From a virus: DNA of 64,000 nucleotides. Positions 1 through 64,000 of the stretch are shown here, in pieces. Under the pieces are notes generated by a model. It worked only from the letters and a program-made list of their open reading frames with translations. It ran no database searches and was not told the DNA's origin. The stretch spans positions 17,602 through 81,601 of IMG/VR virus record IMGVR_UViG_3300042507_003741; one strand, 5' to 3'. Position 1 is the stretch's first letter. Each line of letters starts with the position of its first letter. Position numbers and translations under genes: made by a program.

Positions 1-176
1 GTCGCCTGCGCGACGTGCCGCCCGTTGCCCGACAGGTCGCGCCACTCGCTGACGGTGTTCCCGTTGAGCGTCAGGCTGCCGTCGTTGCTCGCGTCCAGCC
101 ACATGCCCAGATTCGGGATTGATCGCGGGTCAAATCCGCTGGCTCTGGGCCGCAGTAGCCGATTGTTCATTGACAT
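1..176 (-). CDS. N-terminus of putative tail-fibre/ConA(LamG)-like virion protein (partial)
   Basis: Hand translation MSMNNRLLRPRASGFDPRSIPNLGMWLDAS...VSEWRDLSGNGRH; WLDA/W-D-SGNG motif typical of LamG-like phage proteins; runs off window. Confidence 0.6.
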   Translation of the reverse strand, partial: MSMNNRLLRPRASGFDPRSIPNLGMWLDASNDGSLTLNGNTVSEWRDLSGNGRHVAQA

Positions 177-177
177 T

Positions 178-246
178 TCATCTGGCCCGGAGTGCGAGGA
201 CGAACACTGCGATCATCAGCAGCGTGAGGAGGATGTGCTCGATCAT
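178..246 (-). CDS. 22-aa hydrophobic peptide
   Basis: MIEHILLTLLMIAVFVLALRAR, AAGGA upstream, fills the gap between neighbouring genes. Confidence 0.45.
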   Translation of the reverse strand: MIEHILLTLLMIAVFVLALRAR

Positions 247-247
247 G

Positions 248-508
248 TCAGTTCCTTCCCTCGTCCACTCCATTCGCTGCGGCCACCTTCGGCTGCAAGG
301 CGTAGAGCAGCCGCGTCTGTTCGTGAACGGCTTCGGCTATGTCCCGCTGGGTCAGGGACATCTCCCGGAGAAACGCTTGGTGCGCCTCTACCATCGGCAG
401 CACGATGTCCACTCGCACAAACCACAGCACGCAGGTCGCCAGCATGAGCCCAAACCCATACCGCTCCCACATCCGCAACGCTGTCTCGTACATGTCCGCA
501 CTACTCAC
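248..508 (-). CDS. small membrane protein (holin-like candidate)
   Basis: One hydrophobic segment YGFGLMLATCVLWFV then amphipathic tail; coupled to neighbours. Confidence 0.55.
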   Translation of the reverse strand: MSSADMYETALRMWERYGFGLMLATCVLWFVRVDIVLPMVEAHQAFLREMSLTQRDIAEAVHEQTRLLYALQPKVAAANGVDEGRN

Positions 509-870
509 GGCTCACCTCTTGCTGCCCACTGCCACCCCGCCAGTTTCACGCGGTTCGCCGCTCTGGATAGCCACCACTCCAGGATGTGCTGCACGATGGC
601 CGAGATGGCGGCCGACAGGATCAGCGTCCAGAAGAAGCCGTAGGTCTGCTCGCCGCCACGCAGCGCCTCGTAGGTGGCTGTCACTCTCTTGGTGGTTGCG
701 TCCAGGATCTTCTCCTCCTCGACCGATCCCCTGCCGGCAGCGAGAAGCGGCTCAATGGGCCACTCCGTGACGGCGATCAGCACGAGGTCGTTCAGCCGCT
801 CCTTGCCGACGAGGCGGGCGCGAACCGGAAGGCGGCGGCGGACGTGGTCGCACAGTTCGTCGGCCCTCAT
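505..870 (-). CDS. hypothetical membrane protein
   Basis: Start MRADEL at ATGA overlap with upstream stop; C-terminal hydrophobic helix FFWTLILSAAISAIV. Confidence 0.6.
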   Translation of the reverse strand: MRADELCDHVRRRLPVRARLVGKERLNDLVLIAVTEWPIEPLLAAGRGSVEEEKILDATTKRVTATYEALRGGEQTYGFFWTLILSAAISAIVQHILEWWLSRAANRVKLAGWQWAARGEP

Positions 871-1103
871 GGCTGCCTCTCGCACGAGCCATTGACGCAT
901 CGCTGCGGCTTCGGCCGGTTCTTCGCACACGGACACGTCGCCGGGCATTCGCACCACACCCGCGTGATCCCGTCTCCCGTCGGCACCATGCCGGTGCCGT
1001 TGCACTTACCACAGCATTTCACTGCCGGCGGCGCGGGAGGAACAGGCGCGGAGGCTGGGGCGAACGCCAGCCACACCGCAACGGTGGCGGCCGTAATCTT
1101 CAC
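867..1103 (-). CDS. small exported Cys-rich protein
   Basis: Signal-peptide-like N-terminus, CCGKCNGTG and CECPATCPC motifs. Confidence 0.65.
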   Translation of the reverse strand: MKITAATVAVWLAFAPASAPVPPAPPAVKCCGKCNGTGMVPTGDGITRVWCECPATCPCAKNRPKPQRCVNGSCERQP

Positions 1104-2041
1104 CCCAGAATCTCCTTTGCGCCCCAGTCCTTGAGCATCCGCTTGGGGAACCCCAGCACGTTGGACACGGCATACGTCCCGCCCTGCGAGATCATTCGCT
1201 GGGCCGTCTGCTGGTCAATCCAGAAAGACCCCTCCGGCTGGTCGTGAACCTTCGGGCCGGTGTGAGCGTTCCAGCCCCACGAGTTCTGCACGCAGAAGCG
1301 GCAGTCATTGGGGCGGGTGTCGTCGGCTGCGTGCCACTGCATCGCGTGGTGCCATGTTCCGGACGGGCGGATCATGCCCTCCGAGTTCCGCCTCATCCCG
1401 GCGAACCCCACGTCTGAGCAGCACACCAGCCCGTACCCATTGGCGATTGCGTCCCGCGCCTGCTGCCACGTCGTCACCAGACTGATCGTCCCGATGTGGT
1501 GCTTCTTTGCCTCACTGGTCACCTCTGAGGGGACGCCCCGCGAACCCCACCGCATCCCCACCGCTGCGTTGTATTCCGTGAGGTCGAGCCCGAGCGCGTC
1601 ATACTTCTTGCGGAGCATCAGCCCGCCAGTCTTGTGCGCCCACTCCACGATGCGGGAGCAGGTGGCACCCTGACCGCCGTGACCACGAGCGCCGTACAGC
1701 GGCTCCGTCGCCGTCCGGTCCACCCAGTCCTCTGTCGAGTGCAGGTCAGGGTCGTTGCCCCGAGCAACATCTGCCCCGCCACGCACGGCATGGCTCACGC
1801 AATCGCCCGTCGTTTGCGTCTCGTCGTATGGCTTGCGGCCGGTCGCCGTCTCCCAGTGAACGACCGACTTGAAGGCAAGCGACAGTTTGCCAGCCCCGCT
1901 TTCGGCCAGCGTGCTGCCAAACAGCGGCATGGGCAGCGACCGCAGCAGCCGGGCGGTGGCGTCGGGGTCGCAGTACGAACCCACGAGCCCTTCGTTGTAC
2001 GCCCGAGCGATGTCCTCTGGCGAGGCGAAGAAGTCTTCCAT
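1100..2041 (-). CDS. papain-like cysteine peptidase (C1 family)
   Basis: Q-TTGDC (oxyanion Q and catalytic C), WHHAM (catalytic H), QNSWG (catalytic N). Confidence 0.85.
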   Translation of the reverse strand: MEDFFASPEDIARAYNEGLVGSYCDPDATARLLRSLPMPLFGSTLAESGAGKLSLAFKSVVHWETATGRKPYDETQTTGDCVSHAVRGGADVARGNDPDLHSTEDWVDRTATEPLYGARGHGGQGATCSRIVEWAHKTGGLMLRKKYDALGLDLTEYNAAVGMRWGSRGVPSEVTSEAKKHHIGTISLVTTWQQARDAIANGYGLVCCSDVGFAGMRRNSEGMIRPSGTWHHAMQWHAADDTRPNDCRFCVQNSWGWNAHTGPKVHDQPEGSFWIDQQTAQRMISQGGTYAVSNVLGFPKRMLKDWGAKEILG

Positions 2042-2048
2042 GCCTCAC

Positions 2049-2465
2049 CTATTTGATCGCTGCAAAAGCCCGAGCCGCTGACTGCCTGAGTTCCGGCGTG
2101 AGCGGCAAGTCCTTGTCGCCCACAGCCAGGAGCAGGTACTCGTCGAGCCGCTGGCCTAGCCCGGCATACCGGCCCACCATCCCCGTGTTCTCAAAAGCCA
2201 TCGACAGGGCGTGCTTGTACCGTGCCCGCAGGTCGAACAGCGTCTTGCAGACCGGCTGCTTGGCCGACCCGTCCCGCACCACGATGTCCGCCACTGCCGC
2301 ATGAAAGTCACGCAGGATCGCGGCATCGGCGGCACTGACGCCAGCCAGGACGCCAGCAGGCTGCGGCACAACCGGAGCCACGACTGGCCTGCGGGGCAGG
2401 ACGGTAACCGTCATGGCCCCAATGCCAATCAGCAGGCCCGCCCAGATTGCGACCGTCCGTGCCAT
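2049..2465 (-). CDS. hypothetical membrane-anchored protein
   Basis: N-terminal hydrophobic helix, operon position. Confidence 0.65.
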   Translation of the reverse strand: MARTVAIWAGLLIGIGAMTVTVLPRRPVVAPVVPQPAGVLAGVSAADAAILRDFHAAVADIVVRDGSAKQPVCKTLFDLRARYKHALSMAFENTGMVGRYAGLGQRLDEYLLLAVGDKDLPLTPELRQSAARAFAAIK

Positions 2466-2468
2466 GAA

Positions 2469-2711
2469 CTACCGCGCTTTCTTCGGGAGTTCCTTCTCTG
2501 CGACCAGGGCGGCGATCAGCGCTCGGGCCGCAGTCGCCACCGGAGTCTCGCCGGCCTCTTCCGCCTGGACGGCCAGAACGAAGAGGCGATTCACCCAGCC
2601 GGCCCGGTCTGACGGCGAGACTCCGGGCGACCGGGCGGCCGTCAGGTGCGGGAATGCCGCCGCGCCAGCGGCGACGGCAAATGCGACGGCGGCCACCAAG
2701 TACAGCGTCAT
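2469..2711 (-). CDS. hypothetical membrane protein
   Basis: Start MTLYLVAAVAFAVAAG overlaps upstream stop. Confidence 0.6.
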   Translation of the reverse strand: MTLYLVAAVAFAVAAGAAAFPHLTAARSPGVSPSDRAGWVNRLFVLAVQAEEAGETPVATAARALIAALVAEKELPKKAR

Positions 2712-2980
2712 CCGTCGATCTCCGCCTGCGACACCGCCGTCACGACAGCCACGATGTACCGGAACAACTCCTCGCCCTGCGGGCTCAACAGGCACGCCTC
2801 TACCCGCTCGCAGAGGTCATCGTCGATGGGAGTCGCCGTCTTGGTAGCGACAAACCGCATGAGTTTGAGCGCCCCTGCGGCCCGCTCTTTCGCCGTGTCG
2901 GCTGCGGAAATCTCGGACAGCATCGACAAGGCCGGAGCCCACTCGACGATCATCCTCACCTTGTCCGCGACAGTTGCCAT
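2708..2980 (-). CDS. hypothetical protein
   Basis: ORF with AGGAGAAGG upstream; follows promoter-like motif. Confidence 0.65.
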   Translation of the reverse strand: MATVADKVRMIVEWAPALSMLSEISAADTAKERAAGALKLMRFVATKTATPIDDDLCERVEACLLSPQGEELFRYIVAVVTAVSQAEIDG

Positions 2981-3356
2981 TTGCCTTCTCCTTCTGGCGG
3001 GCCGCCCATGCCACCAGAAGATTTATGTCCCGCTCGGGACGGCACAGGGACAACAGTTTTCGCCTGACTAAAGCGGGGTCCAGCCGCAAATCCAGGCACG
3101 TCTGGTCGAACGTGAACAGGCCGCCCGTGCCCTCAAACGCCCAACGATAGGCCGCCACCTGCCGGCGGAGCGTCTCCCACTCCTTCCGGCTTGACGGCAG
3201 CATCTGGGCGTACCCCAGCCGGCGGTGCCGGCGACACAACTCCCGAACGTGATAATGCGTGCGAACGAGAACCTCTGCGCAGAACCTACCCCAACCGGCC
3301 TCGCAATCCTCAACGATGTTCTCGTCGTCGTAGTCCTTTACGGCGACGGCGATCAT
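2817..3356 (-). CDS. hypothetical protein
   Basis: ORF coupled to upstream stop; 3' end overlaps next gene. Confidence 0.55.
   Translation of the reverse strand: MIAVAVKDYDDENIVEDCEAGWGRFCAEVLVRTHYHVRELCRRHRRLGYAQMLPSSRKEWETLRRQVAAYRWAFEGTGGLFTFDQTCLDLRLDPALVRRKLLSLCRPERDINLLVAWAARQKEKANGNCRGQGEDDRRVGSGLVDAVRDFRSRHGERAGRRGAQTHAVCRYQDGDSHRR
3020..3030 (-). promoter_or_regulatory. putative late-promoter motif GGACATAAATC
   Basis: Same motif recurs just upstream of gene blocks at 22806, 41114 and 58938. Confidence 0.5.
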
Positions 3357-3970
3357 TAGTTTGTCGGTGCCTCACAATAGCCGGTACGAAATGAACCTTC
3401 GTTGAGTTCCGGCCACAACTCCAACGAATGAATCGCTGCCATGAAGTTCCACGCCGCATGGCCCAGATGGTCTTCGCTCCTGTCGCCGTCCAGGAACTTG
3501 AATACGTGGCGAATGGCATGATTCAGTATGTCGGCTGCACCCATCCCGGCTTCCCAGTTATAGGGACTGTACTTGGCGGCACCTTCTGCACAGGCGATTG
3601 CCACTGCCTCAATGCCCTTCGGTGGAATCAGGTCATAACGAAACAACCGCACTTCGTGCATTTCTTTCTCGACACGGCTGTTCTCCTGAATGGCGTGCAG
3701 GACTGCAACCGCAGCGTTTGCCAGATGGTCGGCATTCCTATCTCCCGCCAGAAAGAGGTATGTATCTCGGAGGCACTCGTTGAGACATTCCGGCACGCTC
3801 AGTCGCCCCCCATACTTCGCGGCTCCTTCCGCACACGCTGCCGCCACCGCCGCCAGACCGATGGGCGTGATGAGGTCGTACCTCGTCGCCTCCGCATCGC
3901 TCGACCGAACGGCACCGCTGGCGTACCTGACTGACCTGTCCTCAGTTACTTTTGTCACTGGATTTATCAC
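3356..3970 (-). CDS. dATP/dGTP diphosphohydrolase-like (DUF5664) protein with internal duplication
   Basis: SGAVR, RYDLI..GAAKY twice, NWEAG, HAIRH, EDHLGHAAWN. Confidence 0.75.
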   Translation of the reverse strand: MINPVTKVTEDRSVRYASGAVRSSDAEATRYDLITPIGLAAVAAACAEGAAKYGGRLSVPECLNECLRDTYLFLAGDRNADHLANAAVAVLHAIQENSRVEKEMHEVRLFRYDLIPPKGIEAVAIACAEGAAKYSPYNWEAGMGAADILNHAIRHVFKFLDGDRSEDHLGHAAWNFMAAIHSLELWPELNEGSFRTGYCEAPTN

Positions 3971-4482
3971 TTGACTAACTCCTTGAATCGGGCCTCAAAC
4001 AACTCCTTTGCTTGCGTCCAGGAATACGGATTCACTGGCCCGCACGCAGGCTCTACGTCGATCCCCCAGTCGTGCGAGCAGGAGATCAAATCGCGCTTCT
4101 CCGCCATCAACGCCCGCAGGTCTGCCTGCTTTACGTCGGGCGGCATCGGCCACGACAGCCGAAACACGCGGGCTATCGTCTGCTGCACCCGCTCCTCCAG
4201 TTCCCGGTAGCCGGGCAGTAGGTTCTTCAGCGGCGTGGCTACGTCTCCCAAGTACGCCTCGCTGGCATCATGCAGAAGCCCCCACAGCGCGTTCTCTGGC
4301 AGCGTCAAGCGGCTCACCATGACGCTGTGCTGGGCCACGCTGTACGGGCACTTGCTGTGGCCCGTGAATCGGCTGATGAGAGACAGGGCGTGGGAGATGT
4401 CGGGCAGGCGGACGTCCTCCTCGCTGAAGTTCGCGAGGTCGATCAGTTTCCCGGTATACGTCTGCATGGTCGTGGCGTTCAT
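3967..4482 (-). CDS. HD-domain phosphohydrolase (YfdR/YfbR-like 5'-deoxynucleotidase)
   Basis: DISHALS..RFTGH, YSVAQHS, LLHDASEAYLGD; AGGAG RBS. Confidence 0.85.
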   Translation of the reverse strand: MNATTMQTYTGKLIDLANFSEEDVRLPDISHALSLISRFTGHSKCPYSVAQHSVMVSRLTLPENALWGLLHDASEAYLGDVATPLKNLLPGYRELEERVQQTIARVFRLSWPMPPDVKQADLRALMAEKRDLISCSHDWGIDVEPACGPVNPYSWTQAKELFEARFKELVK

Positions 4483-4484
4483 GG

Positions 4485-4958
4485 TCAGCACTCCTTGCAC
4501 ACAAATGGGTCTATCGGACGCAACGCCGACTGCGGGACGAAATACGCTTCCCCGTAGCCACCGTAGTTGGCCTTGAACTTTGGCTGCTTCGCCTCCGCCG
4601 CAGGCATCCAGCCGTGAATGGTGAACTCGTGCGGGCCTCCCGTGACCAGTACGAACACGTCACTGTCCCTGTCTCCGGATCGGACGATAAGGTCATAGGA
4701 ATGCTTGGATCGCGTGCGGACCTGGATGCGTTCACCGACATCACCACCAGACTTGAAGGTGTTGACACTGCCGTTCCAGTAGCGATTGGTCGCCTTCGCG
4801 AACGCACACTCACCGAGCGCGCCGAGAATGTGAACGTGCCACTCGTTTTCGTTTGTGGGACGGGCGTTTTGCAGACCCTTTCGCAGAGCCTCCACGTTTC
4901 GGCTTACTCCCACGAGTGCTGCCCGGCTCACCTCGAACCACTCCAGCGTTACCCGCAT
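4485..4958 (-). CDS. hypothetical phage protein, possible PD-(D/E)XK-like fold
   Basis: GALGE..AK, GDVG..IQVR motifs. Confidence 0.6.
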   Translation of the reverse strand: MRVTLEWFEVSRAALVGVSRNVEALRKGLQNARPTNENEWHVHILGALGECAFAKATNRYWNGSVNTFKSGGDVGERIQVRTRSKHSYDLIVRSGDRDSDVFVLVTGGPHEFTIHGWMPAAEAKQPKFKANYGGYGEAYFVPQSALRPIDPFVCKEC

Positions 4959-5067
4959 CGTTCTTTCCTTCCCTGAGAGCGACCCAGCCGTCCTTGTCCG
5001 GGATCGGGCTGTGGATTTCCTCCTCCTCGCCGTCGTCTCCATCCCAGTCGATCACTCTGGCGTTCAT
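4810..5067 (-). CDS. hypothetical protein
   Basis: Start overlaps upstream stop; acidic N-terminus; 3' overlap with next gene. Confidence 0.4.
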   Translation of the reverse strand: MNARVIDWDGDDGEEEEIHSPIPDKDGWVALREGKNDAGNAGVVRGEPGSTRGSKPKRGGSAKGSAKRPSHKRKRVARSHSRRAR

Positions 5068-5768
5068 CACATGGCCCCCTGCACCTGCTGCACGAATCGC
5101 TTGATCTGCTCCAGCGGGAACGTCACAAGCCACTCCTTATCGTTCTGCCGGTGCAGCACCACCGGGCAGAGTTCGCCGCACTGCTCACGGGACTTCTCCA
5201 TGACGGCGTGGAGGTTCAGCCCGCGCTCCACCCGCTTTACCTCCAGCCACAGGTGCGGAGTGCCAGGAGACAGGAGATCGCTGGCCGACTCCGTGCCGCT
5301 GTGCTGCTGCGAGCGGCGGGCTCCGGCCCATGGAACCAGCCGGTTCCATTCGGACGCCGCCTCCAACTCGCCACGCTTTCCCTTCTGCCTGCTGTTGATT
5401 GCCATATCCTTCAACTCCTTTGGGATCCCGTTCCGCCGACGAAATACGAACACACGCACCGGATACCGCTCCGGGCCGTAGCCCAGATGTTTCTTGAGGC
5501 GGAGCGAAGCCAGGAACGCCGGGTCGTAGTGGGCGTCGTCAACTTCTCTCTTTGCGGTGAGCAGCATCCCTTTGGTGAGGTTGTTCTTGCCCCCGAAGTG
5601 CAACCCCTCGTGGCACCACATGCAGAGACGCAGGAGGTTGCGTCGGTCGTGGGAGCGGCCCGCCCCTTGTTGCAGGTGGTGGATGTGCAGCGACTCCCGC
5701 CCCCAGCACACAGCGCAGAAGCCGTACTCCGCCGCAAAGGCCGCCAGTTCTTTACGGGCATCACTCAT
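5067..5768 (-). CDS. HNH domain fused to Holliday-junction-resolvase-like PD-(D/E)XK domain
   Basis: CAVC..HHL..NLLRLCMWCH; then NSRQKGKRGELE..DLL..LEVKR. Confidence 0.75.
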   Translation of the reverse strand: MSDARKELAAFAAEYGFCAVCWGRESLHIHHLQQGAGRSHDRRNLLRLCMWCHEGLHFGGKNNLTKGMLLTAKREVDDAHYDPAFLASLRLKKHLGYGPERYPVRVFVFRRRNGIPKELKDMAINSRQKGKRGELEAASEWNRLVPWAGARRSQQHSGTESASDLLSPGTPHLWLEVKRVERGLNLHAVMEKSREQCGELCPVVLHRQNDKEWLVTFPLEQIKRFVQQVQGAM

Positions 5769-6048
5769 CCCCCCTCTCCGTCGTCAGGCTCACGATGTCC
5801 CGCACGGCATGGGTAAAAGCCTCTGCGTCCTCCTCTGTGGCAAACGCGATGACGTACCGATACGACTCCTCTGTCGTGTTCAAGTCCACGCTGTGCTCGT
5901 GCGTCTCCTTTCGGCAGGCTGCCAGACCGCCCAGCCTCTTGGCGGCTTCCACCAACTCCCGGTTCTCCTGCAAGAACCCCGCCAATGCTTGGCCGATGAA
6001 TCCCACGACGATGACTCCCTTGTGAATGTTGGACACACAACTCTCCAA
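5761..6048 (-). CDS. hypothetical protein
   Basis: ORF track; start uncertain. Confidence 0.5.
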   Translation of the reverse strand: MESCVSNIHKGVIVVGFIGQALAGFLQENRELVEAAKRLGGLAACRKETHEHSVDLNTTEESYRYVIAFATEEDAEAFTHAVRDIVSLTTERGDE

Positions 6049-6373
6049 TCAAAGCGCCTCTTCAAGCGCTGAAACAAATCAATCTGCTCACTGTTTGAAG
6101 GCTCGCTGCGGGTGGACGGCGACTATCCCCAGCCCGAAGGCTAGGGTTAGCCGCCACCTGCCCACTGTCAGTTAGGACGTAGGGGTGTCCTCCTTGCCGC
6201 AGGGGCGGAGGCATGCGACCTGCTTATCGGACATCCTGCTGTCCGCGTGACTTGGCCCTGTCGCTTGCGGCTGGCCTACCCACTTTCGTCACGATCCCTT
6301 CTGGTCGTGGGTCATGCGTCTGCGTGCCATAGGTTCACCCAACCCACGCAGCCGTTCGGATTGTCGAATCGCT
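6049..6373 (-). ncRNA. candidate structured non-coding RNA (~320 nt)
   Basis: One of the few long intergenic regions; 17-bp cUUCGg hairpin with G-U pairs (6118-6155) plus several nested stems. Confidence 0.5.
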
Positions 6374-6772
6374 CTACTTCATTCGCGGGATGCTCCGCAG
6401 GACTGCCATGTCCGACCACTTGTCCGCAGCGTGCCAGGACATCCAGCGGCCGCCATTGGTTGCGGCCACAGGAACGCAAAGGACGACGCCCGTGCGGATG
6501 TTGCAGAGCACAAAAGCATCGACGTGTCGCGGATCGTATCGCTGCGACTTGGCCGACCCTCTGCCAATGCGAATGCGGGACTTGTTGCGGCCGCGAGACG
6601 ACGATGCCTTGACCTGGATCCGCCAGCAGCGGCGTGCATCAAAGGCGAGCAGGTCATACCCGTCGTCCACAATCGGGACGGCGACGTAGAAGCCCGCCCG
6701 GAGCAGCCGCTCCACAGCCATAGCCACGCCGATTTGTGATATGAAACGCTCATCTGGCGATCCTTCGCTCAT
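6374..6772 (-). CDS. PD-(D/E)XK endonuclease, group I intron-associated type
   Basis: IG..(A)V..LL..GF.V..P..D..YDLL..IQVK pattern; GGAG RBS. Confidence 0.7.
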   Translation of the reverse strand: MSEGSPDERFISQIGVAMAVERLLRAGFYVAVPIVDDGYDLLAFDARRCWRIQVKASSSRGRNKSRIRIGRGSAKSQRYDPRHVDAFVLCNIRTGVVLCVPVAATNGGRWMSWHAADKWSDMAVLRSIPRMK

Positions 6773-6780
6773 GCGCACTC

Positions 6781-8304
6781 CTACCGGGCCGCAGTGGTTT
6801 CCTTTCGCCGCCCCAGTTCCCTCCGCACGGCCGACGTGAATGGCGTCTCCTTCTTCTGGGAGCCAAGCACCCACGAGAGGTATCCCTCCGGGATCGAGTC
6901 CAGAGGAATGCCCTTGTATTTGCCGTACATCATCCGCCAGCCACGCTTCTTCTTGGCCTCCGGCTCGGAGAAGAGGTCGCGGGTGGTGTGATCGAAGTTG
7001 ACGCCTATCAGAAGGCTCTTGCGGCGCTCCCGGCTTTCCAGTGACCGGGCCTCCAGTTCTGCCAACTCAATGGCATCCGCCTCACGAATGGCACTGACGG
7101 CATCCGTGCCCTCCATCGACAGAGAGGCAGACAGTCGGCTGCGGCGGGCGGGCCGCTTCCTGCTCTTTGCGTCCAGGACTTGCATCGCATTGAGCAGTTG
7201 ATGGTTGCGACTGCTGTCGGTGATGTCGTAGATGTTGAAATGAGGCTTGTCGCTCGCCGCGATTGCCGCCAGCCGCTCGTCCCGGCTCATCTCCGAGTGG
7301 ATCGTGCCGGGCAGCGGCCGGGTGCCGCGACCCAGACGCTGCTCGTATCGCGACAGGCTGCGAGTCGGCGCTGCCATGTAGATGTTTCGCAGCGCCGGGA
7401 AGTCCCAGCCGTACCCCAAGATGCCGACGTTCACGATGATCTTGGTTTCACCAGACAGGAAGGCGTCCATGTTCGCCTGCCGCTCGACAATGTTCTGGCT
7501 GCTGTGAACCAGACTGACAGTGTGCTGGTAGCGCTCAAACATGTCGCGCAACTGCACGGCCTGCCGCTTGTTGCATGCGTAGACCACCGACGGCTGCTGC
7601 TTGAAGGTTGACAGGACAAGGCCCGTCACCTCCTGCGCGAAATGCTCTGCCGTCATCACGGCTGCCAACTGGGACGTGTTCCACTCGCCGGCCTCGTCTT
7701 CCACGAGGGACAGGTCGAAACTCTTGGCCTCGCTGAGAAAACACTTGGGGCCGACCAGATACCCGTCGCTGATGCCATCCAGCAGCGAATACACCACCTG
7801 CGGGCGAGGCCAGTATCGCAATGCCTTGCCCTTGCCCTTGTAGGGAGTGGCCGAGAATCCGACGATGGTCGCCCCTCGATTTTCAAACCACTGGAGCATC
7901 TCCTCCATGCGTGGCGTCATGCCGACGTGGCACTCGTCCACCAGCACCAAAGACACACGCTCGTACGCCTTCGCCTTGAACCGGCTGCTGGAGAGCAGGC
8001 TGTCCCGAGAGCCGACAATCACTCTGCGGCGCAGCCCCTCGATGCTCTCCGCAAAGTTCCCGCCCTGCTCGATGTCGCACCGTTCTCCCAGACGCAATTC
8101 CAAGCGGTCCCGGCCCTGACGCATGAGGTCAAGAAGCGGCACCACCTTCAGCGGGTATCGTGCGATGCGGCACAACTCGGCCATCACCTCTGTCTTGCCG
8201 GAGCCGACCGGCTGGCAGACGACGATCCGCTTTTGGCCTCGCTTTGCGGCCCGGCACACAGCCTCGACGGCGGATCGCTGATAGTCACGAAGGGAGATCG
8301 TCAT
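6781..8304 (-). CDS. superfamily 2 DEAD/DEAH-box helicase
   Basis: LRDYQ, PVGSGKT, DECH, SATP, QRLGRGTR; C-terminal GKYKG..IPEGYLSW domain. Confidence 0.9.
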   Translation of the reverse strand: MTISLRDYQRSAVEAVCRAAKRGQKRIVVCQPVGSGKTEVMAELCRIARYPLKVVPLLDLMRQGRDRLELRLGERCDIEQGGNFAESIEGLRRRVIVGSRDSLLSSSRFKAKAYERVSLVLVDECHVGMTPRMEEMLQWFENRGATIVGFSATPYKGKGKALRYWPRPQVVYSLLDGISDGYLVGPKCFLSEAKSFDLSLVEDEAGEWNTSQLAAVMTAEHFAQEVTGLVLSTFKQQPSVVYACNKRQAVQLRDMFERYQHTVSLVHSSQNIVERQANMDAFLSGETKIIVNVGILGYGWDFPALRNIYMAAPTRSLSRYEQRLGRGTRPLPGTIHSEMSRDERLAAIAASDKPHFNIYDITDSSRNHQLLNAMQVLDAKSRKRPARRSRLSASLSMEGTDAVSAIREADAIELAELEARSLESRERRKSLLIGVNFDHTTRDLFSEPEAKKKRGWRMMYGKYKGIPLDSIPEGYLSWVLGSQKKETPFTSAVRRELGRRKETTAAR

Positions 8305-8623
8305 GCTTCCCTCCTCGCTTCTTGGCCTTCTTGGCACGCTTGGCTGCCCGTTTCCTCTTGCCCGACTGAGGCTCGGCGGCCGGAGCCGACCAGCGGTTGC
8401 TGCAAATGGTCGCACTGCACTCCGGCTGCGGGTCTGCGGCAGGAGCCGGAAACATCTGCGACAGGCGTGCGTCCAGCCGCTGCGCCAGTTCGATCTCCAC
8501 CAGCAGGGCCGGCAGGATCGCCTTGCAAAACCGCACGGCCGTATCGGCGTCCAGCGTCCCCGCCTGTGCGTGAGCCGAGACGCCTTGAGCCAGCGAGATG
8601 TAGCGTTCAGTGTCGGGTGTCAT
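8285..8623 (-). CDS. hypothetical protein
   Basis: ORF track; basic C-terminus. Confidence 0.55.
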   Translation of the reverse strand: MTPDTERYISLAQGVSAHAQAGTLDADTAVRFCKAILPALLVEIELAQRLDARLSQMFPAPAADPQPECSATICSNRWSAPAAEPQSGKRKRAAKRAKKAKKRGGKHDDLPS

Positions 8624-8630
8624 GAGTGAA

Positions 8631-8659
8631 ATGCCGGATGAGAGGACGGCATCCGGCGT
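8631..8659 (-). terminator. hairpin, possible terminator/attenuator
   Basis: GCCGGATG/CATCCGGC stem followed by TTTC on minus strand; roughly positional counterpart of 47153-47187. Confidence 0.35.
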
Positions 8660-8693
8660 GCCGTTGGGATGTGGCCCTGCCCTGCCAAGTTGA

Positions 8694-9383
8694 TTACGAC
8701 GCCGCCACCGCTGCCCGCTGCTCCTTCTTGGCCGCAGGTGCGGGCAACTTGGACACGCAGTCCGCAGCCACCAGACGCACGCGAGCGGCCGCTGCGGCAG
8801 ACAGTTGCCCGCCCTCGACCCCTCGCTCGACGCGACTCAAAACGGAGTTCACCGACACTTCGTCCTTCGCCGCCCGCAGGTTCGCTACAAGCGCCTTCTC
8901 GATTCGCGGCTCATCGTTGATCGACGCGGCCGCATGCGTGGCGTCGGCCTGCTGCCCGTCGTCGTCGCTGTCCGCAGCAATCCCGGCGATGGCGCACAAC
9001 GCCGCACGCTTGAGGTACGTCGCCGTCGAGGCCAGCGACTGCGGTGGCACGTTGCCCTTGAGCGGCAAGTACGACCGCTGGAACTGCCCAGACTTGTGGC
9101 CGAGCGTGGTCACCAGGATGAGCCCACCGTCCTCGCCGTGAGGCATGAACGTCTGGCTCACCGACAGGCCATTCGCTGCAAACGGCGCCCGCAGCGTGTC
9201 CAGAATCGTCGCCAAATCGGCGTAGTCCGGGATCGGCTCGCCGGTCCGCTTGTCCTTCTTGGCGAAATGAGACACGCAGGTGCGTGGTGCGTTTCGCAAC
9301 TGACCTAGCGCCGTCGCATGAGCGGCAAACAGTTGATCGAGATGCTCGGACGCCTCCTGCCACACAGATTGAAACTTCATCAC
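8694..9383 (-). CDS. ERF-family single-strand annealing protein
   Basis: YADLA..L..NGL.V.Q, TTLGHKSGQ, QSLASTATYLKR..L..IAGI..D.DDDG. Confidence 0.85.
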   Translation of the reverse strand: MMKFQSVWQEASEHLDQLFAAHATALGQLRNAPRTCVSHFAKKDKRTGEPIPDYADLATILDTLRAPFAANGLSVSQTFMPHGEDGGLILVTTLGHKSGQFQRSYLPLKGNVPPQSLASTATYLKRAALCAIAGIAADSDDDGQQADATHAAASINDEPRIEKALVANLRAAKDEVSVNSVLSRVERGVEGGQLSAAAAARVRLVAADCVSKLPAPAAKKEQRAAVAAS

Positions 9384-10201
9384 AGTCTCCCAAGAACGTG
9401 AGCCGGAAATGGAAGTTCAACAACCTCGCCGTGCGATTCCGGCAGCCACCAGTCGAGGTCTTCGCGCAATCGAAGTTCAGCAAGGGCGGCATCCATGAGC
9501 CGCCGGCCCTCTGCGACCACAGCAGAAGGGAGAGTCACGACCTGACAGTCGTGAGGCAGAGACGTTGAGACGACAATGAATCGCAGCGGCTGCGGGTCCA
9601 GCCCCATCGCTTCCATGCCGCACTGATACCACGCATCCTGGAGGTGGTAGCGGAAGTCCATGACTGACCGCCAGAAGTTCGCCAGGATGTCCGCCTCGCG
9701 GGTGGTCTTGAGGTCAATTGCCAGACCGTCGCGGGTGATCGCGTCGAACCTGCACTTGAGTTGGTGGCCTTCTGGCGAGCGCCAATACGCGCCCACTTCA
9801 TGCTCGGAGATTGTGGACAGGAGTTCACGGGATGCTGGGTTGTTCTTGATCGCCGACACTTCCGCGACGATCTGGGCTCGCTCCTTCGGGGATACGACTG
9901 TTGCCCCCTCTGGGGCCTCGTTTTTGGCCCATTTCTCCGCTTCTTTGCCAACCAGCCCGGTGGCTGTTAGGGTTGCTGGCGGAGGGACGACCAGCGACTC
10001 AAGGAAGTCATCGCCCAGTTCCAGCCACGAATGCAGCAGCGTGCCATGATCGGTGGCGCTGCTGGAGAACGGCGGCAGGGTCTTGGCGATGTACCGCTGG
10101 TGGTACAGGACAGGCGAGTCAAGGAGCGTTTTGATTCGGCTGCACGACCTGTGCGTTTCATTGGCGTGATACTCGGCGTTTGCCTCTCCTCGCCGAATCA
10201 C
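9380..10201 (-). CDS. RecE/DUF3799-like PD-(D/E)XK exonuclease (start uncertain)
   Basis: YHA..S.S.IK, GT..H, KCRFD, DLKTT, YHLQDAWY. Confidence 0.85.
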   Translation of the reverse strand: MIRRGEANAEYHANETHRSCSRIKTLLDSPVLYHQRYIAKTLPPFSSSATDHGTLLHSWLELGDDFLESLVVPPPATLTATGLVGKEAEKWAKNEAPEGATVVSPKERAQIVAEVSAIKNNPASRELLSTISEHEVGAYWRSPEGHQLKCRFDAITRDGLAIDLKTTREADILANFWRSVMDFRYHLQDAWYQCGMEAMGLDPQPLRFIVVSTSLPHDCQVVTLPSAVVAEGRRLMDAALAELRLREDLDWWLPESHGEVVELPFPAHVLGRL

Positions 10202-10358
10202 GGCCTCTACATGTGGCGAGTACGCTTCCGATTCTGTGGGCGTACATGCTGCTTGTAGGTGCTCCGTTTGAGGGGTTCGTACTTTGCCGGATGCGCAGCC
10301 GAGTTGAAAGTCGGCCGGGCTGTCCGATAAATCACCCCTCACATCAAGTGAGGCAACC

Positions 10359-11183
10359 ATGTCCAATAACCTCCCTGTCCTGGTGGAGCGATACCTCCGC
10401 TCCCGATCCGTCAGTCCTGGCTACGCCCGAAATGTCCGTGCCGTCTGCTTGGCCTGTCGCACCATGTCCGTCGATGCAATCAACACGTATCTGCAAAAAC
10501 GAATCGTCGAGGTGGCTTCGATTACCGCAGCGACCGAGCGAGCGATTCTCGTTGGCATCTGGAAGTGGGCCTACGAAACCGAAGTAGTGGATCGACTGCC
10601 ACGCGGAATAGTCAAGATCAAAATCGCCCGGCGTCCGACTCGGGCGTGGACTATAGAACAGTGCTGTACGGCCGTCAAGGGGACTTTCGCCCTCGCCGAA
10701 GAAGTGCGTCGGAAGCGGGTGACAGTCGGCCTTTTTCTGCGGTGCTGGATGCTGCTGGGGTACGAAACGGGCGCGAGGCACGGGGACTTGTGGGAGATGA
10801 GGCAAGAAGACTTCGACCTGGATGCCGGCACCGTCCGCTGGTCGCAGCACAAGACCGGCGAGCCGCACGTCAAGATCATGAGCCGGCCCTGCCTGCTGGC
10901 CGTCCAGGAGATGCTGGAGCGGTCGCCAGACGGTCGCGTGCTGGGTTGGGTGATGTCAAAGAAATCGGGTCATCGGCGGATGCGGAAGTACCTGCGTGAC
11001 ATGAAGTACGCGGGATCCTCCAAGTGGCTACGCCGCAGCGGGGCCACCCACATTGAGATGGAGCATCCTGGCAAGGGGCGGCTGCATCTTGGTCACAAGA
11101 CGCCTGGACTGGCCGAGCGGTGCTATATCGACTGGTCGCAGGTGCGCAGGGACATCCCGTGCGTGCCGTCGCTACTCAAATAG
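10359..11183 (+). CDS. tyrosine recombinase/integrase
   Basis: TGARHGDL (R), HKTG (K), KWLRRSGAT, LGHK, late Y; only convincing plus-strand gene of segment 1. Confidence 0.85.
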   Translation: MSNNLPVLVERYLRSRSVSPGYARNVRAVCLACRTMSVDAINTYLQKRIVEVASITAATERAILVGIWKWAYETEVVDRLPRGIVKIKIARRPTRAWTIEQCCTAVKGTFALAEEVRRKRVTVGLFLRCWMLLGYETGARHGDLWEMRQEDFDLDAGTVRWSQHKTGEPHVKIMSRPCLLAVQEMLERSPDGRVLGWVMSKKSGHRRMRKYLRDMKYAGSSKWLRRSGATHIEMEHPGKGRLHLGHKTPGLAERCYIDWSQVRRDIPCVPSLLK

Positions 11184-14100
11184 GGAGATGGCGCTGGTGT
11201 CCGACTTCCGCTTCTTGGGCTTCTTCTTCTCACCGACCTTTTTCCGAGCCTCGCGACGTTCTCGTCCAAGCGCTCGGGAGACGGCCATCCGCTGCAACGC
11301 CCACTGCGGCACTCCCGGCTGGAGGTGCTCGGGGATGTATGTCTGCTGGAACTCGCGGGTATACGGGTCAATGGACTCCTCGATCTGCCGCACGGCGTCG
11401 GCAAGGGCGTCCTGCTGGGCCACGTCCCGAATCTTGATCCCGGAAAGGGCATTCAATCCGGTCTTGCCGATGCGATGCGAGAGAGGCTGGCCGCCGCGAT
11501 CATCGAGCAGCGAGCGGGCGACGTACAGCGGACGGCCAACGAACGGGGCGGCCTCGATCAACTTCTCTGGGAGAGTCGGCACATCGGCGTACGGGTTGCC
11601 GCTCACCGCACGAGCAATAGCGTCGAGCGAGGATGTCGCTTCGGAGAGCGGGCGGTTGGTGAACAGGTCTTTGCCGAATGCAAACTCAGCCCCCATCCGG
11701 AGGAGCGGGTGCGTCTGCATGGCGATCTGCCGTGCCGTGCCAGACGCCATGCCGCCAATCGTTCCCGGAGTCTCGATCATGTTGATCTGGTCGAAGCCCG
11801 GTGCGTCGATGTCGGTCAAGTAGGTCTGCGTGCCCGGCGCAGGAACGCCGCCGAACACCTCCGGGATCGGGAAGGCAAACTGCGACCGCAGGCCAGACGG
11901 GATGTAGGTGTCCTCGCCCTCGTCCTGCACTGCTTCGGTGGCGCGGATCATTTGCCCGTACCGCCCGCCCGGTCGCTCCGCGAGTTGCCGCAGCACTTCG
12001 CGGAAAATCCTGCTCTGGTACGAGTACCAAGGAAAAACCGCCTTCAGCAGCGATTTCTCCATACCGGATAGGGATGAGTAATCGACGTGGGCGCGTTTCA
12101 TTGCCGCCGCCGCCGCCATCGGATCGTAGCCCTGCTTGAGCAGAGCGATGTACCCAGTGAGCCTGTTCACGCCATCGGTCAGCGAGTTCATCCGCTCGCC
12201 AGCCCGGAGCAGCGGATTGGTCTGCTCGGCCAGCGGATTGCGTTTGGATCGCCAATTGAGGAAGTCCTGCGTGTTCCACCCCTTGCCCAGTTCTCGTCCG
12301 ATGGACGCCATGCTGATCGGGTCGGATCCGATGATGTTGTCCAGCGCCCGCTGGCCTGTGACGCTGGCACTCAAGTCGCTGACCGAGCCGCTGCTGACAA
12401 GGCCGGTGCTGGACAGGTCGGCGTAGAACTGGGCCAGCCCGTCGTCGTTGGCGTAGCGTGGGATGGATGCCAGCGTGCTGCGGAACTTGTCGCTGTCTGG
12501 CCCTTCCATGACCAACGCCTTTGCGGCACGGACGGAATCCAGGTCGAGCGCTCCCTCCAGCCAGTTGCTGATTGCCCCAGAATACAGGTCACGCACTGCC
12601 CGTGAGGGCCATGCCAAGATCGAGCCACGCCACGCCTGCGTGTAGTGGTCCAGCCCCCGCATGAACGCACCGGCCGCCTCGCCCGTGCTGTACAGGTCTT
12701 TGGCACGAGTCAGCCGGTTGATGTGTTCTTCCGGGATGGAGAACTGATTGAGGTTGATTTCGTCGGCGTCCTTGCCAAGCAACTTCGCGAGACGCTCACG
12801 CATCTGCTGTGCGGCACCGACCTGCGGCGTGATGTTGGACAGTGTGCCTTTGGATGGCACGGCGAACACCTGACTGCTTGCGTCGTCGTACGTCTTCAGT
12901 CCAAGACGCTGGATCGCTGTGGGCAGAGAGATGTGCCGACCGCGACCTGTGGTGTCCACCAAGTTGTAGGGCTTGTCTACGGCAAACGTCGCTACGGAGT
13001 CGAGCAGCGTTGTGCCCGTGCCCAACGCCTCGCCTGTGTTGCGAACGTAGGAACCAATCATGTCCGTTGGGTGCTGGCCGAACAGGGGCATCTTCTGCAC
13101 CACCTCGTCAGGCAGTGCATTGAGGACGCGGGCAATCCTGCGGGCCTTCTTCATCGTGACTTTTGGCTGTCCGGAAGCCACGAGCGCGTTCAGTTTATTG
13201 CGGATGTAGTTGGCCGCTGCCTCGTCTGTCTTCAGCGTCCGCTTGGGGCCAGAGACGTTGGTGTCTTTTGACAGGTCGATGATGGTCTGCCGCCCGCCTG
13301 GAACCGACATGGCGTCGGTGCGGCGAAGGGCGTCGGTCGTCATGAACGACAACTCGCTGCCCAGTTTGCGGTTGACTCGGGCCTCCATCTCAAGGGCGGG
13401 ATCGGCCCGGCGAGGCAGGTAGTCGATGCCGTATTTGTCGGTTAGCGGCTCGCCGTTGAGTCCGAGTTCCCGTCGCTCGCCCAGCGATGTGTCCCGCTTG
13501 GAGGCCCACCAGTCGGCGTACTCCTTCAAAGCCGGGCGGCTGGTGACGTACTGCACGTCCTCTGGCTTTCGGGCAGCCGCGCCCTCAAGGTATCGGCCGA
13601 GCCGTTCGTTGCCCTCTGGCGAGAACACCTCCGGGTGCGCTTGCCGGAGGCGAGACAGTTGAGCGGTGTGTTCGGCCGTCGCCGCCCCGCCACCAACCTT
13701 GCGGGCCTGGAAGTTGGCGATGTTGGTGATCTGCTCCTCCGCGTCGATCTTGCCTCCAACGCGGGCGTCGAAGCCAGCAGCCAGACTGCGGCCCGGCAGG
13801 CTCCATCGGTATGCCTGACCGAAGGAATCCAGCGCATCGGCAAACGTGTCGCCGAACCCCTTGCCCAGCCAATCGCCCACGACGAGCGGATCGCCCATCG
13901 GCAGGCCCAAGCCAAAAGACTTGGCGAGCGGCTGGTTGCGAATCTGGGCAAGTTGCGCATCTCCGAGCAACTGGCGGGCAGACTCCTCCGCCGCCTTCGG
14001 GTCGTCGGCGTACTTGATGAGGTCGTCCAGCGTGCCCGCTCTGCGGGCCGTCCTGGTGCCGTATAGCGGCCGACCGACCGTCGCGGGATCAAAGGTACTG

Positions 14101-14660
14101 ATCGTGCGTCCAGTGGCCTCTAACGCCTTCTTGGTGCGTCTGGCGACGGATGGCAGGAGGTCGTCTGCCATCCCGGTCGAGATGGCCTTCCTGGTAAGGG
14201 CGGTCGGAGCCGTGTCGAGCAGGCTCCCGGTGGTGCCGGCCAACTTGGCCGCCGCCTTGCCGCCGGGCGTGAGCGCCTTCGCCGGCCCGGAGAGCAGGGC
14301 CAACGGATCGGTAAAGACTTCGGTTGCCAGCCCGCCTGCGAAGTTGAGCCAGTTGTCCTCCGGCCCAGCCAGCCCGGCCATCCGGTTCAGTTCCCGGCCC
14401 GTGACCCGCTCGCCCGCCTTTCCAGCAAGGGCACCACGCAGGTAGTCGCCGGGAGCCGCGAGGGCATCGCCGACTCGCGACAGCGTGCCGCCGGTTACGG
14501 CACCAATCTCGGCCAGAACGGAGTCTCGCTCCTGTGGCGTGACGACATCCCTCTCGACCGGCTCGTCAGCCAGCAAGGCGTCATCGAAAAGCGGGATGTA
14601 GCCTGCGGGTCGCTTGCGTTTCCGCTCGTCCTCAAACAGCCCGCCTTCAAAGAGGTTCAT
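11172..14660 (-). CDS. large internal virion (DNA ejection) protein
   Basis: ~1160 aa, end of structural operon; homologue of 50156-53794 (RVTGREL, NFAG.LA.EV..DP, VDYS..P.YS.Q). Confidence 0.65.
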   Translation of the reverse strand: MNLFEGGLFEDERKRKRPAGYIPLFDDALLADEPVERDVVTPQERDSVLAEIGAVTGGTLSRVGDALAAPGDYLRGALAGKAGERVTGRELNRMAGLAGPEDNWLNFAGGLATEVFTDPLALLSGPAKALTPGGKAAAKLAGTTGSLLDTAPTALTRKAISTGMADDLLPSVARRTKKALEATGRTISTFDPATVGRPLYGTRTARRAGTLDDLIKYADDPKAAEESARQLLGDAQLAQIRNQPLAKSFGLGLPMGDPLVVGDWLGKGFGDTFADALDSFGQAYRWSLPGRSLAAGFDARVGGKIDAEEQITNIANFQARKVGGGAATAEHTAQLSRLRQAHPEVFSPEGNERLGRYLEGAAARKPEDVQYVTSRPALKEYADWWASKRDTSLGERRELGLNGEPLTDKYGIDYLPRRADPALEMEARVNRKLGSELSFMTTDALRRTDAMSVPGGRQTIIDLSKDTNVSGPKRTLKTDEAAANYIRNKLNALVASGQPKVTMKKARRIARVLNALPDEVVQKMPLFGQHPTDMIGSYVRNTGEALGTGTTLLDSVATFAVDKPYNLVDTTGRGRHISLPTAIQRLGLKTYDDASSQVFAVPSKGTLSNITPQVGAAQQMRERLAKLLGKDADEINLNQFSIPEEHINRLTRAKDLYSTGEAAGAFMRGLDHYTQAWRGSILAWPSRAVRDLYSGAISNWLEGALDLDSVRAAKALVMEGPDSDKFRSTLASIPRYANDDGLAQFYADLSSTGLVSSGSVSDLSASVTGQRALDNIIGSDPISMASIGRELGKGWNTQDFLNWRSKRNPLAEQTNPLLRAGERMNSLTDGVNRLTGYIALLKQGYDPMAAAAAMKRAHVDYSSLSGMEKSLLKAVFPWYSYQSRIFREVLRQLAERPGGRYGQMIRATEAVQDEGEDTYIPSGLRSQFAFPIPEVFGGVPAPGTQTYLTDIDAPGFDQINMIETPGTIGGMASGTARQIAMQTHPLLRMGAEFAFGKDLFTNRPLSEATSSLDAIARAVSGNPYADVPTLPEKLIEAAPFVGRPLYVARSLLDDRGGQPLSHRIGKTGLNALSGIKIRDVAQQDALADAVRQIEESIDPYTREFQQTYIPEHLQPGVPQWALQRMAVSRALGRERREARKKVGEKKKPKKRKSDTSAISLFE

Positions 14661-16756
14661 TGTTGTGGTGCTGGGTAACCTGCCACGCCGCGAGCGAAGT
14701 TCGCAGGCCCGCCGATGACATAGTCCGGAGCGCCCCTGAGCGACTGACCGGCCGAGTACGCCCAACTGCCGCCTGCGGAGGCGTGCATCTTTTCCGCTTG
14801 GTCGGGGCTCAGTTTGAGCACGTCTCGCGCAAACGCCAAGAACGCCGGCTTGTCATTGACAAGCGCCCGCAAGTGCGCTTTGACTTCTCGGCTGTTTGGA
14901 TTGATGCCTGCTTGATGCTCCAAGACGATAGCCTGCACCCGCGCAGGGATTTGCGCTGGGTCCATTCCGGACTTTTGCAACACCAGCGTCAGGGCTGCGT
15001 CCCTCTGCTCCGGAGGCATCCTCAAGGCGTCCATGAACTGCGGCATCAGTTGTGACGGGAGGGTGCTGTCTTGCTGCGGCTCTTCCTGGCCGGCTTGGGC
15101 TCTCGCCTGCGCGGCAGCCAGAGCGGCAGCGTTTGCACGCTCACCCATCGCCAAGTCCATCGCCCGCTGGGCGCCACGCGGATTCCCGGCGATGTCATTT
15201 GCCGTCGCCAGCATGACGGGATCGCCTTGACGCACAGCGTCGATCAGCGAGCGGACCGCCATGCCAGGAGCAAGGTTCGGGTTGCGAAGGTCGCGCGTCA
15301 GGCTGAAGTTGGCCTGCCGATCACGCCACGTCTGGTTTTGCAGGTCCGTCAACTGGAACCGCATCTGCTCGTTGATCTCACGCATCTTCGTGAAACCGTC
15401 TGGCGAATTGACAAGCCCAACCAGCGCCTGCTTCTGCTCGGGCGACATCATGCGACCGTAGCGGGCGACGATAGTCCGGGCGAACTCCATCTTTCGCTCG
15501 GGACTCATCTTCGCCTCATTGTCGAGGCGGGCCTGTGCCATCTTCTCGGGATTCGCGGCATACCGAGTGCCGCCCATGGGCGTCCGGACGGTGTCGTACT
15601 TGGTCCCCAGCCGGTCGTGTCGCTCTTTCTCGCGAGCCACGTCAGCGGCCAGCAGCGCACGGTCTTCCGGCTTGGTGCCGTCGTACTGCGACACGTCGAT
15701 GCCGTACGCCTTGCCCATTTCGCGGTGCTGCTCAAAACTCCCCTCGCCGTAATACTCTGCCGCTCGCTTGGCATCTTCCAGGCGGTAGGCTTCTGGCGCC
15801 CGAGAGGACATCGAGCCGTCGGCGTTGAACGTGAACGTGCCGCCGTGAGCAGTCTGCGGCACCTCTGGCGTGTAGACATCGCGCGACATGCCCCTCATCT
15901 GCTCGGGCGTGTACACGCCGGGCTTGAGTCCCTCCGGCAGCGGCTTTCCGGCGGCGCGGCGGGCCTGCGCCAGCGGGCTGAGATCGCTGGGGGAGCCGTA
16001 CGCCGCACGCATGGCAGCCTCGCGGGCGGGAGGAGGCATGTCGCCGTACTTGAATCCGAGATAGTCCTCAAAACTCTCGCCGTGTGCGTGCGACCCGCTC
16101 TCAAACTGCTGACGAACCGCCGCCTTTTCTTGGGGCGACAGCCGGTCAAACACGTCCATGGAAGTGACCTGCTCCTCGCCGGGAAGCGTCCCAGACTCCG
16201 GAGGCAGATTCCATCCAGGCACCGGACTCTTTCCTTCGTATTTCGGAGCCTTGCTGTGTGCGGGCGGCACCGGCATGGCGTCCAGGCCGGTCTTGGGCGC
16301 GGGCACAGGAATGTCCATGTTCAAGACATCCGCCGGCGGCAGGCCCAGCGGGTTCGTCGGGTCGGTCGTGGCGGCAACAGCAGCGCCGGCGGCCTCCGTG
16401 CTTGGCGTCCATGAGTTGCCGCGTTCCCAGTTGCGGGTTGCCGCCGGAGCGGTGTTTGTCTTAGCCACTCTGGCAGTTGCGGTTGGGGCAGCCGTAGGCC
16501 GCGAGTACGGGCTGGGGTCCGGAATCGCGAGCGTCTCCTGCGGGGGCGCGCTCCCCTCTTCCGGCATCAGCAGCGGATCTGCGGCCTGCCGAGTTCGTGC
16601 AGTACGCTCTGCCGCCAACTGACGCTGGGCCGCTTGCAGTTCACGCACCCTGGACGCACGCTCGTCAGCGCGGCGAGCCTCACGCGCCAGATACTGACGC
16701 TTGAACATGTCGGCAAACCCGGCTTCGGCAATGGGCGCAGAGTCCGCCATCGTCAT
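14657..16756 (-). CDS. putative internal virion protein
   Basis: Ala/Gln-rich helical protein; syntenic with 53798-55447. Confidence 0.55.
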   Translation of the reverse strand: MTMADSAPIAEAGFADMFKRQYLAREARRADERASRVRELQAAQRQLAAERTARTRQAADPLLMPEEGSAPPQETLAIPDPSPYSRPTAAPTATARVAKTNTAPAATRNWERGNSWTPSTEAAGAAVAATTDPTNPLGLPPADVLNMDIPVPAPKTGLDAMPVPPAHSKAPKYEGKSPVPGWNLPPESGTLPGEEQVTSMDVFDRLSPQEKAAVRQQFESGSHAHGESFEDYLGFKYGDMPPPAREAAMRAAYGSPSDLSPLAQARRAAGKPLPEGLKPGVYTPEQMRGMSRDVYTPEVPQTAHGGTFTFNADGSMSSRAPEAYRLEDAKRAAEYYGEGSFEQHREMGKAYGIDVSQYDGTKPEDRALLAADVAREKERHDRLGTKYDTVRTPMGGTRYAANPEKMAQARLDNEAKMSPERKMEFARTIVARYGRMMSPEQKQALVGLVNSPDGFTKMREINEQMRFQLTDLQNQTWRDRQANFSLTRDLRNPNLAPGMAVRSLIDAVRQGDPVMLATANDIAGNPRGAQRAMDLAMGERANAAALAAAQARAQAGQEEPQQDSTLPSQLMPQFMDALRMPPEQRDAALTLVLQKSGMDPAQIPARVQAIVLEHQAGINPNSREVKAHLRALVNDKPAFLAFARDVLKLSPDQAEKMHASAGGSWAYSAGQSLRGAPDYVIGGPANFARGVAGYPAPQQ

Positions 16757-19700
16757 CTCCCGAACAGGTAGTTTTGGTACGTCTGATAGGTCTGCGGCCC
16801 GCCGCCGCGAGAGCCGCGAATACGGTCAAGAGCCCGCTGAATCGCTGCCTCTTGCTCCAGTTGATCGTCCATTGGCACGCTCGCACCGTCTCGCACCGGG
16901 ATCGGGTAAAAGTCGCCGCCACCGCCGCCAGGGCCGCCACCGGAGCCACCGGCCGGAATGGGGATGTCAATGAAACCGCCGCCGCCGCTGTTTATCCGTG
17001 CGAGGCCGCCCAGAGTGCCGCCGACGGCCGCAGTGCCGACGATCCAGGGCCACTTGCCACGTTTCTTCTGCCCCTTATTCTTGGCCTCCGGCTGCCCTGC
17101 CTGCGGCGTGTCATCTGCTGCCTTCTTTGCGATAGCCGTCTCTGGGGCGTCGATCTGATCCTCGTCCGCAAGGCGAACCGGCTTGATCGGGTCTGCCTGC
17201 GGAGCGTCGGCGGCAGCCGCAGGGGTGGCCGCAGTCGCCGCAGGCGGGTCTACGTCCGCCGGCGCTGGCGAGGCAGGCGCAGGATCGCTAGACGCCGGAG
17301 CGGCATCGCCCTTGATGGGCTTGATGCGGAGTTGCCTCTGCTCGTTGATGTACTTGCTGGCGGCATCGCGGGCAGACGTCCGGGCTTCGTCTTCGCCGTC
17401 ACCCATGTCGATGTAGTTGCGATAGGTCTGGTCGTAGACTTCCTGCCCCTCCTGGTCGATGTCCTTGATGATGTCTTCATCGCTGCGGCTGGCGGCGCTG
17501 GCCGCGTTCTTGCCGGCAGGAGCCGGGTCGCCATCAATGTCGGAGATGTCCGTAGCGGAGGCTTCCAGTTTGGCTTCTTCGGCAGTCGAGGACTTGCCTC
17601 CCCTTCGCCGCGATGGCTTGGCCGGCGGCTCGGCAGGAGCAGCCTGCGAAGGCGCGGCAGCGCTGGTGCCTGTGCCGCTCTCCAGATCGGGGGCCACGTC
17701 TTCGCGGAGAATCTGCTTGCCGGCGACTGTGCGGGCGGACTCGTTGCGGTTCTGCGGGCCGAAATAGTCCTCAAGCGCTCGGATAATGGCCGCCCGATCC
17801 TGCTCAAAGCCCTTGTCGCCGGGCTTGAAAACGGTTTGGCCGGCGAGCAGGTCGTCTGCGAGTTGCTCGGGCGTTTCAAAAGGGACAAACGTGAAGCCGC
17901 CGGTGTCCGCTTTCCGCCCCAGCGGGTTGCTCGTCCCGTAGAGGGCGCCGAGAGCCTGTTGAATGTCGCTCTCGCGCCGCGAGCCGCCAAGACGCCCGCG
18001 CTTGCCCTGCTGGCCGAGAGCACTCACTTCGTCGTCGGGCGATTCGGGAATCACGTCGTCCGGAACATTCGACGTAGCGTCCAGTTGCCGCCTAGCGTCA
18101 GCATTCAAGATGGCACGCTCGGCCGCAGACAACTCGTCGCTGGCACGATTGAGATTGTATGCAGCACGCGGCCGTCGCCCGACCAGTTTCATCACGAGGT
18201 TGTCTCGCACCGACTGAATGCTCTCGCGGTTGAGCATGCTGTCGGGGTACGCCGGCCGGCCCCGCTCAAGAACCCAGCCCTTCGGAACGTCCTCGCTTCG
18301 CATGCCGGCCGGCGCGCGCTGCACTCGGCCAGTCCTCTGCTCTACGAGTCGCGGCGGGTACAACTTGTCGAGTTCCCTCTGCGCCTGCGTTACTTTTTGC
18401 TGAGCGCGTGCAAGTGCCTCCGCGCCTTTGGCGCTCTGCATTTCGGCAAGGGCAGCGGTGAGGCTGTCCTCCGCCGTGCGGGCCGCCGCGACCGCGTCCC
18501 GGTCGCGAGTGTCAGGCAGGCGCTCGCGGATGGGCCGCACTTCAAGCGGTGTCGCAGAGTCGTCGCCCTTGAAGGCAAGCGGGATATTCCCATCTGGGAA
18601 CATGCCCTTGCGCACTTCTTCGGGCATCCCGCCGCCGACTGCCCTGCGGTCTAGGGCCTCCTCGCGGGCGCGATTCACCGCCACGCCTTCGTCGAAGGCG
18701 GTCGGCATGTTCGCCTGACCAATGTCTTCGATTACCGTCACCGGCGTACGAGCACCTGGAGCAATGCCGGGACGCGGCGCAGGGGCGACCGAAGAACGCA
18801 GCAGTCGCTCTTGCTCGGCCAGATAGTCCGGGTCGGTGCCGACGATGGCGCGCCGCAACTCCGACGCCGCCTGCTGCCGCTGCAAGAAAGAAGTCCGGGC
18901 ACCCGAGATCATCTCCTCCATCGCCTGCCGTGCTTCGTCCGTGTCGGCCGGGCGCGTGCGGATGTCGTCCACCACGTCGCGAGCAGCAGCAATGGCGGCC
19001 TCGTCGCCAGATCGCATGGCGGTGTCCAGGCGAATCAAAGCCTGCTCCATCTCGTTGCCGCCACGCAGCAACTCTGCCACCGCATTGGGGTCGAACGCCG
19101 GCCCGTCTGTGCCGCGACTGAGGCGCTTCTCGATGAACGGCCGTGCCGCCGTTTGGTCTTCTGGCCCACGCCGGAGGCCCATCGGGTGGGGCCTGCTTGC
19201 CGTAGCGCCGGAGTCCAGTCGGAGCGGCGCGTCGCCCGGCTTGCGACGCTCCTTGAAAACGCTGGGGTCGAGCGCCCCTCGTCCGCCGGTCATAGGCTCC
19301 AGCGAGCGGCCAGAGGACAGCCGCGCCAGCACGGCTTCCCGACGTTCGGCCGGCATCGCGTTGAACGCCGATGCCAATGCGTTCCAGTCGCCTTCCGGCA
19401 TGGCTTCTTCGACCAGTTGGCGTGCTGTCCGCACGTCCACGCCCGCTGCCGCCGCATCCGCAGACCCGGCTCGCGAGGCAGCCGCAACCTCGCGTGCATT
19501 TCGGGCGGCAGTGAGTTGCTGGCCTGCGCGGGTCGCGTCTGGAACTTCCGCCATCTCCGCAAGAGTGTCGAGTCGCTGCTGGGCAGCCGCAATCGCAGCC
19601 TGCCGCCTCTCGGGAATGCGCTTGGCATCGACGGACTCAATGCCGGCCGCCAGTGCGGGATGAGAAAGCAGCGCCTCACGCTCGGCCTCATTCAATCGCG

Positions 19701-20616
19701 AGACTTGCGTCTGCAAGTCCTTGAGCGTCCTGCGTGCAATCGGATCAGTGCTACGCTGCTCGGCAGTGGCAGAACGAATCCGCTCCGCAAGGCTATCAAT
19801 CTTGTCCTGCCGAACCGCGTTGGGCGGGAGGTTGTATCGCGGCGAGGCGGCGTCGGTCGTAATCGGGGTGGCCGAGTTCTCCAGGTCGTCTGCGACATCC
19901 GTCGTGGAAGTCAGGTCACCCGGCGAGCGGCCGAGCACGTTGCCGTACACGTCAACGACCGTGCCGTCATCCACGTACCGAAACTTCTCGCCATCTCCAA
20001 ATGGCTCCAGGCGGCGGCCGCCCACGCCGATCAACTCCTTGCCTTCCTGCGCGAACGGCAACTGCCCGGCCTCCGCAGGCAACATGTCGGGGGCCGCAGT
20101 GGGCGCAGAAGACTGCGGCCGCACGAACGAACGCCGCAGGCCGCCGATCTCCTCTGGCGTGAGGGCGTCGATTCCTGCGACTGCAATCTTGCGGAGAATC
20201 GCCTGCACCTGTGACTGCGGAATCGGCCCCGCCATCACGAGGTCGAGGTCGGCACCGGCCCGCACCAGAGCCAGAACCTCCTCCGGCAGCATGGCCGCCG
20301 GGCCTTGATTGCCCAACTTCTCCAGCAGCCGGTATGTGTCTGGCACGTCTTCCGGGTCGATCTCGCTGAACCGCAGCACGTCATCGGCGGGCAGCGGCGA
20401 GGCGTCAGTCGTGCCAACGCCCTGCGGGCCGCGCGGCAACTCGCCGGGAGTAGGCTCCATGTACAGGGGCGCGCCCTCTACCGGCACGGCACGAGGCTTC
20501 GGGAGGCTCCTCTGCCGGCCTGCCACCAGCACTGCCTCTCGGGCGGCCGCCTCAACTTCGGCCGCACGAACCGCTTGCTGGAGGCGGCGAACCGCGAGTG
20601 TCGATGGAGACGCCAT
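16753..20616 (-). CDS. large putative internal virion protein
   Basis: 1287 aa Ala/Pro-rich with late hydrophobic segment WPWIVGTAAVGGTLGG; syntenic with 55455-56981. Confidence 0.55.
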   Translation of the reverse strand: MASPSTLAVRRLQQAVRAAEVEAAAREAVLVAGRQRSLPKPRAVPVEGAPLYMEPTPGELPRGPQGVGTTDASPLPADDVLRFSEIDPEDVPDTYRLLEKLGNQGPAAMLPEEVLALVRAGADLDLVMAGPIPQSQVQAILRKIAVAGIDALTPEEIGGLRRSFVRPQSSAPTAAPDMLPAEAGQLPFAQEGKELIGVGGRRLEPFGDGEKFRYVDDGTVVDVYGNVLGRSPGDLTSTTDVADDLENSATPITTDAASPRYNLPPNAVRQDKIDSLAERIRSATAEQRSTDPIARRTLKDLQTQVSRLNEAEREALLSHPALAAGIESVDAKRIPERRQAAIAAAQQRLDTLAEMAEVPDATRAGQQLTAARNAREVAAASRAGSADAAAAGVDVRTARQLVEEAMPEGDWNALASAFNAMPAERREAVLARLSSGRSLEPMTGGRGALDPSVFKERRKPGDAPLRLDSGATASRPHPMGLRRGPEDQTAARPFIEKRLSRGTDGPAFDPNAVAELLRGGNEMEQALIRLDTAMRSGDEAAIAAARDVVDDIRTRPADTDEARQAMEEMISGARTSFLQRQQAASELRRAIVGTDPDYLAEQERLLRSSVAPAPRPGIAPGARTPVTVIEDIGQANMPTAFDEGVAVNRAREEALDRRAVGGGMPEEVRKGMFPDGNIPLAFKGDDSATPLEVRPIRERLPDTRDRDAVAAARTAEDSLTAALAEMQSAKGAEALARAQQKVTQAQRELDKLYPPRLVEQRTGRVQRAPAGMRSEDVPKGWVLERGRPAYPDSMLNRESIQSVRDNLVMKLVGRRPRAAYNLNRASDELSAAERAILNADARRQLDATSNVPDDVIPESPDDEVSALGQQGKRGRLGGSRRESDIQQALGALYGTSNPLGRKADTGGFTFVPFETPEQLADDLLAGQTVFKPGDKGFEQDRAAIIRALEDYFGPQNRNESARTVAGKQILREDVAPDLESGTGTSAAAPSQAAPAEPPAKPSRRRGGKSSTAEEAKLEASATDISDIDGDPAPAGKNAASAASRSDEDIIKDIDQEGQEVYDQTYRNYIDMGDGEDEARTSARDAASKYINEQRQLRIKPIKGDAAPASSDPAPASPAPADVDPPAATAATPAAAADAPQADPIKPVRLADEDQIDAPETAIAKKAADDTPQAGQPEAKNKGQKKRGKWPWIVGTAAVGGTLGGLARINSGGGGFIDIPIPAGGSGGGPGGGGGDFYPIPVRDGASVPMDDQLEQEAAIQRALDRIRGSRGGGPQTYQTYQNYLFGR

Positions 20617-20921
20617 TACTTGCCCTTCTTCTTGGCGGGCTTCTCGTCGTCCGCGTCCTCGTCGTCCGACTCCTCTTCCCCTTCGTCTTGCGAGAGTTCC
20701 GGAGGCAGGTCGTCTTTCGTGACGGGGATCGGTGCGGGCTTGCCATTGGTCTGCTCGTGCAGATCAGTGAGTGCCTCACGCTCTTCGTCCGACTTCTCGG
20801 CGTCCTTGCCTTCCGGCTTCTTCCCGGCCTTCGCCAGCATGCTCTTGATGAGTTTGCGAAGTGCCTTCGGCGGCAGGTCTTCCAGATCCAGTTCAGCGGC
20901 GTCCATGCCTTTCTCCTTCAT
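20616..20921 (-). CDS. small acidic/basic protein
   Basis: Homologue of 56974-57231 (L.DL.E...GKP..V.EDDLP). Confidence 0.7.
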   Translation of the reverse strand: MKEKGMDAAELDLEDLPPKALRKLIKSMLAKAGKKPEGKDAEKSDEEREALTDLHEQTNGKPAPIPVTKDDLPPELSQDEGEEESDDEDADDEKPAKKKGK

Positions 20922-21451
20922 TCAAAAAGCCTTCCGAGTAGCGGCGTGTAGTCGAGTTGCTGCTGGTCTAAACCGAACTGCCCCCTGCGGATAGCCTCGT
21001 ACAAGTCCTGTTGCCATCCGCGTCGTTGCTGTTGCTCCATCGCTTTCGTGTTGCGAAGACCCTCAAGCAGTCCCGCATTGGCAAGTCGCTCGTTGGCCTG
21101 CATGCTGTCGGCGGTCTGGCGAGCGACGGCATTGGCATTCGCTGCCGCCATCTCCGTCTGCACAGCACCAGCACTGGCTTGGGCGTCCGCTGCGTCCTGC
21201 GCCATCTGGGCGGCGTACTGCTGACCCTTGCCGCGCGAGACGCCTCGACGGTCTTGGCCCGCCAGTGCGGACTCGCGAGCGCCGTAGCCTGCTGCCATCT
21301 GGTTGTTGACCGCAGACTGCACGGCCGAGTCCGCAATCGCCGGAGGGCGCATGGGGTACTGCGGGGACGCGGCCTGCATGGGCGCCTGCGGCTTTGGCCG
21401 AAACGCTGGCGGGCTGCTCTTGGGCAGGGAGGAGTCCAGGCCAATAGCCAT
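20918..21451 (-). CDS. Ala/Gln-rich putative virion protein
   Basis: Homologue of 57231-57617 (DR.G.SRG.GQ). Confidence 0.65.
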   Translation of the reverse strand: MAIGLDSSLPKSSPPAFRPKPQAPMQAASPQYPMRPPAIADSAVQSAVNNQMAAGYGARESALAGQDRRGVSRGKGQQYAAQMAQDAADAQASAGAVQTEMAAANANAVARQTADSMQANERLANAGLLEGLRNTKAMEQQQRRGWQQDLYEAIRRGQFGLDQQQLDYTPLLGRLFE

Positions 21452-21813
21452 CAGAAGTCCCTCGCCATTCCAGTGAGGAGCGCCTGCTGGAGATTGAGAT
21501 TCCGCCGCTTTTGCATGGCGGCGTAGTCAAAGCCCATGCCCATGTCGAACACGCCGGAGCGGTTTGCGGCGGACCCAGCAGCCACCCGCTCCTGCGAGGC
21601 GTTCGCGGACTGCTGGGCCGAATTGCGGGCCGCCGCCTGCCGCTGCTGGCTCTCGTCCTGCATCTGCTTGAGGGCGAAGTCCTGGTTCTTCTGCTCCCGA
21701 TCCATGTTGAGAGCGGAAGCAGCCTGCATGGCCTGTCCCTTCGCAAGCGGACTCGCCTTGCTGGACAGACCAGACAGCAGCCTGGAGCCGGGAGTGAATC
21801 CGATGGCGTTCAC
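21451..21813 (-). CDS. Gln-rich putative virion protein
   Basis: Syntenic with 57614-57937. Confidence 0.6.
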   Translation of the reverse strand: MNAIGFTPGSRLLSGLSSKASPLAKGQAMQAASALNMDREQKNQDFALKQMQDESQQRQAAARNSAQQSANASQERVAAGSAANRSGVFDMGMGFDYAAMQKRRNLNLQQALLTGMARDF

Positions 21814-21816
21814 GGC

Positions 21817-22143
21817 TCAGTACCTCATCGAGCCGTTCTTGCCGGAAGTGAAGCCGTACGAATACTGGCCGTCGCCCTGCCCGATCTTCTTCATCAAACC
21901 GTCCAGGACGCCGTACTTGCGCTCCTGTGACTGGCGGGCAGTCTGCGAGTCGTACATGCGGCGCTGCGACTCTTGCTGCTGGAGTCCGCGCTCGTACATC
22001 TCGCGCTCGTAGTCAGGCGACTGCTGGTACGCCTGCATCTGCTTGTTGCGAGCCAACTGTGCGGAGACTTCGTTGTAGCCGTACCCCGCCTGCGGAGCGG
22101 AGGCGCCGTGATTGAAGCCAGAGAAAGAACCTGCGTACGCCAT
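21817..22143 (-). CDS. hypothetical protein
   Basis: ATG with GGAGGG RBS. Confidence 0.6.
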   Translation of the reverse strand: MAYAGSFSGFNHGASAPQAGYGYNEVSAQLARNKQMQAYQQSPDYEREMYERGLQQQESQRRMYDSQTARQSQERKYGVLDGLMKKIGQGDGQYSYGFTSGKNGSMRY

Positions 22144-22159
22144 AACCCCTCCCTGCGTT

Positions 22160-22789
22160 TCAACCAAAGTCCTGCATCAACACAGAACCGTCGGGCAAGC
22201 CGAAGGGGTTCTGGAGCCGCGCATGCTGTTCCCTGGCTTCTTGGCCGTAGTCGTAGAGGTGCATGGATCGGGCACCGCCTCGACGGAGGAAGTCAGCGAC
22301 AGGGCTCTGCGTCTGCGGAGGCGTGGCCGCCGCCGGTGGCCTTCTTTGCGGCGGCTGCTGCTTGGGCTGCTGCTTGGGCGGGCCGGCAGGTTGGCCGTCT
22401 CCGTCCGCGACCACAGGCGCCGCTGGCTTCCGGTTCGGGTCGTCCATCCCCTGCCAAGTGCCGCCTCCGGCAGAAGCGCTGCCCGACGAGGTTTCGGATG
22501 TGACGCGAACCAGAGGCGACAGGCTCTGGCCCGGATCGCGCTCCGACGCTGCCGGGAGGTGGGCGCGCACGGCCTTGACCAAATCGCGCACCTTGTTGCC
22601 CGCCGTTACCGCACTGGGGTCGCCTCTGAAGTTGGCCTCAAACTTGGCGTCCCTCAATGCACCAATCGCGTCCTGCTTTTTCGCCAGATCGTCCAGTCCG
22701 CTGTAGTCATAGGACTTGCTGGAACTGGACTGCGAAGACGCCGGCGAGGCGGTGTACGCAGTCAGCAACTCGGGAAGTCGTAAAGCCAT
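22160..22789 (-). CDS. hypothetical low-complexity protein
   Basis: First gene after promoter motif at 22806. Confidence 0.55.
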   Translation of the reverse strand: MALRLPELLTAYTASPASSQSSSSKSYDYSGLDDLAKKQDAIGALRDAKFEANFRGDPSAVTAGNKVRDLVKAVRAHLPAASERDPGQSLSPLVRVTSETSSGSASAGGGTWQGMDDPNRKPAAPVVADGDGQPAGPPKQQPKQQPPQRRPPAAATPPQTQSPVADFLRRGGARSMHLYDYGQEAREQHARLQNPFGLPDGSVLMQDFG

Positions 22790-22805
22790 GCCTAGCCTCT
22801 CTACG

Positions 22806-22816
22806 GATTTATGTCC
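22806..22816 (-). promoter_or_regulatory. putative late-promoter motif GGACATAAATC
   Basis: Intergenic, ~16 nt upstream of ATG; recurrent motif. Confidence 0.55.
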
Positions 22817-22825
22817 GCAGATTGG

Positions 22826-23248
22826 CTAGTGAGCGGCGGCCTTTCTGGCCCGCCGGATGGCTAGGAGAACCGCCTGCCGGGCGACGGTCGCCGAGAACGG
22901 GAGGTGCCTGCGGCCCGCTTCCTCCCGCAGCCATCCCACGATCTCGTCCAGGCGTGTCTCGCACTCATCCGCCCCCCAGACGTCCATCTGGGCGGCTCGG
23001 GCGTTGCACGGGCAGGTCGGGGTGGCGGTGATGCCGACGAGCCGGAGGAGTTTCTTGAGTTCTGTGCCTGGACCGCCGGGCGTCTGGGTGATCGGCAGCG
23101 CCCTCGTGACGCGCGGATAATCCTGGTGCGTCTCATCGACCGTGACTGTGGCGCCGTCCTGGCTGACGATGCAGCCACGCACCTCGTCAAGCGTGTAGCC
23201 GCGCTCGCGGCAGCGAGCATCAAAATGTGAGCGGAGTCCGGTGATCAT
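22826..23248 (-). CDS. hypothetical Cys-containing phage protein
   Basis: GPGTELKKLL..GI..CPC..RA..MD.WG motif; coupled to upstream gene. Confidence 0.65.
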   Translation of the reverse strand: MITGLRSHFDARCRERGYTLDEVRGCIVSQDGATVTVDETHQDYPRVTRALPITQTPGGPGTELKKLLRLVGITATPTCPCNARAAQMDVWGADECETRLDEIVGWLREEAGRRHLPFSATVARQAVLLAIRRARKAAAH

Positions 23249-24072
23249 GGGAAGGGGTTGAAGTCTCCGCAAGGCATGCAATCACTTGCCGCATCAGAAA
23301 ACTGCACCCATACGCCGCACGGCGTGTAGCCAGGAATGTTCGGTGGCCCGGTCCCTGCGGGAATGCAAAACGTATTGCAGTTAGGGACGAGGCCGGGACA
23401 GTCGGTGCAGTCGTTCCATATCTCGTTGGGCGGCTCAACGCACAGACCTACGCATTGTCCGTTCACGCAATCGCATCCAGGCCCGCAATCCCCCATGGAC
23501 TCGCAAGGGCCGGAGCATGGCGGGGCGCAAAGGTCAATCCCAAGAGCGTCCGCGCACGCCTGCATTTGCGTGGACTGCGGTGGCGTGTACGCAGAGAAGT
23601 TGGCGCACCCCGTCGCCTCCACGCCTACCGGGCAGTTGTCGCCGCCGGTGTAGGACAGCGAAGACACGCACTCGTCGCAACTATCCACGACTCTGGTGCG
23701 AAAGTAGTACTGCTGGCGTGGGTACATCGTGTCCGGGTTTTCTGTCGGCAGCGCGGAATCTTCTAGGCACCACTGGCCCGGCCACTGAGGCAGCGCCGCA
23801 GCGTCTGCCGCGCACGCGGCGATACCCAACCCGGCTTCGCAATTCCATCCGCTGACCCGCACCACATCCGCAGGCTGGGCTGGGATGTTGTCAATCGTAG
23901 AGGTTTCGCAATCCAACTCGGTGTTGTAGGAGGCTTGGTACGTCGAGTACACGGTTTCGTGGCAGATGTAGCGATATTCGCACGGAGACTCGCAGCAGCA
24001 GGCAGCATTGGCCGCCAAGCCTCCGCCCCTGACTAGCAGCACGCCGTTGTTGAGATAGAGCGGCACCGTCAA
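23245..24072 (-). CDS. Cys-rich putative tail/receptor-binding accessory protein
   Basis: Many cysteines; N-terminal LYL.NG.LL..GGLA..ACCC motif; follows tail genes. Confidence 0.55.
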   Translation of the reverse strand: MTVPLYLNNGVLLVRGGGLAANAACCCESPCEYRYICHETVYSTYQASYNTELDCETSTIDNIPAQPADVVRVSGWNCEAGLGIAACAADAAALPQWPGQWCLEDSALPTENPDTMYPRQQYYFRTRVVDSCDECVSSLSYTGGDNCPVGVEATGCANFSAYTPPQSTQMQACADALGIDLCAPPCSGPCESMGDCGPGCDCVNGQCVGLCVEPPNEIWNDCTDCPGLVPNCNTFCIPAGTGPPNIPGYTPCGVWVQFSDAASDCMPCGDFNPFP

Positions 24073-25496
24073 CCCCCAGTCGGGCAGTCGGAAATCGGGA
24101 TCACAAGGTTCTCGGCCGGATCGCCCTCAGCAAGCACGTACAGGTTCTTGCGAGAGAACTCCAGGCCGGAGGCAGTCAGGGCAACGTCCGTCAGCACCGT
24201 GACCAGATGCGACCGCCACGTCAGGCAGGGGTCCGCCCCCTCAGATGCAGTGACGTACGACAGCGCCGAAGGCAGGTCGCTGTCGTAGCCAGACAGGTCA
24301 TCGACCTTGATCCCGACGAGCGAACTGAACGCCGTGCAGTGTGCGGCCGGCTGAATCTCAAGGGCGTAATACTCGACCTCTGGGGCGTTCACACCATCGG
24401 GCTCCGCCTCGACGTACTCGCCGTTCACGTCGAACAACGGCGGCCCAGACATCACGGCGGCGGGGTCGTCTCGCTCGGTAGATTCCGGCTCCGGGTCGGG
24501 CGGGGCTGGGGCGGCCTGGACGCGATCTTTCGTGCGGGCTGCGAACAGGACGTGCTTTTCCTCGTCCGTGTCCGCAATCGGGGTGGTCTGATTGAGAACA
24601 TCCACCTCCAGTTCAGACTCGGGCCACACCTGCTCGACGGACTTGGTGTCTCCGACGGCCCATCCGCCCGTAAACTTGCCGACCCGGAACGTGTTGAAAT
24701 AGGTGTTGGCGTCTCCGCGTGACGAGAAGACAGGGATGATCCTGCGGCGGCCGCGAAGCCCCTTGCGGTCCTCGACGATCTCGGTCACGACCGTCTGGGG
24801 CGTGACAGGAATCGTGTCCACTCGCTCCTTGCGCTCGTTCCACGCCTTGATGCGCTCGTAGGTGACCTCCAGCCCTCTGCCGTCGATGAACTCGACCTTC
24901 GTCACTACGTCGTACTCGGAGCGGTTGAGCATCTGGAGGTTCCAGAGCACCTCCCGGCCCGTCTCTTGGATGTCGAGGCGCGCCGTGCCGTCGTTGTGCC
25001 CGACCTGCGCGCGTGGGGCTTTGCCAACGAGTTGATTCGCCTGCGAGTCCAGCATCGCCACCGGCAGGCCATTGGCGGGTCGGCCGGCGACGACGTTGCG
25101 GACGCTGACTTGTGCGGCCTGACCATTGCCGGCCACGTCCGTCAGCGAGCCAGGAGCAACACGGAACTGGGCAGGCGCCTGCTGCGGTATCGCCACCGGG
25201 ACCACGTTCGGCTCCGGCTCTTTCTCGGGCCGCTGCTCGGACGGGGCGGTCCGCTGCGGCCGGTGGTCGGGATCGGCAGGGCGAAAGTCGAGATTCGGGA
25301 ATCGCAAGCGCCGCTTCTCGGGCGTCACCATCCGCATGTCGGCTGGGGTGCTGTCGATCTCCACCGGCCCGGCGTGCCGCATCTCCTGAGCGCTGTTGCC
25401 CAAGATGCTGGCAATCTGCGTGGCGGCGTCAGGCGACAGCCCGGCCGACACGAGCGCCTTCCGCAACTGCTGCCGCTGTTCGCTGAATCCGGCCAT
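24069..25496 (-). CDS. putative tail protein
   Basis: Follows tail hub; weak N-terminal similarity to 58952-59704 (M.H.GPV). Confidence 0.5.
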   Translation of the reverse strand: MAGFSEQRQQLRKALVSAGLSPDAATQIASILGNSAQEMRHAGPVEIDSTPADMRMVTPEKRRLRFPNLDFRPADPDHRPQRTAPSEQRPEKEPEPNVVPVAIPQQAPAQFRVAPGSLTDVAGNGQAAQVSVRNVVAGRPANGLPVAMLDSQANQLVGKAPRAQVGHNDGTARLDIQETGREVLWNLQMLNRSEYDVVTKVEFIDGRGLEVTYERIKAWNERKERVDTIPVTPQTVVTEIVEDRKGLRGRRRIIPVFSSRGDANTYFNTFRVGKFTGGWAVGDTKSVEQVWPESELEVDVLNQTTPIADTDEEKHVLFAARTKDRVQAAPAPPDPEPESTERDDPAAVMSGPPLFDVNGEYVEAEPDGVNAPEVEYYALEIQPAAHCTAFSSLVGIKVDDLSGYDSDLPSALSYVTASEGADPCLTWRSHLVTVLTDVALTASGLEFSRKNLYVLAEGDPAENLVIPISDCPTGG

Positions 25497-25500
25497 GCGG

Positions 25501-28461
25501 CTACCCTCCGGACGCCGTGCCGTACACGTCGAGGGCGTAGACGATGACGGGATCGGCGTTCTTGCTGGCGCCGATCAGTTCGACGGCCACATGACGATCA
25601 GAGGACTGGATGTCGTCCATGCTGCGACTGGCGAACGCCGCCTTCGCCACGCCGCTGTCGTAGCCAGTCCGCGTAGTCTGTGCCGCCATGTCCAGGCGGG
25701 ATGCACCATCAACGGTGCTGGCCGTAAAGCCCACGCCGCGATTGCGGTTGGCGACGTTGGGGCGAGCGTGCGCCGAGTTGTTGTAGTAGAGGCGTGCTGC
25801 GATGTCGCACTTCGCGGACTGGGGCTTGTAGGTCAGGCTGACATCGCGCGACTGCCCGGAGCCACCGCCCTTGGCGTTCATGTCCGTTGGAAAAGCACGG
25901 TTACCCGTCTTGTAGCGATACACAGGGAACATCGAGCCGGTGGCGGCGACAAAGGTGGCCGTCGCCTGGACGGGTGCCGCGCAGTTCGGGTCGTCGGGAG
26001 CCGAGACGGTAACGGAGCCGCTGGAGTACCCGTGCCCTTGATGCAGAATCCAGATGCCGCTGACCTGCCCTTCGGCGTTGATAACAGCCTGGAGTTCTGC
26101 CCCCACGCCGCCGGAGACGGTCACGGTCGGAGGCGTGCGATACCCCGCCCCCTTGTTCGTGATGGTCACGGTGGAGATGGCCCCGACTGCCGAGTCCAGT
26201 CGCCCTTCGTCGAGCAGGAAGGCACCGCTCGACGCCCCATAGACGCAGCGGTAGTCTCCGTTCGACATCGGGACTGCGGCACCAGCGGAGATCCGCTGCG
26301 GATACCGTTCCATCCACCACGTATTGGTGTCGATGGAGTAGCACAGGGCACGGGTCGGATATCCCGTCGAAACGTCGGCCTTGAATGCTACGAATACCCG
26401 CACGACCTTGCGGACGGCATCCACGAGGACGAAGTTCCATCCCTTGCGGCCCAGAGCCCAGTCCACTTGCGTGCGAAAGATGTCGTCAATGGGGGCCGAC
26501 AAGTCCTTGAACTCACCCTGCGGCGAGATCGAGTACACGCCGTACTGATCCAGCACGTAGCAGACCCCTGCATAGATGTCCCAGCACCGCTGGCCGGAGC
26601 AACCCCTGTTGGCAATCGGCGACACGTCGGCATCCCGAAGCGGCTGCTTGCTGTACGACAGCGAGTAGGCGTGCCGCGACTGCATGATGAGCATGGAGCC
26701 GCCAAACGGGATCAAGGCCGTGATGGCGTCACCGTCCCTCGCGTTCTGCTGAAGCACGAGTTCGTTGATGTCAGGAACGCTCTCCGGCTCGTCCACCTCC
26801 GAAAAGTAGATCGAGTTCGGCTCGGCCCCGCCCGTGTCCACGCCGTACCAGAAGCGGTCCTGGTAGCGCACGACGACGGCCTTGTCGTTCGGCGGCGGCT
26901 TGAACCGCATGGCGTTTAGATCGCCGTTTGGCAGCACAATGGGCATGGCTGCATACCCCACCCGGTCCGGATTCCGCACCTCCTCGTCGGTTAGGTCATC
27001 GGTGAGCGTGGCTTCGGTGCCAACCCGGTAGAGCATGAGGGCTTGGTCGCCCGTTGTCCGCCACAACTCCACCGTGAGCGTGCGGCCATCCGTATTGCTC
27101 GGCCCGGTCACGCTCCACGCCATCGACTGCGCCCCCTCTCCTGCGTCCACCTCCAGGACGGGAGACAGATTGCTGGGAATCGGACCGCCACTGGCAACTG
27201 GCGTGTTGTCTACATAGCGGTAGTAGCACTGGTACTTGCCACGCAGGTGCGGGCGGGCCACTGCAAACGCTTCCGCCCCGCCTGCGACAGCAGACACCTG
27301 CGGGAGCGTCTTGTAGCCGCCGCCGCCAGACTCTAGCGATACGGATGAGATCGCCCCGTTGGTCACCTTGCATGTGGCGTATGCGCCAAAGCCTGACGCC
27401 GACGTGATCTGGATCTCCGGAGCAACCACGTATCCGCTGCCGGCGTTTGTGATGGTGATGGACTTGATGGAGAATCGCGGCGTGGACGTGTTGTTGGCGT
27501 GGCCCGGCGGATAGCCTTCGATGATGATCGTCTTGTTGGCCGGCAGCGCACCACGCGCGCCTGTGGTGGCGTTCCATGAGGAACCGCTGGTGATCTCGAT
27601 CCGCACTGGGTCGGTCTGCGAGTATCCTGTGCCGGCGGTTTTGGCCGTGACGGACCGGACAAACGGCGACTCTGACCAAAACACGAACGGCGTGCTGCCG
27701 ACGCACTGCGTCTCCAGGACTCGCTGCCCGTAGAAGTTCACTCGCGCCACTGCGCCAGTGCCTGTGGCGCCGCTCACGGTGTACGTCAGCGTGGTCGTGA
27801 CCGGCACATAACTGGTCAGGTTACTCGGCCCCAGACCGCATGCGTTGTGGTAGACCGAGACTGTGCGTGCCACAGACCCGCTGCCATTGGTCAGCGGAAT
27901 ATCGACTGCCCCCCATGCGGCGTACACGGTGCGCTGGCTTGCGATGTAGTCGGTTTCGTCATCGAACGGCGGCCCTTGCAGCATCTCGTAGTGCGTGATG
28001 GAGCCGGGATTGGGGGGCGTGCCGTCCATGACGGGAGTTAGCACGGCTCCCGTCCCGTGCGTGGTACTGAGGACGATGGGCGGAGGAGCCGGGTAGTGCT
28101 TGCCGCCGTCCGTCACAACCAGTTCGCTGACGACCGACTGGTTGAGGTAGGACTGGGCCTTTGCGGCCCGATAGCCGGCCGGAGGAGATGCGGGGGCGGT
28201 GAACGTCACGGACGGGGCGGCGTTGTATACGGCACCGGGCTTGTGAACATCGGCGCGGGCGACGTAGTACCGCTTCGTGGTGTTCAGCGTGATCGTCGGT
28301 GCGGTCGCTGGGGGCACGATGCCAGCGTTCGTGGATGTGCCGACCCCATTCCATCGCTTGGGCTGGATGCCCAATCCCTGCGCGATAATCAGTTCGCCGT
28401 AGCGACCCTGCGCGCACGAAATCGGATGCGACGTACTGAAGCCGGATGCAATGACGGTCAC
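25501..28461 (-). CDS. tail hub/nozzle-like (phage stabilisation) protein with GxGY repeats
   Basis: [25 protein letters not shown]; repeated T..G.GY..P.V motifs; homologue of 59704-62328. Confidence 0.7.
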   Translation of the reverse strand: MTVIASGFSTSHPISCAQGRYGELIIAQGLGIQPKRWNGVGTSTNAGIVPPATAPTITLNTTKRYYVARADVHKPGAVYNAAPSVTFTAPASPPAGYRAAKAQSYLNQSVVSELVVTDGGKHYPAPPPIVLSTTHGTGAVLTPVMDGTPPNPGSITHYEMLQGPPFDDETDYIASQRTVYAAWGAVDIPLTNGSGSVARTVSVYHNACGLGPSNLTSYVPVTTTLTYTVSGATGTGAVARVNFYGQRVLETQCVGSTPFVFWSESPFVRSVTAKTAGTGYSQTDPVRIEITSGSSWNATTGARGALPANKTIIIEGYPPGHANNTSTPRFSIKSITITNAGSGYVVAPEIQITSASGFGAYATCKVTNGAISSVSLESGGGGYKTLPQVSAVAGGAEAFAVARPHLRGKYQCYYRYVDNTPVASGGPIPSNLSPVLEVDAGEGAQSMAWSVTGPSNTDGRTLTVELWRTTGDQALMLYRVGTEATLTDDLTDEEVRNPDRVGYAAMPIVLPNGDLNAMRFKPPPNDKAVVVRYQDRFWYGVDTGGAEPNSIYFSEVDEPESVPDINELVLQQNARDGDAITALIPFGGSMLIMQSRHAYSLSYSKQPLRDADVSPIANRGCSGQRCWDIYAGVCYVLDQYGVYSISPQGEFKDLSAPIDDIFRTQVDWALGRKGWNFVLVDAVRKVVRVFVAFKADVSTGYPTRALCYSIDTNTWWMERYPQRISAGAAVPMSNGDYRCVYGASSGAFLLDEGRLDSAVGAISTVTITNKGAGYRTPPTVTVSGGVGAELQAVINAEGQVSGIWILHQGHGYSSGSVTVSAPDDPNCAAPVQATATFVAATGSMFPVYRYKTGNRAFPTDMNAKGGGSGQSRDVSLTYKPQSAKCDIAARLYYNNSAHARPNVANRNRGVGFTASTVDGASRLDMAAQTTRTGYDSGVAKAAFASRSMDDIQSSDRHVAVELIGASKNADPVIVYALDVYGTASGG

Positions 28462-28826
28462 GACGGCGGCTCCCCTGCGTGGTCGTGGAACGTCCCCGTG
28501 TAACTGCTCTGCACCTGCCCAGAGGACGGAGACAGCGATGGGTCAATGGGGCTCGACAGGGCTGTGCCGTACGCTGGCGTTGCCAATGACCGCACTTGTC
28601 CAGAAGCGTCCAGGACAATCATCTTGGCGGCGTTGCCGAAGATGTATGGATAGCAGTCCCGGATTTCTGGGGCCGCGCTCGCGAACGACACCGGCCGCAT
28701 GCCGCCGCGACTGGTGAGTTGGCCGGGAGTTGCCGTGACGATATTGGTCTGCTCGACGGCAGCGCCCGCAGGGATGGCATACGGGCTGGCGTTTGTGACC
28801 AGTCCTGCCCACATCGCTTCGGCCAC
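28458..28826 (-). CDS. small tail protein, likely N-terminal part of split hub
   Basis: [10 protein letters not shown] shared with 62328-62597. Confidence 0.65.
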   Translation of the reverse strand: MAEAMWAGLVTNASPYAIPAGAAVEQTNIVTATPGQLTSRGGMRPVSFASAAPEIRDCYPYIFGNAAKMIVLDASGQVRSLATPAYGTALSSPIDPSLSPSSGQVQSSYTGTFHDHAGEPPS

Positions 28827-28828
28827 GA

Positions 28829-29713
28829 CTACACCCCCGTGTCTGCGCCCGAAGGCGAGTAGTACCCAAGTGAACGCGGGCCGCTCACAACGATGCCGTC
28901 TGGGCGAGTACCACTGAGCGGCGCCACCACGTCCGCCTCAAAGGCCATCCGCAGGTCGCGGGCGTAGACGGTCAGCGATCCCTCGACGTTCTTGCCCATC
29001 ATCTTGGCGACCCACACCTCTGCACCGGACAGCACTGCCGTGAACATGGTGTCGCTCACGTCGAGGTAGTCCGACACGACTGTCTTGGCGTTGGCGGGCG
29101 GTGTGCCCACCAGACTTCCTGCGACCCCGATGATTTCTTCGGCCGTGAACGGGTTGATCCCCGCTGGCCCCTCCGGAAAGGCGGTGGCCGTGCCGTAACG
29201 CTTCACCAGCCCCGTCGTGGACAGCGATCCATTCCGGCTCGCTGCCTCGTAGCCCATGTACCGCAGTGGGGCAGGCTTCCGCCGGTAGGTGTAGGTCAGC
29301 GTTTGCGTGATGTCCGGGTCGCCGACGACCTTCAAGGCCCAGCGGTCGTAGAGCGTCGGATGCTTGACGACGGTCCACAGAATGGGCGAGTTGAGTTCCG
29401 GCAGCACGACGTTGAGTCGCGTCCACTCCATCGGCGTGACGTACTTCACAGACGACGGACTCGTCACGGGCGGGATGATGGAATCCACGTTCCGCACATT
29501 CGCCGGCAGCGTGTAGGTGAAGCCGGGACCGCCGCCGGCGTCGGGCGTGGTCAGGGTGGCTGTCGTGACGTGCCAGTTCCAGTCGCGGGCGTGCGTCACG
29601 TCGCGGTGGGCGTGGTGTGCAGCGGCCCGCAGCAGGCGATGCTCGCTGTCCTGAGCCCCGCCGCCAACGGAGTTCATCAGGTACTCTAGAATGTCCTGCC
29701 CGCAGTAGTACAT
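28829..29713 (-). CDS. head-tail adaptor-like protein
   Basis: GGAQDSEHR..RDW.W, YTYRR; homologue of 62594-63733. Confidence 0.65.
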   Translation of the reverse strand: MYYCGQDILEYLMNSVGGGAQDSEHRLLRAAAHHAHRDVTHARDWNWHVTTATLTTPDAGGGPGFTYTLPANVRNVDSIIPPVTSPSSVKYVTPMEWTRLNVVLPELNSPILWTVVKHPTLYDRWALKVVGDPDITQTLTYTYRRKPAPLRYMGYEAASRNGSLSTTGLVKRYGTATAFPEGPAGINPFTAEEIIGVAGSLVGTPPANAKTVVSDYLDVSDTMFTAVLSGAEVWVAKMMGKNVEGSLTVYARDLRMAFEADVVAPLSGTRPDGIVVSGPRSLGYYSPSGADTGV

Positions 29714-29738
29714 CGACGCCCCCTGCGTGACCGGATAA

Positions 29739-30068
29739 TCAGCCCTTCACGCTCACGCGGAACGTCGCCGTGCCCGCGTTCGTCACCGCCACGATGAACG
29801 GAGCGGCGAACAGGGCATCTGGCAGCGTGTAGGCGTTGTTGGCCGCAATGGTCGTGGTCACGCCCGAGCCGTCCGCATTGAGCGGCACGGGCGTGAGTTC
29901 CGGGCCGAAGGCGACATGCCACGTAAGCGTCGTGGCACTGGACACGGCGTCCACGATGAGCACGCCGCCGGCTGCGGCAGCGAACGGAATCTTGGGGCTG
30001 GTGCTGGTGCTGTTCGTGGCGACGAACGTGCCCGTCACGGAGTTGAGTCGCTCGATCTTGTTCGGCAT
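29739..30068 (-). CDS. hypothetical virion protein
   Basis: Beta-rich small protein in structural operon. Confidence 0.6.
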   Translation of the reverse strand: MPNKIERLNSVTGTFVATNSTSTSPKIPFAAAAGGVLIVDAVSSATTLTWHVAFGPELTPVPLNADGSGVTTTIAANNAYTLPDALFAAPFIVAVTNAGTATFRVSVKG

Positions 30069-30622
30069 TACTTCTTCTTCCTTTTCCAGTGGGGCACGAT
30101 GCGGTCCTTCACCTTCTCGATGGCCTCGCCACGCTTGAGTTTCGGGTTGTTCTTCATCTCTTCCCGGACATGCTCACGCAGGATGCGGGGGTTGATGTCC
30201 ACTTCCTTCGGCGGCCCCTTCTCCGGCGGCACGTAGTCCACGATGCCGTGAACCTCCAGGTCGCGCTTCTTGGCGACCCGCAGAATGTCGGCGGTCGAGT
30301 CCACCCACGCCTCCGGGTCGCGGTGGCCCCGCTTGTCCGCGATGCCGCCCATGTAGAACTTGCCGGTGGTGTTGATCCCGGCGGCGCGGGCTTGCCCAAT
30401 CAGCCAGTCCGCCTGCTTGCGGGGAATGTTGTTGAGCCACTCGCCACCCAGCCGACCCTGCATGAAAGCCCGGTCGCTGCCTCGCGTGCCAGGAGGCTGA
30501 CGCAGGGCGCACATGGCCGCAAACCGCTCCGTCTGCCCGTCCGCAATGAGGCGGGCGTAGTGCGTGCGGACCTCCGCACTGGAGGCGGCAATCTCTGGCG
30601 GGAGTTGAATGGCAGTTTTCAT
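30068..30622 (-). CDS. hypothetical protein
   Basis: ORF directly after portal. Confidence 0.65.
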   Translation of the reverse strand: MKTAIQLPPEIAASSAEVRTHYARLIADGQTERFAAMCALRQPPGTRGSDRAFMQGRLGGEWLNNIPRKQADWLIGQARAAGINTTGKFYMGGIADKRGHRDPEAWVDSTADILRVAKKRDLEVHGIVDYVPPEKGPPKEVDINPRILREHVREEMKNNPKLKRGEAIEKVKDRIVPHWKRKKK

Positions 30623-30645
30623 GGCACCTATAGGTTCTTGTCCTG

Positions 30646-32688
30646 TCACGGCTGCATCTCGGGCGGCACCTGCGGGGGCGGACCTTCTGGCATCGGTGGC
30701 GGCTGATCGGGTGCGGCACCCTCTGGGCCAGCAGGCGGACCTGGAGGCATTCCAGGAGGGCCGGGAGGAGGAGGCGGTGGCGGCGGAGGCGGAAGCAGGT
30801 ACGGCTTGGCGTCGATGTCCAGGCTGTCGGCCCAGTCAGAAATCAAGGCGTTCAGCGGATCCACCATCCCCATCGGAACCAGCCCTTGCAGGATCGGGCC
30901 AAGCGTCTGGAGTGCCGCCTGCATCTGCTCGACGCGGGTGGCCTTGTTGGGCTTGCGGGCTGACCCCGCCTCTACCCGGTACTCAAACTCACGGGCCACC
31001 GTCGCCGGGTCCATGCTGGCGATGTGCTGGCCCCATGCGGCAGCCCCCAGCGGACCGACGATGGACTCCACGTCCTGCGGCCGGAGCAGCCACCGGGCTG
31101 CCAGCGCCTCGCGGCGGGCCAGAAGGCTCATGGAGTCCTCCAGTCGATTCGCCATGTCGTCCGGACGAACAGACAGTTGCTCCGCCTTCACGTTGGCCTC
31201 TGTGGCACTCCGTATCTGGCTCGACGACATAGCGTACGCGAGTTCGGTGAGGCCAACGCGCTTGTCGAACTGCTGGGCAACAGCGTCCACGATACGCCAC
31301 AACTCCGGCGACACCTCCGGCAACTGGAACACCGAGATGAGGTCGTTGACGCTCCGTCCAAGCGTCTCGCTGATCTCCACGACCTTGAAGCCCTTTTCGG
31401 ACTGCGACAGGATTTGATCCTTGATGTCCTGGTCCGCAGCCTTGCTCACGCCAAGCAGCGTCTCGCAACTAGTGGCGACACGCTGGGCGATGAACGACAT
31501 CGCGAAGTTCAAGAACCGCAGTTCGCCGATGCCCGGCTTGATGTGGCTGATCGGCCACACGTAGCCCGGTTTGCGGTGGAAGTCGAGGGCCACGAACGGC
31601 CAGCCATTGGCCTCCGCCCAGAACGGGATCGGCCACTGCACGGCACGGAACAGTCCCGGAGGCATGCCGGTCGCCTCATCGACCTGCTCCTCTAATGCCG
31701 CTGGCGGCATGTTGAGCGGGTGCGGGATGCCCTCGCAGACGACGATGTAGCAGTTGTCGCCTACGGAATCGAACGTGCCGACCAGTTCCTTCGGCATGTC
31801 CTTGAGCCGGTCGCCCAGTCCCGTCTTGCTCCAAATCTTCCAGTAGGTGACCAGTTCGTTGGACTTGCCAGCCTTGCGTCCCTTGTAGGTCTGGTCGTCC
31901 TCCGTGAAGATTTGGTTGTCACCTTCGCCGTCAATCGGCTTGGCGCCGTCCAGGTGGCCCTTGAGTTGGTCGCGATCCAGCCCGTACTGGCGCGCCACCA
32001 CGTCGATTGGGTGCGTGCATCTCCGGGCGCACCATGTGATGTCCTCGATCTCGGTGGCGTCCGGATCGAGAGTGAAGTTGTCCACGCTGTCGGCAAACGA
32101 CCCGATGATGCCGATGTCTGAGCCTGGAATCGTAACCATCTCGGTCCACCACACGCCCATGCCCTTGATGATCGCCTCATCCACGACGCGACGGCTGTGC
32201 GTCTTGAGGTCGAGTTCGTTGGGCGTGTAGTTCAGATACCGCTCCATCAGCAATGCGGCGACCTTGCGGACTTCCGAGCGCTGCATCGTCTCCTGCGCCG
32301 CCTGCTGGTAGGCCATCATGGACTGCTCGTCCGCAACGCCCACGAGTTCCGGAGACACGAACGGGTACTTGGCCGGCGTCACCGTCCGCACCGGGTTGCG
32401 GTGGTAGATGACGCTGCCAAACAACTTCACGGCCTCAAACACGCGATTGACCTGCATGCGAAACGCAGGCGGGGCGATGGTCCGGTTGTAGCCGTACTCG
32501 TGGCGGGCGTAGGTGTCCTTCCAGAACCAGTTGTGCGGCCCGTCGAAGAACGACATGGCCTCCCGGCCGTCCTCCGTGAAAGGACGCTTGTGCTTGAGAG
32601 ACAGTTCGATCTTCTTGAGCCACCCATTCGCTAGAGAGCGAAGGGCGTCCTCACCCGTTCTTGGTTCCACCGTTTTGCTTCCTTGCAA
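30646..32688 (-). CDS. portal protein
   Basis: ~680 aa after terminase; SATEA..K motif, YRVEAGSARKP, Pro-rich tail typical of podovirus-like portals. Confidence 0.8.
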   Translation of the reverse strand: MQGSKTVEPRTGEDALRSLANGWLKKIELSLKHKRPFTEDGREAMSFFDGPHNWFWKDTYARHEYGYNRTIAPPAFRMQVNRVFEAVKLFGSVIYHRNPVRTVTPAKYPFVSPELVGVADEQSMMAYQQAAQETMQRSEVRKVAALLMERYLNYTPNELDLKTHSRRVVDEAIIKGMGVWWTEMVTIPGSDIGIIGSFADSVDNFTLDPDATEIEDITWCARRCTHPIDVVARQYGLDRDQLKGHLDGAKPIDGEGDNQIFTEDDQTYKGRKAGKSNELVTYWKIWSKTGLGDRLKDMPKELVGTFDSVGDNCYIVVCEGIPHPLNMPPAALEEQVDEATGMPPGLFRAVQWPIPFWAEANGWPFVALDFHRKPGYVWPISHIKPGIGELRFLNFAMSFIAQRVATSCETLLGVSKAADQDIKDQILSQSEKGFKVVEISETLGRSVNDLISVFQLPEVSPELWRIVDAVAQQFDKRVGLTELAYAMSSSQIRSATEANVKAEQLSVRPDDMANRLEDSMSLLARREALAARWLLRPQDVESIVGPLGAAAWGQHIASMDPATVAREFEYRVEAGSARKPNKATRVEQMQAALQTLGPILQGLVPMGMVDPLNALISDWADSLDIDAKPYLLPPPPPPPPPPGPPGMPPGPPAGPEGAAPDQPPPMPEGPPPQVPPEMQP

Positions 32689-33010
32689 GGGCCACCTGTT
32701 CCGTCAGGCTGGCGATCTGAGCCACGAGGCCGTCCATCTTTCGCATCTGCGCAGACTGCGGCGTGAAGTCCCAGCAGCCCCACTGCCGCCACTCGGAGTG
32801 TTCCTGCAAGCCGGGATCGTCCTTGTGCCGCACGGACGGACGCTCCAGGAAACCTGTGTTCGGAGAGAAGGTGAGGACACTGACCGTCATGACGCCCGGC
32901 CGCTCCACGATCCACCCGAGCGTCGGCTCGTTGCAGTTGAGCGGGTCGTGATACCAGTAGACGCTGTCGCCAACGCGGACCGTCGGAGGACTAAAGGACT
33001 CGACTTCCAT
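32651..33010 (-). CDS. hypothetical protein
   Basis: ORF between terminase and portal. Confidence 0.65.
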   Translation of the reverse strand: MEVESFSPPTVRVGDSVYWYHDPLNCNEPTLGWIVERPGVMTVSVLTFSPNTGFLERPSVRHKDDPGLQEHSEWRQWGCWDFTPQSAQMRKMDGLVAQIASLTEQVALARKQNGGTKNG

Positions 33011-34697
33011 ACTTTGCTCCTGACTGTGGGCCTAAGAAGATGAACTCGTCGGAATCGGCTGCGAGACGCTTCTTGCGTTTCCGCATCCAATCGACGTACC
33101 AAGGATCGGGGCCGACATCGACTTTAGGCTTGTGCCAGCGAGGTCGATAGGCACAGAGGTACTCCAAACACTGGCAGGCATGGACTTCCCCCCGCGTGTT
33201 CGGCTGGTCCGTTACCACGTAGGCTCCGCCCACCAACTGGGTCTTGTGCTTGTACCGCCTGAGTTCCCGCTCCAGGTCGGGGACGGCATTTCGCAGCACC
33301 CGCAGCATGGGCCTGCCGTCAGGGCGGATGTGCAGGTAGTTCCGGACAGCCGACATGCGGGCCTGCACGTCGTCGCACCCCGCCAGGAAACTGTGCCCCG
33401 TCGTCTCGCTGGACACACCCTGCGACTTGAGTTGCTCGGTGTACAGTTCCACCGGCAGGCGTCCTGAGCCGATCTCGCGAAGCCGGCCGCCGTGCATGTC
33501 GATGATGAAGGCGTAGAAGTTCTGGCCCTTGCACTTCTCCTGCATCTTCTCGCCAAACACGATGGCGTTGCAGTTGCGAATGTAGAGTTGGTCGTAGATC
33601 AGCAGCATCGACTCGTCAGGCGGCACGGCGGCGAATAGCACCGACGTGACGGCGTGACCAGGGTCGATGGCGGCGTACCGGCACCAATCGTTCGGCACGG
33701 TCAGGTTCTCCAGTTCCGTCCGGTCGTAGCCGTGAACGTGCATGGCGAACGTCGGGTAGCAGAGGATCGAGTCGCTGATGAACTCGCCCTCGCTGCGCAT
33801 CCGCAGCACGTCGTCTCCCAATGCCGCCCAGCCTTCGATGCGCTTCCGCTTCTCGTCGTCCGGGATGTGCGGGTTGTCCAGGAATCGGAGTTGGAACTTG
33901 ACGATGGTCGGGTTCTCGACGCCCTCCTCCGCCAACTTGTCGGCCCGCTCGGCGAGCGACTGGAGCGAGTCGTTCCGGCTGTGCGGCATGGCCGACCACG
34001 CAAATACGCCGCGACGATCCGAGAGGCGGGCCTGCATCTCCGGAACCCACGCATCGCCGTTGTTCACGTCTTCGTCGATGTGGACGCGGTTCGCCTGCCA
34101 GCCCTGCGGCGGCTCTCCTTCCGACGAGAAGAAGTAGAGTTGCCAGCCGTTGGTCAGCGTGCAGGACTGGATGTAGCGAGCGGACTTCAGAATCCACGAC
34201 TTCTTCGCCACCATGCGAGGCGGAATCAGCGGCGGGGCAGGCTTGGCCTCACGCTCACGGGCAGAGTCGGTCGCCGGGTTGAAGGCCCGCCACTCGCCGG
34301 TCTTCTCGTCCTTGATGATCTTGAACGCCCCAGCCATGAACAGCATGGGGTAGACCACAAGGCCGATGTGCTTCCAGTCCTTACCAACGATGGCGAGGAT
34401 GCCGTCCTTCTCGGGGTACTTCCCGTGCGGGTCTTTCCCGCAGACGGCACGGGCGTCCTCCACGAACGTGCAGAGCGACTTGCCGGAGCGGTTGCCGCCC
34501 AGCACGAGCATCTCACTCGACCGGGACTGGTGGACTTCCTCCTGCTTGGGCGTCGGCTGGTAGAGCCGCAATGCCTCGATCCGGCGGCTCGCCAACTCCG
34601 CCTGCATCTCCTTGAGTTCGCTCTGCTGGAACGACCCCAATCGCTTGACGGACGGCAGCGGCGAAATCTGAGGGGGTTTGCGGCGTGACTTCGACAT
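32991..34697 (-). CDS. terL: terminase large subunit
   Basis: Walker A GGNRSGKS, Walker B VHIDED, RNase H-like AAIDPG. Confidence 0.9.
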   Translation of the reverse strand: MSKSRRKPPQISPLPSVKRLGSFQQSELKEMQAELASRRIEALRLYQPTPKQEEVHQSRSSEMLVLGGNRSGKSLCTFVEDARAVCGKDPHGKYPEKDGILAIVGKDWKHIGLVVYPMLFMAGAFKIIKDEKTGEWRAFNPATDSAREREAKPAPPLIPPRMVAKKSWILKSARYIQSCTLTNGWQLYFFSSEGEPPQGWQANRVHIDEDVNNGDAWVPEMQARLSDRRGVFAWSAMPHSRNDSLQSLAERADKLAEEGVENPTIVKFQLRFLDNPHIPDDEKRKRIEGWAALGDDVLRMRSEGEFISDSILCYPTFAMHVHGYDRTELENLTVPNDWCRYAAIDPGHAVTSVLFAAVPPDESMLLIYDQLYIRNCNAIVFGEKMQEKCKGQNFYAFIIDMHGGRLREIGSGRLPVELYTEQLKSQGVSSETTGHSFLAGCDDVQARMSAVRNYLHIRPDGRPMLRVLRNAVPDLERELRRYKHKTQLVGGAYVVTDQPNTRGEVHACQCLEYLCAYRPRWHKPKVDVGPDPWYVDWMRKRKKRLAADSDEFIFLGPQSGAKYGSRVL

Positions 34698-35190
34698 TGA
34701 GGAAACCTCCACCAATACTCATGGCAATGCGGCTGAGACGCTGATCCAACTCGGACTCCAACTCCTCGTCAGACCACTGGGTCAGCGGCTTCTTCGCCCC
34801 GCCCAGTTCGGTGTTCTTCGTGACAAGGCGGACGATGCCCTCCAGCAACTTGGTGCGGTGCGAGCCGCCGGGAGGGGCGTCGAAATACTGCTTGACCATC
34901 ATGGCGGCAAACCCGTTGGACCCGCCGAAATACTCCATCAGCCGCTCCAGGAGTTCGCTGGAGTGCGGGATGTTCTCCCCTCCCCTGCCAGCCGCCTTCG
35001 CGAAAGCGTCGAGGGCACCCTCCTCGATTGCGGCCATGTCCCGCTTCTTCTGCTTCAACTTCTTGCCGCGATTCACCTTCGCACGGCACATGACGCAGCG
35101 GGGATCCCACGACCCATCCTTCTTGACGCGGAAGTGGTTTCTGGAAAGTGGAAAGGACTGGCCGCAGTCGGTGCAGGTCTTGTCGCTCAT
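34513..35190 (-). CDS. Zn-finger protein, possible terminase small subunit
   Basis: CTDC..CVMC; directly upstream of terL; WSDEELE motif. Confidence 0.5.
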   Translation of the reverse strand: MSDKTCTDCGQSFPLSRNHFRVKKDGSWDPRCVMCRAKVNRGKKLKQKKRDMAAIEEGALDAFAKAAGRGGENIPHSSELLERLMEYFGGSNGFAAMMVKQYFDAPPGGSHRTKLLEGIVRLVTKNTELGGAKKPLTQWSDEELESELDQRLSRIAMSIGGGFLNVEVTPQTPSDFAAAVRQAIGVVPAERTQGDAGGVGEPPDRGIAALPADAQAGGSPPVPVE

Positions 35191-35597
35191 GATGCGGACG
35201 CTCCTCCCCAGTAGGGCTTGCAGTTACCGCACGCGCAGCGTCCCTCCAGGTACAGGGCGGCATATCGCAGAAGTTGCGGGCTGTCCCGAAAGTGCCCCAG
35301 ACCCAAGTTGCATCGGCTGCACAACGCGCCGCGAACACGCCCCGTTGCATGATCGTGGTCGATGGCAAGTTGCATCTTCTGCGTTTCGCCGCAGATGACG
35401 CACTGCCGCACTGCCCTTGCTTCCATTGCACGCGCAATATCTAGGACGCCCTCCGGAACCCTAGTGGCTTTGCGGTACGCAGACCGGCACTCGCGACACC
35501 ACGAGTCCAGCCCGTTCTTTTTGCGCGAATTGGGAGGGAAGTTGGTGAGGTCGCCGGTTTTTGGGACTCTGCATTTCGTGCAAGTCAGCAATCCCAT
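35187..35597 (-). CDS. endonuclease VII-family protein
   Basis: CVICG, IDHDHATGRVRGALCSRCNLGLG. Confidence 0.85.
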   Translation of the reverse strand: MGLLTCTKCRVPKTGDLTNFPPNSRKKNGLDSWCRECRSAYRKATRVPEGVLDIARAMEARAVRQCVICGETQKMQLAIDHDHATGRVRGALCSRCNLGLGHFRDSPQLLRYAALYLEGRCACGNCKPYWGGASAS

Positions 35598-35872
35598 GCT
35601 CGCCTCGCTTTAATTAGACGACTGTCAGGGTCTTTTGCTGCCTCCGGAAACATCTTGGCCTGACCTGCGCTGCGGGCACAGAAAGACTTGCGTCTCGCTT
35701 GATCCGCCGCGTCTGGATCGCCTGCCTTGACTGGCGGCTTGAGGTTGGCGTCGTTCTCGCGGTTGTAGGCAGCACGCCCAGCGGCATTCAGACCGCCCTC
35801 TGGGCTTTGCCCTTCCTTGCGAGTCCACGCTGCCGACTTCAGTTTCCGCACCCGGTCGCCATGCTCATCCAT
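35585..35872 (-). CDS. DUF6321-like protein
   Basis: AWTRKEGQ..GGLN..GR..Y, RRKSFCAR. Confidence 0.7.
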   Translation of the reverse strand: MDEHGDRVRKLKSAAWTRKEGQSPEGGLNAAGRAAYNRENDANLKPPVKAGDPDAADQARRKSFCARSAGQAKMFPEAAKDPDSRLIKARRAWDC

Positions 35873-35875
35873 GCG

Positions 35876-36058
35876 TCACCTGTCCGCCTGCGGGACCGAC
35901 GAGATCATCGGGGCCATGCCGTCCTTCGGGGCCGGAACGCGACCGGCACCCACCTCCCGCTTGGCCTTGAAGTCCTCCAACTCCGGGAAGTCCAGCAGCC
36001 CCGCCGTGTGCAACTGGGCCATGATCGCCTGCCGGTCAGGCTGATCGAACTGGCTCAT
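35876..36058 (-). CDS. hypothetical protein
   Basis: Short ORF; start may be GTG at 36085. Confidence 0.5.
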   Translation of the reverse strand: MSQFDQPDRQAIMAQLHTAGLLDFPELEDFKAKREVGAGRVPAPKDGMAPMISSVPQADR

Positions 36059-36108
36059 CGGACTAGGTTCATTGGGAAGCGACACTGTCGATACTCCCTG
36101 TACAAAGG

Positions 36109-36152
36109 GCAGGGGCCGCAGGTGGGCGTCCTTCCCCTCCTGCGGCCCCTGC
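36109..36152 (-). terminator. strong hairpin after capsid genes
   Basis: 14-bp perfect stem GCAGGGGCCGCAGG/CCTGCGGCCCCTGC followed by CCTTTGT on minus strand. Confidence 0.55.
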
Positions 36153-36178
36153 AACGTCGCGACGTGAGATGCACCGAA

Positions 36179-36715
36179 TCAGAAGCCAGCGGCCGTGCGG
36201 ACCAGAATCCGCCCGGAGGTCGTGGCGCTCGTCGCGATGGCGAAGCCCAGAAGCGGGTTCGTGGACTGGGCCGCCGCCGAGCCGGCCGTCGCCGACAGAC
36301 CGTACGAGGCACCGGCCGCCACGCTGGTCGCCGTCTTGGTGACCGTCGAGGGACCGCGCACCACCAGCCAGAACACCTCGTTGTTGGGCACGCCGGCCGC
36401 CGGGAGGTACTCGTCCACGACGCCCATGAGGGCAGTCGAGGTCGTCGCCAGACCGTCCACTTCGGACAGGATGGCAGCGTCCTTGAACTTGGCGACCGCA
36501 CCCGGCACGAGGGCCGAACCGCTCGTGTTCTTCACGGCGATGCACTCGACCGTCCGGTTGCTCTTGAGAGCGCCGGTCTTCGGGTCTTCATCGCGGAACA
36601 CCTTGCGGACGCCCACGACGTTGGAGCCGTCGCCGTTCTCGGCCTCGTACAGCGTCACGGTGACGCCAAGCGTCTGGCCGCGAGCAAATCCGGGATCAGC
36701 AGTCAGCGTACTCAT
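36179..36715 (-). CDS. capsid decoration/cement-like protein
   Basis: Follows capsid gene; GVVDEYL..FWLVVRGP. Confidence 0.6.
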   Translation of the reverse strand: MSTLTADPGFARGQTLGVTVTLYEAENGDGSNVVGVRKVFRDEDPKTGALKSNRTVECIAVKNTSGSALVPGAVAKFKDAAILSEVDGLATTSTALMGVVDEYLPAAGVPNNEVFWLVVRGPSTVTKTATSVAAGASYGLSATAGSAAAQSTNPLLGFAIATSATTSGRILVRTAAGF

Positions 36716-36751
36716 CTGCGAGGAATCTCCTTCTCTGGTTGCTGGCAGGGG

Positions 36752-37870
36752 TCAGGCGAGGGCCGCGAACTTCACAAAGTTGCGGGGCGACTTCATCTTG
36801 ATGTTGGCGAGAACCGACACGGCGTAGCGGTACGCGGAAAGTTCCTCGTTGTAGAACGGTCCCTCCGCTTCCAGCAGGTTGCCGGTCATCACCTTCATCT
36901 CCATGTTGCCGATGGAGAGGGCATAGCCCACGCCCGGCGGCACGGCGTAGTCCGACGCGGTTTCGATGCCGTCGATTTCGACCACATCGCCGAAGCCGTA
37001 GGACTTCAGACCGTTGGTCTTCGACACGATGGCCCGCTCGCGGCTGTCCAGCCGGTTGAGGAACTGGATGTACATCGACCGATCCAGGAGGATCATGTCG
37101 ATCTGGTTCTCGCGAGTGTCGTTCCGCTTTGCGTGGTTGACCGACTCGCGGATCGCCTCGATGCACTGATCCTTCCAGGTCGCCGTCGCACCGCCGAAGG
37201 CCGTGCTGGTGTAGTTGCAGACCAGGGGCGACCAGAAGTCGTACTCCGGATCGGCCGGAACGCGGGGCCACGAGCCGGTCGCCAACTGCGATCCAGCGTA
37301 CTGACCCAGGCCCGTCTTCAGACCGGCGTACTCGTCGTTCGGGAAGCCGAAGGGGTCGGCGGGATCCGCCGTCCGCTGGGCACCGGTGGCGACGTTGACC
37401 GTCCCGTTCACGGCGAACATGGACTCAAGCCCATGCCACCGATTCTCGTTGCCGCTGGCGTACCCGTCGATGAACACCTCCTTGGCGAGATGCTCCTGCA
37501 TCGACTCCGTGAGCCGGTTCGTCATCTTCCCGGCCACGTCGATGAGTTGGGCCTGACCGCGATTCTCCAGCATCTCCCGCTTGGTGATCTGATCGGTGAC
37601 CGAATAGCCCCGATACGGGAGGTTGGCTCGCTGCCAGAGCGCGTGGCGTGCGAAGACTCGCGGCGACTCGCCCGTGTACGTGGACACGGGGATGTTGCGA
37701 TAGCGCACCTGCCAGTCAAAGCCACGACCTCCCTGATTCATGGCGACGTTGCCGTTCGCCTGGAGGGCCGCGAAGACCTTGAACTTGCGGAAGGTCGTCT
37801 GCTCCTCTTCCTTCAGATGGAGGGTCAGAGTAGTTCCGATAGAACGAGCCCAGTCAACGCTTGACGCCAT
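36752..37870 (-). CDS. major capsid protein
   Basis: 372 aa after scaffold; E..ENRG.AQLID, .GLES.F, C-terminal SPRNF. Confidence 0.8.
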   Translation of the reverse strand: MASSVDWARSIGTTLTLHLKEEEQTTFRKFKVFAALQANGNVAMNQGGRGFDWQVRYRNIPVSTYTGESPRVFARHALWQRANLPYRGYSVTDQITKREMLENRGQAQLIDVAGKMTNRLTESMQEHLAKEVFIDGYASGNENRWHGLESMFAVNGTVNVATGAQRTADPADPFGFPNDEYAGLKTGLGQYAGSQLATGSWPRVPADPEYDFWSPLVCNYTSTAFGGATATWKDQCIEAIRESVNHAKRNDTRENQIDMILLDRSMYIQFLNRLDSRERAIVSKTNGLKSYGFGDVVEIDGIETASDYAVPPGVGYALSIGNMEMKVMTGNLLEAEGPFYNEELSAYRYAVSVLANIKMKSPRNFVKFAALA

Positions 37871-37884
37871 GTCGCGTTACCCTT

Positions 37885-38985
37885 TCAGTTGTGGCCGTCT
37901 CGTGCCAGTTGGCGAGCGAGACGCTGCTCAAAGGTCAGAGGTGCTTGCGGTGTTCTCGGGTCGCTTGACCCCGCAGCCCTACTCGGATTGCGAGACGCTT
38001 CCCTTCTAAGAAAATCTATGTCCTTCTCGGCCTGAGTTGCGGCATTGGCCGCTGGCGCCGGCGCAGCAGCGGCGGGCATCGCAGGTGCGTTTTGCTGCGG
38101 TAAAGCAGACTCAAACGCACTTCGCTGCGTGCTCTGCGACTGCATGCCACGCAGTCGATCAAGCAAATCACGCTCGATCATTTTCGTGGCATATTCCCAC
38201 CTCGCCTCTGCACTCTGGATGCCCATGCGAGAGGCTTCTTCGATGTACGTCTGCGCCGCCAAACCTTCGGCGGTGGGCGTCTTCCCGTCCGCCTCGTACA
38301 GCCAGTCGGCGTTCTCCTTCTCCAGCCCGGAAACGTACTGGTGCTGCTGCACCTCCTGGAACTGGCTCTCCACGATCTGCTGGGCCTGACGCTGGGCGAT
38401 CTCCTGGATCATCGGCCCCAGCGCCTCCTCCGGATTGGTGAGGAACTTCTGGGCGAAGTCGGCCTTGTACTTCTGGTACTCGTACAGGGCGTGCTTGGCG
38501 TCAAGCGGGGCGTCACCGGAAATGACCTCACGCCCGTTCTCGTCTTTCACGAGGTACTGCTTGTACGACTCGCGGACTTCCGGCGGGCTCCACCACTTCT
38601 TCACCGCCTCTGCGGCAGTGGTCTTCTGGAGAGGCTGCTGGGCGGCGGGTTGCTCTCGCTGGGAGGAGAGCCATCGCTCAAAGGGCTCTCGGTTCTGGAG
38701 GTACTGCTGGGCGTATGGGATGTACTGCTGGTACTGCTGGAGGGCTTGAGTTGCGGCTTTCTCCCGCTCCATAGAGGCATAGAGGCGGCGAGCAATCGCC
38801 AAGTCGTCCTGCCCCTGGAACTCATCGAGATTCTTGAAGGCGTCCCAGACCGACTGCTGTGGAGCCGGTGCAGCAGCCGCCGCAGGTGCAGTTTCCGGCG
38901 TCGAGGGGGCACTGGAGGTGCTTTCAGTCGAGGTGTCTGGCGTGGAGTCTACGGATTCGTCAATGACTGCTGATTCGTCGGACAT
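37885..38985 (-). CDS. scaffolding-like protein
   Basis: Acidic low-complexity N-terminus, Gln-rich coiled coil, upstream of capsid. Confidence 0.65.
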   Translation of the reverse strand: MSDESAVIDESVDSTPDTSTESTSSAPSTPETAPAAAAAPAPQQSVWDAFKNLDEFQGQDDLAIARRLYASMEREKAATQALQQYQQYIPYAQQYLQNREPFERWLSSQREQPAAQQPLQKTTAAEAVKKWWSPPEVRESYKQYLVKDENGREVISGDAPLDAKHALYEYQKYKADFAQKFLTNPEEALGPMIQEIAQRQAQQIVESQFQEVQQHQYVSGLEKENADWLYEADGKTPTAEGLAAQTYIEEASRMGIQSAEARWEYATKMIERDLLDRLRGMQSQSTQRSAFESALPQQNAPAMPAAAAPAPAANAATQAEKDIDFLRREASRNPSRAAGSSDPRTPQAPLTFEQRLARQLARDGHN

Positions 38986-38997
38986 GATTGCCTTTCT

Positions 38998-40440
38998 CTA
39001 CGGCTGCACGGCCGTCGGAGCGGCCTGCAACTTGCGTGACATGCGATTGCGGACCTGCTCCAACTCGCCAAGCGACCCCCGCTCGGCAAGGTCATCATGT
39101 GCCTGCTGCTGCGCTGTAGATAGCCGCTCGTTTTCGCCAAGTGCGCGATGCAACTCGGCGCCCGCCCGACGGCTGCGATCTACCTGCTCGGGCGACTTGT
39201 AATCAAAATCGACGCCCGGCTTGCCGCCGCCAGCCGCATACTGGCGCCACGAGCGGCCCGGCTCGCCGCCTAAAGCCCCCTGCATTCCTGCGTCAAACGC
39301 CCACTCCTGGCCGGCGTCTCTGGCAAGCGCGGCCGACACAGCCGGCACTGCCGCACGGCCAGCCTTCGCCAGCACCCCCGCGCCTCCAGCGAGCGTGAGT
39401 GCTGCACTGGGGTCAATCCAGCGAACCAGATTCTCGCCCGTGTCGGCCAGCCATCCAGGCGGAGCGTAGCCTGTCGTGCGATACCACCGCTCCGATGCCA
39501 TCGGCGTATTGGAGTCGTAGACTTGGTTCTGGAGTTCGGCAATTCTGCGGCTGATGTCGCCAGACGAGGGCCGCGATCCGACCGGGAAGTCTGCAACGCG
39601 GGAGGGCATGGTCGTCCTGTAGTGCTGCGTGGCTGCGTGTCGAGCGCGAGCCCTGTCCCATGCCTCTTGGTCTTGGAACGCCCGAGCAATCGGCAGCGCC
39701 CATCGGACGTGCGCAGGAGCAAGGGCGTCTGCCTTGCTGGAGTCCGCCGGCACACCGGCCTCGCCACCTGCTGAAGTGAGAATCGCTTCGGCCGGGATTT
39801 CTGCCCAAGTAAAATACGATCCAGTGGGCGTCTCTGGGTCCGCCACAGCATTCAGCAGGGCATTCTGCCAGCCGCCCCAGCGTTGATACCCGCCCTGCGG
39901 CACGGAGAGCGGCTCCCCGTACACCCCTCCAGACCGAGCCAGCCGTTCGCCGGAGTTGCTGTCGTAGAAGCGAATCGCGTTCGCATCCAGCATCCTGCGT
40001 GGCGTCCGCATCCGCTGCGACTGCTCTTGCGACTCCAGTTCGCTCCCCAAGAAGTCCAGGTCGCGGCCGAAGTCCTGCATGTATTGCTGGGAGCGAGGGT
40101 CCAGCAGGTGCATGGACGCAGCACGCCGCTGCCGCACTTCTTGCGGCGACTTGCCTTCTGCGGCGTACTCCGCCCTCGCCGACTCGCGCGCCTCTGGATT
40201 TTCCCACGCACTCAACTCGCCGCCGTCATTTCCAACGGCAGTCCGCATCTGGGCCTGCATGTTGATGCGATCAATGGCCTCCTGGAGCGTGCGGTGCGGG
40301 GCAATTCCGTGCCGCCTGTAAATCTCCCCGCGAATGGCATCCGCCCGCTCCATGCCCAACGCACCCGGCTGGGCGGCAGGGTTGGGCTTGGGGCGTGAGG
40401 CGAAGATCGCGTCGATGCCCGCCTCGTTCAGTCCAGCCAT
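38998..40440 (-). CDS. hypothetical protein
   Basis: 480-aa ORF in late operon. Confidence 0.6.
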   Translation of the reverse strand: MAGLNEAGIDAIFASRPKPNPAAQPGALGMERADAIRGEIYRRHGIAPHRTLQEAIDRINMQAQMRTAVGNDGGELSAWENPEARESARAEYAAEGKSPQEVRQRRAASMHLLDPRSQQYMQDFGRDLDFLGSELESQEQSQRMRTPRRMLDANAIRFYDSNSGERLARSGGVYGEPLSVPQGGYQRWGGWQNALLNAVADPETPTGSYFTWAEIPAEAILTSAGGEAGVPADSSKADALAPAHVRWALPIARAFQDQEAWDRARARHAATQHYRTTMPSRVADFPVGSRPSSGDISRRIAELQNQVYDSNTPMASERWYRTTGYAPPGWLADTGENLVRWIDPSAALTLAGGAGVLAKAGRAAVPAVSAALARDAGQEWAFDAGMQGALGGEPGRSWRQYAAGGGKPGVDFDYKSPEQVDRSRRAGAELHRALGENERLSTAQQQAHDDLAERGSLGELEQVRNRMSRKLQAAPTAVQP

Positions 40441-40441
40441 A

Positions 40442-41098
40442 TCACCGTGTCTCCTTCAAGCCAGAAAGCACGCCGGGCTGCTGCTGTTGGGCGGCTCCAG
40501 CCCCGATCAGTGCAGGCACGGCCATGATGCGAACCGCATTCCGCAAGTGATGGTCGGGGAGGACAAACTCCCGGTCGTGATTGCGGGAACTTCCAGAGAA
40601 CGGCGTGTTGCGGACGTTGTATTGCGGCAACTCGTCGGCAGGCACGTCGATTCGGTAGATCGGCGCCTCCAGGTCGTTGTCGCCCACGTAGTAGTCCAGT
40701 TCGTGCGGGGCGTCTGTTGCCCACCGCCCTGCTGCGCCGGGCGGGTTGGGATCGAACTGATCCTGCATGGCATAGTCCCGCGAGCGCTTCCACTCGGCAT
40801 ACGGAACCTGCTGGCCCCACATGTTCACCGTTTCCGGCGGCTTGTAGTTGAGCGCGGTTTCGCCAACGCGATAGGTCCGCACGTAGCCCTCTGAGGGAGG
40901 CTCGGCGGCACCGATGCGGCGAGTCAGTTCATCGAACCGCTGCTGGTGCAGGGGGTTCCCTTTGTGGTATCCGCCCACAGATCGAGGCGGGGCAGGAACG
41001 GGTGCGGGCGGGGCTGGAGCGCGGACTTGCTCCGCCAACTCCGCCACCTTAGAGGCCCGCCCCAGACGGGCGGCAGCGAGCGCAGCGGGTGTTGCCAT
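40442..41098 (-). CDS. hypothetical protein, possible ADP-ribosyltransferase-like fold
   Basis: RTYRVG, GRWATD, YRIDVP, REFVLP spacing. Confidence 0.45.
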   Translation of the reverse strand: MATPAALAAARLGRASKVAELAEQVRAPAPPAPVPAPPRSVGGYHKGNPLHQQRFDELTRRIGAAEPPSEGYVRTYRVGETALNYKPPETVNMWGQQVPYAEWKRSRDYAMQDQFDPNPPGAAGRWATDAPHELDYYVGDNDLEAPIYRIDVPADELPQYNVRNTPFSGSSRNHDREFVLPDHHLRNAVRIMAVPALIGAGAAQQQQPGVLSGLKETR

Positions 41099-41113
41099 AG
41101 AAATCCCTCACGG

Positions 41114-41124
41114 GATTTATGGCC
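41114..41124 (-). promoter_or_regulatory. putative late-promoter motif GGCCATAAATC
   Basis: Upstream of head operon; flanking GTGAGGGAT shared with 58938 site. Confidence 0.55.
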
Positions 41125-41126
41125 GC

Positions 41127-41270
41127 CTACTTCGCCAACAGGTACAAACCCACGTTGGAGAAGGCGTACCCCAAGTAGGCGACCCCCATGCCGGGATTGC
41201 CCCGCCAGAACTGCTCGGCGGAGACGTAGGCGTAGATCAGCCCCGTCAGTGCTATCAGCCATCCGCTCAT
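41127..41270 (-). CDS. 47-aa membrane protein
   Basis: Hand translation MSGWLIALTGLIYAYVSAEQFWRGNPGMGVAYLGYAFSNVGLYLLAK. Confidence 0.6.
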   Translation of the reverse strand: MSGWLIALTGLIYAYVSAEQFWRGNPGMGVAYLGYAFSNVGLYLLAK

Positions 41271-41367
41271 TCGTCGTACGGGTAACCGTCCTCCGGGTCT
41301 TCGGTGTACGGGCCGGGCTCCGCGTCCTCATGGAACCAGGGGCGTACGTCGGGGTAGGTGGCTTGTG

Positions 41368-41694
41368 TCACTTTTCGACAGTTTCCGTGCCATCGCTCGG
41401 CGGGGCCGGGAGCGGCATCCAGTTAGTGATCCCGAATGAATCCACATCGTCATCGTCCATGCCGCAGAACCGCCACATCACCCCGTCATGCGATGCCATC
41501 TGAGCAAGGCGAATGTCTTTCGGAAACGCTCTTGTGACAGCCAAGACGGCGGCATGCACTTCCGGCAGCCGCTCCGTCACCGGAATCCAGCGCGGCACTT
41601 GCTCCTCCAACTCTTCGATCTCGGCGTGCATCCTCCGCTCCTCTGGCGTGCAGTCGCAGTTCATGGGCTTCTGGTCGCAGATCGGGCAATACAT
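41368..41694 (-). CDS. DUF551-like small phage protein
   Basis: RWIPVTERLPE..VL..ITNWMPLPAPP. Confidence 0.75.
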   Translation of the reverse strand: MYCPICDQKPMNCDCTPEERRMHAEIEELEEQVPRWIPVTERLPEVHAAVLAVTRAFPKDIRLAQMASHDGVMWRFCGMDDDDVDSFGITNWMPLPAPPSDGTETVEK

Positions 41695-41714
41695 CCTACT
41701 TCTCCTCTACGCTC

Positions 41715-41763
41715 ACAGAACCAAGCGATGCAGCGGACGAGACGCTGATCGCCAGCGTTCTCA
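41715..41763 (+). repeat. attC: attC site 1 (49 bp)
   Basis: ACAGAAC-CAAGC-GATGCAGC-GGACGAGAC-GCTGATC-GCCAGC-GTTCTCA: R'', 5-nt spacer, L'' with extra base, L', 6-nt spacer, R'. Confidence 0.85.
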
Positions 41764-42053
41764 CTCATCGACACTAACTGCGGCGCCTTCAACGGTCGGC
41801 TCATTGAGTTCATAGGCCGGAACATCAGCCTCCACCCACCGAATCTGTTTGTCGCCGTCGTTTCCTTCCATGCACTCATACGCAATGTTGGCGGCTTCGC
41901 GACCAGCGTTCTGCCAGCCGTTTGCGGAATAATTGCCATCCTCCGACACGCACACCGCTATGCGAACCCGAATCGTTTTTGCTTCGCTCATTGCCTGTCT
42001 CCTGTTCTTGTGAGAACCACGCGATGCAGCGGACGAGCCGCTGATCGCTGGCG
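41758..42053 (+). mobile_element. gene cassette A (296 bp)
   Basis: Start G/TTCTCAC is the reverse complement of own R'' GTGAGAAC. Confidence 0.8.
41761..41991 (-). CDS. cassette A hypothetical protein (76 aa)
   Basis: MSEAKTIRVRIAV...; AGGAG RBS; TGA lies in R' of attC1. Confidence 0.7.
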   Translation of the reverse strand: MSEAKTIRVRIAVCVSEDGNYSANGWQNAGREAANIAYECMEGNDGDKQIRWVEADVPAYELNEPTVEGAAVSVDE

Positions 42054-42059
42054 TTATGC
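42011..42059 (+). repeat. attC: attC site 2 (49 bp)
   Basis: TGAGAAC-CACGC-GATGCAGC-GGACGAGCC-GCTGATC-GCTGGC-GTTATGC. Confidence 0.9.
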
Positions 42060-42323
42060 GGTCGGGTACTTCTTCTGAAACTGCTCGTACGTCATCGCGT
42101 CCCCTTGGCCGCCGACGCCTGTTGCGATGAATGACCCGCGCGATACCCGGATGGATTTCACGCCCTTCAACTTCTTCCGGCCGGTGAACTCGCGGTATCT
42201 GATTGCTGACCAGCCCTTGCCTTGGCAGTGGATGCAGACCACAGCCTCCCCTTCGCCTTCGCACATGCCGCGATACAGGCCCGCCCCATGGCATTCGTCG
42301 CACTCACACTTGATGTCTGGCAT
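42054..42323 (-). CDS. cassette B protein with DnaJ-type Zn-finger repeats
   Basis: CDECHGAG, CIHCQGKG; GGAGG RBS; TAA formed by first three cassette bases. Confidence 0.75.
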   Translation of the reverse strand: MPDIKCECDECHGAGLYRGMCEGEGEAVVCIHCQGKGWSAIRYREFTGRKKLKGVKSIRVSRGSFIATGVGGQGDAMTYEQFQKKYPTA

Positions 42324-42392
42324 TTGTCCTCCTGAGTCAACCGCATAACCAGCGGATGAAGCGGACGGCGGGGCCGCCGCTGATCCTGCGTG
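42054..42392 (+). mobile_element. gene cassette B (339 bp)
   Basis: Start G/TTATGCGGT is the reverse complement of own ACCGCATAAC. Confidence 0.85.
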
Positions 42393-42398
42393 TTCTCA
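42343..42398 (+). repeat. attC: attC site 3 (56 bp)
   Basis: GCATAAC-CAGCG-GATGAAGC-GGACGGCGGGGCCGCC-GCTGATC-CTGCGT-GTTCTCA. Confidence 0.85.
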
Positions 42399-42704
42399 GC
42401 CCAGCCGTTGCAGTATCGATTCAACAGCCACCCTATGCGGCTCATACATGATCGTCGGAAGCATCCGACGGAGCGCCTCCCGCTCCGCGTCGGTGAGCGT
42501 GGGCTGCGGCTCGCGGTAGAGCGACTGCACTGCCATGTCGCCCGCAGCAACCATCTCTGCGTCAGGCCGGTGCAGAAAAAAGTCCGCGTGGTCAGTCCAC
42601 TCAACCATCCACGCCACCGGCTGAGAACCACGCGATGCAGCGGACATATCATCTACCTCGTCTGCCATGGTTGCTCCTGTGTTCGATGCCGCTGATCGCT
42701 GGCG
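42393..42704 (+). mobile_element. gene cassette C (312 bp)
   Basis: Start G/TTCTCAGCC is the reverse complement of own GGCTGAGAAC. Confidence 0.85.
42396..42668 (-). CDS. cassette C protein (PVAW / LTDAERE module)
   Basis: RBS AGGAG and ATG lie inside attC4 loop; stop in R' of attC3. Confidence 0.7.
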   Translation of the reverse strand: MADEVDDMSAASRGSQPVAWMVEWTDHADFFLHRPDAEMVAAGDMAVQSLYREPQPTLTDAEREALRRMLPTIMYEPHRVAVESILQRLG

Positions 42705-42710
42705 TTCTAA
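42622..42710 (+). repeat. attC: attC site 4 (89 bp)
   Basis: TGAGAAC-CACGC-GATGCAGC-(49 nt)-GCTGATC-GCTGGC-GTTCTAA; arms identical to attC2. Confidence 0.88.
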
Positions 42711-42940
42711 TTGGTCCGCTCAAGCAGGCCGTCGATCACGGCGGCGACCTCCACACTGTCGGCAAACCGCCCCGCGAAGTAGTCTTCTCGCACTCGCCGC
42801 AGCACCTTCCTCAGCGACTCCCGCTCCTCGTCGGTGGGCCGCAGGCGTGCGACCTCCGCCTCTAACTGCTGCACTCGCTCCATCGCCTGGATTAGTGCAT
42901 CCAGATCGTCAGGCATCATCGGCGGCACAAGATCACTCAT
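42707..42940 (-). CDS. small protein with TDEERE..GLLERT module
   Basis: AGGAG RBS; TAG stop in R' of attC4. Confidence 0.65.
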   Translation of the reverse strand: MSDLVPPMMPDDLDALIQAMERVQQLEAEVARLRPTDEERESLRKVLRRVREDYFAGRFADSVEVAAVIDGLLERTN

Positions 42941-42970
42941 GTCTGTCTCCTTTACGTTGAAATCACGCAA

Positions 42971-43201
42971 TCACTTCCTGTCGATCACCTTGCGTAGCGT
43001 GTCGGCATCCCGTCGCCGCTCGTCCCCCAGTTGCTCAAGCCTCTCGCGCAGAATGGAGTTCACGCCGCGCAGCCGCCATATCTCGTCTACCAGCGGATCG
43101 GCGCCGGTAGCCCAATGCAGCAGCCACGCCGATCCAATGAACGACGCCGGGATGAGTACGGCCAAGGAGAACCACGCATACCAAGGCATTTCGTTAGGCA
43201 T
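42971..43201 (-). CDS. small membrane protein
   Basis: Hydrophobic N-terminus plus coiled coil. Confidence 0.55.
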   Translation of the reverse strand: MPNEMPWYAWFSLAVLIPASFIGSAWLLHWATGADPLVDEIWRLRGVNSILRERLEQLGDERRRDADTLRKVIDRK

Positions 43202-43922
43202 TTGTTGTCCTCTCCAGAAGGCCGTCCAGCACCGCCGCTATCTCGTCGCACGCCACATCGCCAACGTCGGCGTAGGCGTCGCGTACTTCACGCAGGACGA
43301 ATCGCTCCGCGTCGGTCAGCGTGAACGGCGTCAGCGAGCAGTGAAGCGTAGTGCGGCCAACAACGTGGGGGCAGGTCTGCGGGGTGCGGTAGAGCGGGAC
43401 GACCTCCCCGTCGTTTTCGTCCGCTGCCGCGTCGGCGTGTTCGCGGTGCAGCGAAACCATCTGCCATTCGTCGGAGTGTGCCAGCCACGCCACCGGATCC
43501 TGTGTATTGTGCCCCCGCCCACCCGCCGCCTCGCCGGTGCCGGGCCGCGTAACGTCTAGGGGCCGCCCCTCGCCGCTTCCATCGCTGGAGGCCGGTGGCT
43601 GCGCTATCGCAGGCGAGGAGCCATCTGTCTCCACGCATGGTGGAGCAGTCTGATTGCCGGTGCCCAACACGGGTCGCGTCACGGGTTTATCAGTCCCGCC
43701 GCTGCCGCGTCCTTCAGACGCATGAACGCCTGTTGGCAACTGGACTCTCGCCGCCGGCGCGGCGTCATGTTCGGTTCGCTCCCGCTCGCGGAGCATGGCG
43801 TCGGCCCAGCGGTAGGCAGCCGTGAGTAGGTGTTCCCACTGCAATGCAGTTGGGTACTGATTGGCCTCGTCTGACAGCAGCCCGGTCAGGGCCGCAGCGG
43901 CGAAGTGGTCACGGTCTGTCAT
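43194..43922 (-). CDS. modular phage protein (RDHFAAAAL / PVAW / LTDAER modules)
   Basis: MTDRDHFAAAALTGLL..AY..ADAML; C-terminus related to 42396-42668 and 42707-42940. Confidence 0.65.
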   Translation of the reverse strand: MTDRDHFAAAALTGLLSDEANQYPTALQWEHLLTAAYRWADAMLRERERTEHDAAPAARVQLPTGVHASEGRGSGGTDKPVTRPVLGTGNQTAPPCVETDGSSPAIAQPPASSDGSGEGRPLDVTRPGTGEAAGGRGHNTQDPVAWLAHSDEWQMVSLHREHADAAADENDGEVVPLYRTPQTCPHVVGRTTLHCSLTPFTLTDAERFVLREVRDAYADVGDVACDEIAAVLDGLLERTTNA

Positions 43923-44146
43923 GTCTTGTCCTCCTCGTTGGCCCACAGCATTGCGGCCTTCTCGTCCCAGCAGTCAGCCCGTCCCATGTCGAACCAGTGC
44001 GGGAAATGTCGCAGCACAGCCCGCGCCTCTTGGCGAACCTCCGTGCGGATCCCCTTGATGCCGCCCTCCACATAGACGTTGGAGAGCCGCACCAGGAAGT
44101 CGCGGGCACGGAGGACCGCTAGCGTTCGTTCACACGGGAGGGTCAT
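43919..44146 (-). CDS. BPSL0761-like small protein
   Basis: MT.P.ERT.AVL..RDFL..VRQEAR..LRHFP. Confidence 0.65.
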   Translation of the reverse strand: MTLPCERTLAVLRARDFLVRLSNVYVEGGIKGIRTEVRQEARAVLRHFPHWFDMGRADCWDEKAAMLWANEEDKT

Positions 44147-44421
44147 GGCCACCTCGGGTACAGGAGGCAACCTTCATTGGCGTAGCCGTTCATCACTTCG
44201 ATGGCGGAGATCCGCGGGAACTCCTTGGCCATCTCCTTGGCAATGTCCTCGCCAGGCAGCATGTCCAGCCGCTGGCGGTGGGCTGCCACCCAGGCTTGCA
44301 TCTTGGCCATGTCATCGCCGTGCGTCGGGCCATGCTCTTTCCTCTCAACCCAGGTCCGAATGACATGGTTGAAGGTGCGGAACTTTAGGATGTTTTCCCA
44401 GATCACTTGTTTGCCAAACAT
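44143..44421 (-). CDS. hypothetical protein
   Basis: ORF coupled to downstream gene. Confidence 0.55.
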   Translation of the reverse strand: MFGKQVIWENILKFRTFNHVIRTWVERKEHGPTHGDDMAKMQAWVAAHRQRLDMLPGEDIAKEMAKEFPRISAIEVMNGYANEGCLLYPRWP

Positions 44422-44427
44422 TACATC

Positions 44428-45069
44428 TCACCCCATGTGCTTACGAGTTTTTGCTGGAGCCTTTGCAGCTCGGCCTCCAGCGTCCGGATGCGTCTTCGCA
44501 ACGTATCGTTCTCTCTCTTCAGTCTCTCCTCCTCCTGCAAGGAAGGCTTCGGTTGGTCCATCTACTAGGTCCAGATAGGCGTGCGGGTACAAGAGGTTGA
44601 TCAACGAATCGGCCGTACGGAGGTGCGCTTTCGGGGCGACGAGGACCGGCACCTCATGCCCACGGCCGCGGTCAAACGTAACGGCCTCTGTCCAGCTCTC
44701 GTCACGGTCCAGGATGGTGAGCCACACCCACTTGCCAGTGGGCTTCGACAGGTACACGTAGATGAGGTTCTGCGTGGACTCCATCTCAAGGCCGCGCAGG
44801 TCATCGACAAAAACCGTGTCGTAGGGATAGGACTCCGGATCATCGAACGACAGGCTCCGCTCCTTGATCTCAATGGAGAACAGCCCAAGGGCGTCAGGGG
44901 TTTCAACATGTCCAGTTTTCCTGCAATGCTGTTTGACAACTATCTTCTTGCCGTGAGCGACCGACCGTCCGCTGGTCCGCATCGCCTCCACCCATTTGCG
45001 TTCGGCCGCCTGGCCTTTAACGAGTGCCGACTGGAATGAACGCATAGTCGTTCCAAAAGGAGTAGACAT
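44428..45069 (-). CDS. PD-(D/E)XK nuclease-like protein (start uncertain)
   Basis: G..AE, TPD..IEIKER. Confidence 0.55.
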   Translation of the reverse strand: MSTPFGTTMRSFQSALVKGQAAERKWVEAMRTSGRSVAHGKKIVVKQHCRKTGHVETPDALGLFSIEIKERSLSFDDPESYPYDTVFVDDLRGLEMESTQNLIYVYLSKPTGKWVWLTILDRDESWTEAVTFDRGRGHEVPVLVAPKAHLRTADSLINLLYPHAYLDLVDGPTEAFLAGGGETEERERYVAKTHPDAGGRAAKAPAKTRKHMG

Positions 45070-45535
45070 GCATGGCAACCGGCACGCGCGGCTGACCAAC
45101 CATGCAGCCCTGGATCACACCCGCAGCCCGCAGCTCCGCCGCGCGCTTGTACAACTCCTCCGGGGGCACATCGTCTCGCTGGAGCCCGCATTCCAGGAAC
45201 TCCAGGCGTTCCGGGATGGGCTCGTTCGCCTTTATCTCATCCGCGTTGTCGCGGACGGCCTTGGCCCAACGATTCGACCGGGAGAAAATCTCTGCGATGT
45301 CGGCGTCATCCAAGCCCCAGTCACGCATGACCACCAGGGCCAGACGCTCGGGCGACGGCATGTAAGTCAGCCGCTTCAGCAGCCGCACCGCACCCTGGGT
45401 CTGCGGGCCCAGCAGACCCAGGATCCTGGCCACGTAGGACGCCGGCTGGCCGTTCACCAGACACCGACGCTTCAGCTCGGGGGCGTGAGCCAAAGCATGC
45501 CGCAATACGACGCCACAGTCTGCGAAACCAACCAT
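45017..45535 (-). CDS. HTH DNA-binding protein candidate
   Basis: ERLALV.MRDWGL....IAEIFSRS..W, similar to sigma region 4-type HTH. Confidence 0.45.
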   Translation of the reverse strand: MVGFADCGVVLRHALAHAPELKRRCLVNGQPASYVARILGLLGPQTQGAVRLLKRLTYMPSPERLALVVMRDWGLDDADIAEIFSRSNRWAKAVRDNADEIKANEPIPERLEFLECGLQRDDVPPEELYKRAAELRAAGVIQGCMVGQPRVPVAMHVYSFWNDYAFIPVGTR

Positions 45536-45647
45536 CTTTCCTCTCCTCCTTGATGAAAGTTGTGGGGAAAACGTGATCCACATCGAAGTAATCCAAGACC
45601 TCCTGGAGCGTGTCATCCAGGAGAACGTCAGGCCGTTTGCTTGCCAT
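45321..45647 (-). CDS. hypothetical protein
   Basis: Coupled to helicase end; overlaps next gene. Confidence 0.4.
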   Translation of the reverse strand: MASKRPDVLLDDTLQEVLDYFDVDHVFPTTFIKEERKDGWFRRLWRRIAACFGSRPRAEASVSGERPAGVLRGQDPGSAGPADPGCGAAAEAADLHAVARASGPGGHA

Positions 45648-47130
45648 GTCTCCTATCCCTCTCCTTGCGAAACAGACTGCTCACCCAACCTTTGGTGTTC
45701 ACTGCGGCCCACCGCAGATACCAATCAGGCAACGTGTTGAGCGTGCGGCCGGCGAACTTGCCTTTCAGCGGGTTCACATACGTTCCGACGCACCGCTTGC
45801 CCGAGCCGATCTGCACCTCCTCGGAGAACAGACGGCCCGTCGCTTGGCCCTGCATCCGCTTGCGGCGGGCTTCGATGTCCTGGGCAATCAGCCGGCGCTC
45901 CAGTTCCTGCTGGGCCAGGGCGTCGATCTGCTCCTGGGTCAGCGGCTCGGCGGCTTGAGCGGCAGCCTTCTTGATGACCTGGCGCACTTCCTTGTCGGCC
46001 GTGCAGAACATGTCCACGGCTGTGACGAGTCGGTGGTCCAGGCTTGCATCAGTGCAATCGACAATCTTGAAACGTGGCTTTCCAGATCCTGCGATCCGTG
46101 CAATACGGCCGGATGGATCCGAGCCTTCGTAGTCCACAACTCCGGGGAGAGGACGAGTGGCTCGTCCCACGCATTGCAACCAGAAAGATCGGGACTTTGT
46201 GGGCCTTCCGAGGATGAGGGTGGCGGTCGGCGGATGATCGAAGCCAACGGCCACAACTTGGCAATTGACAAGAACCTTCGCCTCTCCAGTCTTAAATCGC
46301 CGGATAGCATCTTGCCGTTCCTCCTCGGGCTGGGTGCCGTACACATAGACCGCAGGGATGCCGTAGTTGTTGGTCAGGTAGTGGCAGACACCCTTGGCCG
46401 AGGCGACCGATGGCGTGAACACAACGGTCGGCCCCTCCATCTCTTCCTGGGTAATCAGGGCGATACGGTGGAGGTTGGCTTCCTTTTCCACGGCCTGCTG
46501 GAGCTGCTTTTGGTTGAAGTCATCACCCGAGACAGTGACTCCAGACAGATCCAATTCCTGAACGCGGGCCAGCTTGCACACATAGGGAGCCGACCACCCC
46601 TGTTCGATGGCCCACTGAACATCGCGGTTGCAGATTTCATGCTCGTAGAAGTCCCGCATCGCCGTCCCGTCCATGCGGAAGGGAGTCGCAGTGAACCCTG
46701 CGACCATCGCCCCACGCTCCTGGAACCAGCGGAACATCTCCAGGCAGGCCGGCGAGAATTGAAGGTGGGCTTCGTCCACAATCACAAGCCGGATGTCGGT
46801 GAACTTCTTGTAGCGGCCACGGATCAGCGTCTGCTTGCACCCGACGATGACCTTGGGGCTCCACCACTCGTCCTCCTGGGAGCGGTACTCGGCCATCTCC
46901 ATCCCGGGATCGGCGCCCGTGATGTCGCGCACCTTGTCCACGGCCTGCCAGACCAGTTCCCGGAGCGGGGCGAGGATGAGCGTCCGGCCAGAGATGCGTT
47001 TGGCCGTCTCAACGAACACCACCGTCTTCCCCGCCCCGGTGAACAGGCCCGTCAGCGTAGACCGAACCCCATCTGCGAGCGCACGCAGGTGAGCGTCTAC
47101 GATCTCGGATTGGTAATCACGCAGTTGCAT
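45628..47130 (-). CDS. superfamily 2 DEAH-box helicase (second copy)
   Basis: LRDYQ, TGAGKT, DEAH, TATP, QCVGRATR. Confidence 0.9.
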   Translation of the reverse strand: MQLRDYQSEIVDAHLRALADGVRSTLTGLFTGAGKTVVFVETAKRISGRTLILAPLRELVWQAVDKVRDITGADPGMEMAEYRSQEDEWWSPKVIVGCKQTLIRGRYKKFTDIRLVIVDEAHLQFSPACLEMFRWFQERGAMVAGFTATPFRMDGTAMRDFYEHEICNRDVQWAIEQGWSAPYVCKLARVQELDLSGVTVSGDDFNQKQLQQAVEKEANLHRIALITQEEMEGPTVVFTPSVASAKGVCHYLTNNYGIPAVYVYGTQPEEERQDAIRRFKTGEAKVLVNCQVVAVGFDHPPTATLILGRPTKSRSFWLQCVGRATRPLPGVVDYEGSDPSGRIARIAGSGKPRFKIVDCTDASLDHRLVTAVDMFCTADKEVRQVIKKAAAQAAEPLTQEQIDALAQQELERRLIAQDIEARRKRMQGQATGRLFSEEVQIGSGKRCVGTYVNPLKGKFAGRTLNTLPDWYLRWAAVNTKGWVSSLFRKERDRRHGKQTA

Positions 47131-47152
47131 GGCTGTTGTGTGTGAAAGAGAA

Positions 47153-47187
47153 GCCCTGGGCGGAGTCGGAGGTTCTCCGCCCAGGGC
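47153..47187 (-). terminator. intrinsic terminator-like hairpin
   Basis: 13-bp stem GCCCTGGGCGGAG/CTCCGCCCAGGGC followed by TTCTCTTTC on minus strand. Confidence 0.55.
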
Positions 47188-47203
47188 GGGCGCGCGCCTC
47201 TTG

Positions 47204-47539
47204 TCAGGCGAAATCCCCTGCGTACTCAGGCTCGGCCTTGGACTTGCTGCCGCAGAGCTGGAGCGTCCGGACCTTCAGCACAGCCTTGCTGCGCTGCTGC
47301 CCGTCCTTCTCCCACTTCTGCGTCTGGAACTCCCCTTCCACCAGCACGGGCGTTCCCTTGGTCACGTAGCCGATGGCGCCGTTTGGCTTCCACCACTCGC
47401 AGTCAAAGAACTCCACGCTGTCCTTGTAGCCATTGCAGGCAATGCCGAACTTGGCAACTTCGTTCTCACCGACCTGGCGAATCTCGGGATCCTTGGTCAC
47501 ATTCCCGAGAGCAACGAAACGCTGGTAACCCATGATCAT
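47204..47539 (-). CDS. ssb: single-stranded DNA-binding protein
   Basis: GNVTKDPEIR, KG..VLVEG..QKWEKDGQ.RS, C-terminal DF. Confidence 0.9.
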   Translation of the reverse strand: MIMGYQRFVALGNVTKDPEIRQVGENEVAKFGIACNGYKDSVEFFDCEWWKPNGAIGYVTKGTPVLVEGEFQTQKWEKDGQQRSKAVLKVRTLQLCGSKSKAEPEYAGDFA

Positions 47540-48165
47540 TCCTCCTTGTTCTTCCAGACCCTGTTGAACTCCGACTCACAACGCTTGTAGACCTCCGGAG
47601 CCACGGCCTTTTCCTTGGCCCGCAGCCGGACGGTATCCAGATGCTTCTTCGCCGTGGCCTCGTCCTTGGCCTCTGCGATGGCCTTCTTGGCCTCGGCTTC
47701 GTACTGCATGGTCTTGGCGTGATTGGCAGGCTGTGCCTCTGCAATCGCCACGCTCTGCCCATCGTCATCCGCCTCGCCGCTGAACCCGCCAGCCAGGGCC
47801 ATGAGCAGCGTCCGCTTGGCGTAGGTCATGGCAGCCCCAAAGGACTGCATGTCGCTCTTGCCCATCAGCAACGGGGCGATGCCCGTGATGTACTCGCCCG
47901 ACAGGTGTCGCAGCGTGCCCATGACGATCCACTGACCGTTGACCACGCCCGGCCGGAAGTCCGGAAGAGCGATGCCGTTCTTCGTCAACGGTCCCCGCAA
48001 CGCCTCGCAGCACGCCGAGTAGGAGGCGAACTTGCTGCGAAAGTGCGGGTTGGCACTGTCGAACTTCACCACCGGGTAGTCGGCCTGGGCGGCTGCCAGG
48101 GCCTTGGTCAAATGGCCGGTCGCAGGCGAACTGCTCGGGCCCAAGATGTCGTTGTTGTCATTCAT
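47536..48165 (-). CDS. ERF-family single-strand annealing protein (second copy)
   Basis: NPHFRSKFAS, HLSGE, QSFGAAMTYAKR, DDDG. Confidence 0.88.
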   Translation of the reverse strand: MNDNNDILGPSSSPATGHLTKALAAAQADYPVVKFDSANPHFRSKFASYSACCEALRGPLTKNGIALPDFRPGVVNGQWIVMGTLRHLSGEYITGIAPLLMGKSDMQSFGAAMTYAKRTLLMALAGGFSGEADDDGQSVAIAEAQPANHAKTMQYEAEAKKAIAEAKDEATAKKHLDTVRLRAKEKAVAPEVYKRCESEFNRVWKNKEE

Positions 48166-49022
48166 ATGATCACCACCTCCTCCTGCTTGCCGCGGGCCCA
48201 ACGCGGGATCTCCATCTCCGTGATCTCGCCGTGATCAGCGGGCATGTAGATGCCGGTCGAACGACGCAGCCGAACCTCCTCCATCACGCTGACCAACCGC
48301 TGGCCAGCCTCCTCCACCAAGTCATCAGGCAGATGGAACACATGACACGCATAGGGCGGCATGGTCTGAACGAAGACGAACGGCATGCGGAACGGCTGGT
48401 AACCGACCTGTTCCGCACCGCGGCAGTACAGCCACTGCTGCTCCGCATAGCCGTAGTCAAAGACGCTGCGGTACAGCCGGTCCCAAGGAGCCGATGTGGT
48501 CTTGAGATCCCACCACAGTTCCGGGGTCACGCCGTCCGGACGCACCTTGAGAAGGTGTCCATGCTCGTCCTGCCAGAAGACTGACAACTGCGTCTCGGAG
48601 GTCTGGTCCATCAACGCTTTGGCGGCACTGTTGGCCTCCATGTTTTCGACCATCTTGCGATAGACCCAAGCCTGGTCGGCCGTACAGCAGATGCCCGTCT
48701 GGGCCGCCTCCCACTCCCGGTATGCCTTGGTGCTGCGGGAACCGTTTGCCCCCAGCACCTCATCCGGCGGGATGCAGACCAGGGAGTCGAAGGTCTTCCC
48801 GGCACACAGCCCCATGACGATCTCATCGAACTCCCCGCCACGCTTGGTGGCCGAGTTGCCCGTGAACAGGGGATAGCCCTGGTCCAGCCACTGCTGGGCC
48901 TCGCCGCCGCCCTTGAGGACAGCTAGCAGGAATGACCGGCTGTCGAACGCCTTGAGCGAGTGGTAGGCACTGCTCGCCATGCCGATGACCTTCACCGGCC
49001 CGTTAGAAACATCGATGTCCAT
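48162..49022 (-). CDS. RecE/DUF3799-like exonuclease (second copy)
   Basis: KVRPD, DLKTT, Y.Y..Q..Y. Confidence 0.85.
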   Translation of the reverse strand: MDIDVSNGPVKVIGMASSAYHSLKAFDSRSFLLAVLKGGGEAQQWLDQGYPLFTGNSATKRGGEFDEIVMGLCAGKTFDSLVCIPPDEVLGANGSRSTKAYREWEAAQTGICCTADQAWVYRKMVENMEANSAAKALMDQTSETQLSVFWQDEHGHLLKVRPDGVTPELWWDLKTTSAPWDRLYRSVFDYGYAEQQWLYCRGAEQVGYQPFRMPFVFVQTMPPYACHVFHLPDDLVEEAGQRLVSVMEEVRLRRSTGIYMPADHGEITEMEIPRWARGKQEEVVII

Positions 49023-49045
49023 ATGTACACCTCCGAGGAAAAAAA

Positions 49046-49093
49046 CAGCCCGTCCGTGGGCGACCGTCCGATCCTTCAGCCCTTCCGTGGGCG
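49046..49093 (-). promoter_or_regulatory. tandem 17-bp repeats forming ACGGA-loop hairpins (CsrA/RsmA-like sites)
   Basis: CGCCCACGGA(A/C)GGGCTG twice, then T7 and GGAGG RBS of the exonuclease. Confidence 0.45.
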
Positions 49094-49247
49094 GAGCCTC
49101 CTGAACGCTTTGCCAAACTGTCCGGCGACAAGAAGGCCGAGACAGAGTTCCATTTGGTGCAGCCAGACGAGGGCTGCGAGAACGGCCAGATAGACCGTCT
49201 CTAAGATTGGCTCAACTCGCTCAAGCAGTGCGAGGAGCGACGGGCCG

Positions 49248-49270
49248 CTAACCAACTGAGCTAGTTGCCC
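49248..49270 (-). other. tRNA 5'-end-like fragment, candidate att core
   Basis: GGGCAACTAGCTCAGTTGGTTAG resembles acceptor strand plus D arm; ~80 bp upstream of recombinase. Confidence 0.45.
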
Positions 49271-49351
49271 GAAGCTCTGGAAATACCCCTTATGCTGGGG
49301 CGCCCAACCGTGCGAGGCACCGCGGCAATTATCCCCGGCGGGAGATACACC

Positions 49352-50179
49352 ATGACTTTGCTGGAGCTTGCTCGCCTCTACCACAACCGCGTGGGAGGAT
49401 CCACAGGATACCTGGAGCAACTGGAGGTTTTCGTCAGGCGACTGGACTGGCAGGCCAAAGACTTGCATCCCGACCGCATCGACGCCTACCTGACGGACGC
49501 CCTGAAGCATCTTGCTCCCTCCACCGTTCGCAACCACAGGAAAATGCTGCGTTGTCTGCTGCATTTCGCCGCCTCCGAGCGACTTGTGGACGCCAGTATA
49601 CTCAGGCCACTCAGGCGTGTCAAGCAGATTCCCCCAAACCCGAGGGCGTGGAGCCATGCGGAGATTCGTTCGCTTCTGGCGGCAGCCGCGAATCTGGCTG
49701 GTGGGCGCAAATGCCCGCGAGCCACGCTGGCACGGGCGTGGATCCTGGTGGCTTACTCCACCGGCCTGCGTCTGGATGACTTGCTTTCGATCAGGCATGA
49801 CCAAATCCGTGGCCAACGTCTCTGCCCCAGTCAGCACAAGGTGGGATGGCCCCATGTCTGCTGGCTGGATGACAATGCCCTGGCAGCCATACGACAACTG
49901 CCGATCCTTGGGCCGCGTATCTTTGGCGACCTGATCTGCCGAGACAAGGTGATGGCCCTGATGCGGCAGATCCGAAAGGCTGCCGGACTGCCTGGCAGCA
50001 CTAAGTTTCTGCGGCGATCAGGGGCGACCTACTGCGAAATCGCCGGGAAAGACGCCACTGGACACTTAGGACATAGAAGCCCTGGCATGAAGGCGTACTA
50101 CGTGGACAGGCTCTTGCTGGCCGAGGAGAAGCGGCAGGAACCTACGGCGCCACCGCTAGAACTGGTTGAGAGCCCCTAG
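49352..50179 (+). CDS. tyrosine recombinase/integrase (second copy)
   Basis: STGLR..DL, HKVG, KFLRRSGAT, LGHR, YYVD; GGAGA RBS. Confidence 0.85.
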   Translation: MTLLELARLYHNRVGGSTGYLEQLEVFVRRLDWQAKDLHPDRIDAYLTDALKHLAPSTVRNHRKMLRCLLHFAASERLVDASILRPLRRVKQIPPNPRAWSHAEIRSLLAAAANLAGGRKCPRATLARAWILVAYSTGLRLDDLLSIRHDQIRGQRLCPSQHKVGWPHVCWLDDNALAAIRQLPILGPRIFGDLICRDKVMALMRQIRKAAGLPGSTKFLRRSGATYCEIAGKDATGHLGHRSPGMKAYYVDRLLLAEEKRQEPTAPPLELVESP

Positions 50180-53100
50180 CATCTCTAGCGGATCCGCGGC
50201 CATCTTCTTCTTCTCGCGGGCTCGCTTTGCCGCTTCGCTTTGGATGATCTTGTACAAGAGGTACAAGTCCTTCTGCTCCTTCGGCATGGCCCGCAGCACA
50301 TCCTCGGGGACCGTGATGTTCTCATAGGTCCGGACGCCGGGCGTTGTCTCCAGGATGCTGTTGAGCATGTCCCGAGCAGCCTGCCGCTTGGCCCGATCCT
50401 GGTCGATGTCCGTGAGCTTGGCACCAGCCAAGAGGTTCCATGCTGCCTTGGTGTACTTGTCTGCCGGGGCCAGACGGTCATCGGTGAACTGTCGGTACAT
50501 GCCGAGGGCACGGGTGCCGAACGGCACAAAGTTGGTGACCACCTGCTCCAGCGGTCGGCCGATCTCACCGAAGTCCCGCTCCAAGACCGAGTACAGGTCG
50601 GTGAGATCCCGTCCAGAATAGAGCTGCCGGTTGGTGAAATACTCAATCGGGGCTTTGATGATCGGGCTGGTCATGCCCAGCAGATTGGACCCGGTCTGGC
50701 GGATGGTGTCGGCAATCCGGGACGAGGTGGTGGCACCCACGCCGGGCGTGACGGTGTTGAAGAACGCCTCCCAGGGAGCGTCGATGCTCGTCAGGAACCG
50801 TTGCAGGTTGGGATTCCCCGAGCCCCACTCAGGCGGAAGCGGAATGGCAGCCGACCGCCGCAGATGCTCGGGAATGAAGTTGTCCTCGCTCGGCTCCGTG
50901 CCTCTGGTGACCGCACGGATCGACTGCCCCATCAGACCGCCGGGGCGATAGAGCGTGTTGTTGACGATGCTGGGGACAATGCCCTTTTGGAAACTATAGA
51001 AGGGCAGCGCCCGCTTCAGGCGGTTGCGCTCAAAGGATGTAAAAGCCTGTGGCGAATAGTCCACCTGGCTGAGACGCACCAAGTCGGCCGCCTCTCCGGG
51101 ATCGACGCCCTTGCGCAACTGATTCAGGAACACGCCGCCACGCAAGGCATCTTCCGACACCGATCCAACGGCGTCGTTCAGCACCAGGAACGGATTGCGG
51201 TTCCGAGTCGGCGCCCGGTCCAAGATTCCAACGCCACGCAGGCTGAAGAAATCGTTGGCAAAGTCTCCCCAGGAGCGGCTTGGATTTAAGAACGCCCGAC
51301 CTACGCTCTGGTCATTGCCAGCCCCCAGCCAGCCGCCGCGGATCTGCTGCTCGGGCAGGCCGCTGATATCGTCCAGGATGTTGCCGCCGCCGATGCGATT
51401 AGCCGCGGTCAGGTCTTGGAAGCGGGCGACACGCTGCGCGGGGGTTAGGCCCTGGAAGCCCGGGGCCCTGGCTAGCCGGCGGGCCACTGCGTCGGTGTTG
51501 CCCATCGACGCTCGCAGCGCGGCCCACCAGTCCAGCGGATTGAAGGCACCGAACGTAGCGGCGTTGAGCTGGCCAGAATAGGTATTGCGGGTGTGGAACG
51601 CTGGGCTGGCGAGGGCACCCACCTTAAAGGCGTTGGTGAACCCATCCAGCAGGCCGACCATCCCACGCTCGGCATCGCCAGCCTGCGAGGATTTGACCAC
51701 CGTCCGCATCTGCTCAACCAGCCGCTCGGGCACGGCAAGGTTGGTGATGTCGGCGCCGAACCTCTGCTGCCACACTTGCCGCAGGTTGTCAGGATCGAAC
51801 CCAAGGCGGCGAGCGGCATCGGTGAGTTGCACCATGCCATCCGCCAGCCCGTTTGGCCCGATAACAGCAGTGGCCGCTTCCAGCCGCGGGATCAGCCGCT
51901 CGGCATTTGCCACCACGCGGCTCTGGCCACGCTCATAGCGAGACAGGTTCGTCCAGCCCGGGGTGTCGAAGATGCCCGTCCCGGTCTGCGCAAACTGCTG
52001 GTCGGAGCCGCGCAGCAAATTGACGAGCTGGTCCTGCCTCCTCTGGAGCGACCGCGTGGCCTCGGCCATCATCTGCTGCTGGGCCGGTGGGGCGGCGTTT
52101 TGGTATGCAGCGGACGCCTGGAGGTTAGAGATATCCTCCCGAAACGGACGGGCGATCCCGAGTTGATCGAAGGCATCGTCCAGCAGGTCGCGGGCCGGGA
52201 TCTGGTCAGCGGCAATCAGGCGCCGCTGGAGATCGGCCGCATCGAACGGCAGGCCGGCAGGTGTTCCTGGTGCCGACTGGAGCGCCCGGCCACCCGTCAG
52301 CAGGCGGAAGGTTCGCTGTCCGCCGGGGATGTCGGTGTAGTCCTGGCGGCTGCGGCCGAAGTTGTCGGCCGTATCCAGCAGCGTCTGGCTGCGGCCCCAC
52401 GGCTTCTCCACGCGCCCCGTGGCATTGGGCCGCACGGGATCCATGAGTCGCTCAAACCACTTCAACTGCCGCGGGAAGAAACCAGTACCAGAAGAACCTT
52501 GCCAATCTCTGTCAGGCAGGCCAGAGGCGACGGCGTTTTGCCTCGCCTGCTGCACCGCATCCATGTACGTGTCCCGCACCCCGCGGAACTCGTCCACGTT
52601 CTCCAGCACCCAGTCGGCCACGGCATCGCCGCTGGTTCGTTGCATTGGTCCGTACACGCCCGCGGCAGACGGCACGGCAGACGATTCGACATAATCCACC
52701 AACGCACGCTGAACGTCGGTGCTGTTGAACCGACGCAGCGAGTCGGGGATCGCAGCCGGGACGTTGGCAGCCCCAGCGGCACGCATGCCAGCCGCCACCT
52801 CCTCGGCGTCCACTCCAAGCACTTCGCGGAGCTGCCGCTGACGAAGGAGTTCTCTCGCCTCATCCGCCCGCGAGGCGTTCATCTTGGCAATGCGAGAGTC
52901 CCACTGGAGGTCGGGATTCAGCGTTCCGCCTGACGGGGCGTGGAATCCGGCGTACAGCGCGTTGACCACCGGGGCGGTGTAGGGGTTTCGCTTGGACGCT
53001 TCGCCCAGGGCATCCAGGCCGGTGGCAAGCCGGTTTCCAAACTGCTCGCCAAAGACATCGGTGCTGACTCCGATGTTGGTGCCGGGGATCCTGACATCCA

Positions 53101-53794
53101 TGAGCCTGGCGGCGCTGCCTGTCAGATCGTTTGGATCGACGCCATATCGCCGCGCCTGCTGTTGCCAGCGAGCAAGCGCCTCAGCCCGCGCGGTTGGGTC
53201 CGCGATCTCGTCCAACGCCTGCGCTGGCGTGATGGACCGCATGTAGCTGCGCACGCCGCGGCCTGCCGGGCGCCCAGCGCCTGCCGCTGTCCCGGCCCAT
53301 GCCTGCTCTGCCGCGTTTCGTAGAAGGCCCGTCGCCTTCATGGCCTTGCCAGTCTGTGTCAAAGCCCCGCGGCCAAGGATGGACAGAGGGTTGGCCCAGG
53401 TGAATGGATCCAGAAGCACCTCGGCGGCGAGCGATCCGGCGAAGTTGCCCCACGTATCCTTGTTGCCGATCATGCCATACTGCCGCAGCAGTTCGCGGCC
53501 AGTGACACGCTCCTCAGAATCCCCAAGAAACGACAGCGGCTTACCCGCCAGCACGCCACGCACCAAAGCCCCAGGCGTATCGAACAACCACCCGGCAGTG
53601 GCTAGACCGGAAGACCCAACCTGTGCCAGGGAGTTGAGCAGGCCGCTCTTCTCCTCCTGCGGCATGAGGTCGGCAATAGTCGCCCGCCGACGCAGTTCTT
53701 CCTCGGGGTCATCGGAAGGAAGAAGCCCGAGCTTTGCCTGCTCTTGCAACAGGCCATACGGATCGTAGAGGTCGAAGAGTGGAGACTGGGCCAT
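50156..53794 (-). CDS. large internal virion protein (second copy)
   Basis: Homologue of 11172-14660. Confidence 0.65.
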   Translation of the reverse strand: MAQSPLFDLYDPYGLLQEQAKLGLLPSDDPEEELRRRATIADLMPQEEKSGLLNSLAQVGSSGLATAGWLFDTPGALVRGVLAGKPLSFLGDSEERVTGRELLRQYGMIGNKDTWGNFAGSLAAEVLLDPFTWANPLSILGRGALTQTGKAMKATGLLRNAAEQAWAGTAAGAGRPAGRGVRSYMRSITPAQALDEIADPTARAEALARWQQQARRYGVDPNDLTGSAARLMDVRIPGTNIGVSTDVFGEQFGNRLATGLDALGEASKRNPYTAPVVNALYAGFHAPSGGTLNPDLQWDSRIAKMNASRADEARELLRQRQLREVLGVDAEEVAAGMRAAGAANVPAAIPDSLRRFNSTDVQRALVDYVESSAVPSAAGVYGPMQRTSGDAVADWVLENVDEFRGVRDTYMDAVQQARQNAVASGLPDRDWQGSSGTGFFPRQLKWFERLMDPVRPNATGRVEKPWGRSQTLLDTADNFGRSRQDYTDIPGGQRTFRLLTGGRALQSAPGTPAGLPFDAADLQRRLIAADQIPARDLLDDAFDQLGIARPFREDISNLQASAAYQNAAPPAQQQMMAEATRSLQRRQDQLVNLLRGSDQQFAQTGTGIFDTPGWTNLSRYERGQSRVVANAERLIPRLEAATAVIGPNGLADGMVQLTDAARRLGFDPDNLRQVWQQRFGADITNLAVPERLVEQMRTVVKSSQAGDAERGMVGLLDGFTNAFKVGALASPAFHTRNTYSGQLNAATFGAFNPLDWWAALRASMGNTDAVARRLARAPGFQGLTPAQRVARFQDLTAANRIGGGNILDDISGLPEQQIRGGWLGAGNDQSVGRAFLNPSRSWGDFANDFFSLRGVGILDRAPTRNRNPFLVLNDAVGSVSEDALRGGVFLNQLRKGVDPGEAADLVRLSQVDYSPQAFTSFERNRLKRALPFYSFQKGIVPSIVNNTLYRPGGLMGQSIRAVTRGTEPSEDNFIPEHLRRSAAIPLPPEWGSGNPNLQRFLTSIDAPWEAFFNTVTPGVGATTSSRIADTIRQTGSNLLGMTSPIIKAPIEYFTNRQLYSGRDLTDLYSVLERDFGEIGRPLEQVVTNFVPFGTRALGMYRQFTDDRLAPADKYTKAAWNLLAGAKLTDIDQDRAKRQAARDMLNSILETTPGVRTYENITVPEDVLRAMPKEQKDLYLLYKIIQSEAAKRAREKKKMAADPLEMLGALNQF

Positions 53795-53797
53795 TCG

Positions 53798-55447
53798 CTA
53801 CCGCAGATCGGAAGGCATGGGCTGCCAGAAGTCCCCGAACCAACCGCCGCGGCCGCCCGACCAGCCTGATGAGTACCCCCATCGCTGGATCAGGTCGCGG
53901 CGATAGGCCGGATCAGCAAGCGGCGACTTAATGCCGAGCAGCTCCGCTTGGCGCGCCAGGCCGAGGAGTTCGTCGTTCATGGCCGTAGCCTCACGCTCGC
54001 CAAAGCCGCCACCGGGGAGGTACTGGAAACGGTCGGATCGGCCGGCAATATCCTTCAGCGCATCGGATGCCTCTTGGCTGTCGGGCCGCCCAGTCATAAT
54101 GTCGTACAGGCCGGGAGACTGCTGCTTGTATGTCAACTCACCAAGTTGCCGCCGATCCGCGGACTCCTTGGCGGACTTCTCATCAGCGGCCTTGGCCGCC
54201 GCCTGCGTCTGCTGGCGCTGCACATCATTGGCGTCAGTGGCCATACGCTCGCGCGTCCCCCATTCACGCTCGCGGCTGTCGGCCTGATTTTGGGCGTCCA
54301 AAGCCCACTTCTCACGCTCGGTGCGCATGCGCTCAAAGAACTGTTCGCTCTCACGCTCCATGGCGGCGCGGCGTTCCTCACGCTCGGACCTGCGATCCTC
54401 CATGTTGGCCGCATGCTCCTGGGCACGGGCTTCGCGGTCGGCTGCGGCAATTGTCATCTGCGCTTCAATGGCCTTGAGCCGCGCATCGCCGGCCGGATCC
54501 TGCCGCGCCGCATTGGCGGCCTCAACACCCAGCGGCGTAGGCCCAAAGTTGATCGGACCACCAGGCCGGTTGGCGTTCAGTGCGGCGTTCTGCTGGTTCA
54601 TAATGGAAGAACGCATGGCATCGTCCATGCCTGGCAGAGCCAAGGCGCCCGCGTAGTTGCCTGCCCGCATCATTACCATGGCACGCCACTGGAGGTCGCG
54701 GGCCTGTTTGTCAGCCTGACGCTTTTGGGCGGCGGCAAGACGCAGGTCGCCGTCCGACATGTTTGTGGTGGCCTCGGCATCCTGACTTAGTCCGGCTTCA
54801 CGCGCCCACCGCGGCCGGCTGACGGCGTCGGTGTATCGCTCGTCCGCGGCGTTCAGAAGAGCGCGGGAAGCCTGGCTGCCGGCTCCACCCTTGGCGGCGT
54901 CGATCTCCAGCGCCCTTCGATTTTCGTTGGCGCTAGTCTGGTTGGCGAAATGCGGAACGTACACCTGCCCCTGTTGGCGAGCCGCAAGCCACGCTTGGGC
55001 CTCGGACTCGCCGTACTTGCGCTTAATATTGTCGTACAGCGAAACATCTTCTTTCGCCTTAGATGCGGCCTGCTGTGCCGCAAACTCCTGCGGACGATAC
55101 CGCTGCATCTCGTCAGGGTTGTCGGCCAGGAACTGGTCCCAGCTCGCCCGCTGCTCCGGAGTGCCGGGATCGACGGGCGTCTGTGGGTGTAGACCTGCCC
55201 GGCGAATCCGGCCCCGTTCGGCGGCCATGCGCGCGCTGTCGGCCGGTGCGCCGACTTCCGGCTCCATGGCAATCGGCGTGGCAGAGGCTTCTAGGTCGGC
55301 GGCGACGTTGGCCGGCTCGTTAGACCATCCCGGAAGAGCGCCACGGCGAGCCAGTTCCTGCTTGGCGGCTTCAGACAGGCCAGTGCCATCTTCGTTATTC
55401 AGGTAGCCCAGAAGCTCGTCGTTGCTCTTGTTCGCCAGCCAGCTCAT
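53798..55447 (-). CDS. putative internal virion protein
   Basis: Helical Ala/Arg/Gln-rich; syntenic position. Confidence 0.55.
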   Translation of the reverse strand: MSWLANKSNDELLGYLNNEDGTGLSEAAKQELARRGALPGWSNEPANVAADLEASATPIAMEPEVGAPADSARMAAERGRIRRAGLHPQTPVDPGTPEQRASWDQFLADNPDEMQRYRPQEFAAQQAASKAKEDVSLYDNIKRKYGESEAQAWLAARQQGQVYVPHFANQTSANENRRALEIDAAKGGAGSQASRALLNAADERYTDAVSRPRWAREAGLSQDAEATTNMSDGDLRLAAAQKRQADKQARDLQWRAMVMMRAGNYAGALALPGMDDAMRSSIMNQQNAALNANRPGGPINFGPTPLGVEAANAARQDPAGDARLKAIEAQMTIAAADREARAQEHAANMEDRRSEREERRAAMERESEQFFERMRTEREKWALDAQNQADSREREWGTRERMATDANDVQRQQTQAAAKAADEKSAKESADRRQLGELTYKQQSPGLYDIMTGRPDSQEASDALKDIAGRSDRFQYLPGGGFGEREATAMNDELLGLARQAELLGIKSPLADPAYRRDLIQRWGYSSGWSGGRGGWFGDFWQPMPSDLR

Positions 55448-55454
55448 TCCAACC

Positions 55455-56981
55455 TCACGTAGTGCTTGGGGACGTTCGCTTCTTGTATCCAGGCGTCGGG
55501 CCGATCACGCTCGGGCCACGCTTCGGCTTCCCGAGGAGTTGCGTGCGGCCCATGCCCTGACCACGCGGCGCCGGCTTGTTGCGGCCCTCGGCGTCAGCCA
55601 GAGCGAAGAGTTCATCGATCCGCCGCTTCACGGCCGAATACTCCGCTGAAGAGATATTGCCCTGCGAGGAGCGGATATTGAGTTCAGCCATCATCCGGCG
55701 GGCCTGGCTGCGGTAGTCCGATCCCTGGTTCTGGGCGATCTGCTGCTGGGAGTTCCGCTGGATGGAGCTGGTCTGCTGGTTCTGCTGTTCGACAGGCATG
55801 ATCGCAGGCTGCGATCCATTGCGCCGGCCCTCGGCAGCCATCTCATACAACTTGTTGGCCTGGTTGATCAGAGCGATGGACTCGGGCGTCTGGCGACCAG
55901 CCTGCCGCTGGATGTCGTTGGCCCGAGCGATGAGCGCCCGGGCCTGGGCTGCGTAGTCCGGAGGCCCCTGCTTCACGGTGGGCTGCGGAATGCCGGGAGT
56001 CGCTTCCACCGTGGGCACAGGGCGAGACTCGGCAGCCAAGTCCGCGGTTGTCGATCCCTTGACAGATGGCGGCTTAAACGCATCTTCGGGAAGCAGTTGC
56101 GTGACACCGAGTCCAGCACCAACACTAGCAGCCAAGGACTTCCACGGAACCCTGGGCCCGCCATCAACTGGCCTCGGGGGCTCGGGCTGTCCGGCCCGCA
56201 TGCCCGGGGACGGTCCACCGGTCAGCTCGTCGGCGGCCCGTGACGGCACGCCCGGGACTGGAGGCCGAGCGTCGGGCAGTCTCCGCGTGGGCTGCACAAC
56301 CTCAAACGGCACATCGATGGCCGGCATGCTGGACGGCCCCATTGGCACGCCAGCCGTCGTTCCAAGCCGGCGCTGAGTGGGAGACGGCAGGCCGCGGAGC
56401 GGAGCCGGGATCATGTCCAGTTGCCTGGTCAGGAGCTGACCCGGGCCAGACAGTTGACCAGTGACGCCCGGTCCTGGACGGCCCAGCGGGATCAGCGAAC
56501 GGATGTCCGGCTCCTGGGCGCTCGGGCCGAGCGGGAGTTCCATCTGCCGGGCTGGGCGAGGAGGCGGCGCAACGCCAGCGACGGGCGTGTCCATCACCCT
56601 CTTGGGTCGCCCGCGGCGGACGTTGTCGGCCTTGTTCACGGCGTTGCGGTACGCCTGCATGATCTCTTCGGGAGAAGCGGTGTCGATGCGAGCCGCGAAC
56701 TCGGGGTCCAGCTCCTGAAGCGCGGCACGGATATTGGGATCGGGGCGCATGCCAGTCTGGGCATTGCCAGCCACGCGGTCTTCCACGCTCACCGGACTCT
56801 CCATCCGTGCCCGTGGGGCGGGAGAGTTCATCGCATCGATGAGCCGGGAGAGGTCGGCCGGCGTCATGTTCTCCACGTTGGGGATGGAGCGAAGCAGCGC
56901 TTCAGCCTGGTCGGGATCCACGCCCCGGCCCGACAGCCACCCCATCAACGCTTCAAAGCCACGCGCCTTGCCTTTAGCCAT
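55455..56981 (-). CDS. putative internal virion protein
   Basis: Pro-rich; syntenic with 16753-20616. Confidence 0.5.
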   Translation of the reverse strand: MAKGKARGFEALMGWLSGRGVDPDQAEALLRSIPNVENMTPADLSRLIDAMNSPAPRARMESPVSVEDRVAGNAQTGMRPDPNIRAALQELDPEFAARIDTASPEEIMQAYRNAVNKADNVRRGRPKRVMDTPVAGVAPPPRPARQMELPLGPSAQEPDIRSLIPLGRPGPGVTGQLSGPGQLLTRQLDMIPAPLRGLPSPTQRRLGTTAGVPMGPSSMPAIDVPFEVVQPTRRLPDARPPVPGVPSRAADELTGGPSPGMRAGQPEPPRPVDGGPRVPWKSLAASVGAGLGVTQLLPEDAFKPPSVKGSTTADLAAESRPVPTVEATPGIPQPTVKQGPPDYAAQARALIARANDIQRQAGRQTPESIALINQANKLYEMAAEGRRNGSQPAIMPVEQQNQQTSSIQRNSQQQIAQNQGSDYRSQARRMMAELNIRSSQGNISSAEYSAVKRRIDELFALADAEGRNKPAPRGQGMGRTQLLGKPKRGPSVIGPTPGYKKRTSPSTT

Positions 56982-57231
56982 TCTTCTTCGCCTTCTTCTT
57001 GGGAAGGTCCGCCAGCTCACCGTCGCCAGGAAGATCGTCTTCGGCTACCTCGGGAGTGTTCGGCTTGCCGTGCATCTCCTCGTCCAGGTCAGCCAGGTCG
57101 TTCTTCTCAGCCCGCTTCTGGAGCTTGTCCAGGATCTTCTTCTCGTCACCGTCCTTGGCGACCAGGAGTTGCTTCACCATGCGCTCCAGAGCCGAGCGGT
57201 TGAGGTCACGGATGTCGAAGTCCATCTTCAT
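56974..57231 (-). CDS. small acidic/basic protein
   Basis: Homologue of 20616-20921. Confidence 0.7.
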   Translation of the reverse strand: MKMDFDIRDLNRSALERMVKQLLVAKDGDEKKILDKLQKRAEKNDLADLDEEMHGKPNTPEVAEDDLPGDGELADLPKKKAKKNG

Positions 57232-57617
57232 TACATAAGCCCCGAAAGAGCGCCGGCCCGCTGAAGCTGGGCCATGGCATTGGCGTAAGCGTTCTGCTGC
57301 TGAAGCGCGCCAAGCGCCTGAGCAAACTGTTCCTGGCCCTGCTCGGCCGTCAGACCAGCCAGCGCGGCGGTGTTGGCCTGCTGGGCCTGCTGGCCGTAGG
57401 CGTCCGCAATGCCATCAGCCATAGCCGTGGCCGCCTTGGCCCCGGCATGCTGCCGCTGGCCAGCGCCGCGGGACATGCCCGGTCGGTCAAGCGGCTTGAG
57501 GTTGTAGCGCACATCACCAGCCGCGTGAGCCTGGGCCATTCCGGCGTTGAACGGGCTGGGGTTGGCACGGTAGTCATAGGACGGCAGCGGCGGCTGCGCC
57601 AGGTTGACGTTGTTCAT
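57231..57617 (-). CDS. Ala/Gln-rich putative virion protein
   Basis: Homologue of 20918-21451. Confidence 0.65.
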   Translation of the reverse strand: MNNVNLAQPPLPSYDYRANPSPFNAGMAQAHAAGDVRYNLKPLDRPGMSRGAGQRQHAGAKAATAMADGIADAYGQQAQQANTAALAGLTAEQGQEQFAQALGALQQQNAYANAMAQLQRAGALSGLM

Positions 57618-57937
57618 CGAAATAGCCCCCCAAGGAGACTGCCAGCCAGAGAAGACTGGTACTGGTTTTGGAGTTGCTGAAGGCCCGCCATCTGTTGCAA
57701 GCCCTGGAGGGCAAGGCCGCGCTGGGCCTGCTGCTGGGCTACGCCGTACTGCATGTTGGCGTTGTCGGCCTCACGGGAGTAATCAGCCGCACGCACGCTG
57801 GCCGCCGCGTTGTAGGTGTCCTTGGCCGTCTGGTCGTACCCCGCGGGGGACTGCTTCTTCATGCCGGCCACCGCACCCGCACGCATCTCGTCGGAGATGG
57901 GAGGGCGGTACGCGAGCCTGGTGTCGTACGAAATCAC
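57614..57937 (-). CDS. Gln-rich putative virion protein
   Basis: GTG start overlapping upstream stop; syntenic. Confidence 0.55.
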   Translation of the reverse strand: MISYDTRLAYRPPISDEMRAGAVAGMKKQSPAGYDQTAKDTYNAAASVRAADYSREADNANMQYGVAQQQAQRGLALQGLQQMAGLQQLQNQYQSSLAGSLLGGLFR

Positions 57938-58923
57938 TAGCCCATATCTCCAATGAAGCCCCGCCCGCTGGCGATGACTGAGGCGGGCGTGCCGGGCCGC
58001 CAAGCCTTCCTCGGCGCCTGCGGCCCAGTGATCCCAAAGGCGTTATGCAGATTCGTCATGGCGCCTTGCATCATCTGCCCGTACTGGTTCAGTTGCCCCA
58101 ACGCACCGCTGTACCCGGAGTTCAACTGGTTCAGAACGCCACCAAACTGGGCACGGTTCGCTGGGTTGTTCTGCGTGGCATAGAACTGGTTCATGCCCAT
58201 CTGCGATGCACCAAGCCCCTGGCCGGCGAGGGAGTGCAGGCCACCCAGAGTCTGGGAGAGCATCTGCTGCGGGGCGTACCGCGAGCTGTAATAGGCGCGG
58301 TCAAGCTGGTCCCGTCCGGAGTCGGCCTGCGACGAGATGCCACCGTCGCCCGACAGGATGTCGCGCCGCAGCGTGTTCAGGAACGACATTGATCCGCCCG
58401 GGGAAGACGAACCGCCAAACGAGCCCGATGAAATGGGCCCCGACACGCCCGTCGCAGAGAACCCCGATCCAGGGGCGTTCATGCCAGACAGCACTCCAGC
58501 CCCAGCCAGGGCAGCCAGGTTGTTGTTGCGGCCAGTGGCGTACTGCGAACGGGCCATCTGATTGGCGGCCTGCATGTCAGCCGCAGACTTTTGGTACGCA
58601 GCCTGGTTGGCCGCCCACGCCTGCATGGCGTTATTGCTGGCCCCACCAAACGCACTGAGGGCCCCAGCCCCGATGTTGGAGGCAGCGTTCTGGCGGGCCG
58701 CTTCTGCCATGGCATTGGCGCCGTACCAGCCGGTTCGCTCGTTGGCCATAGCACCGGCGACGTTGCCCAGTCCCTGTGCCATGCCGCCAAACGCCTGCCC
58801 TGCCGCGCCGGCGAACTGCCCGGGCTGCGAGTAGAGCGCGCCCAGCAGGCTCGCCTGGGCTTGAGCCCTCTGGCCTGCGGCCCCGTCGTTAAAGGAGGCG
58901 TACGGCTGTGTGGTGTTAAACAT
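57937..58923 (-). CDS. Gly/Ala/Gln-rich DNA pilot/ejection-like protein
   Basis: Composition and position after promoter motif. Confidence 0.55.
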   Translation of the reverse strand: MFNTTQPYASFNDGAAGQRAQAQASLLGALYSQPGQFAGAAGQAFGGMAQGLGNVAGAMANERTGWYGANAMAEAARQNAASNIGAGALSAFGGASNNAMQAWAANQAAYQKSAADMQAANQMARSQYATGRNNNLAALAGAGVLSGMNAPGSGFSATGVSGPISSGSFGGSSSPGGSMSFLNTLRRDILSGDGGISSQADSGRDQLDRAYYSSRYAPQQMLSQTLGGLHSLAGQGLGASQMGMNQFYATQNNPANRAQFGGVLNQLNSGYSGALGQLNQYGQMMQGAMTNLHNAFGITGPQAPRKAWRPGTPASVIASGRGFIGDMG

Positions 58924-58937
58924 GCATATCCCTCACT

Positions 58938-58948
58938 GACTAATGTCC
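58938..58948 (-). promoter_or_regulatory. putative late-promoter motif GGACATTAGTC
   Basis: Variant of segment 1 motif at the syntenic position. Confidence 0.5.
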
Positions 58949-58951
58949 GTT

Positions 58952-59704
58952 TCAGGGCCGGATGACTACCTTCAGGTTGACCCCTAGTTTCCGCTCGTCT
59001 ACGCGGCAGTATTCCTCGTTGAAAGTGGCCTTGCGCAGAATCTTTTTGTTCTGCGGCCAGCCGGTGATCTGGAGCGACCGTATTTGGCGCTCCAGCGCAC
59101 GGACACGCCCGTCCAGGTTTATGAGCCAGTTGACAATGGGCCGCAGGTCGGCGTTGATTTCCTGGGTGATGTTGTTGATATTCAGCAAGAAACCAGGAAT
59201 GCCATCCAAACCCCTGGCCCCCTGCGGGCCGGCTGGGCCATCAGCCCCGTCTGTTCCGGGAGCAGGGTCACCATTGATGGTCTGGACGGTGATGTTGTTG
59301 GCGACATGGTTTTCGGTGGTCAGGTTCTCGGTGTACGTATCACCCTGAACCGTGACCGCAGGAGCCGTGTAGTATTGGTTGAGACTCTGCTGGAGCACCG
59401 TCCGGAGATCGAAGTACGGCGACCCGTAGAACGTGCTGTTCCAATCGCCGGCCTGGTATCCGCCACCGCTCGGGGCTTCAACGAACCCCTGCGGTCGGAA
59501 TAGGCCCGGGTAGTCGTTGGGGTTCCAGCCGCCGGCTGGCACCAGACCACCGGGAGGGGAGGCCAGGCCGTTACTGAAGGCCACTGGCCCCCGATGCTCC
59601 ATCGGCTGGGTGCAGTTGAACAGGGATTGCGTCAGTGCCTGCTGGGCAGGACTGACCTGCCCCTGCATCGCCCTGTTAAACGCTGGAGCCGCGCGTGTCA
59701 GCAT
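58952..59704 (-). CDS. tail protein with short collagen-like repeat and coiled coil
   Basis: GTDGADGPAGPQGARGLDGIPG; LDGRVRALERQIR. Confidence 0.6.
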   Translation of the reverse strand: MLTRAAPAFNRAMQGQVSPAQQALTQSLFNCTQPMEHRGPVAFSNGLASPPGGLVPAGGWNPNDYPGLFRPQGFVEAPSGGGYQAGDWNSTFYGSPYFDLRTVLQQSLNQYYTAPAVTVQGDTYTENLTTENHVANNITVQTINGDPAPGTDGADGPAGPQGARGLDGIPGFLLNINNITQEINADLRPIVNWLINLDGRVRALERQIRSLQITGWPQNKKILRKATFNEEYCRVDERKLGVNLKVVIRP

Positions 59705-62328
59705 CAGCTTGCCCCCGCAACTGTCATGGAGTGGAGCTGCACGGTGCCCGTGGACTGCGTTCCAGACAGGGCAATCGCCACATGCCGATCACCACCGGCA
59801 CTCATCTCGTCCACTCGGCCGGACATGCTGACGCGGGCGTACCCCGTCGCCTGGCCAAGAGCGCTGCGGTCGGAGGCCATGTTAAGCGTGGCGACTGACG
59901 AGCCGGTAACGACAGTCACGCCATCCCCGCGGTCGGCGGCAACGGCATTGGTGCGAGCGACGGTGGAGTTGTTGTAGTGCAGGCCAATCGCCAGCGACTC
60001 AGGCGTCGGCGTGTACAGTATGCCCAGCGAACGGTTGCCCTTCTCGTCCACCAACGGACGCGGAGAGCTGCGATAGAGCCACGGCACGGCGGTAGTGCTA
60101 CCGGAAGTAGTGGCATCGACACGCCCGCCAGGCTGAAGGATTTTGCCTGCCTCGCCGCCGTACAGCACCGTCTGCCGCTGGCCAGCAACGGACGCAGCGG
60201 CATGCGGGAGCGCCTGCGGGAACGTCTCCTCCCACCACGCCTGCGTGGACAGCGAGTAGCACAGCGCCCGCTTGGGGTAGATCCCATCCGTGGACTGGCA
60301 GTAAAAGAACCGGATGACCCGCTCCTGCGGGCTGGCCTTCACATAGCAGTATTTGCGCTTGGTGAAGTCGATGATGCCGTCACGCCAGTAGTTGTCGATG
60401 GGGGCCGAGATGGCCTGCTCCTGTGACCCGTCGAAGGCGTAGACCCCATAGTCATCCGCAATAAACGCCACGCCCCCAAACACATCCCAGCACCGGGAGT
60501 TCATCGCCCCGCGGTAAGACACCAGCGTGATCGACGCATCGATGATCGGCTGACTGACATACTGCAAGCGGTATACATGCCGGTTCTGGGCAATCAGCAT
60601 GGATCCGCCGAAGGGAATCAACGCCACAATCGCATCGGAGTCGATGGCGTTTTCCTGCACCACCAGCTCGTTGGATTCGGGCACCGACTCGGGCTCGTCC
60701 ACCTCGGAGTAGTAGAGGCTGTTGGGCTTGCTGCCGGTGGTGTCCACGGCATACCAGGCCCGGTCCTGGAACATGCAGCCAACGGCCATGGTCTGCGGCG
60801 GCGGGTCGAACCGACGAGCGTTGACCTGGCCGCTGGGAAGGACAATCGGCATCAGGCCGTAGACGCTGCTGACGTTCGACGCAACCGTATTGCGGTCGGT
60901 GTCCAGCAGGTCCAGGTCCGTGAGGGTGTCCACGTAGGATGTGGTCGTAAACTCGCCTCCCACCTTGTCGATTCGGGCCACCCGGTACAGCACCACCGAC
61001 TGATCGGCGGTGGTCCGCCACAACTCAATCGCATGCACCCGGCTCTCCATGCCTTGGTTGTTCAGCGACCAGGTGAGCGACTGGAGGCCAGTGGTGGCAT
61101 CGATCTCCTTCAGTTCGGAGATGGAACTTGGGATCGGGCCGCCCTGAGACTCGGGCGTGTCATCCAGGTAGCGGATGCAGCACTGATAGATCCCTTTGAT
61201 AGTGGGGGCGACCACTGCAAGGGCCTTGGCGCTGGTGTCAGCAATGGCTGCCGTGGGCGGGAGTGAGTATCGACCGCCCGCCAACACCGTCACGCCAGTG
61301 ATCTGCCCGGCGGAGTTGATGGCGCAGGTCGCTGCCGCACCGCCACCCAGGTAGTCCTGCGGATGAGGGTAGAACGTGATGACGGGCGGAGACATATACC
61401 CCGTGCCAGAGTTTGCCACCGACACAGAGTGAACGGAATACTCTAGGATGGGCCTGGCCGACGCCTGCGTGGTCGCGCCTCCTCCGGTAAGCGAAACCGT
61501 CACTCCGGTGGCCGTGGCACCTGTCCCTCCCGCCAGAACATCGGCACCCACCACCACCTTGTCATCCGTGTCCACGCCAACAACAACATTGGCGCCCGTC
61601 AGGCCCTGGGTGTTGTGAAACGTGACCGTTGGTGCCCCGGTGTAGCCAGATCCGACAGAGAGGAACTCCAGGCCCACAAGGCTCCCTTGGACGTTGCAGG
61701 TAAACGCAGCGCTACTGCCCTGCCCGCCGACAAAAGACACCTGCGGGGCGGCCGTGTATCCCGTACCGCGGTCGGTTAGCCGCACGCCGCTGACCCGGCC
61801 GTTGGCGACCGTCACCACTGCCGCCGCTGACGTTGTCGCCCCGCCACCAGTAAACGCGGCCCCCGGGACGCTCGCGTAGCCATTGCCGCGGTCGATGACC
61901 TGCACTTCGGCAACGTAATACTTCTGCCCCGAGGTCGATCCGACAGGGGCGGCAAAGCTCGCCGGCTTAGAGATGCCCAGCGGTTCCAGGTATGGCGTCT
62001 CGCCGTCCCAGCGGAACCCACGGCCGTGGCCGTCCACGCCGTACATGTCATGCCGGCCTTTGAAGAACGTCACGGGCCGGGTGCCGGCGAACGACAGGAC
62101 GCTAGCGGTGGCTGCTGCGGCGCCGGCTGAAAACGAAACGGTCGGGGCCGAGGTGTATCCCGTGCCGGCGTTGGTGATGAGCACGCTCTGGACCATGGTG
62201 CCGGCCATCTGGGCGACCGCCGCGGCGCCAGTCCCGCCGCCACCGGAGATGGTCACGGAAGGCGCAGAGCCATAGCCGCTGCCGCCAGAGCCCACCGTCA
62301 CCTTGACCACCCCAGAACCAAGCTGCAT
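59704..62328 (-). CDS. tail hub/nozzle-like protein (second copy)
   Basis: [21 protein letters not shown]; GxGY repeats. Confidence 0.7.
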
Positions 62329-62597
62329 TAGACAGCCCCCTTGGCAACATAGATCCCGCCTGCGGCGTTCTGGTAGACCAAGTGGCCTGTGGTGCTGTGC
62401 TGAAAGTGAAACATCTGCACAACGGCCGTGGTGGATCCGGTGTGCGTGGCGAACGACACGTTGGTCATGCCGCTGCGGACAACGACAGACCCCGGCACCA
62501 GGGCTTGCAGATTGACCTGCGTGGCCGCCGCAGTCGCAGGCACAGAGTAGGGGCTGGCGTTAGTGACCAGACCCTTCCATGAGTCTATGGTGATCAT
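62328..62597 (-). CDS. small tail protein
   Basis: [11 protein letters not shown]; homologue of 28458-28826. Confidence 0.65.
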
Positions 62598-63733
62598 CCC
62601 TGGTCTGGCATGAGCGGGCTACGCCAGCCCCCGTAATGGTAAATCTGTCGGCTGCGACCGCTGAGTGGAGCGAGCTGGTCCTGTTCCATCGCCAACCTGA
62701 GATCCCTCTGGTACATCTGGAACATCTTGTCCACCGCCTGTCCGCGGATGCGTGCCAGCCAGTAGTCGCAGCAGCTATCCAGGGCGGCCTGCATGTGAGG
62801 TGCGACATCCATCGGGTCAGTGATCAAATACTTGGTCGAACCGGCCACCGTCCCAGAGTCATCGGTGGTCAGTGCGGTCGAAGACCCAACCGTAGCGATG
62901 CGGCTCTCGGACACCCACGGCGTCAGCGACTCAATCGGCCCCGGGATGTTGGTAACATCGCCAACACGCAGGATCGAACCCACCATCGCAGACGAGAAGG
63001 CAGTTCCCGTTCCGGTGACGGTGGCGGCGCTGCGGCTGATCGTCCCCTGACGCAGGGCTGCCTCATGGCCGGAATAGCGAATCGGCCTGGCAGTACGCCG
63101 GTAGGTGAAGTCGATGGTTTCCTTGGCGGTCGGCCATCCCACCAACTTGATCGCCCAGCTCGCACCGTGGGGGTCTTTGATCAGGGTCCAGTGGTAGGGC
63201 TCACCCGACGAGTTGCTCACCCGTTCGATCTTCATCGCCTCATCGGGGGTCACATACAGCCCAGACCACCAGTTGAACTCGTCGCTGGGCTCGTCCATGT
63301 TTTTGAAGTCGGACGGCAACGGGTAGATGGTGCGGAACAGGGTGAATGGTGACCCGGCCGTCACATCGATCCCAGAGAAGGCCGACTCCAGCGTCACCGC
63401 CGTGGCACTGGAATAGGAGGCGAGTGGATACGAACGGTCGCCTGTCCGGAGAGTCCAGTGTTTGGCGTTCGACGCCGTCACGCCGGCCGTGGCAAAAGAC
63501 CCTCCAGTGAGCGTCACGGCTCCGGAGGACACTCCGATGGTCCCGGTGGTATATGCCGGATTGGTGACGATGCGCCCGTGAACGGAGTAGTAGCCCCAGT
63601 CACGGATCGTTGTCAGCTCGTTGTACGCCCGATGAATGGCAGACCGGATGTCACGCTGCTCGGCATCCTGCGGCCCGCCGTAGGAGGAGACAATCAGGGA
63701 TTCAACCAGGTCGTAGTATGTGATGTAGCCCAC
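62594..63733 (-). CDS. head-tail adaptor-like protein (second copy)
   Basis: GGPQDAEQR..RDW, FTYRR, Y.RDLR.A.E.D..APLSG. Confidence 0.65.
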   Translation of the reverse strand: MGYITYYDLVESLIVSSYGGPQDAEQRDIRSAIHRAYNELTTIRDWGYYSVHGRIVTNPAYTTGTIGVSSGAVTLTGGSFATAGVTASNAKHWTLRTGDRSYPLASYSSATAVTLESAFSGIDVTAGSPFTLFRTIYPLPSDFKNMDEPSDEFNWWSGLYVTPDEAMKIERVSNSSGEPYHWTLIKDPHGASWAIKLVGWPTAKETIDFTYRRTARPIRYSGHEAALRQGTISRSAATVTGTGTAFSSAMVGSILRVGDVTNIPGPIESLTPWVSESRIATVGSSTALTTDDSGTVAGSTKYLITDPMDVAPHMQAALDSCCDYWLARIRGQAVDKMFQMYQRDLRLAMEQDQLAPLSGRSRQIYHYGGWRSPLMPDQG

Positions 63734-64000
63734 TTACTCCCCCTCTGCCGGCAGCATCGCGACGGCGTCGGCCCACGGCATCACTTCGACGGCAGGCAAA
63801 AGCACGGCCATATCCGCGTGTCGCCACATCTCGTACAGCAGACCGCCGGGCGTGACTTCGGTGAGTAGGTCGGCCGAAAGCATGAGACGGCCATCCGTCA
63901 AGACGCGAGGAACTGGCACGCACTTGCTGGTGCCATGCTCTGCGTGGAGTTCCGCGAGCCTTGCGGCGAGCTGCGGTGTGAACACCAGCGCGTATTGTCT
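63734..64000 (-). CDS. hypothetical protein (partial)
   Basis: Frame open to window edge; LTDGRLMLSADLLTE. Confidence 0.55.
   Translation of the reverse strand, partial: RQYALVFTPQLAARLAELHAEHGTSKCVPVPRVLTDGRLMLSADLLTEVTPGGLLYEMWRHADMAVLLPAVEVMPWADAVAMLPAEGE

Follow-up and report, generated by a model that had tools for sequence, protein, structure and literature searches.

Integron attC sites are usually treated as the non-coding tail of a cassette, and it is their bottom strand that is folded and cut, the canonical cut falling in that strand at AA|C. Arrays of such sites have already been reported from phages, as 17 clusters of attC sites without integrase (CALINs) whose attC sites were found by IntegronFinder, and the cassettes of two virulent phages are described in the same report as co-oriented, as they are in bacteria (Qi et al. 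2023, PMC9892861). Translation signals inside integron recombination sites are also on record: ORF-11 and ORF-18, in the attI1 site of class 1 integrons, have a Shine-Dalgarno sequence and an ATG of their own (PMC8876359), and short ORFs inside attC are described in that review as relieving the block that the hairpin poses to ribosomes (PMC8876359). The phage element described here (copy 4 below) is, we judge with good though not full confidence, an integron-type attC, one of four in a CALIN whose genes would be coded on the bottom strand, and one in which translation of the adjoining gene would start in the loop of the hairpin.

The source is an 81.6 kb IMG/VR virus record from an uncultured lake phage, and the window, by which we mean the whole 64,000-nt stretch of DNA that was analysed, corresponds to bases 17602-81601 of that record. 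The window encodes a major head protein, a portal, virion proteins and helicases, and nearly all of its genes lie on the minus strand. Between 41716 and 42710 are four co-oriented imperfect palindromes (hairpins), each set between single small minus-strand early genes:

41716..41763, minus strand: attC copy 1, short loop, intergenic; seen in the repeat listing and by the arm pattern
42012..42059, minus strand: attC copy 2, 5-nt loop, intergenic; seen in the repeat listing, by the arm pattern and in the fold
42344..42398, minus strand: attC copy 3, 12-nt loop, variant spacers; opens with the TGA stop of the 90-aa gene described below
42619..42710, minus strand: attC copy 4, the long-loop form; its parts, in bottom-strand reading, are R' box, spacer, L' box, 45-nt loop, L'' box, spacer, R'' box

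The assignment of copy 4 is based on its sequence, on repeat families D2 and D3, on the pairing of its arms in DNA and RNA folds and on homology to integron attC. Read on the minus strand, each copy begins with the stop codon of the preceding gene (TGAGAAC, CATAAC, TGAGAAC and TAGAAC), and all share a layout of AAC, a 6-nt spacer, GATCAGCGG, a loop, CCGCTGCATC, a 5-nt spacer and GTT, the outer AAC and GTT triplets of the imperfect inverted repeat being present in every one of the four. In copies 1-3 the loop measures 5-12 nt and the following gene begins about 20 nt past the hairpin.

The repeat is not a chance one. The arm pattern matches the window five times compared to 0.45 expected, a count reached in none of 100 shuffles; a repeat search finds both arms four times in the window; and when the whole 81.6 kb record was scanned with up to five mismatches, the single match outside the array with four or fewer was to the right arm, at window position 1331. 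The left arm of copy 3 missed this threshold of four mismatches in the whole-record scan. No cultured phage is close: the array DNA had no match among cultured phages, the protein of a 480-aa virion gene found no match in a protein search, and the relatives returned for the helicase in a protein search were all at 33% identity or less. The stretch is nevertheless present in lake-water metagenome runs. Logan contigs from four such runs break at every attC, and in the same runs the summed depth in the bins holding attC arms is 3-100 times that of flanking bins; the joints between sites (short sides) probably come from other phages and are informative on excision in neither direction.

The element is widespread among viral contigs. 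A pattern built on the core bases matched at least 117 of them, with at least 134 exact core matches in at least 119 loci among those listed, and a stricter finder returned 262 sites, spread over the window and 151 loci (1.46 Mb in all). The patterns used to collect the sites were derived from the window, and conservation of the arms is for that reason partly by construction. The sites are strictly co-oriented, none of the 151 loci having sites on both strands, and their loops fall into classes of 5-7 nt, 11-14 nt and 43-47 nt. The loop type of copy 4 was found in 45 viral contigs (46 copies in the clustered set), and at least ten unrelated loop sequences share one plan, which consists of a stem extension, a Shine-Dalgarno-like motif, an ATG and 6-8 codons.

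Copy 4 and its surroundings can be resolved as follows:

42707..42970, minus strand: upstream small gene, 87-aa frame, likely start ATG at 42940 behind AAGGAG
42709-42707, minus strand: stop codon TAG of the upstream gene
42704..42710, minus strand: R' box TTAGAAC, which includes the TAG stop of the upstream gene
42706-42704, minus strand: AAC of the 5' arm
42703-42698, minus strand: 5' spacer GCCAGC
42689..42697, minus strand: L' box GATCAGCGG, 5' half of the inner stem, the inner 5 bp co-varying with the L'' box
42644..42688, minus strand: variable terminal loop of 45 nt, 'L-a' type, with a 4-nt stem extension catc/gatg
42674..42678, minus strand: Shine-Dalgarno AGGAG, spaced 5 nt from the ATG; free of pairing in the predicted RNA fold
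42666..42668, minus strand: proposed start codon ATG, inside the loop
42643-42634, minus strand: L'' box CCGCTGCATC
42633-42629, minus strand: 3' spacer GCGTG
42628-42626, minus strand: GTT
42619..42625, minus strand: R'' tail CTCAGCC, cassette-specific, complementary to the GGCTGAG before the AAC of copy 3 (42395-42401)
42396..42668, minus strand: cassette gene of 90 aa, starting MADEVDDMSAASRGSQPVAW, function not assigned
42606..42608, minus strand: alternative start ATG (Met21), used in the database gene call (70 aa, P0001)
42393..42704, minus strand: putative cassette, from the C of one AAC to the AA of the next, copy 4 plus gene, 312 nt

An earlier, sequence-only reading of this DNA had placed AGGAG, five nucleotides and ATG on the minus strand in a '49-nt centre' of copy 4; the motifs lie exactly there (42678-42674 and 42668-42666), while the length comes to 45 nt by the arm boundaries used here. 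That reading also had the frame running on through the L'' and R'' boxes, and the 42396-42668 frame of 90 aa does cross the 3' arm (SAASRGS), as well as having the arms of copy 2 non-coding, which agrees with the intergenic position of that copy (42012-42059). The stretch 42626..42643, which holds the L'' box, GCGTG and GTT, encodes AASRG, and the 3' arm accounts for the residues SAASRGSQ of the 90-aa protein, so that in the leader which a start in the loop would give it, M.DEVDEMSAASRGS, the second half would be set by the recombination site. Members of the family of the 90-aa gene carry the motif PVAW...LYR.PQPTLTD.ER...LQRLG, and the upstream small gene is a paralogue by its C-terminal LTD.ER...LLER module (repeat family D4). 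In the predicted folds, both as DNA and as RNA, the arms of copy 4 pair, with C42637 and G42631 bulged on the 3' arm of the minus strand. The long hairpin as a whole is no more stable than shuffled sequences (z of -0.7 as DNA and -0.5 as RNA); the short hairpin of copy 2 is more stable than its shuffles (z of -2.5 and -2.2).

The core pattern also matches 22 bacterial contigs, mostly from Planctomycetota, Thermoanaerobaculia and other metagenome-assembled genomes (MAGs). The bacterial form reads mostly CTAAC, spacer, GATCAGCGG, loop, CCGCTGCATC, spacer and GTTAGGC or GTTGGGC, with canonical R boxes and in arrays, and in three genomes a gene that matches the integron integrase model TIGR02249 is located near the motif:

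Engelhardtia mirabilis: integrase 230639-231571, nearest motif at 229741, about 0.9 kb away
Planctomycetota MAG: integrase 161245-162186, motifs at 160289 and 160740, 0.5-0.9 kb away
Gemmatimonadales MAG: integrase 13494-14436, nearest motif at 2582, about 11 kb away

The first two integrases are single genes above the TIGR02249 cut-off, and the third matches as two adjoining TIGR02249 pieces, one of them above the cut-off, and may therefore be frameshifted. This homology, the decisive result for the assignment, marks the phage hairpin as an attC homologue, and the pairing of the stem points the same way. When only the outer anchors were fixed, 290 of 340 distinct sites had an inner 5-bp stem of perfect complementarity, which comes in nine versions (AGCGG/CCGCT in 209, AGGAG/CTCCT in 43, AACAG/CTGTT in 14 and six rarer ones), a covariation which argues that the structure is under selection, as it is for attC. 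A finder that did not require the outer triplets recovered AAC in 169 and GTT in 195 of 233 matches. The R boxes of the window are less regular: the tails GTTCTCA, GTTATGC, GTTCTCA and GTTCTGT do not fit GTTRRRY, and with heads (TGAGAAC, TAGAAC and CATAAC) that hold the upstream stop, the copies depart from the full RYYYAAC/GTTRRRY consensus.

The flanks of the sites carry a further mark of integron cassettes. We asked for at least four bases after the GTT of one site to be the reverse complement of those before the AAC of the next, which was so in 83% of consecutive site pairs less than 450 nt apart (n=46). Among 20000 random pairs the figure was 9.4%; it was 13% when the two flanks of one and the same site were compared (n=233) and 6.5% in the reversed comparison. 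In the window this hallmark is seen three times (GTTCTCAGCC/GGCTGAGAAC, GTTATGCGG/CCGCATAAC and GTTCTCAC/GTGAGAAC). Complementarity of this kind is, as a sequence pattern, the classic signature of units that would formerly have been circles and entered by a crossover within the hairpin. Homology to arrays near integrases, co-varying stems and this hallmark together bear out the attC call of the sequence-only reading.

Which strand of the attC the phage genes follow can be read from the bacterial arrays, where the cassette ORFs with Pfam domains (GNAT in L160; EthD, DMP19 and UDG in L173) lie in four cases out of four on the strand opposite the phage-sense motif, which indicates that the phage coding strand corresponds to the attC bottom strand. 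With bottom-strand coding each phage attC would stand 5' of its own gene, so the phage departs from the usual layout, in which the attC stands behind its gene and the top strand is the coding one. In the predicted fold it is the 3' (L'') arm of the phage coding strand that carries the single-base bulges, and G.T pairs number 29 on that strand versus 10 on the other. A strand test by the longest open frame was dropped (17 opposite versus 5 same in bacteria; 114 versus 89 in phages) and is not relied on because the strands were indistinguishable in the phage loci. Linkage was examined by blastn, with sharing judged over 160 nt upstream or downstream: the loop type was alike in 47% of the pairs that shared only the downstream 160 nt (n=70) and in 15% of those that shared only the upstream 160 nt (n=34), the baseline being 17% and the pairs not being independent. 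Hairpin variants thus appear to travel with the downstream gene, the linkage being partial at 47%. Both the phrase 'its own cassette' and the naming of the 3' arm of copy 4 as L''/R'', made from the letters of this stretch alone, are borne out by the polarity evidence, which places the attC 5' of its own gene.

Breakpoints between related loci were located in pairs that are likewise not independent. Among nine pairs whose gene bodies are at least 99% identical, six lose similarity at the 5' spacer or just past the hairpin's 5' edge, one does so on the GTT side and two are ambiguous; six further pairs share only the upstream gene, and three of these diverge at the first base after AAC, the others at +5, in the L' box and after the whole hairpin. 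At least three near-identical gene pairs break on the GTT side (L142/L013, L019/L067 and L112/L003), and some exchange has clearly also occurred elsewhere in the core, to judge by these alignments. From the sequence comparisons we infer a cassette which, in the phage direction, consists of attC, gene and stop, with the crossover at AA|C and the copy 4 unit running from 42704 to 42393; for copy 4 the crossover is predicted between A42705 and C42704, two bases past the upstream stop.

The repeats can also be read as conserved linkers, across which the phage's own homologous recombination would exchange genes with no site-specific integrase, circles looped out between direct repeats re-entering by a single crossover anywhere in the core. 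A single crossover within the core would yield flank complementarity as well, some breakpoints do fall on the GTT side or in the loop, the 18-nt arms are nearly identical between sites, the window encodes a PDDEXK-like DUF3799 protein, and six of six phage records are without IntI. This explanation is nonetheless unlikely in our view, because homologous attC arrays stand beside true integrases, because compensatory changes in the stem speak for selection on a folded single strand, because similarity most often breaks off directly behind AAC or at the hairpin's 5' edge, and because the sites are strictly co-oriented throughout 151 loci.

As to the enzyme, searches with TIGR02249 returned no intI in the phage's own 81.6 kb record and none in five related phage records. 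In the window there are two plus-strand tyrosine recombinases, both of which score far under every NCBIfam cut-off and are not IntI-like. A homologue of the phage's own tyrosine recombinase was found in two of the five related records by protein search and in four by PF00589; as the acting enzyme it was rejected, being unlike IntI and with nothing that ties the gene to the sites. With four sites within 1 kb and no intI, the array is a CALIN and not a complete integron, which comprises intI, attI and an array, and since the phage has no integron integrase, recombination at these sites would need an enzyme of the host.

The loop of copy 4 raises the question of where its gene begins. The loop type was collected in 42 distinct contexts, the window included, and 37 of them have a frame of 62-159 aa open from the loop ATG, these frames leading into about 27 different protein bodies; a locus end truncates three contexts, and the remaining two have frames of 19 and 21 aa that end at a TGA overlapping or directly before the start of the next gene, an arrangement that resembles translational coupling. 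As a control measure we followed the frame set by the GGT codon behind each site and required it to be open for at least 60 codons: the matching frame was open behind 29 of 33 sites of the copy 4 type, whereas among 96 short-loop controls the three frames were open in 33, 20 and 21, with no frame preference. In a second loop type, which has its ATG in another frame, that frame was open in five cases out of five, and neither AGGAG nor ATG varies among 35 distinct loop sequences. The 306 distinct phage sites, which come from loci selected by pattern so that the numbers are no measure of prevalence, divide as follows:

Short loop (n=120): none with a frame of 60 or more codons; 120 without a start
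Long loop, usual stems (n=122): 82 open for 60 or more codons; 29 without a start; 9 with a short frame; 2 cut by the locus end
Long loop, AGGAG stem (n=64): 60 open for 60 or more codons; none without a start; 2 with a short frame; 2 cut by the locus end

All long loops combined thus give 142 sites open for 60 or more codons, 29 without a start, 11 with short frames and 4 cut by the end of the locus. In the 64 sites of the last class the Shine-Dalgarno AGGAG is the stem itself, paired with CTCCT within the coding region.

The proteins carry the trace of the site. There are 75 homologues of the 90-aa protein at an E value of 0.01 or less, and of 24 that were aligned, 16 have S.AS.GS before QPVAW, in line with the suggestion, made in the sequence-only reading, that the peptide could serve as a search tag; of the other eight, six have different N-termini joined at PVAW and two are called from MVEW. 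The origin of the leaders was followed in the DNA of the relatives of one homologue, for which 15 of 27 loci were inspected. The leaders SPASAGS and SVASAGS derive from variant attC arms (GATCAGGAG...CTCCTGCATC and GATCAACAG...CTGTTGCATC), and the arm-less N-terminus MNTDNTQPVAW (L183/L185) corresponds to an in-frame loss of the 3' arm. The codons encoded by the arms are almost invariant at all three positions, which argues that the arms are constrained as DNA and not as protein, and in the leader and loop codons variation at the third position is only slightly higher (0.20 versus 0.12 and 0.11), so that the peptide itself would be weakly selected. By these codon patterns the leader seems to follow from the DNA and not from selection on the protein.

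It could be argued that the hairpin is an attC and that the gene nevertheless starts at Met21 (ATG 42608), the loop ATG merely heading an unused extension that is open by accident. The database call of 70 aa (P0001) and the two homologues called from MVEW agree with such a start, GGTGG lies 5 nt ahead of Met21, and long open frames arise by chance in high-GC DNA. Chance, however, would not be expected to leave the frame open for 62-159 aa from the loop ATG in 37 of 42 contexts with two of the exceptions stopping at the next start, when short loops have no frame preference (33, 20 and 21 of 96); nor does a start at Met21 account for AGGAG and ATG that stay invariant across 35 distinct loops, or for QPVAW, which lies upstream of Met21 and is kept in homologues with otherwise differing N-termini. 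We consider the Met21 start quite unlikely and the start codon in the loop probably real, and the comparative evidence, the 37 open contexts included, supports the proposal that the site supplies translation signals and an N-terminal peptide to its cassette.

Another possibility is that the hairpins act in RNA only, in processing, stability or translational coupling, and that their likeness to attC reflects ancestry without present recombination. They do lie on the coding strand directly behind stop codons, the bias of G.T pairs to that strand (29 versus 10) would suit an RNA fold, and 64 sites have an AGGAG stem that pairs with CTCCT in the coding region. Against this, a search of window positions 41000-44000 with Rfam gave no family, the one snoRNA match being a chance hit below threshold, there is no T-tract behind the hairpins, and the gene-specific complementary flanks and the reshuffling of genes at the sites would go unexplained; a role in RNA is, moreover, compatible with recombination, and as the whole explanation it is very improbable. 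The idea of a terminator was dropped, as there is no T-tract, and hairpins of the REP/RAYT or IS200/IS605 type, N4-type hairpin promoters and stoperator-like repressor sites were set aside once the bacterial homologues beside integrases were found.

The reading that we prefer, an integron-type attC whose loop starts translation, suggests how the element may work at two levels. As DNA, the folded minus strand would be the substrate of a host integron integrase which, acting in trans, would move the unit of attC plus gene. As mRNA, the hairpin would stand between the upstream stop and the gene, and at most sites, where the loop is 5-7 nt, the ribosome-binding site of the gene would follow the hairpin. 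In the copy 4 loop type the Shine-Dalgarno sequence and the AUG would be displayed in the loop, the ribosome would then melt the 3' arm, and translation would leave the loop via the L'' and R'' boxes into the gene; use of the loop AUG by ribosomes is what we infer from the frames and loops compared above. In the type with the AGGAG stem, the Shine-Dalgarno sequence would be paired with codons 13-14 and, more speculatively, the stem might be opened by the ribosome that terminates at the R' box stop, some 10 nt upstream. That this lake phage lineage keeps its early accessory genes as cassettes and trades them via a host integrase, with one hairpin as both recombination substrate and translation start, is a tentative idea which we put forward as possible rather than probable.

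If it is true, dozens of unrelated early proteins would share an N-terminal leader encoded by attC. On the preferred reading the site would be promoter-distal expression hardware and a part of the protein as well as a cassette tail, the recombination site would constrain N-terminal sequence, and the S.AS.GS peptide marks cassette genes in protein databases. Integron-type cassette arrays are a common feature of one uncultured phage lineage and not rare oddities, and site-specific cassette exchange would offer a testable route for the shuffling of early genes, one that would tie phage evolution to the integrase of the host. Neither gene starts within the loop of an attC nor phage cassettes coded on the bottom strand came up in the literature that we searched, although supplementary tables may list similar sites.

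Among known systems, the RNase III hairpins of T7 resemble the phage hairpins in that they are about 20 bp long, bulged and placed directly after each early gene, and differ from them in that neither AAC/GTT cores nor cassette-specific flanks are known from them, nor homologues beside integrases. Akin to the phage CALINs as Qi et al. (2023, PMC9892861) describe them, the array has imperfect AAC/GTT hairpins with bulged bases (predicted ones in the present case), is co-oriented with one small gene per unit and no phage integrase, and carries cassette-specific complementary R boxes. Unlike those CALINs, it represents one highly similar attC type found in more than 100 viral contigs, its genes would be coded on the bottom strand and most of its R boxes fall outside GTTRRRY (PMC9892861). 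The short ORFs inside attC offer a parallel in that a hairpin in mRNA affects the next gene and an internal ORF counteracts it; as described in the review, they belong to a top-strand attC 3' of a gene and act on the next cassette, whereas here the bottom strand would be read, the site would lie 5' of its own gene and the loop would hold the proposed start codon (PMC8876359). Comparable as regards translation itself are ORF-11 and ORF-18, whose frame likewise crosses into a cassette and supports translation of the gene behind it. These ORFs, by the account of the same review, lie in attI, cross the crossover point, encode short peptides and act by termination and reinitiation; in the phage it is the attC loop of the same cassette that would provide the start, with an in-frame fusion to the gene in 37 of 42 contexts and a coupling-like arrangement in two (PMC8876359).

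In loci of related phages, a variant was found in which the L' box, the 5' half of the stem, is the Shine-Dalgarno sequence itself (GATCAGGAG) and pairs with CTCCT within the coding region. Such AGGAG-stem sites number 64 (L207:1420-1560 and 63 further sites in related loci); every one (64/64) has a long loop, and a frame of at least 60 codons is opened at 60 of them. An attC of this kind could possibly act as a translational switch. Two further variants were observed in related loci. At about 1500-1560 of L183 and L185, the attC retains its 5' arm and the start of its loop but has lost its 3' arm through an in-frame deletion of 39 nt, giving a protein that begins MNTDNTQPVAW...; the attC of this cassette is predicted to be inactivated. 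At 26 other sites (e.g. L014:12651, L069, L075), the loop measures 46 nt, is devoid of any start codon and lengthens the hairpin (cccgcga...tcgcggg), and this loop looks like a nested second hairpin.

Logan contigs assembled from the lake-water metagenome runs X1-X4 stop at every attC of window 41689-42704, and the summed depth of bins with attC arms is ∼3-100 times that of flanking bins. The lake communities of X1-X4 thus contain the arms as a highly abundant repeat. Short attC sites of the phage type, with phage-like flanks, were also present in three short contigs placed in bacterial MAGs (L157, L161 and L163), one of them a Pirellulales MAG from a lake series. These contigs may be mis-binned phage, may be prophage, or may point to the host.

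AGCT does not occur in window 1-44466 or in the 17.6 kb that precede the window in the record, but is found 42 times in window 44467-64000; CTGCAG is missing from the entire 81.6 kb record. The point at which AGCT begins to appear (window 44467) is 1.8 kb away from the attC array, so the record may combine two phages whose restriction histories differ, or may be a chimeric assembly.

The plus strand of the window is empty apart from two tyrosine recombinase-like ORFs, neither of which carries an integron integrase (IntI) signature. Of 5 related phage records, 4 contain relatives of them by PF00589. These ORFs and some genes in or next to the array are:

10359-11183, plus strand, compact tyrosine recombinase-like ORF, partial PF00589 match
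49265-50179, plus strand, compact tyrosine recombinase-like ORF, partial PF00589 match
42054-42323, minus strand, cassette gene between attC copies 3 and 2, 89-aa Cys-rich protein (CECDECHGAG...CIHCQGKG)
42396-43946, minus strand, three adjacent genes with a common C-terminal LTD(A/E)ER...LLER module

The Cys-rich cassette protein looks like a zinc-finger protein. The three adjacent genes also have in common a 27-nt DNA near-repeat (family D4), and the same C-terminal ending (ERLG*, ERTK*) occurs just before many attC sites of other phages.
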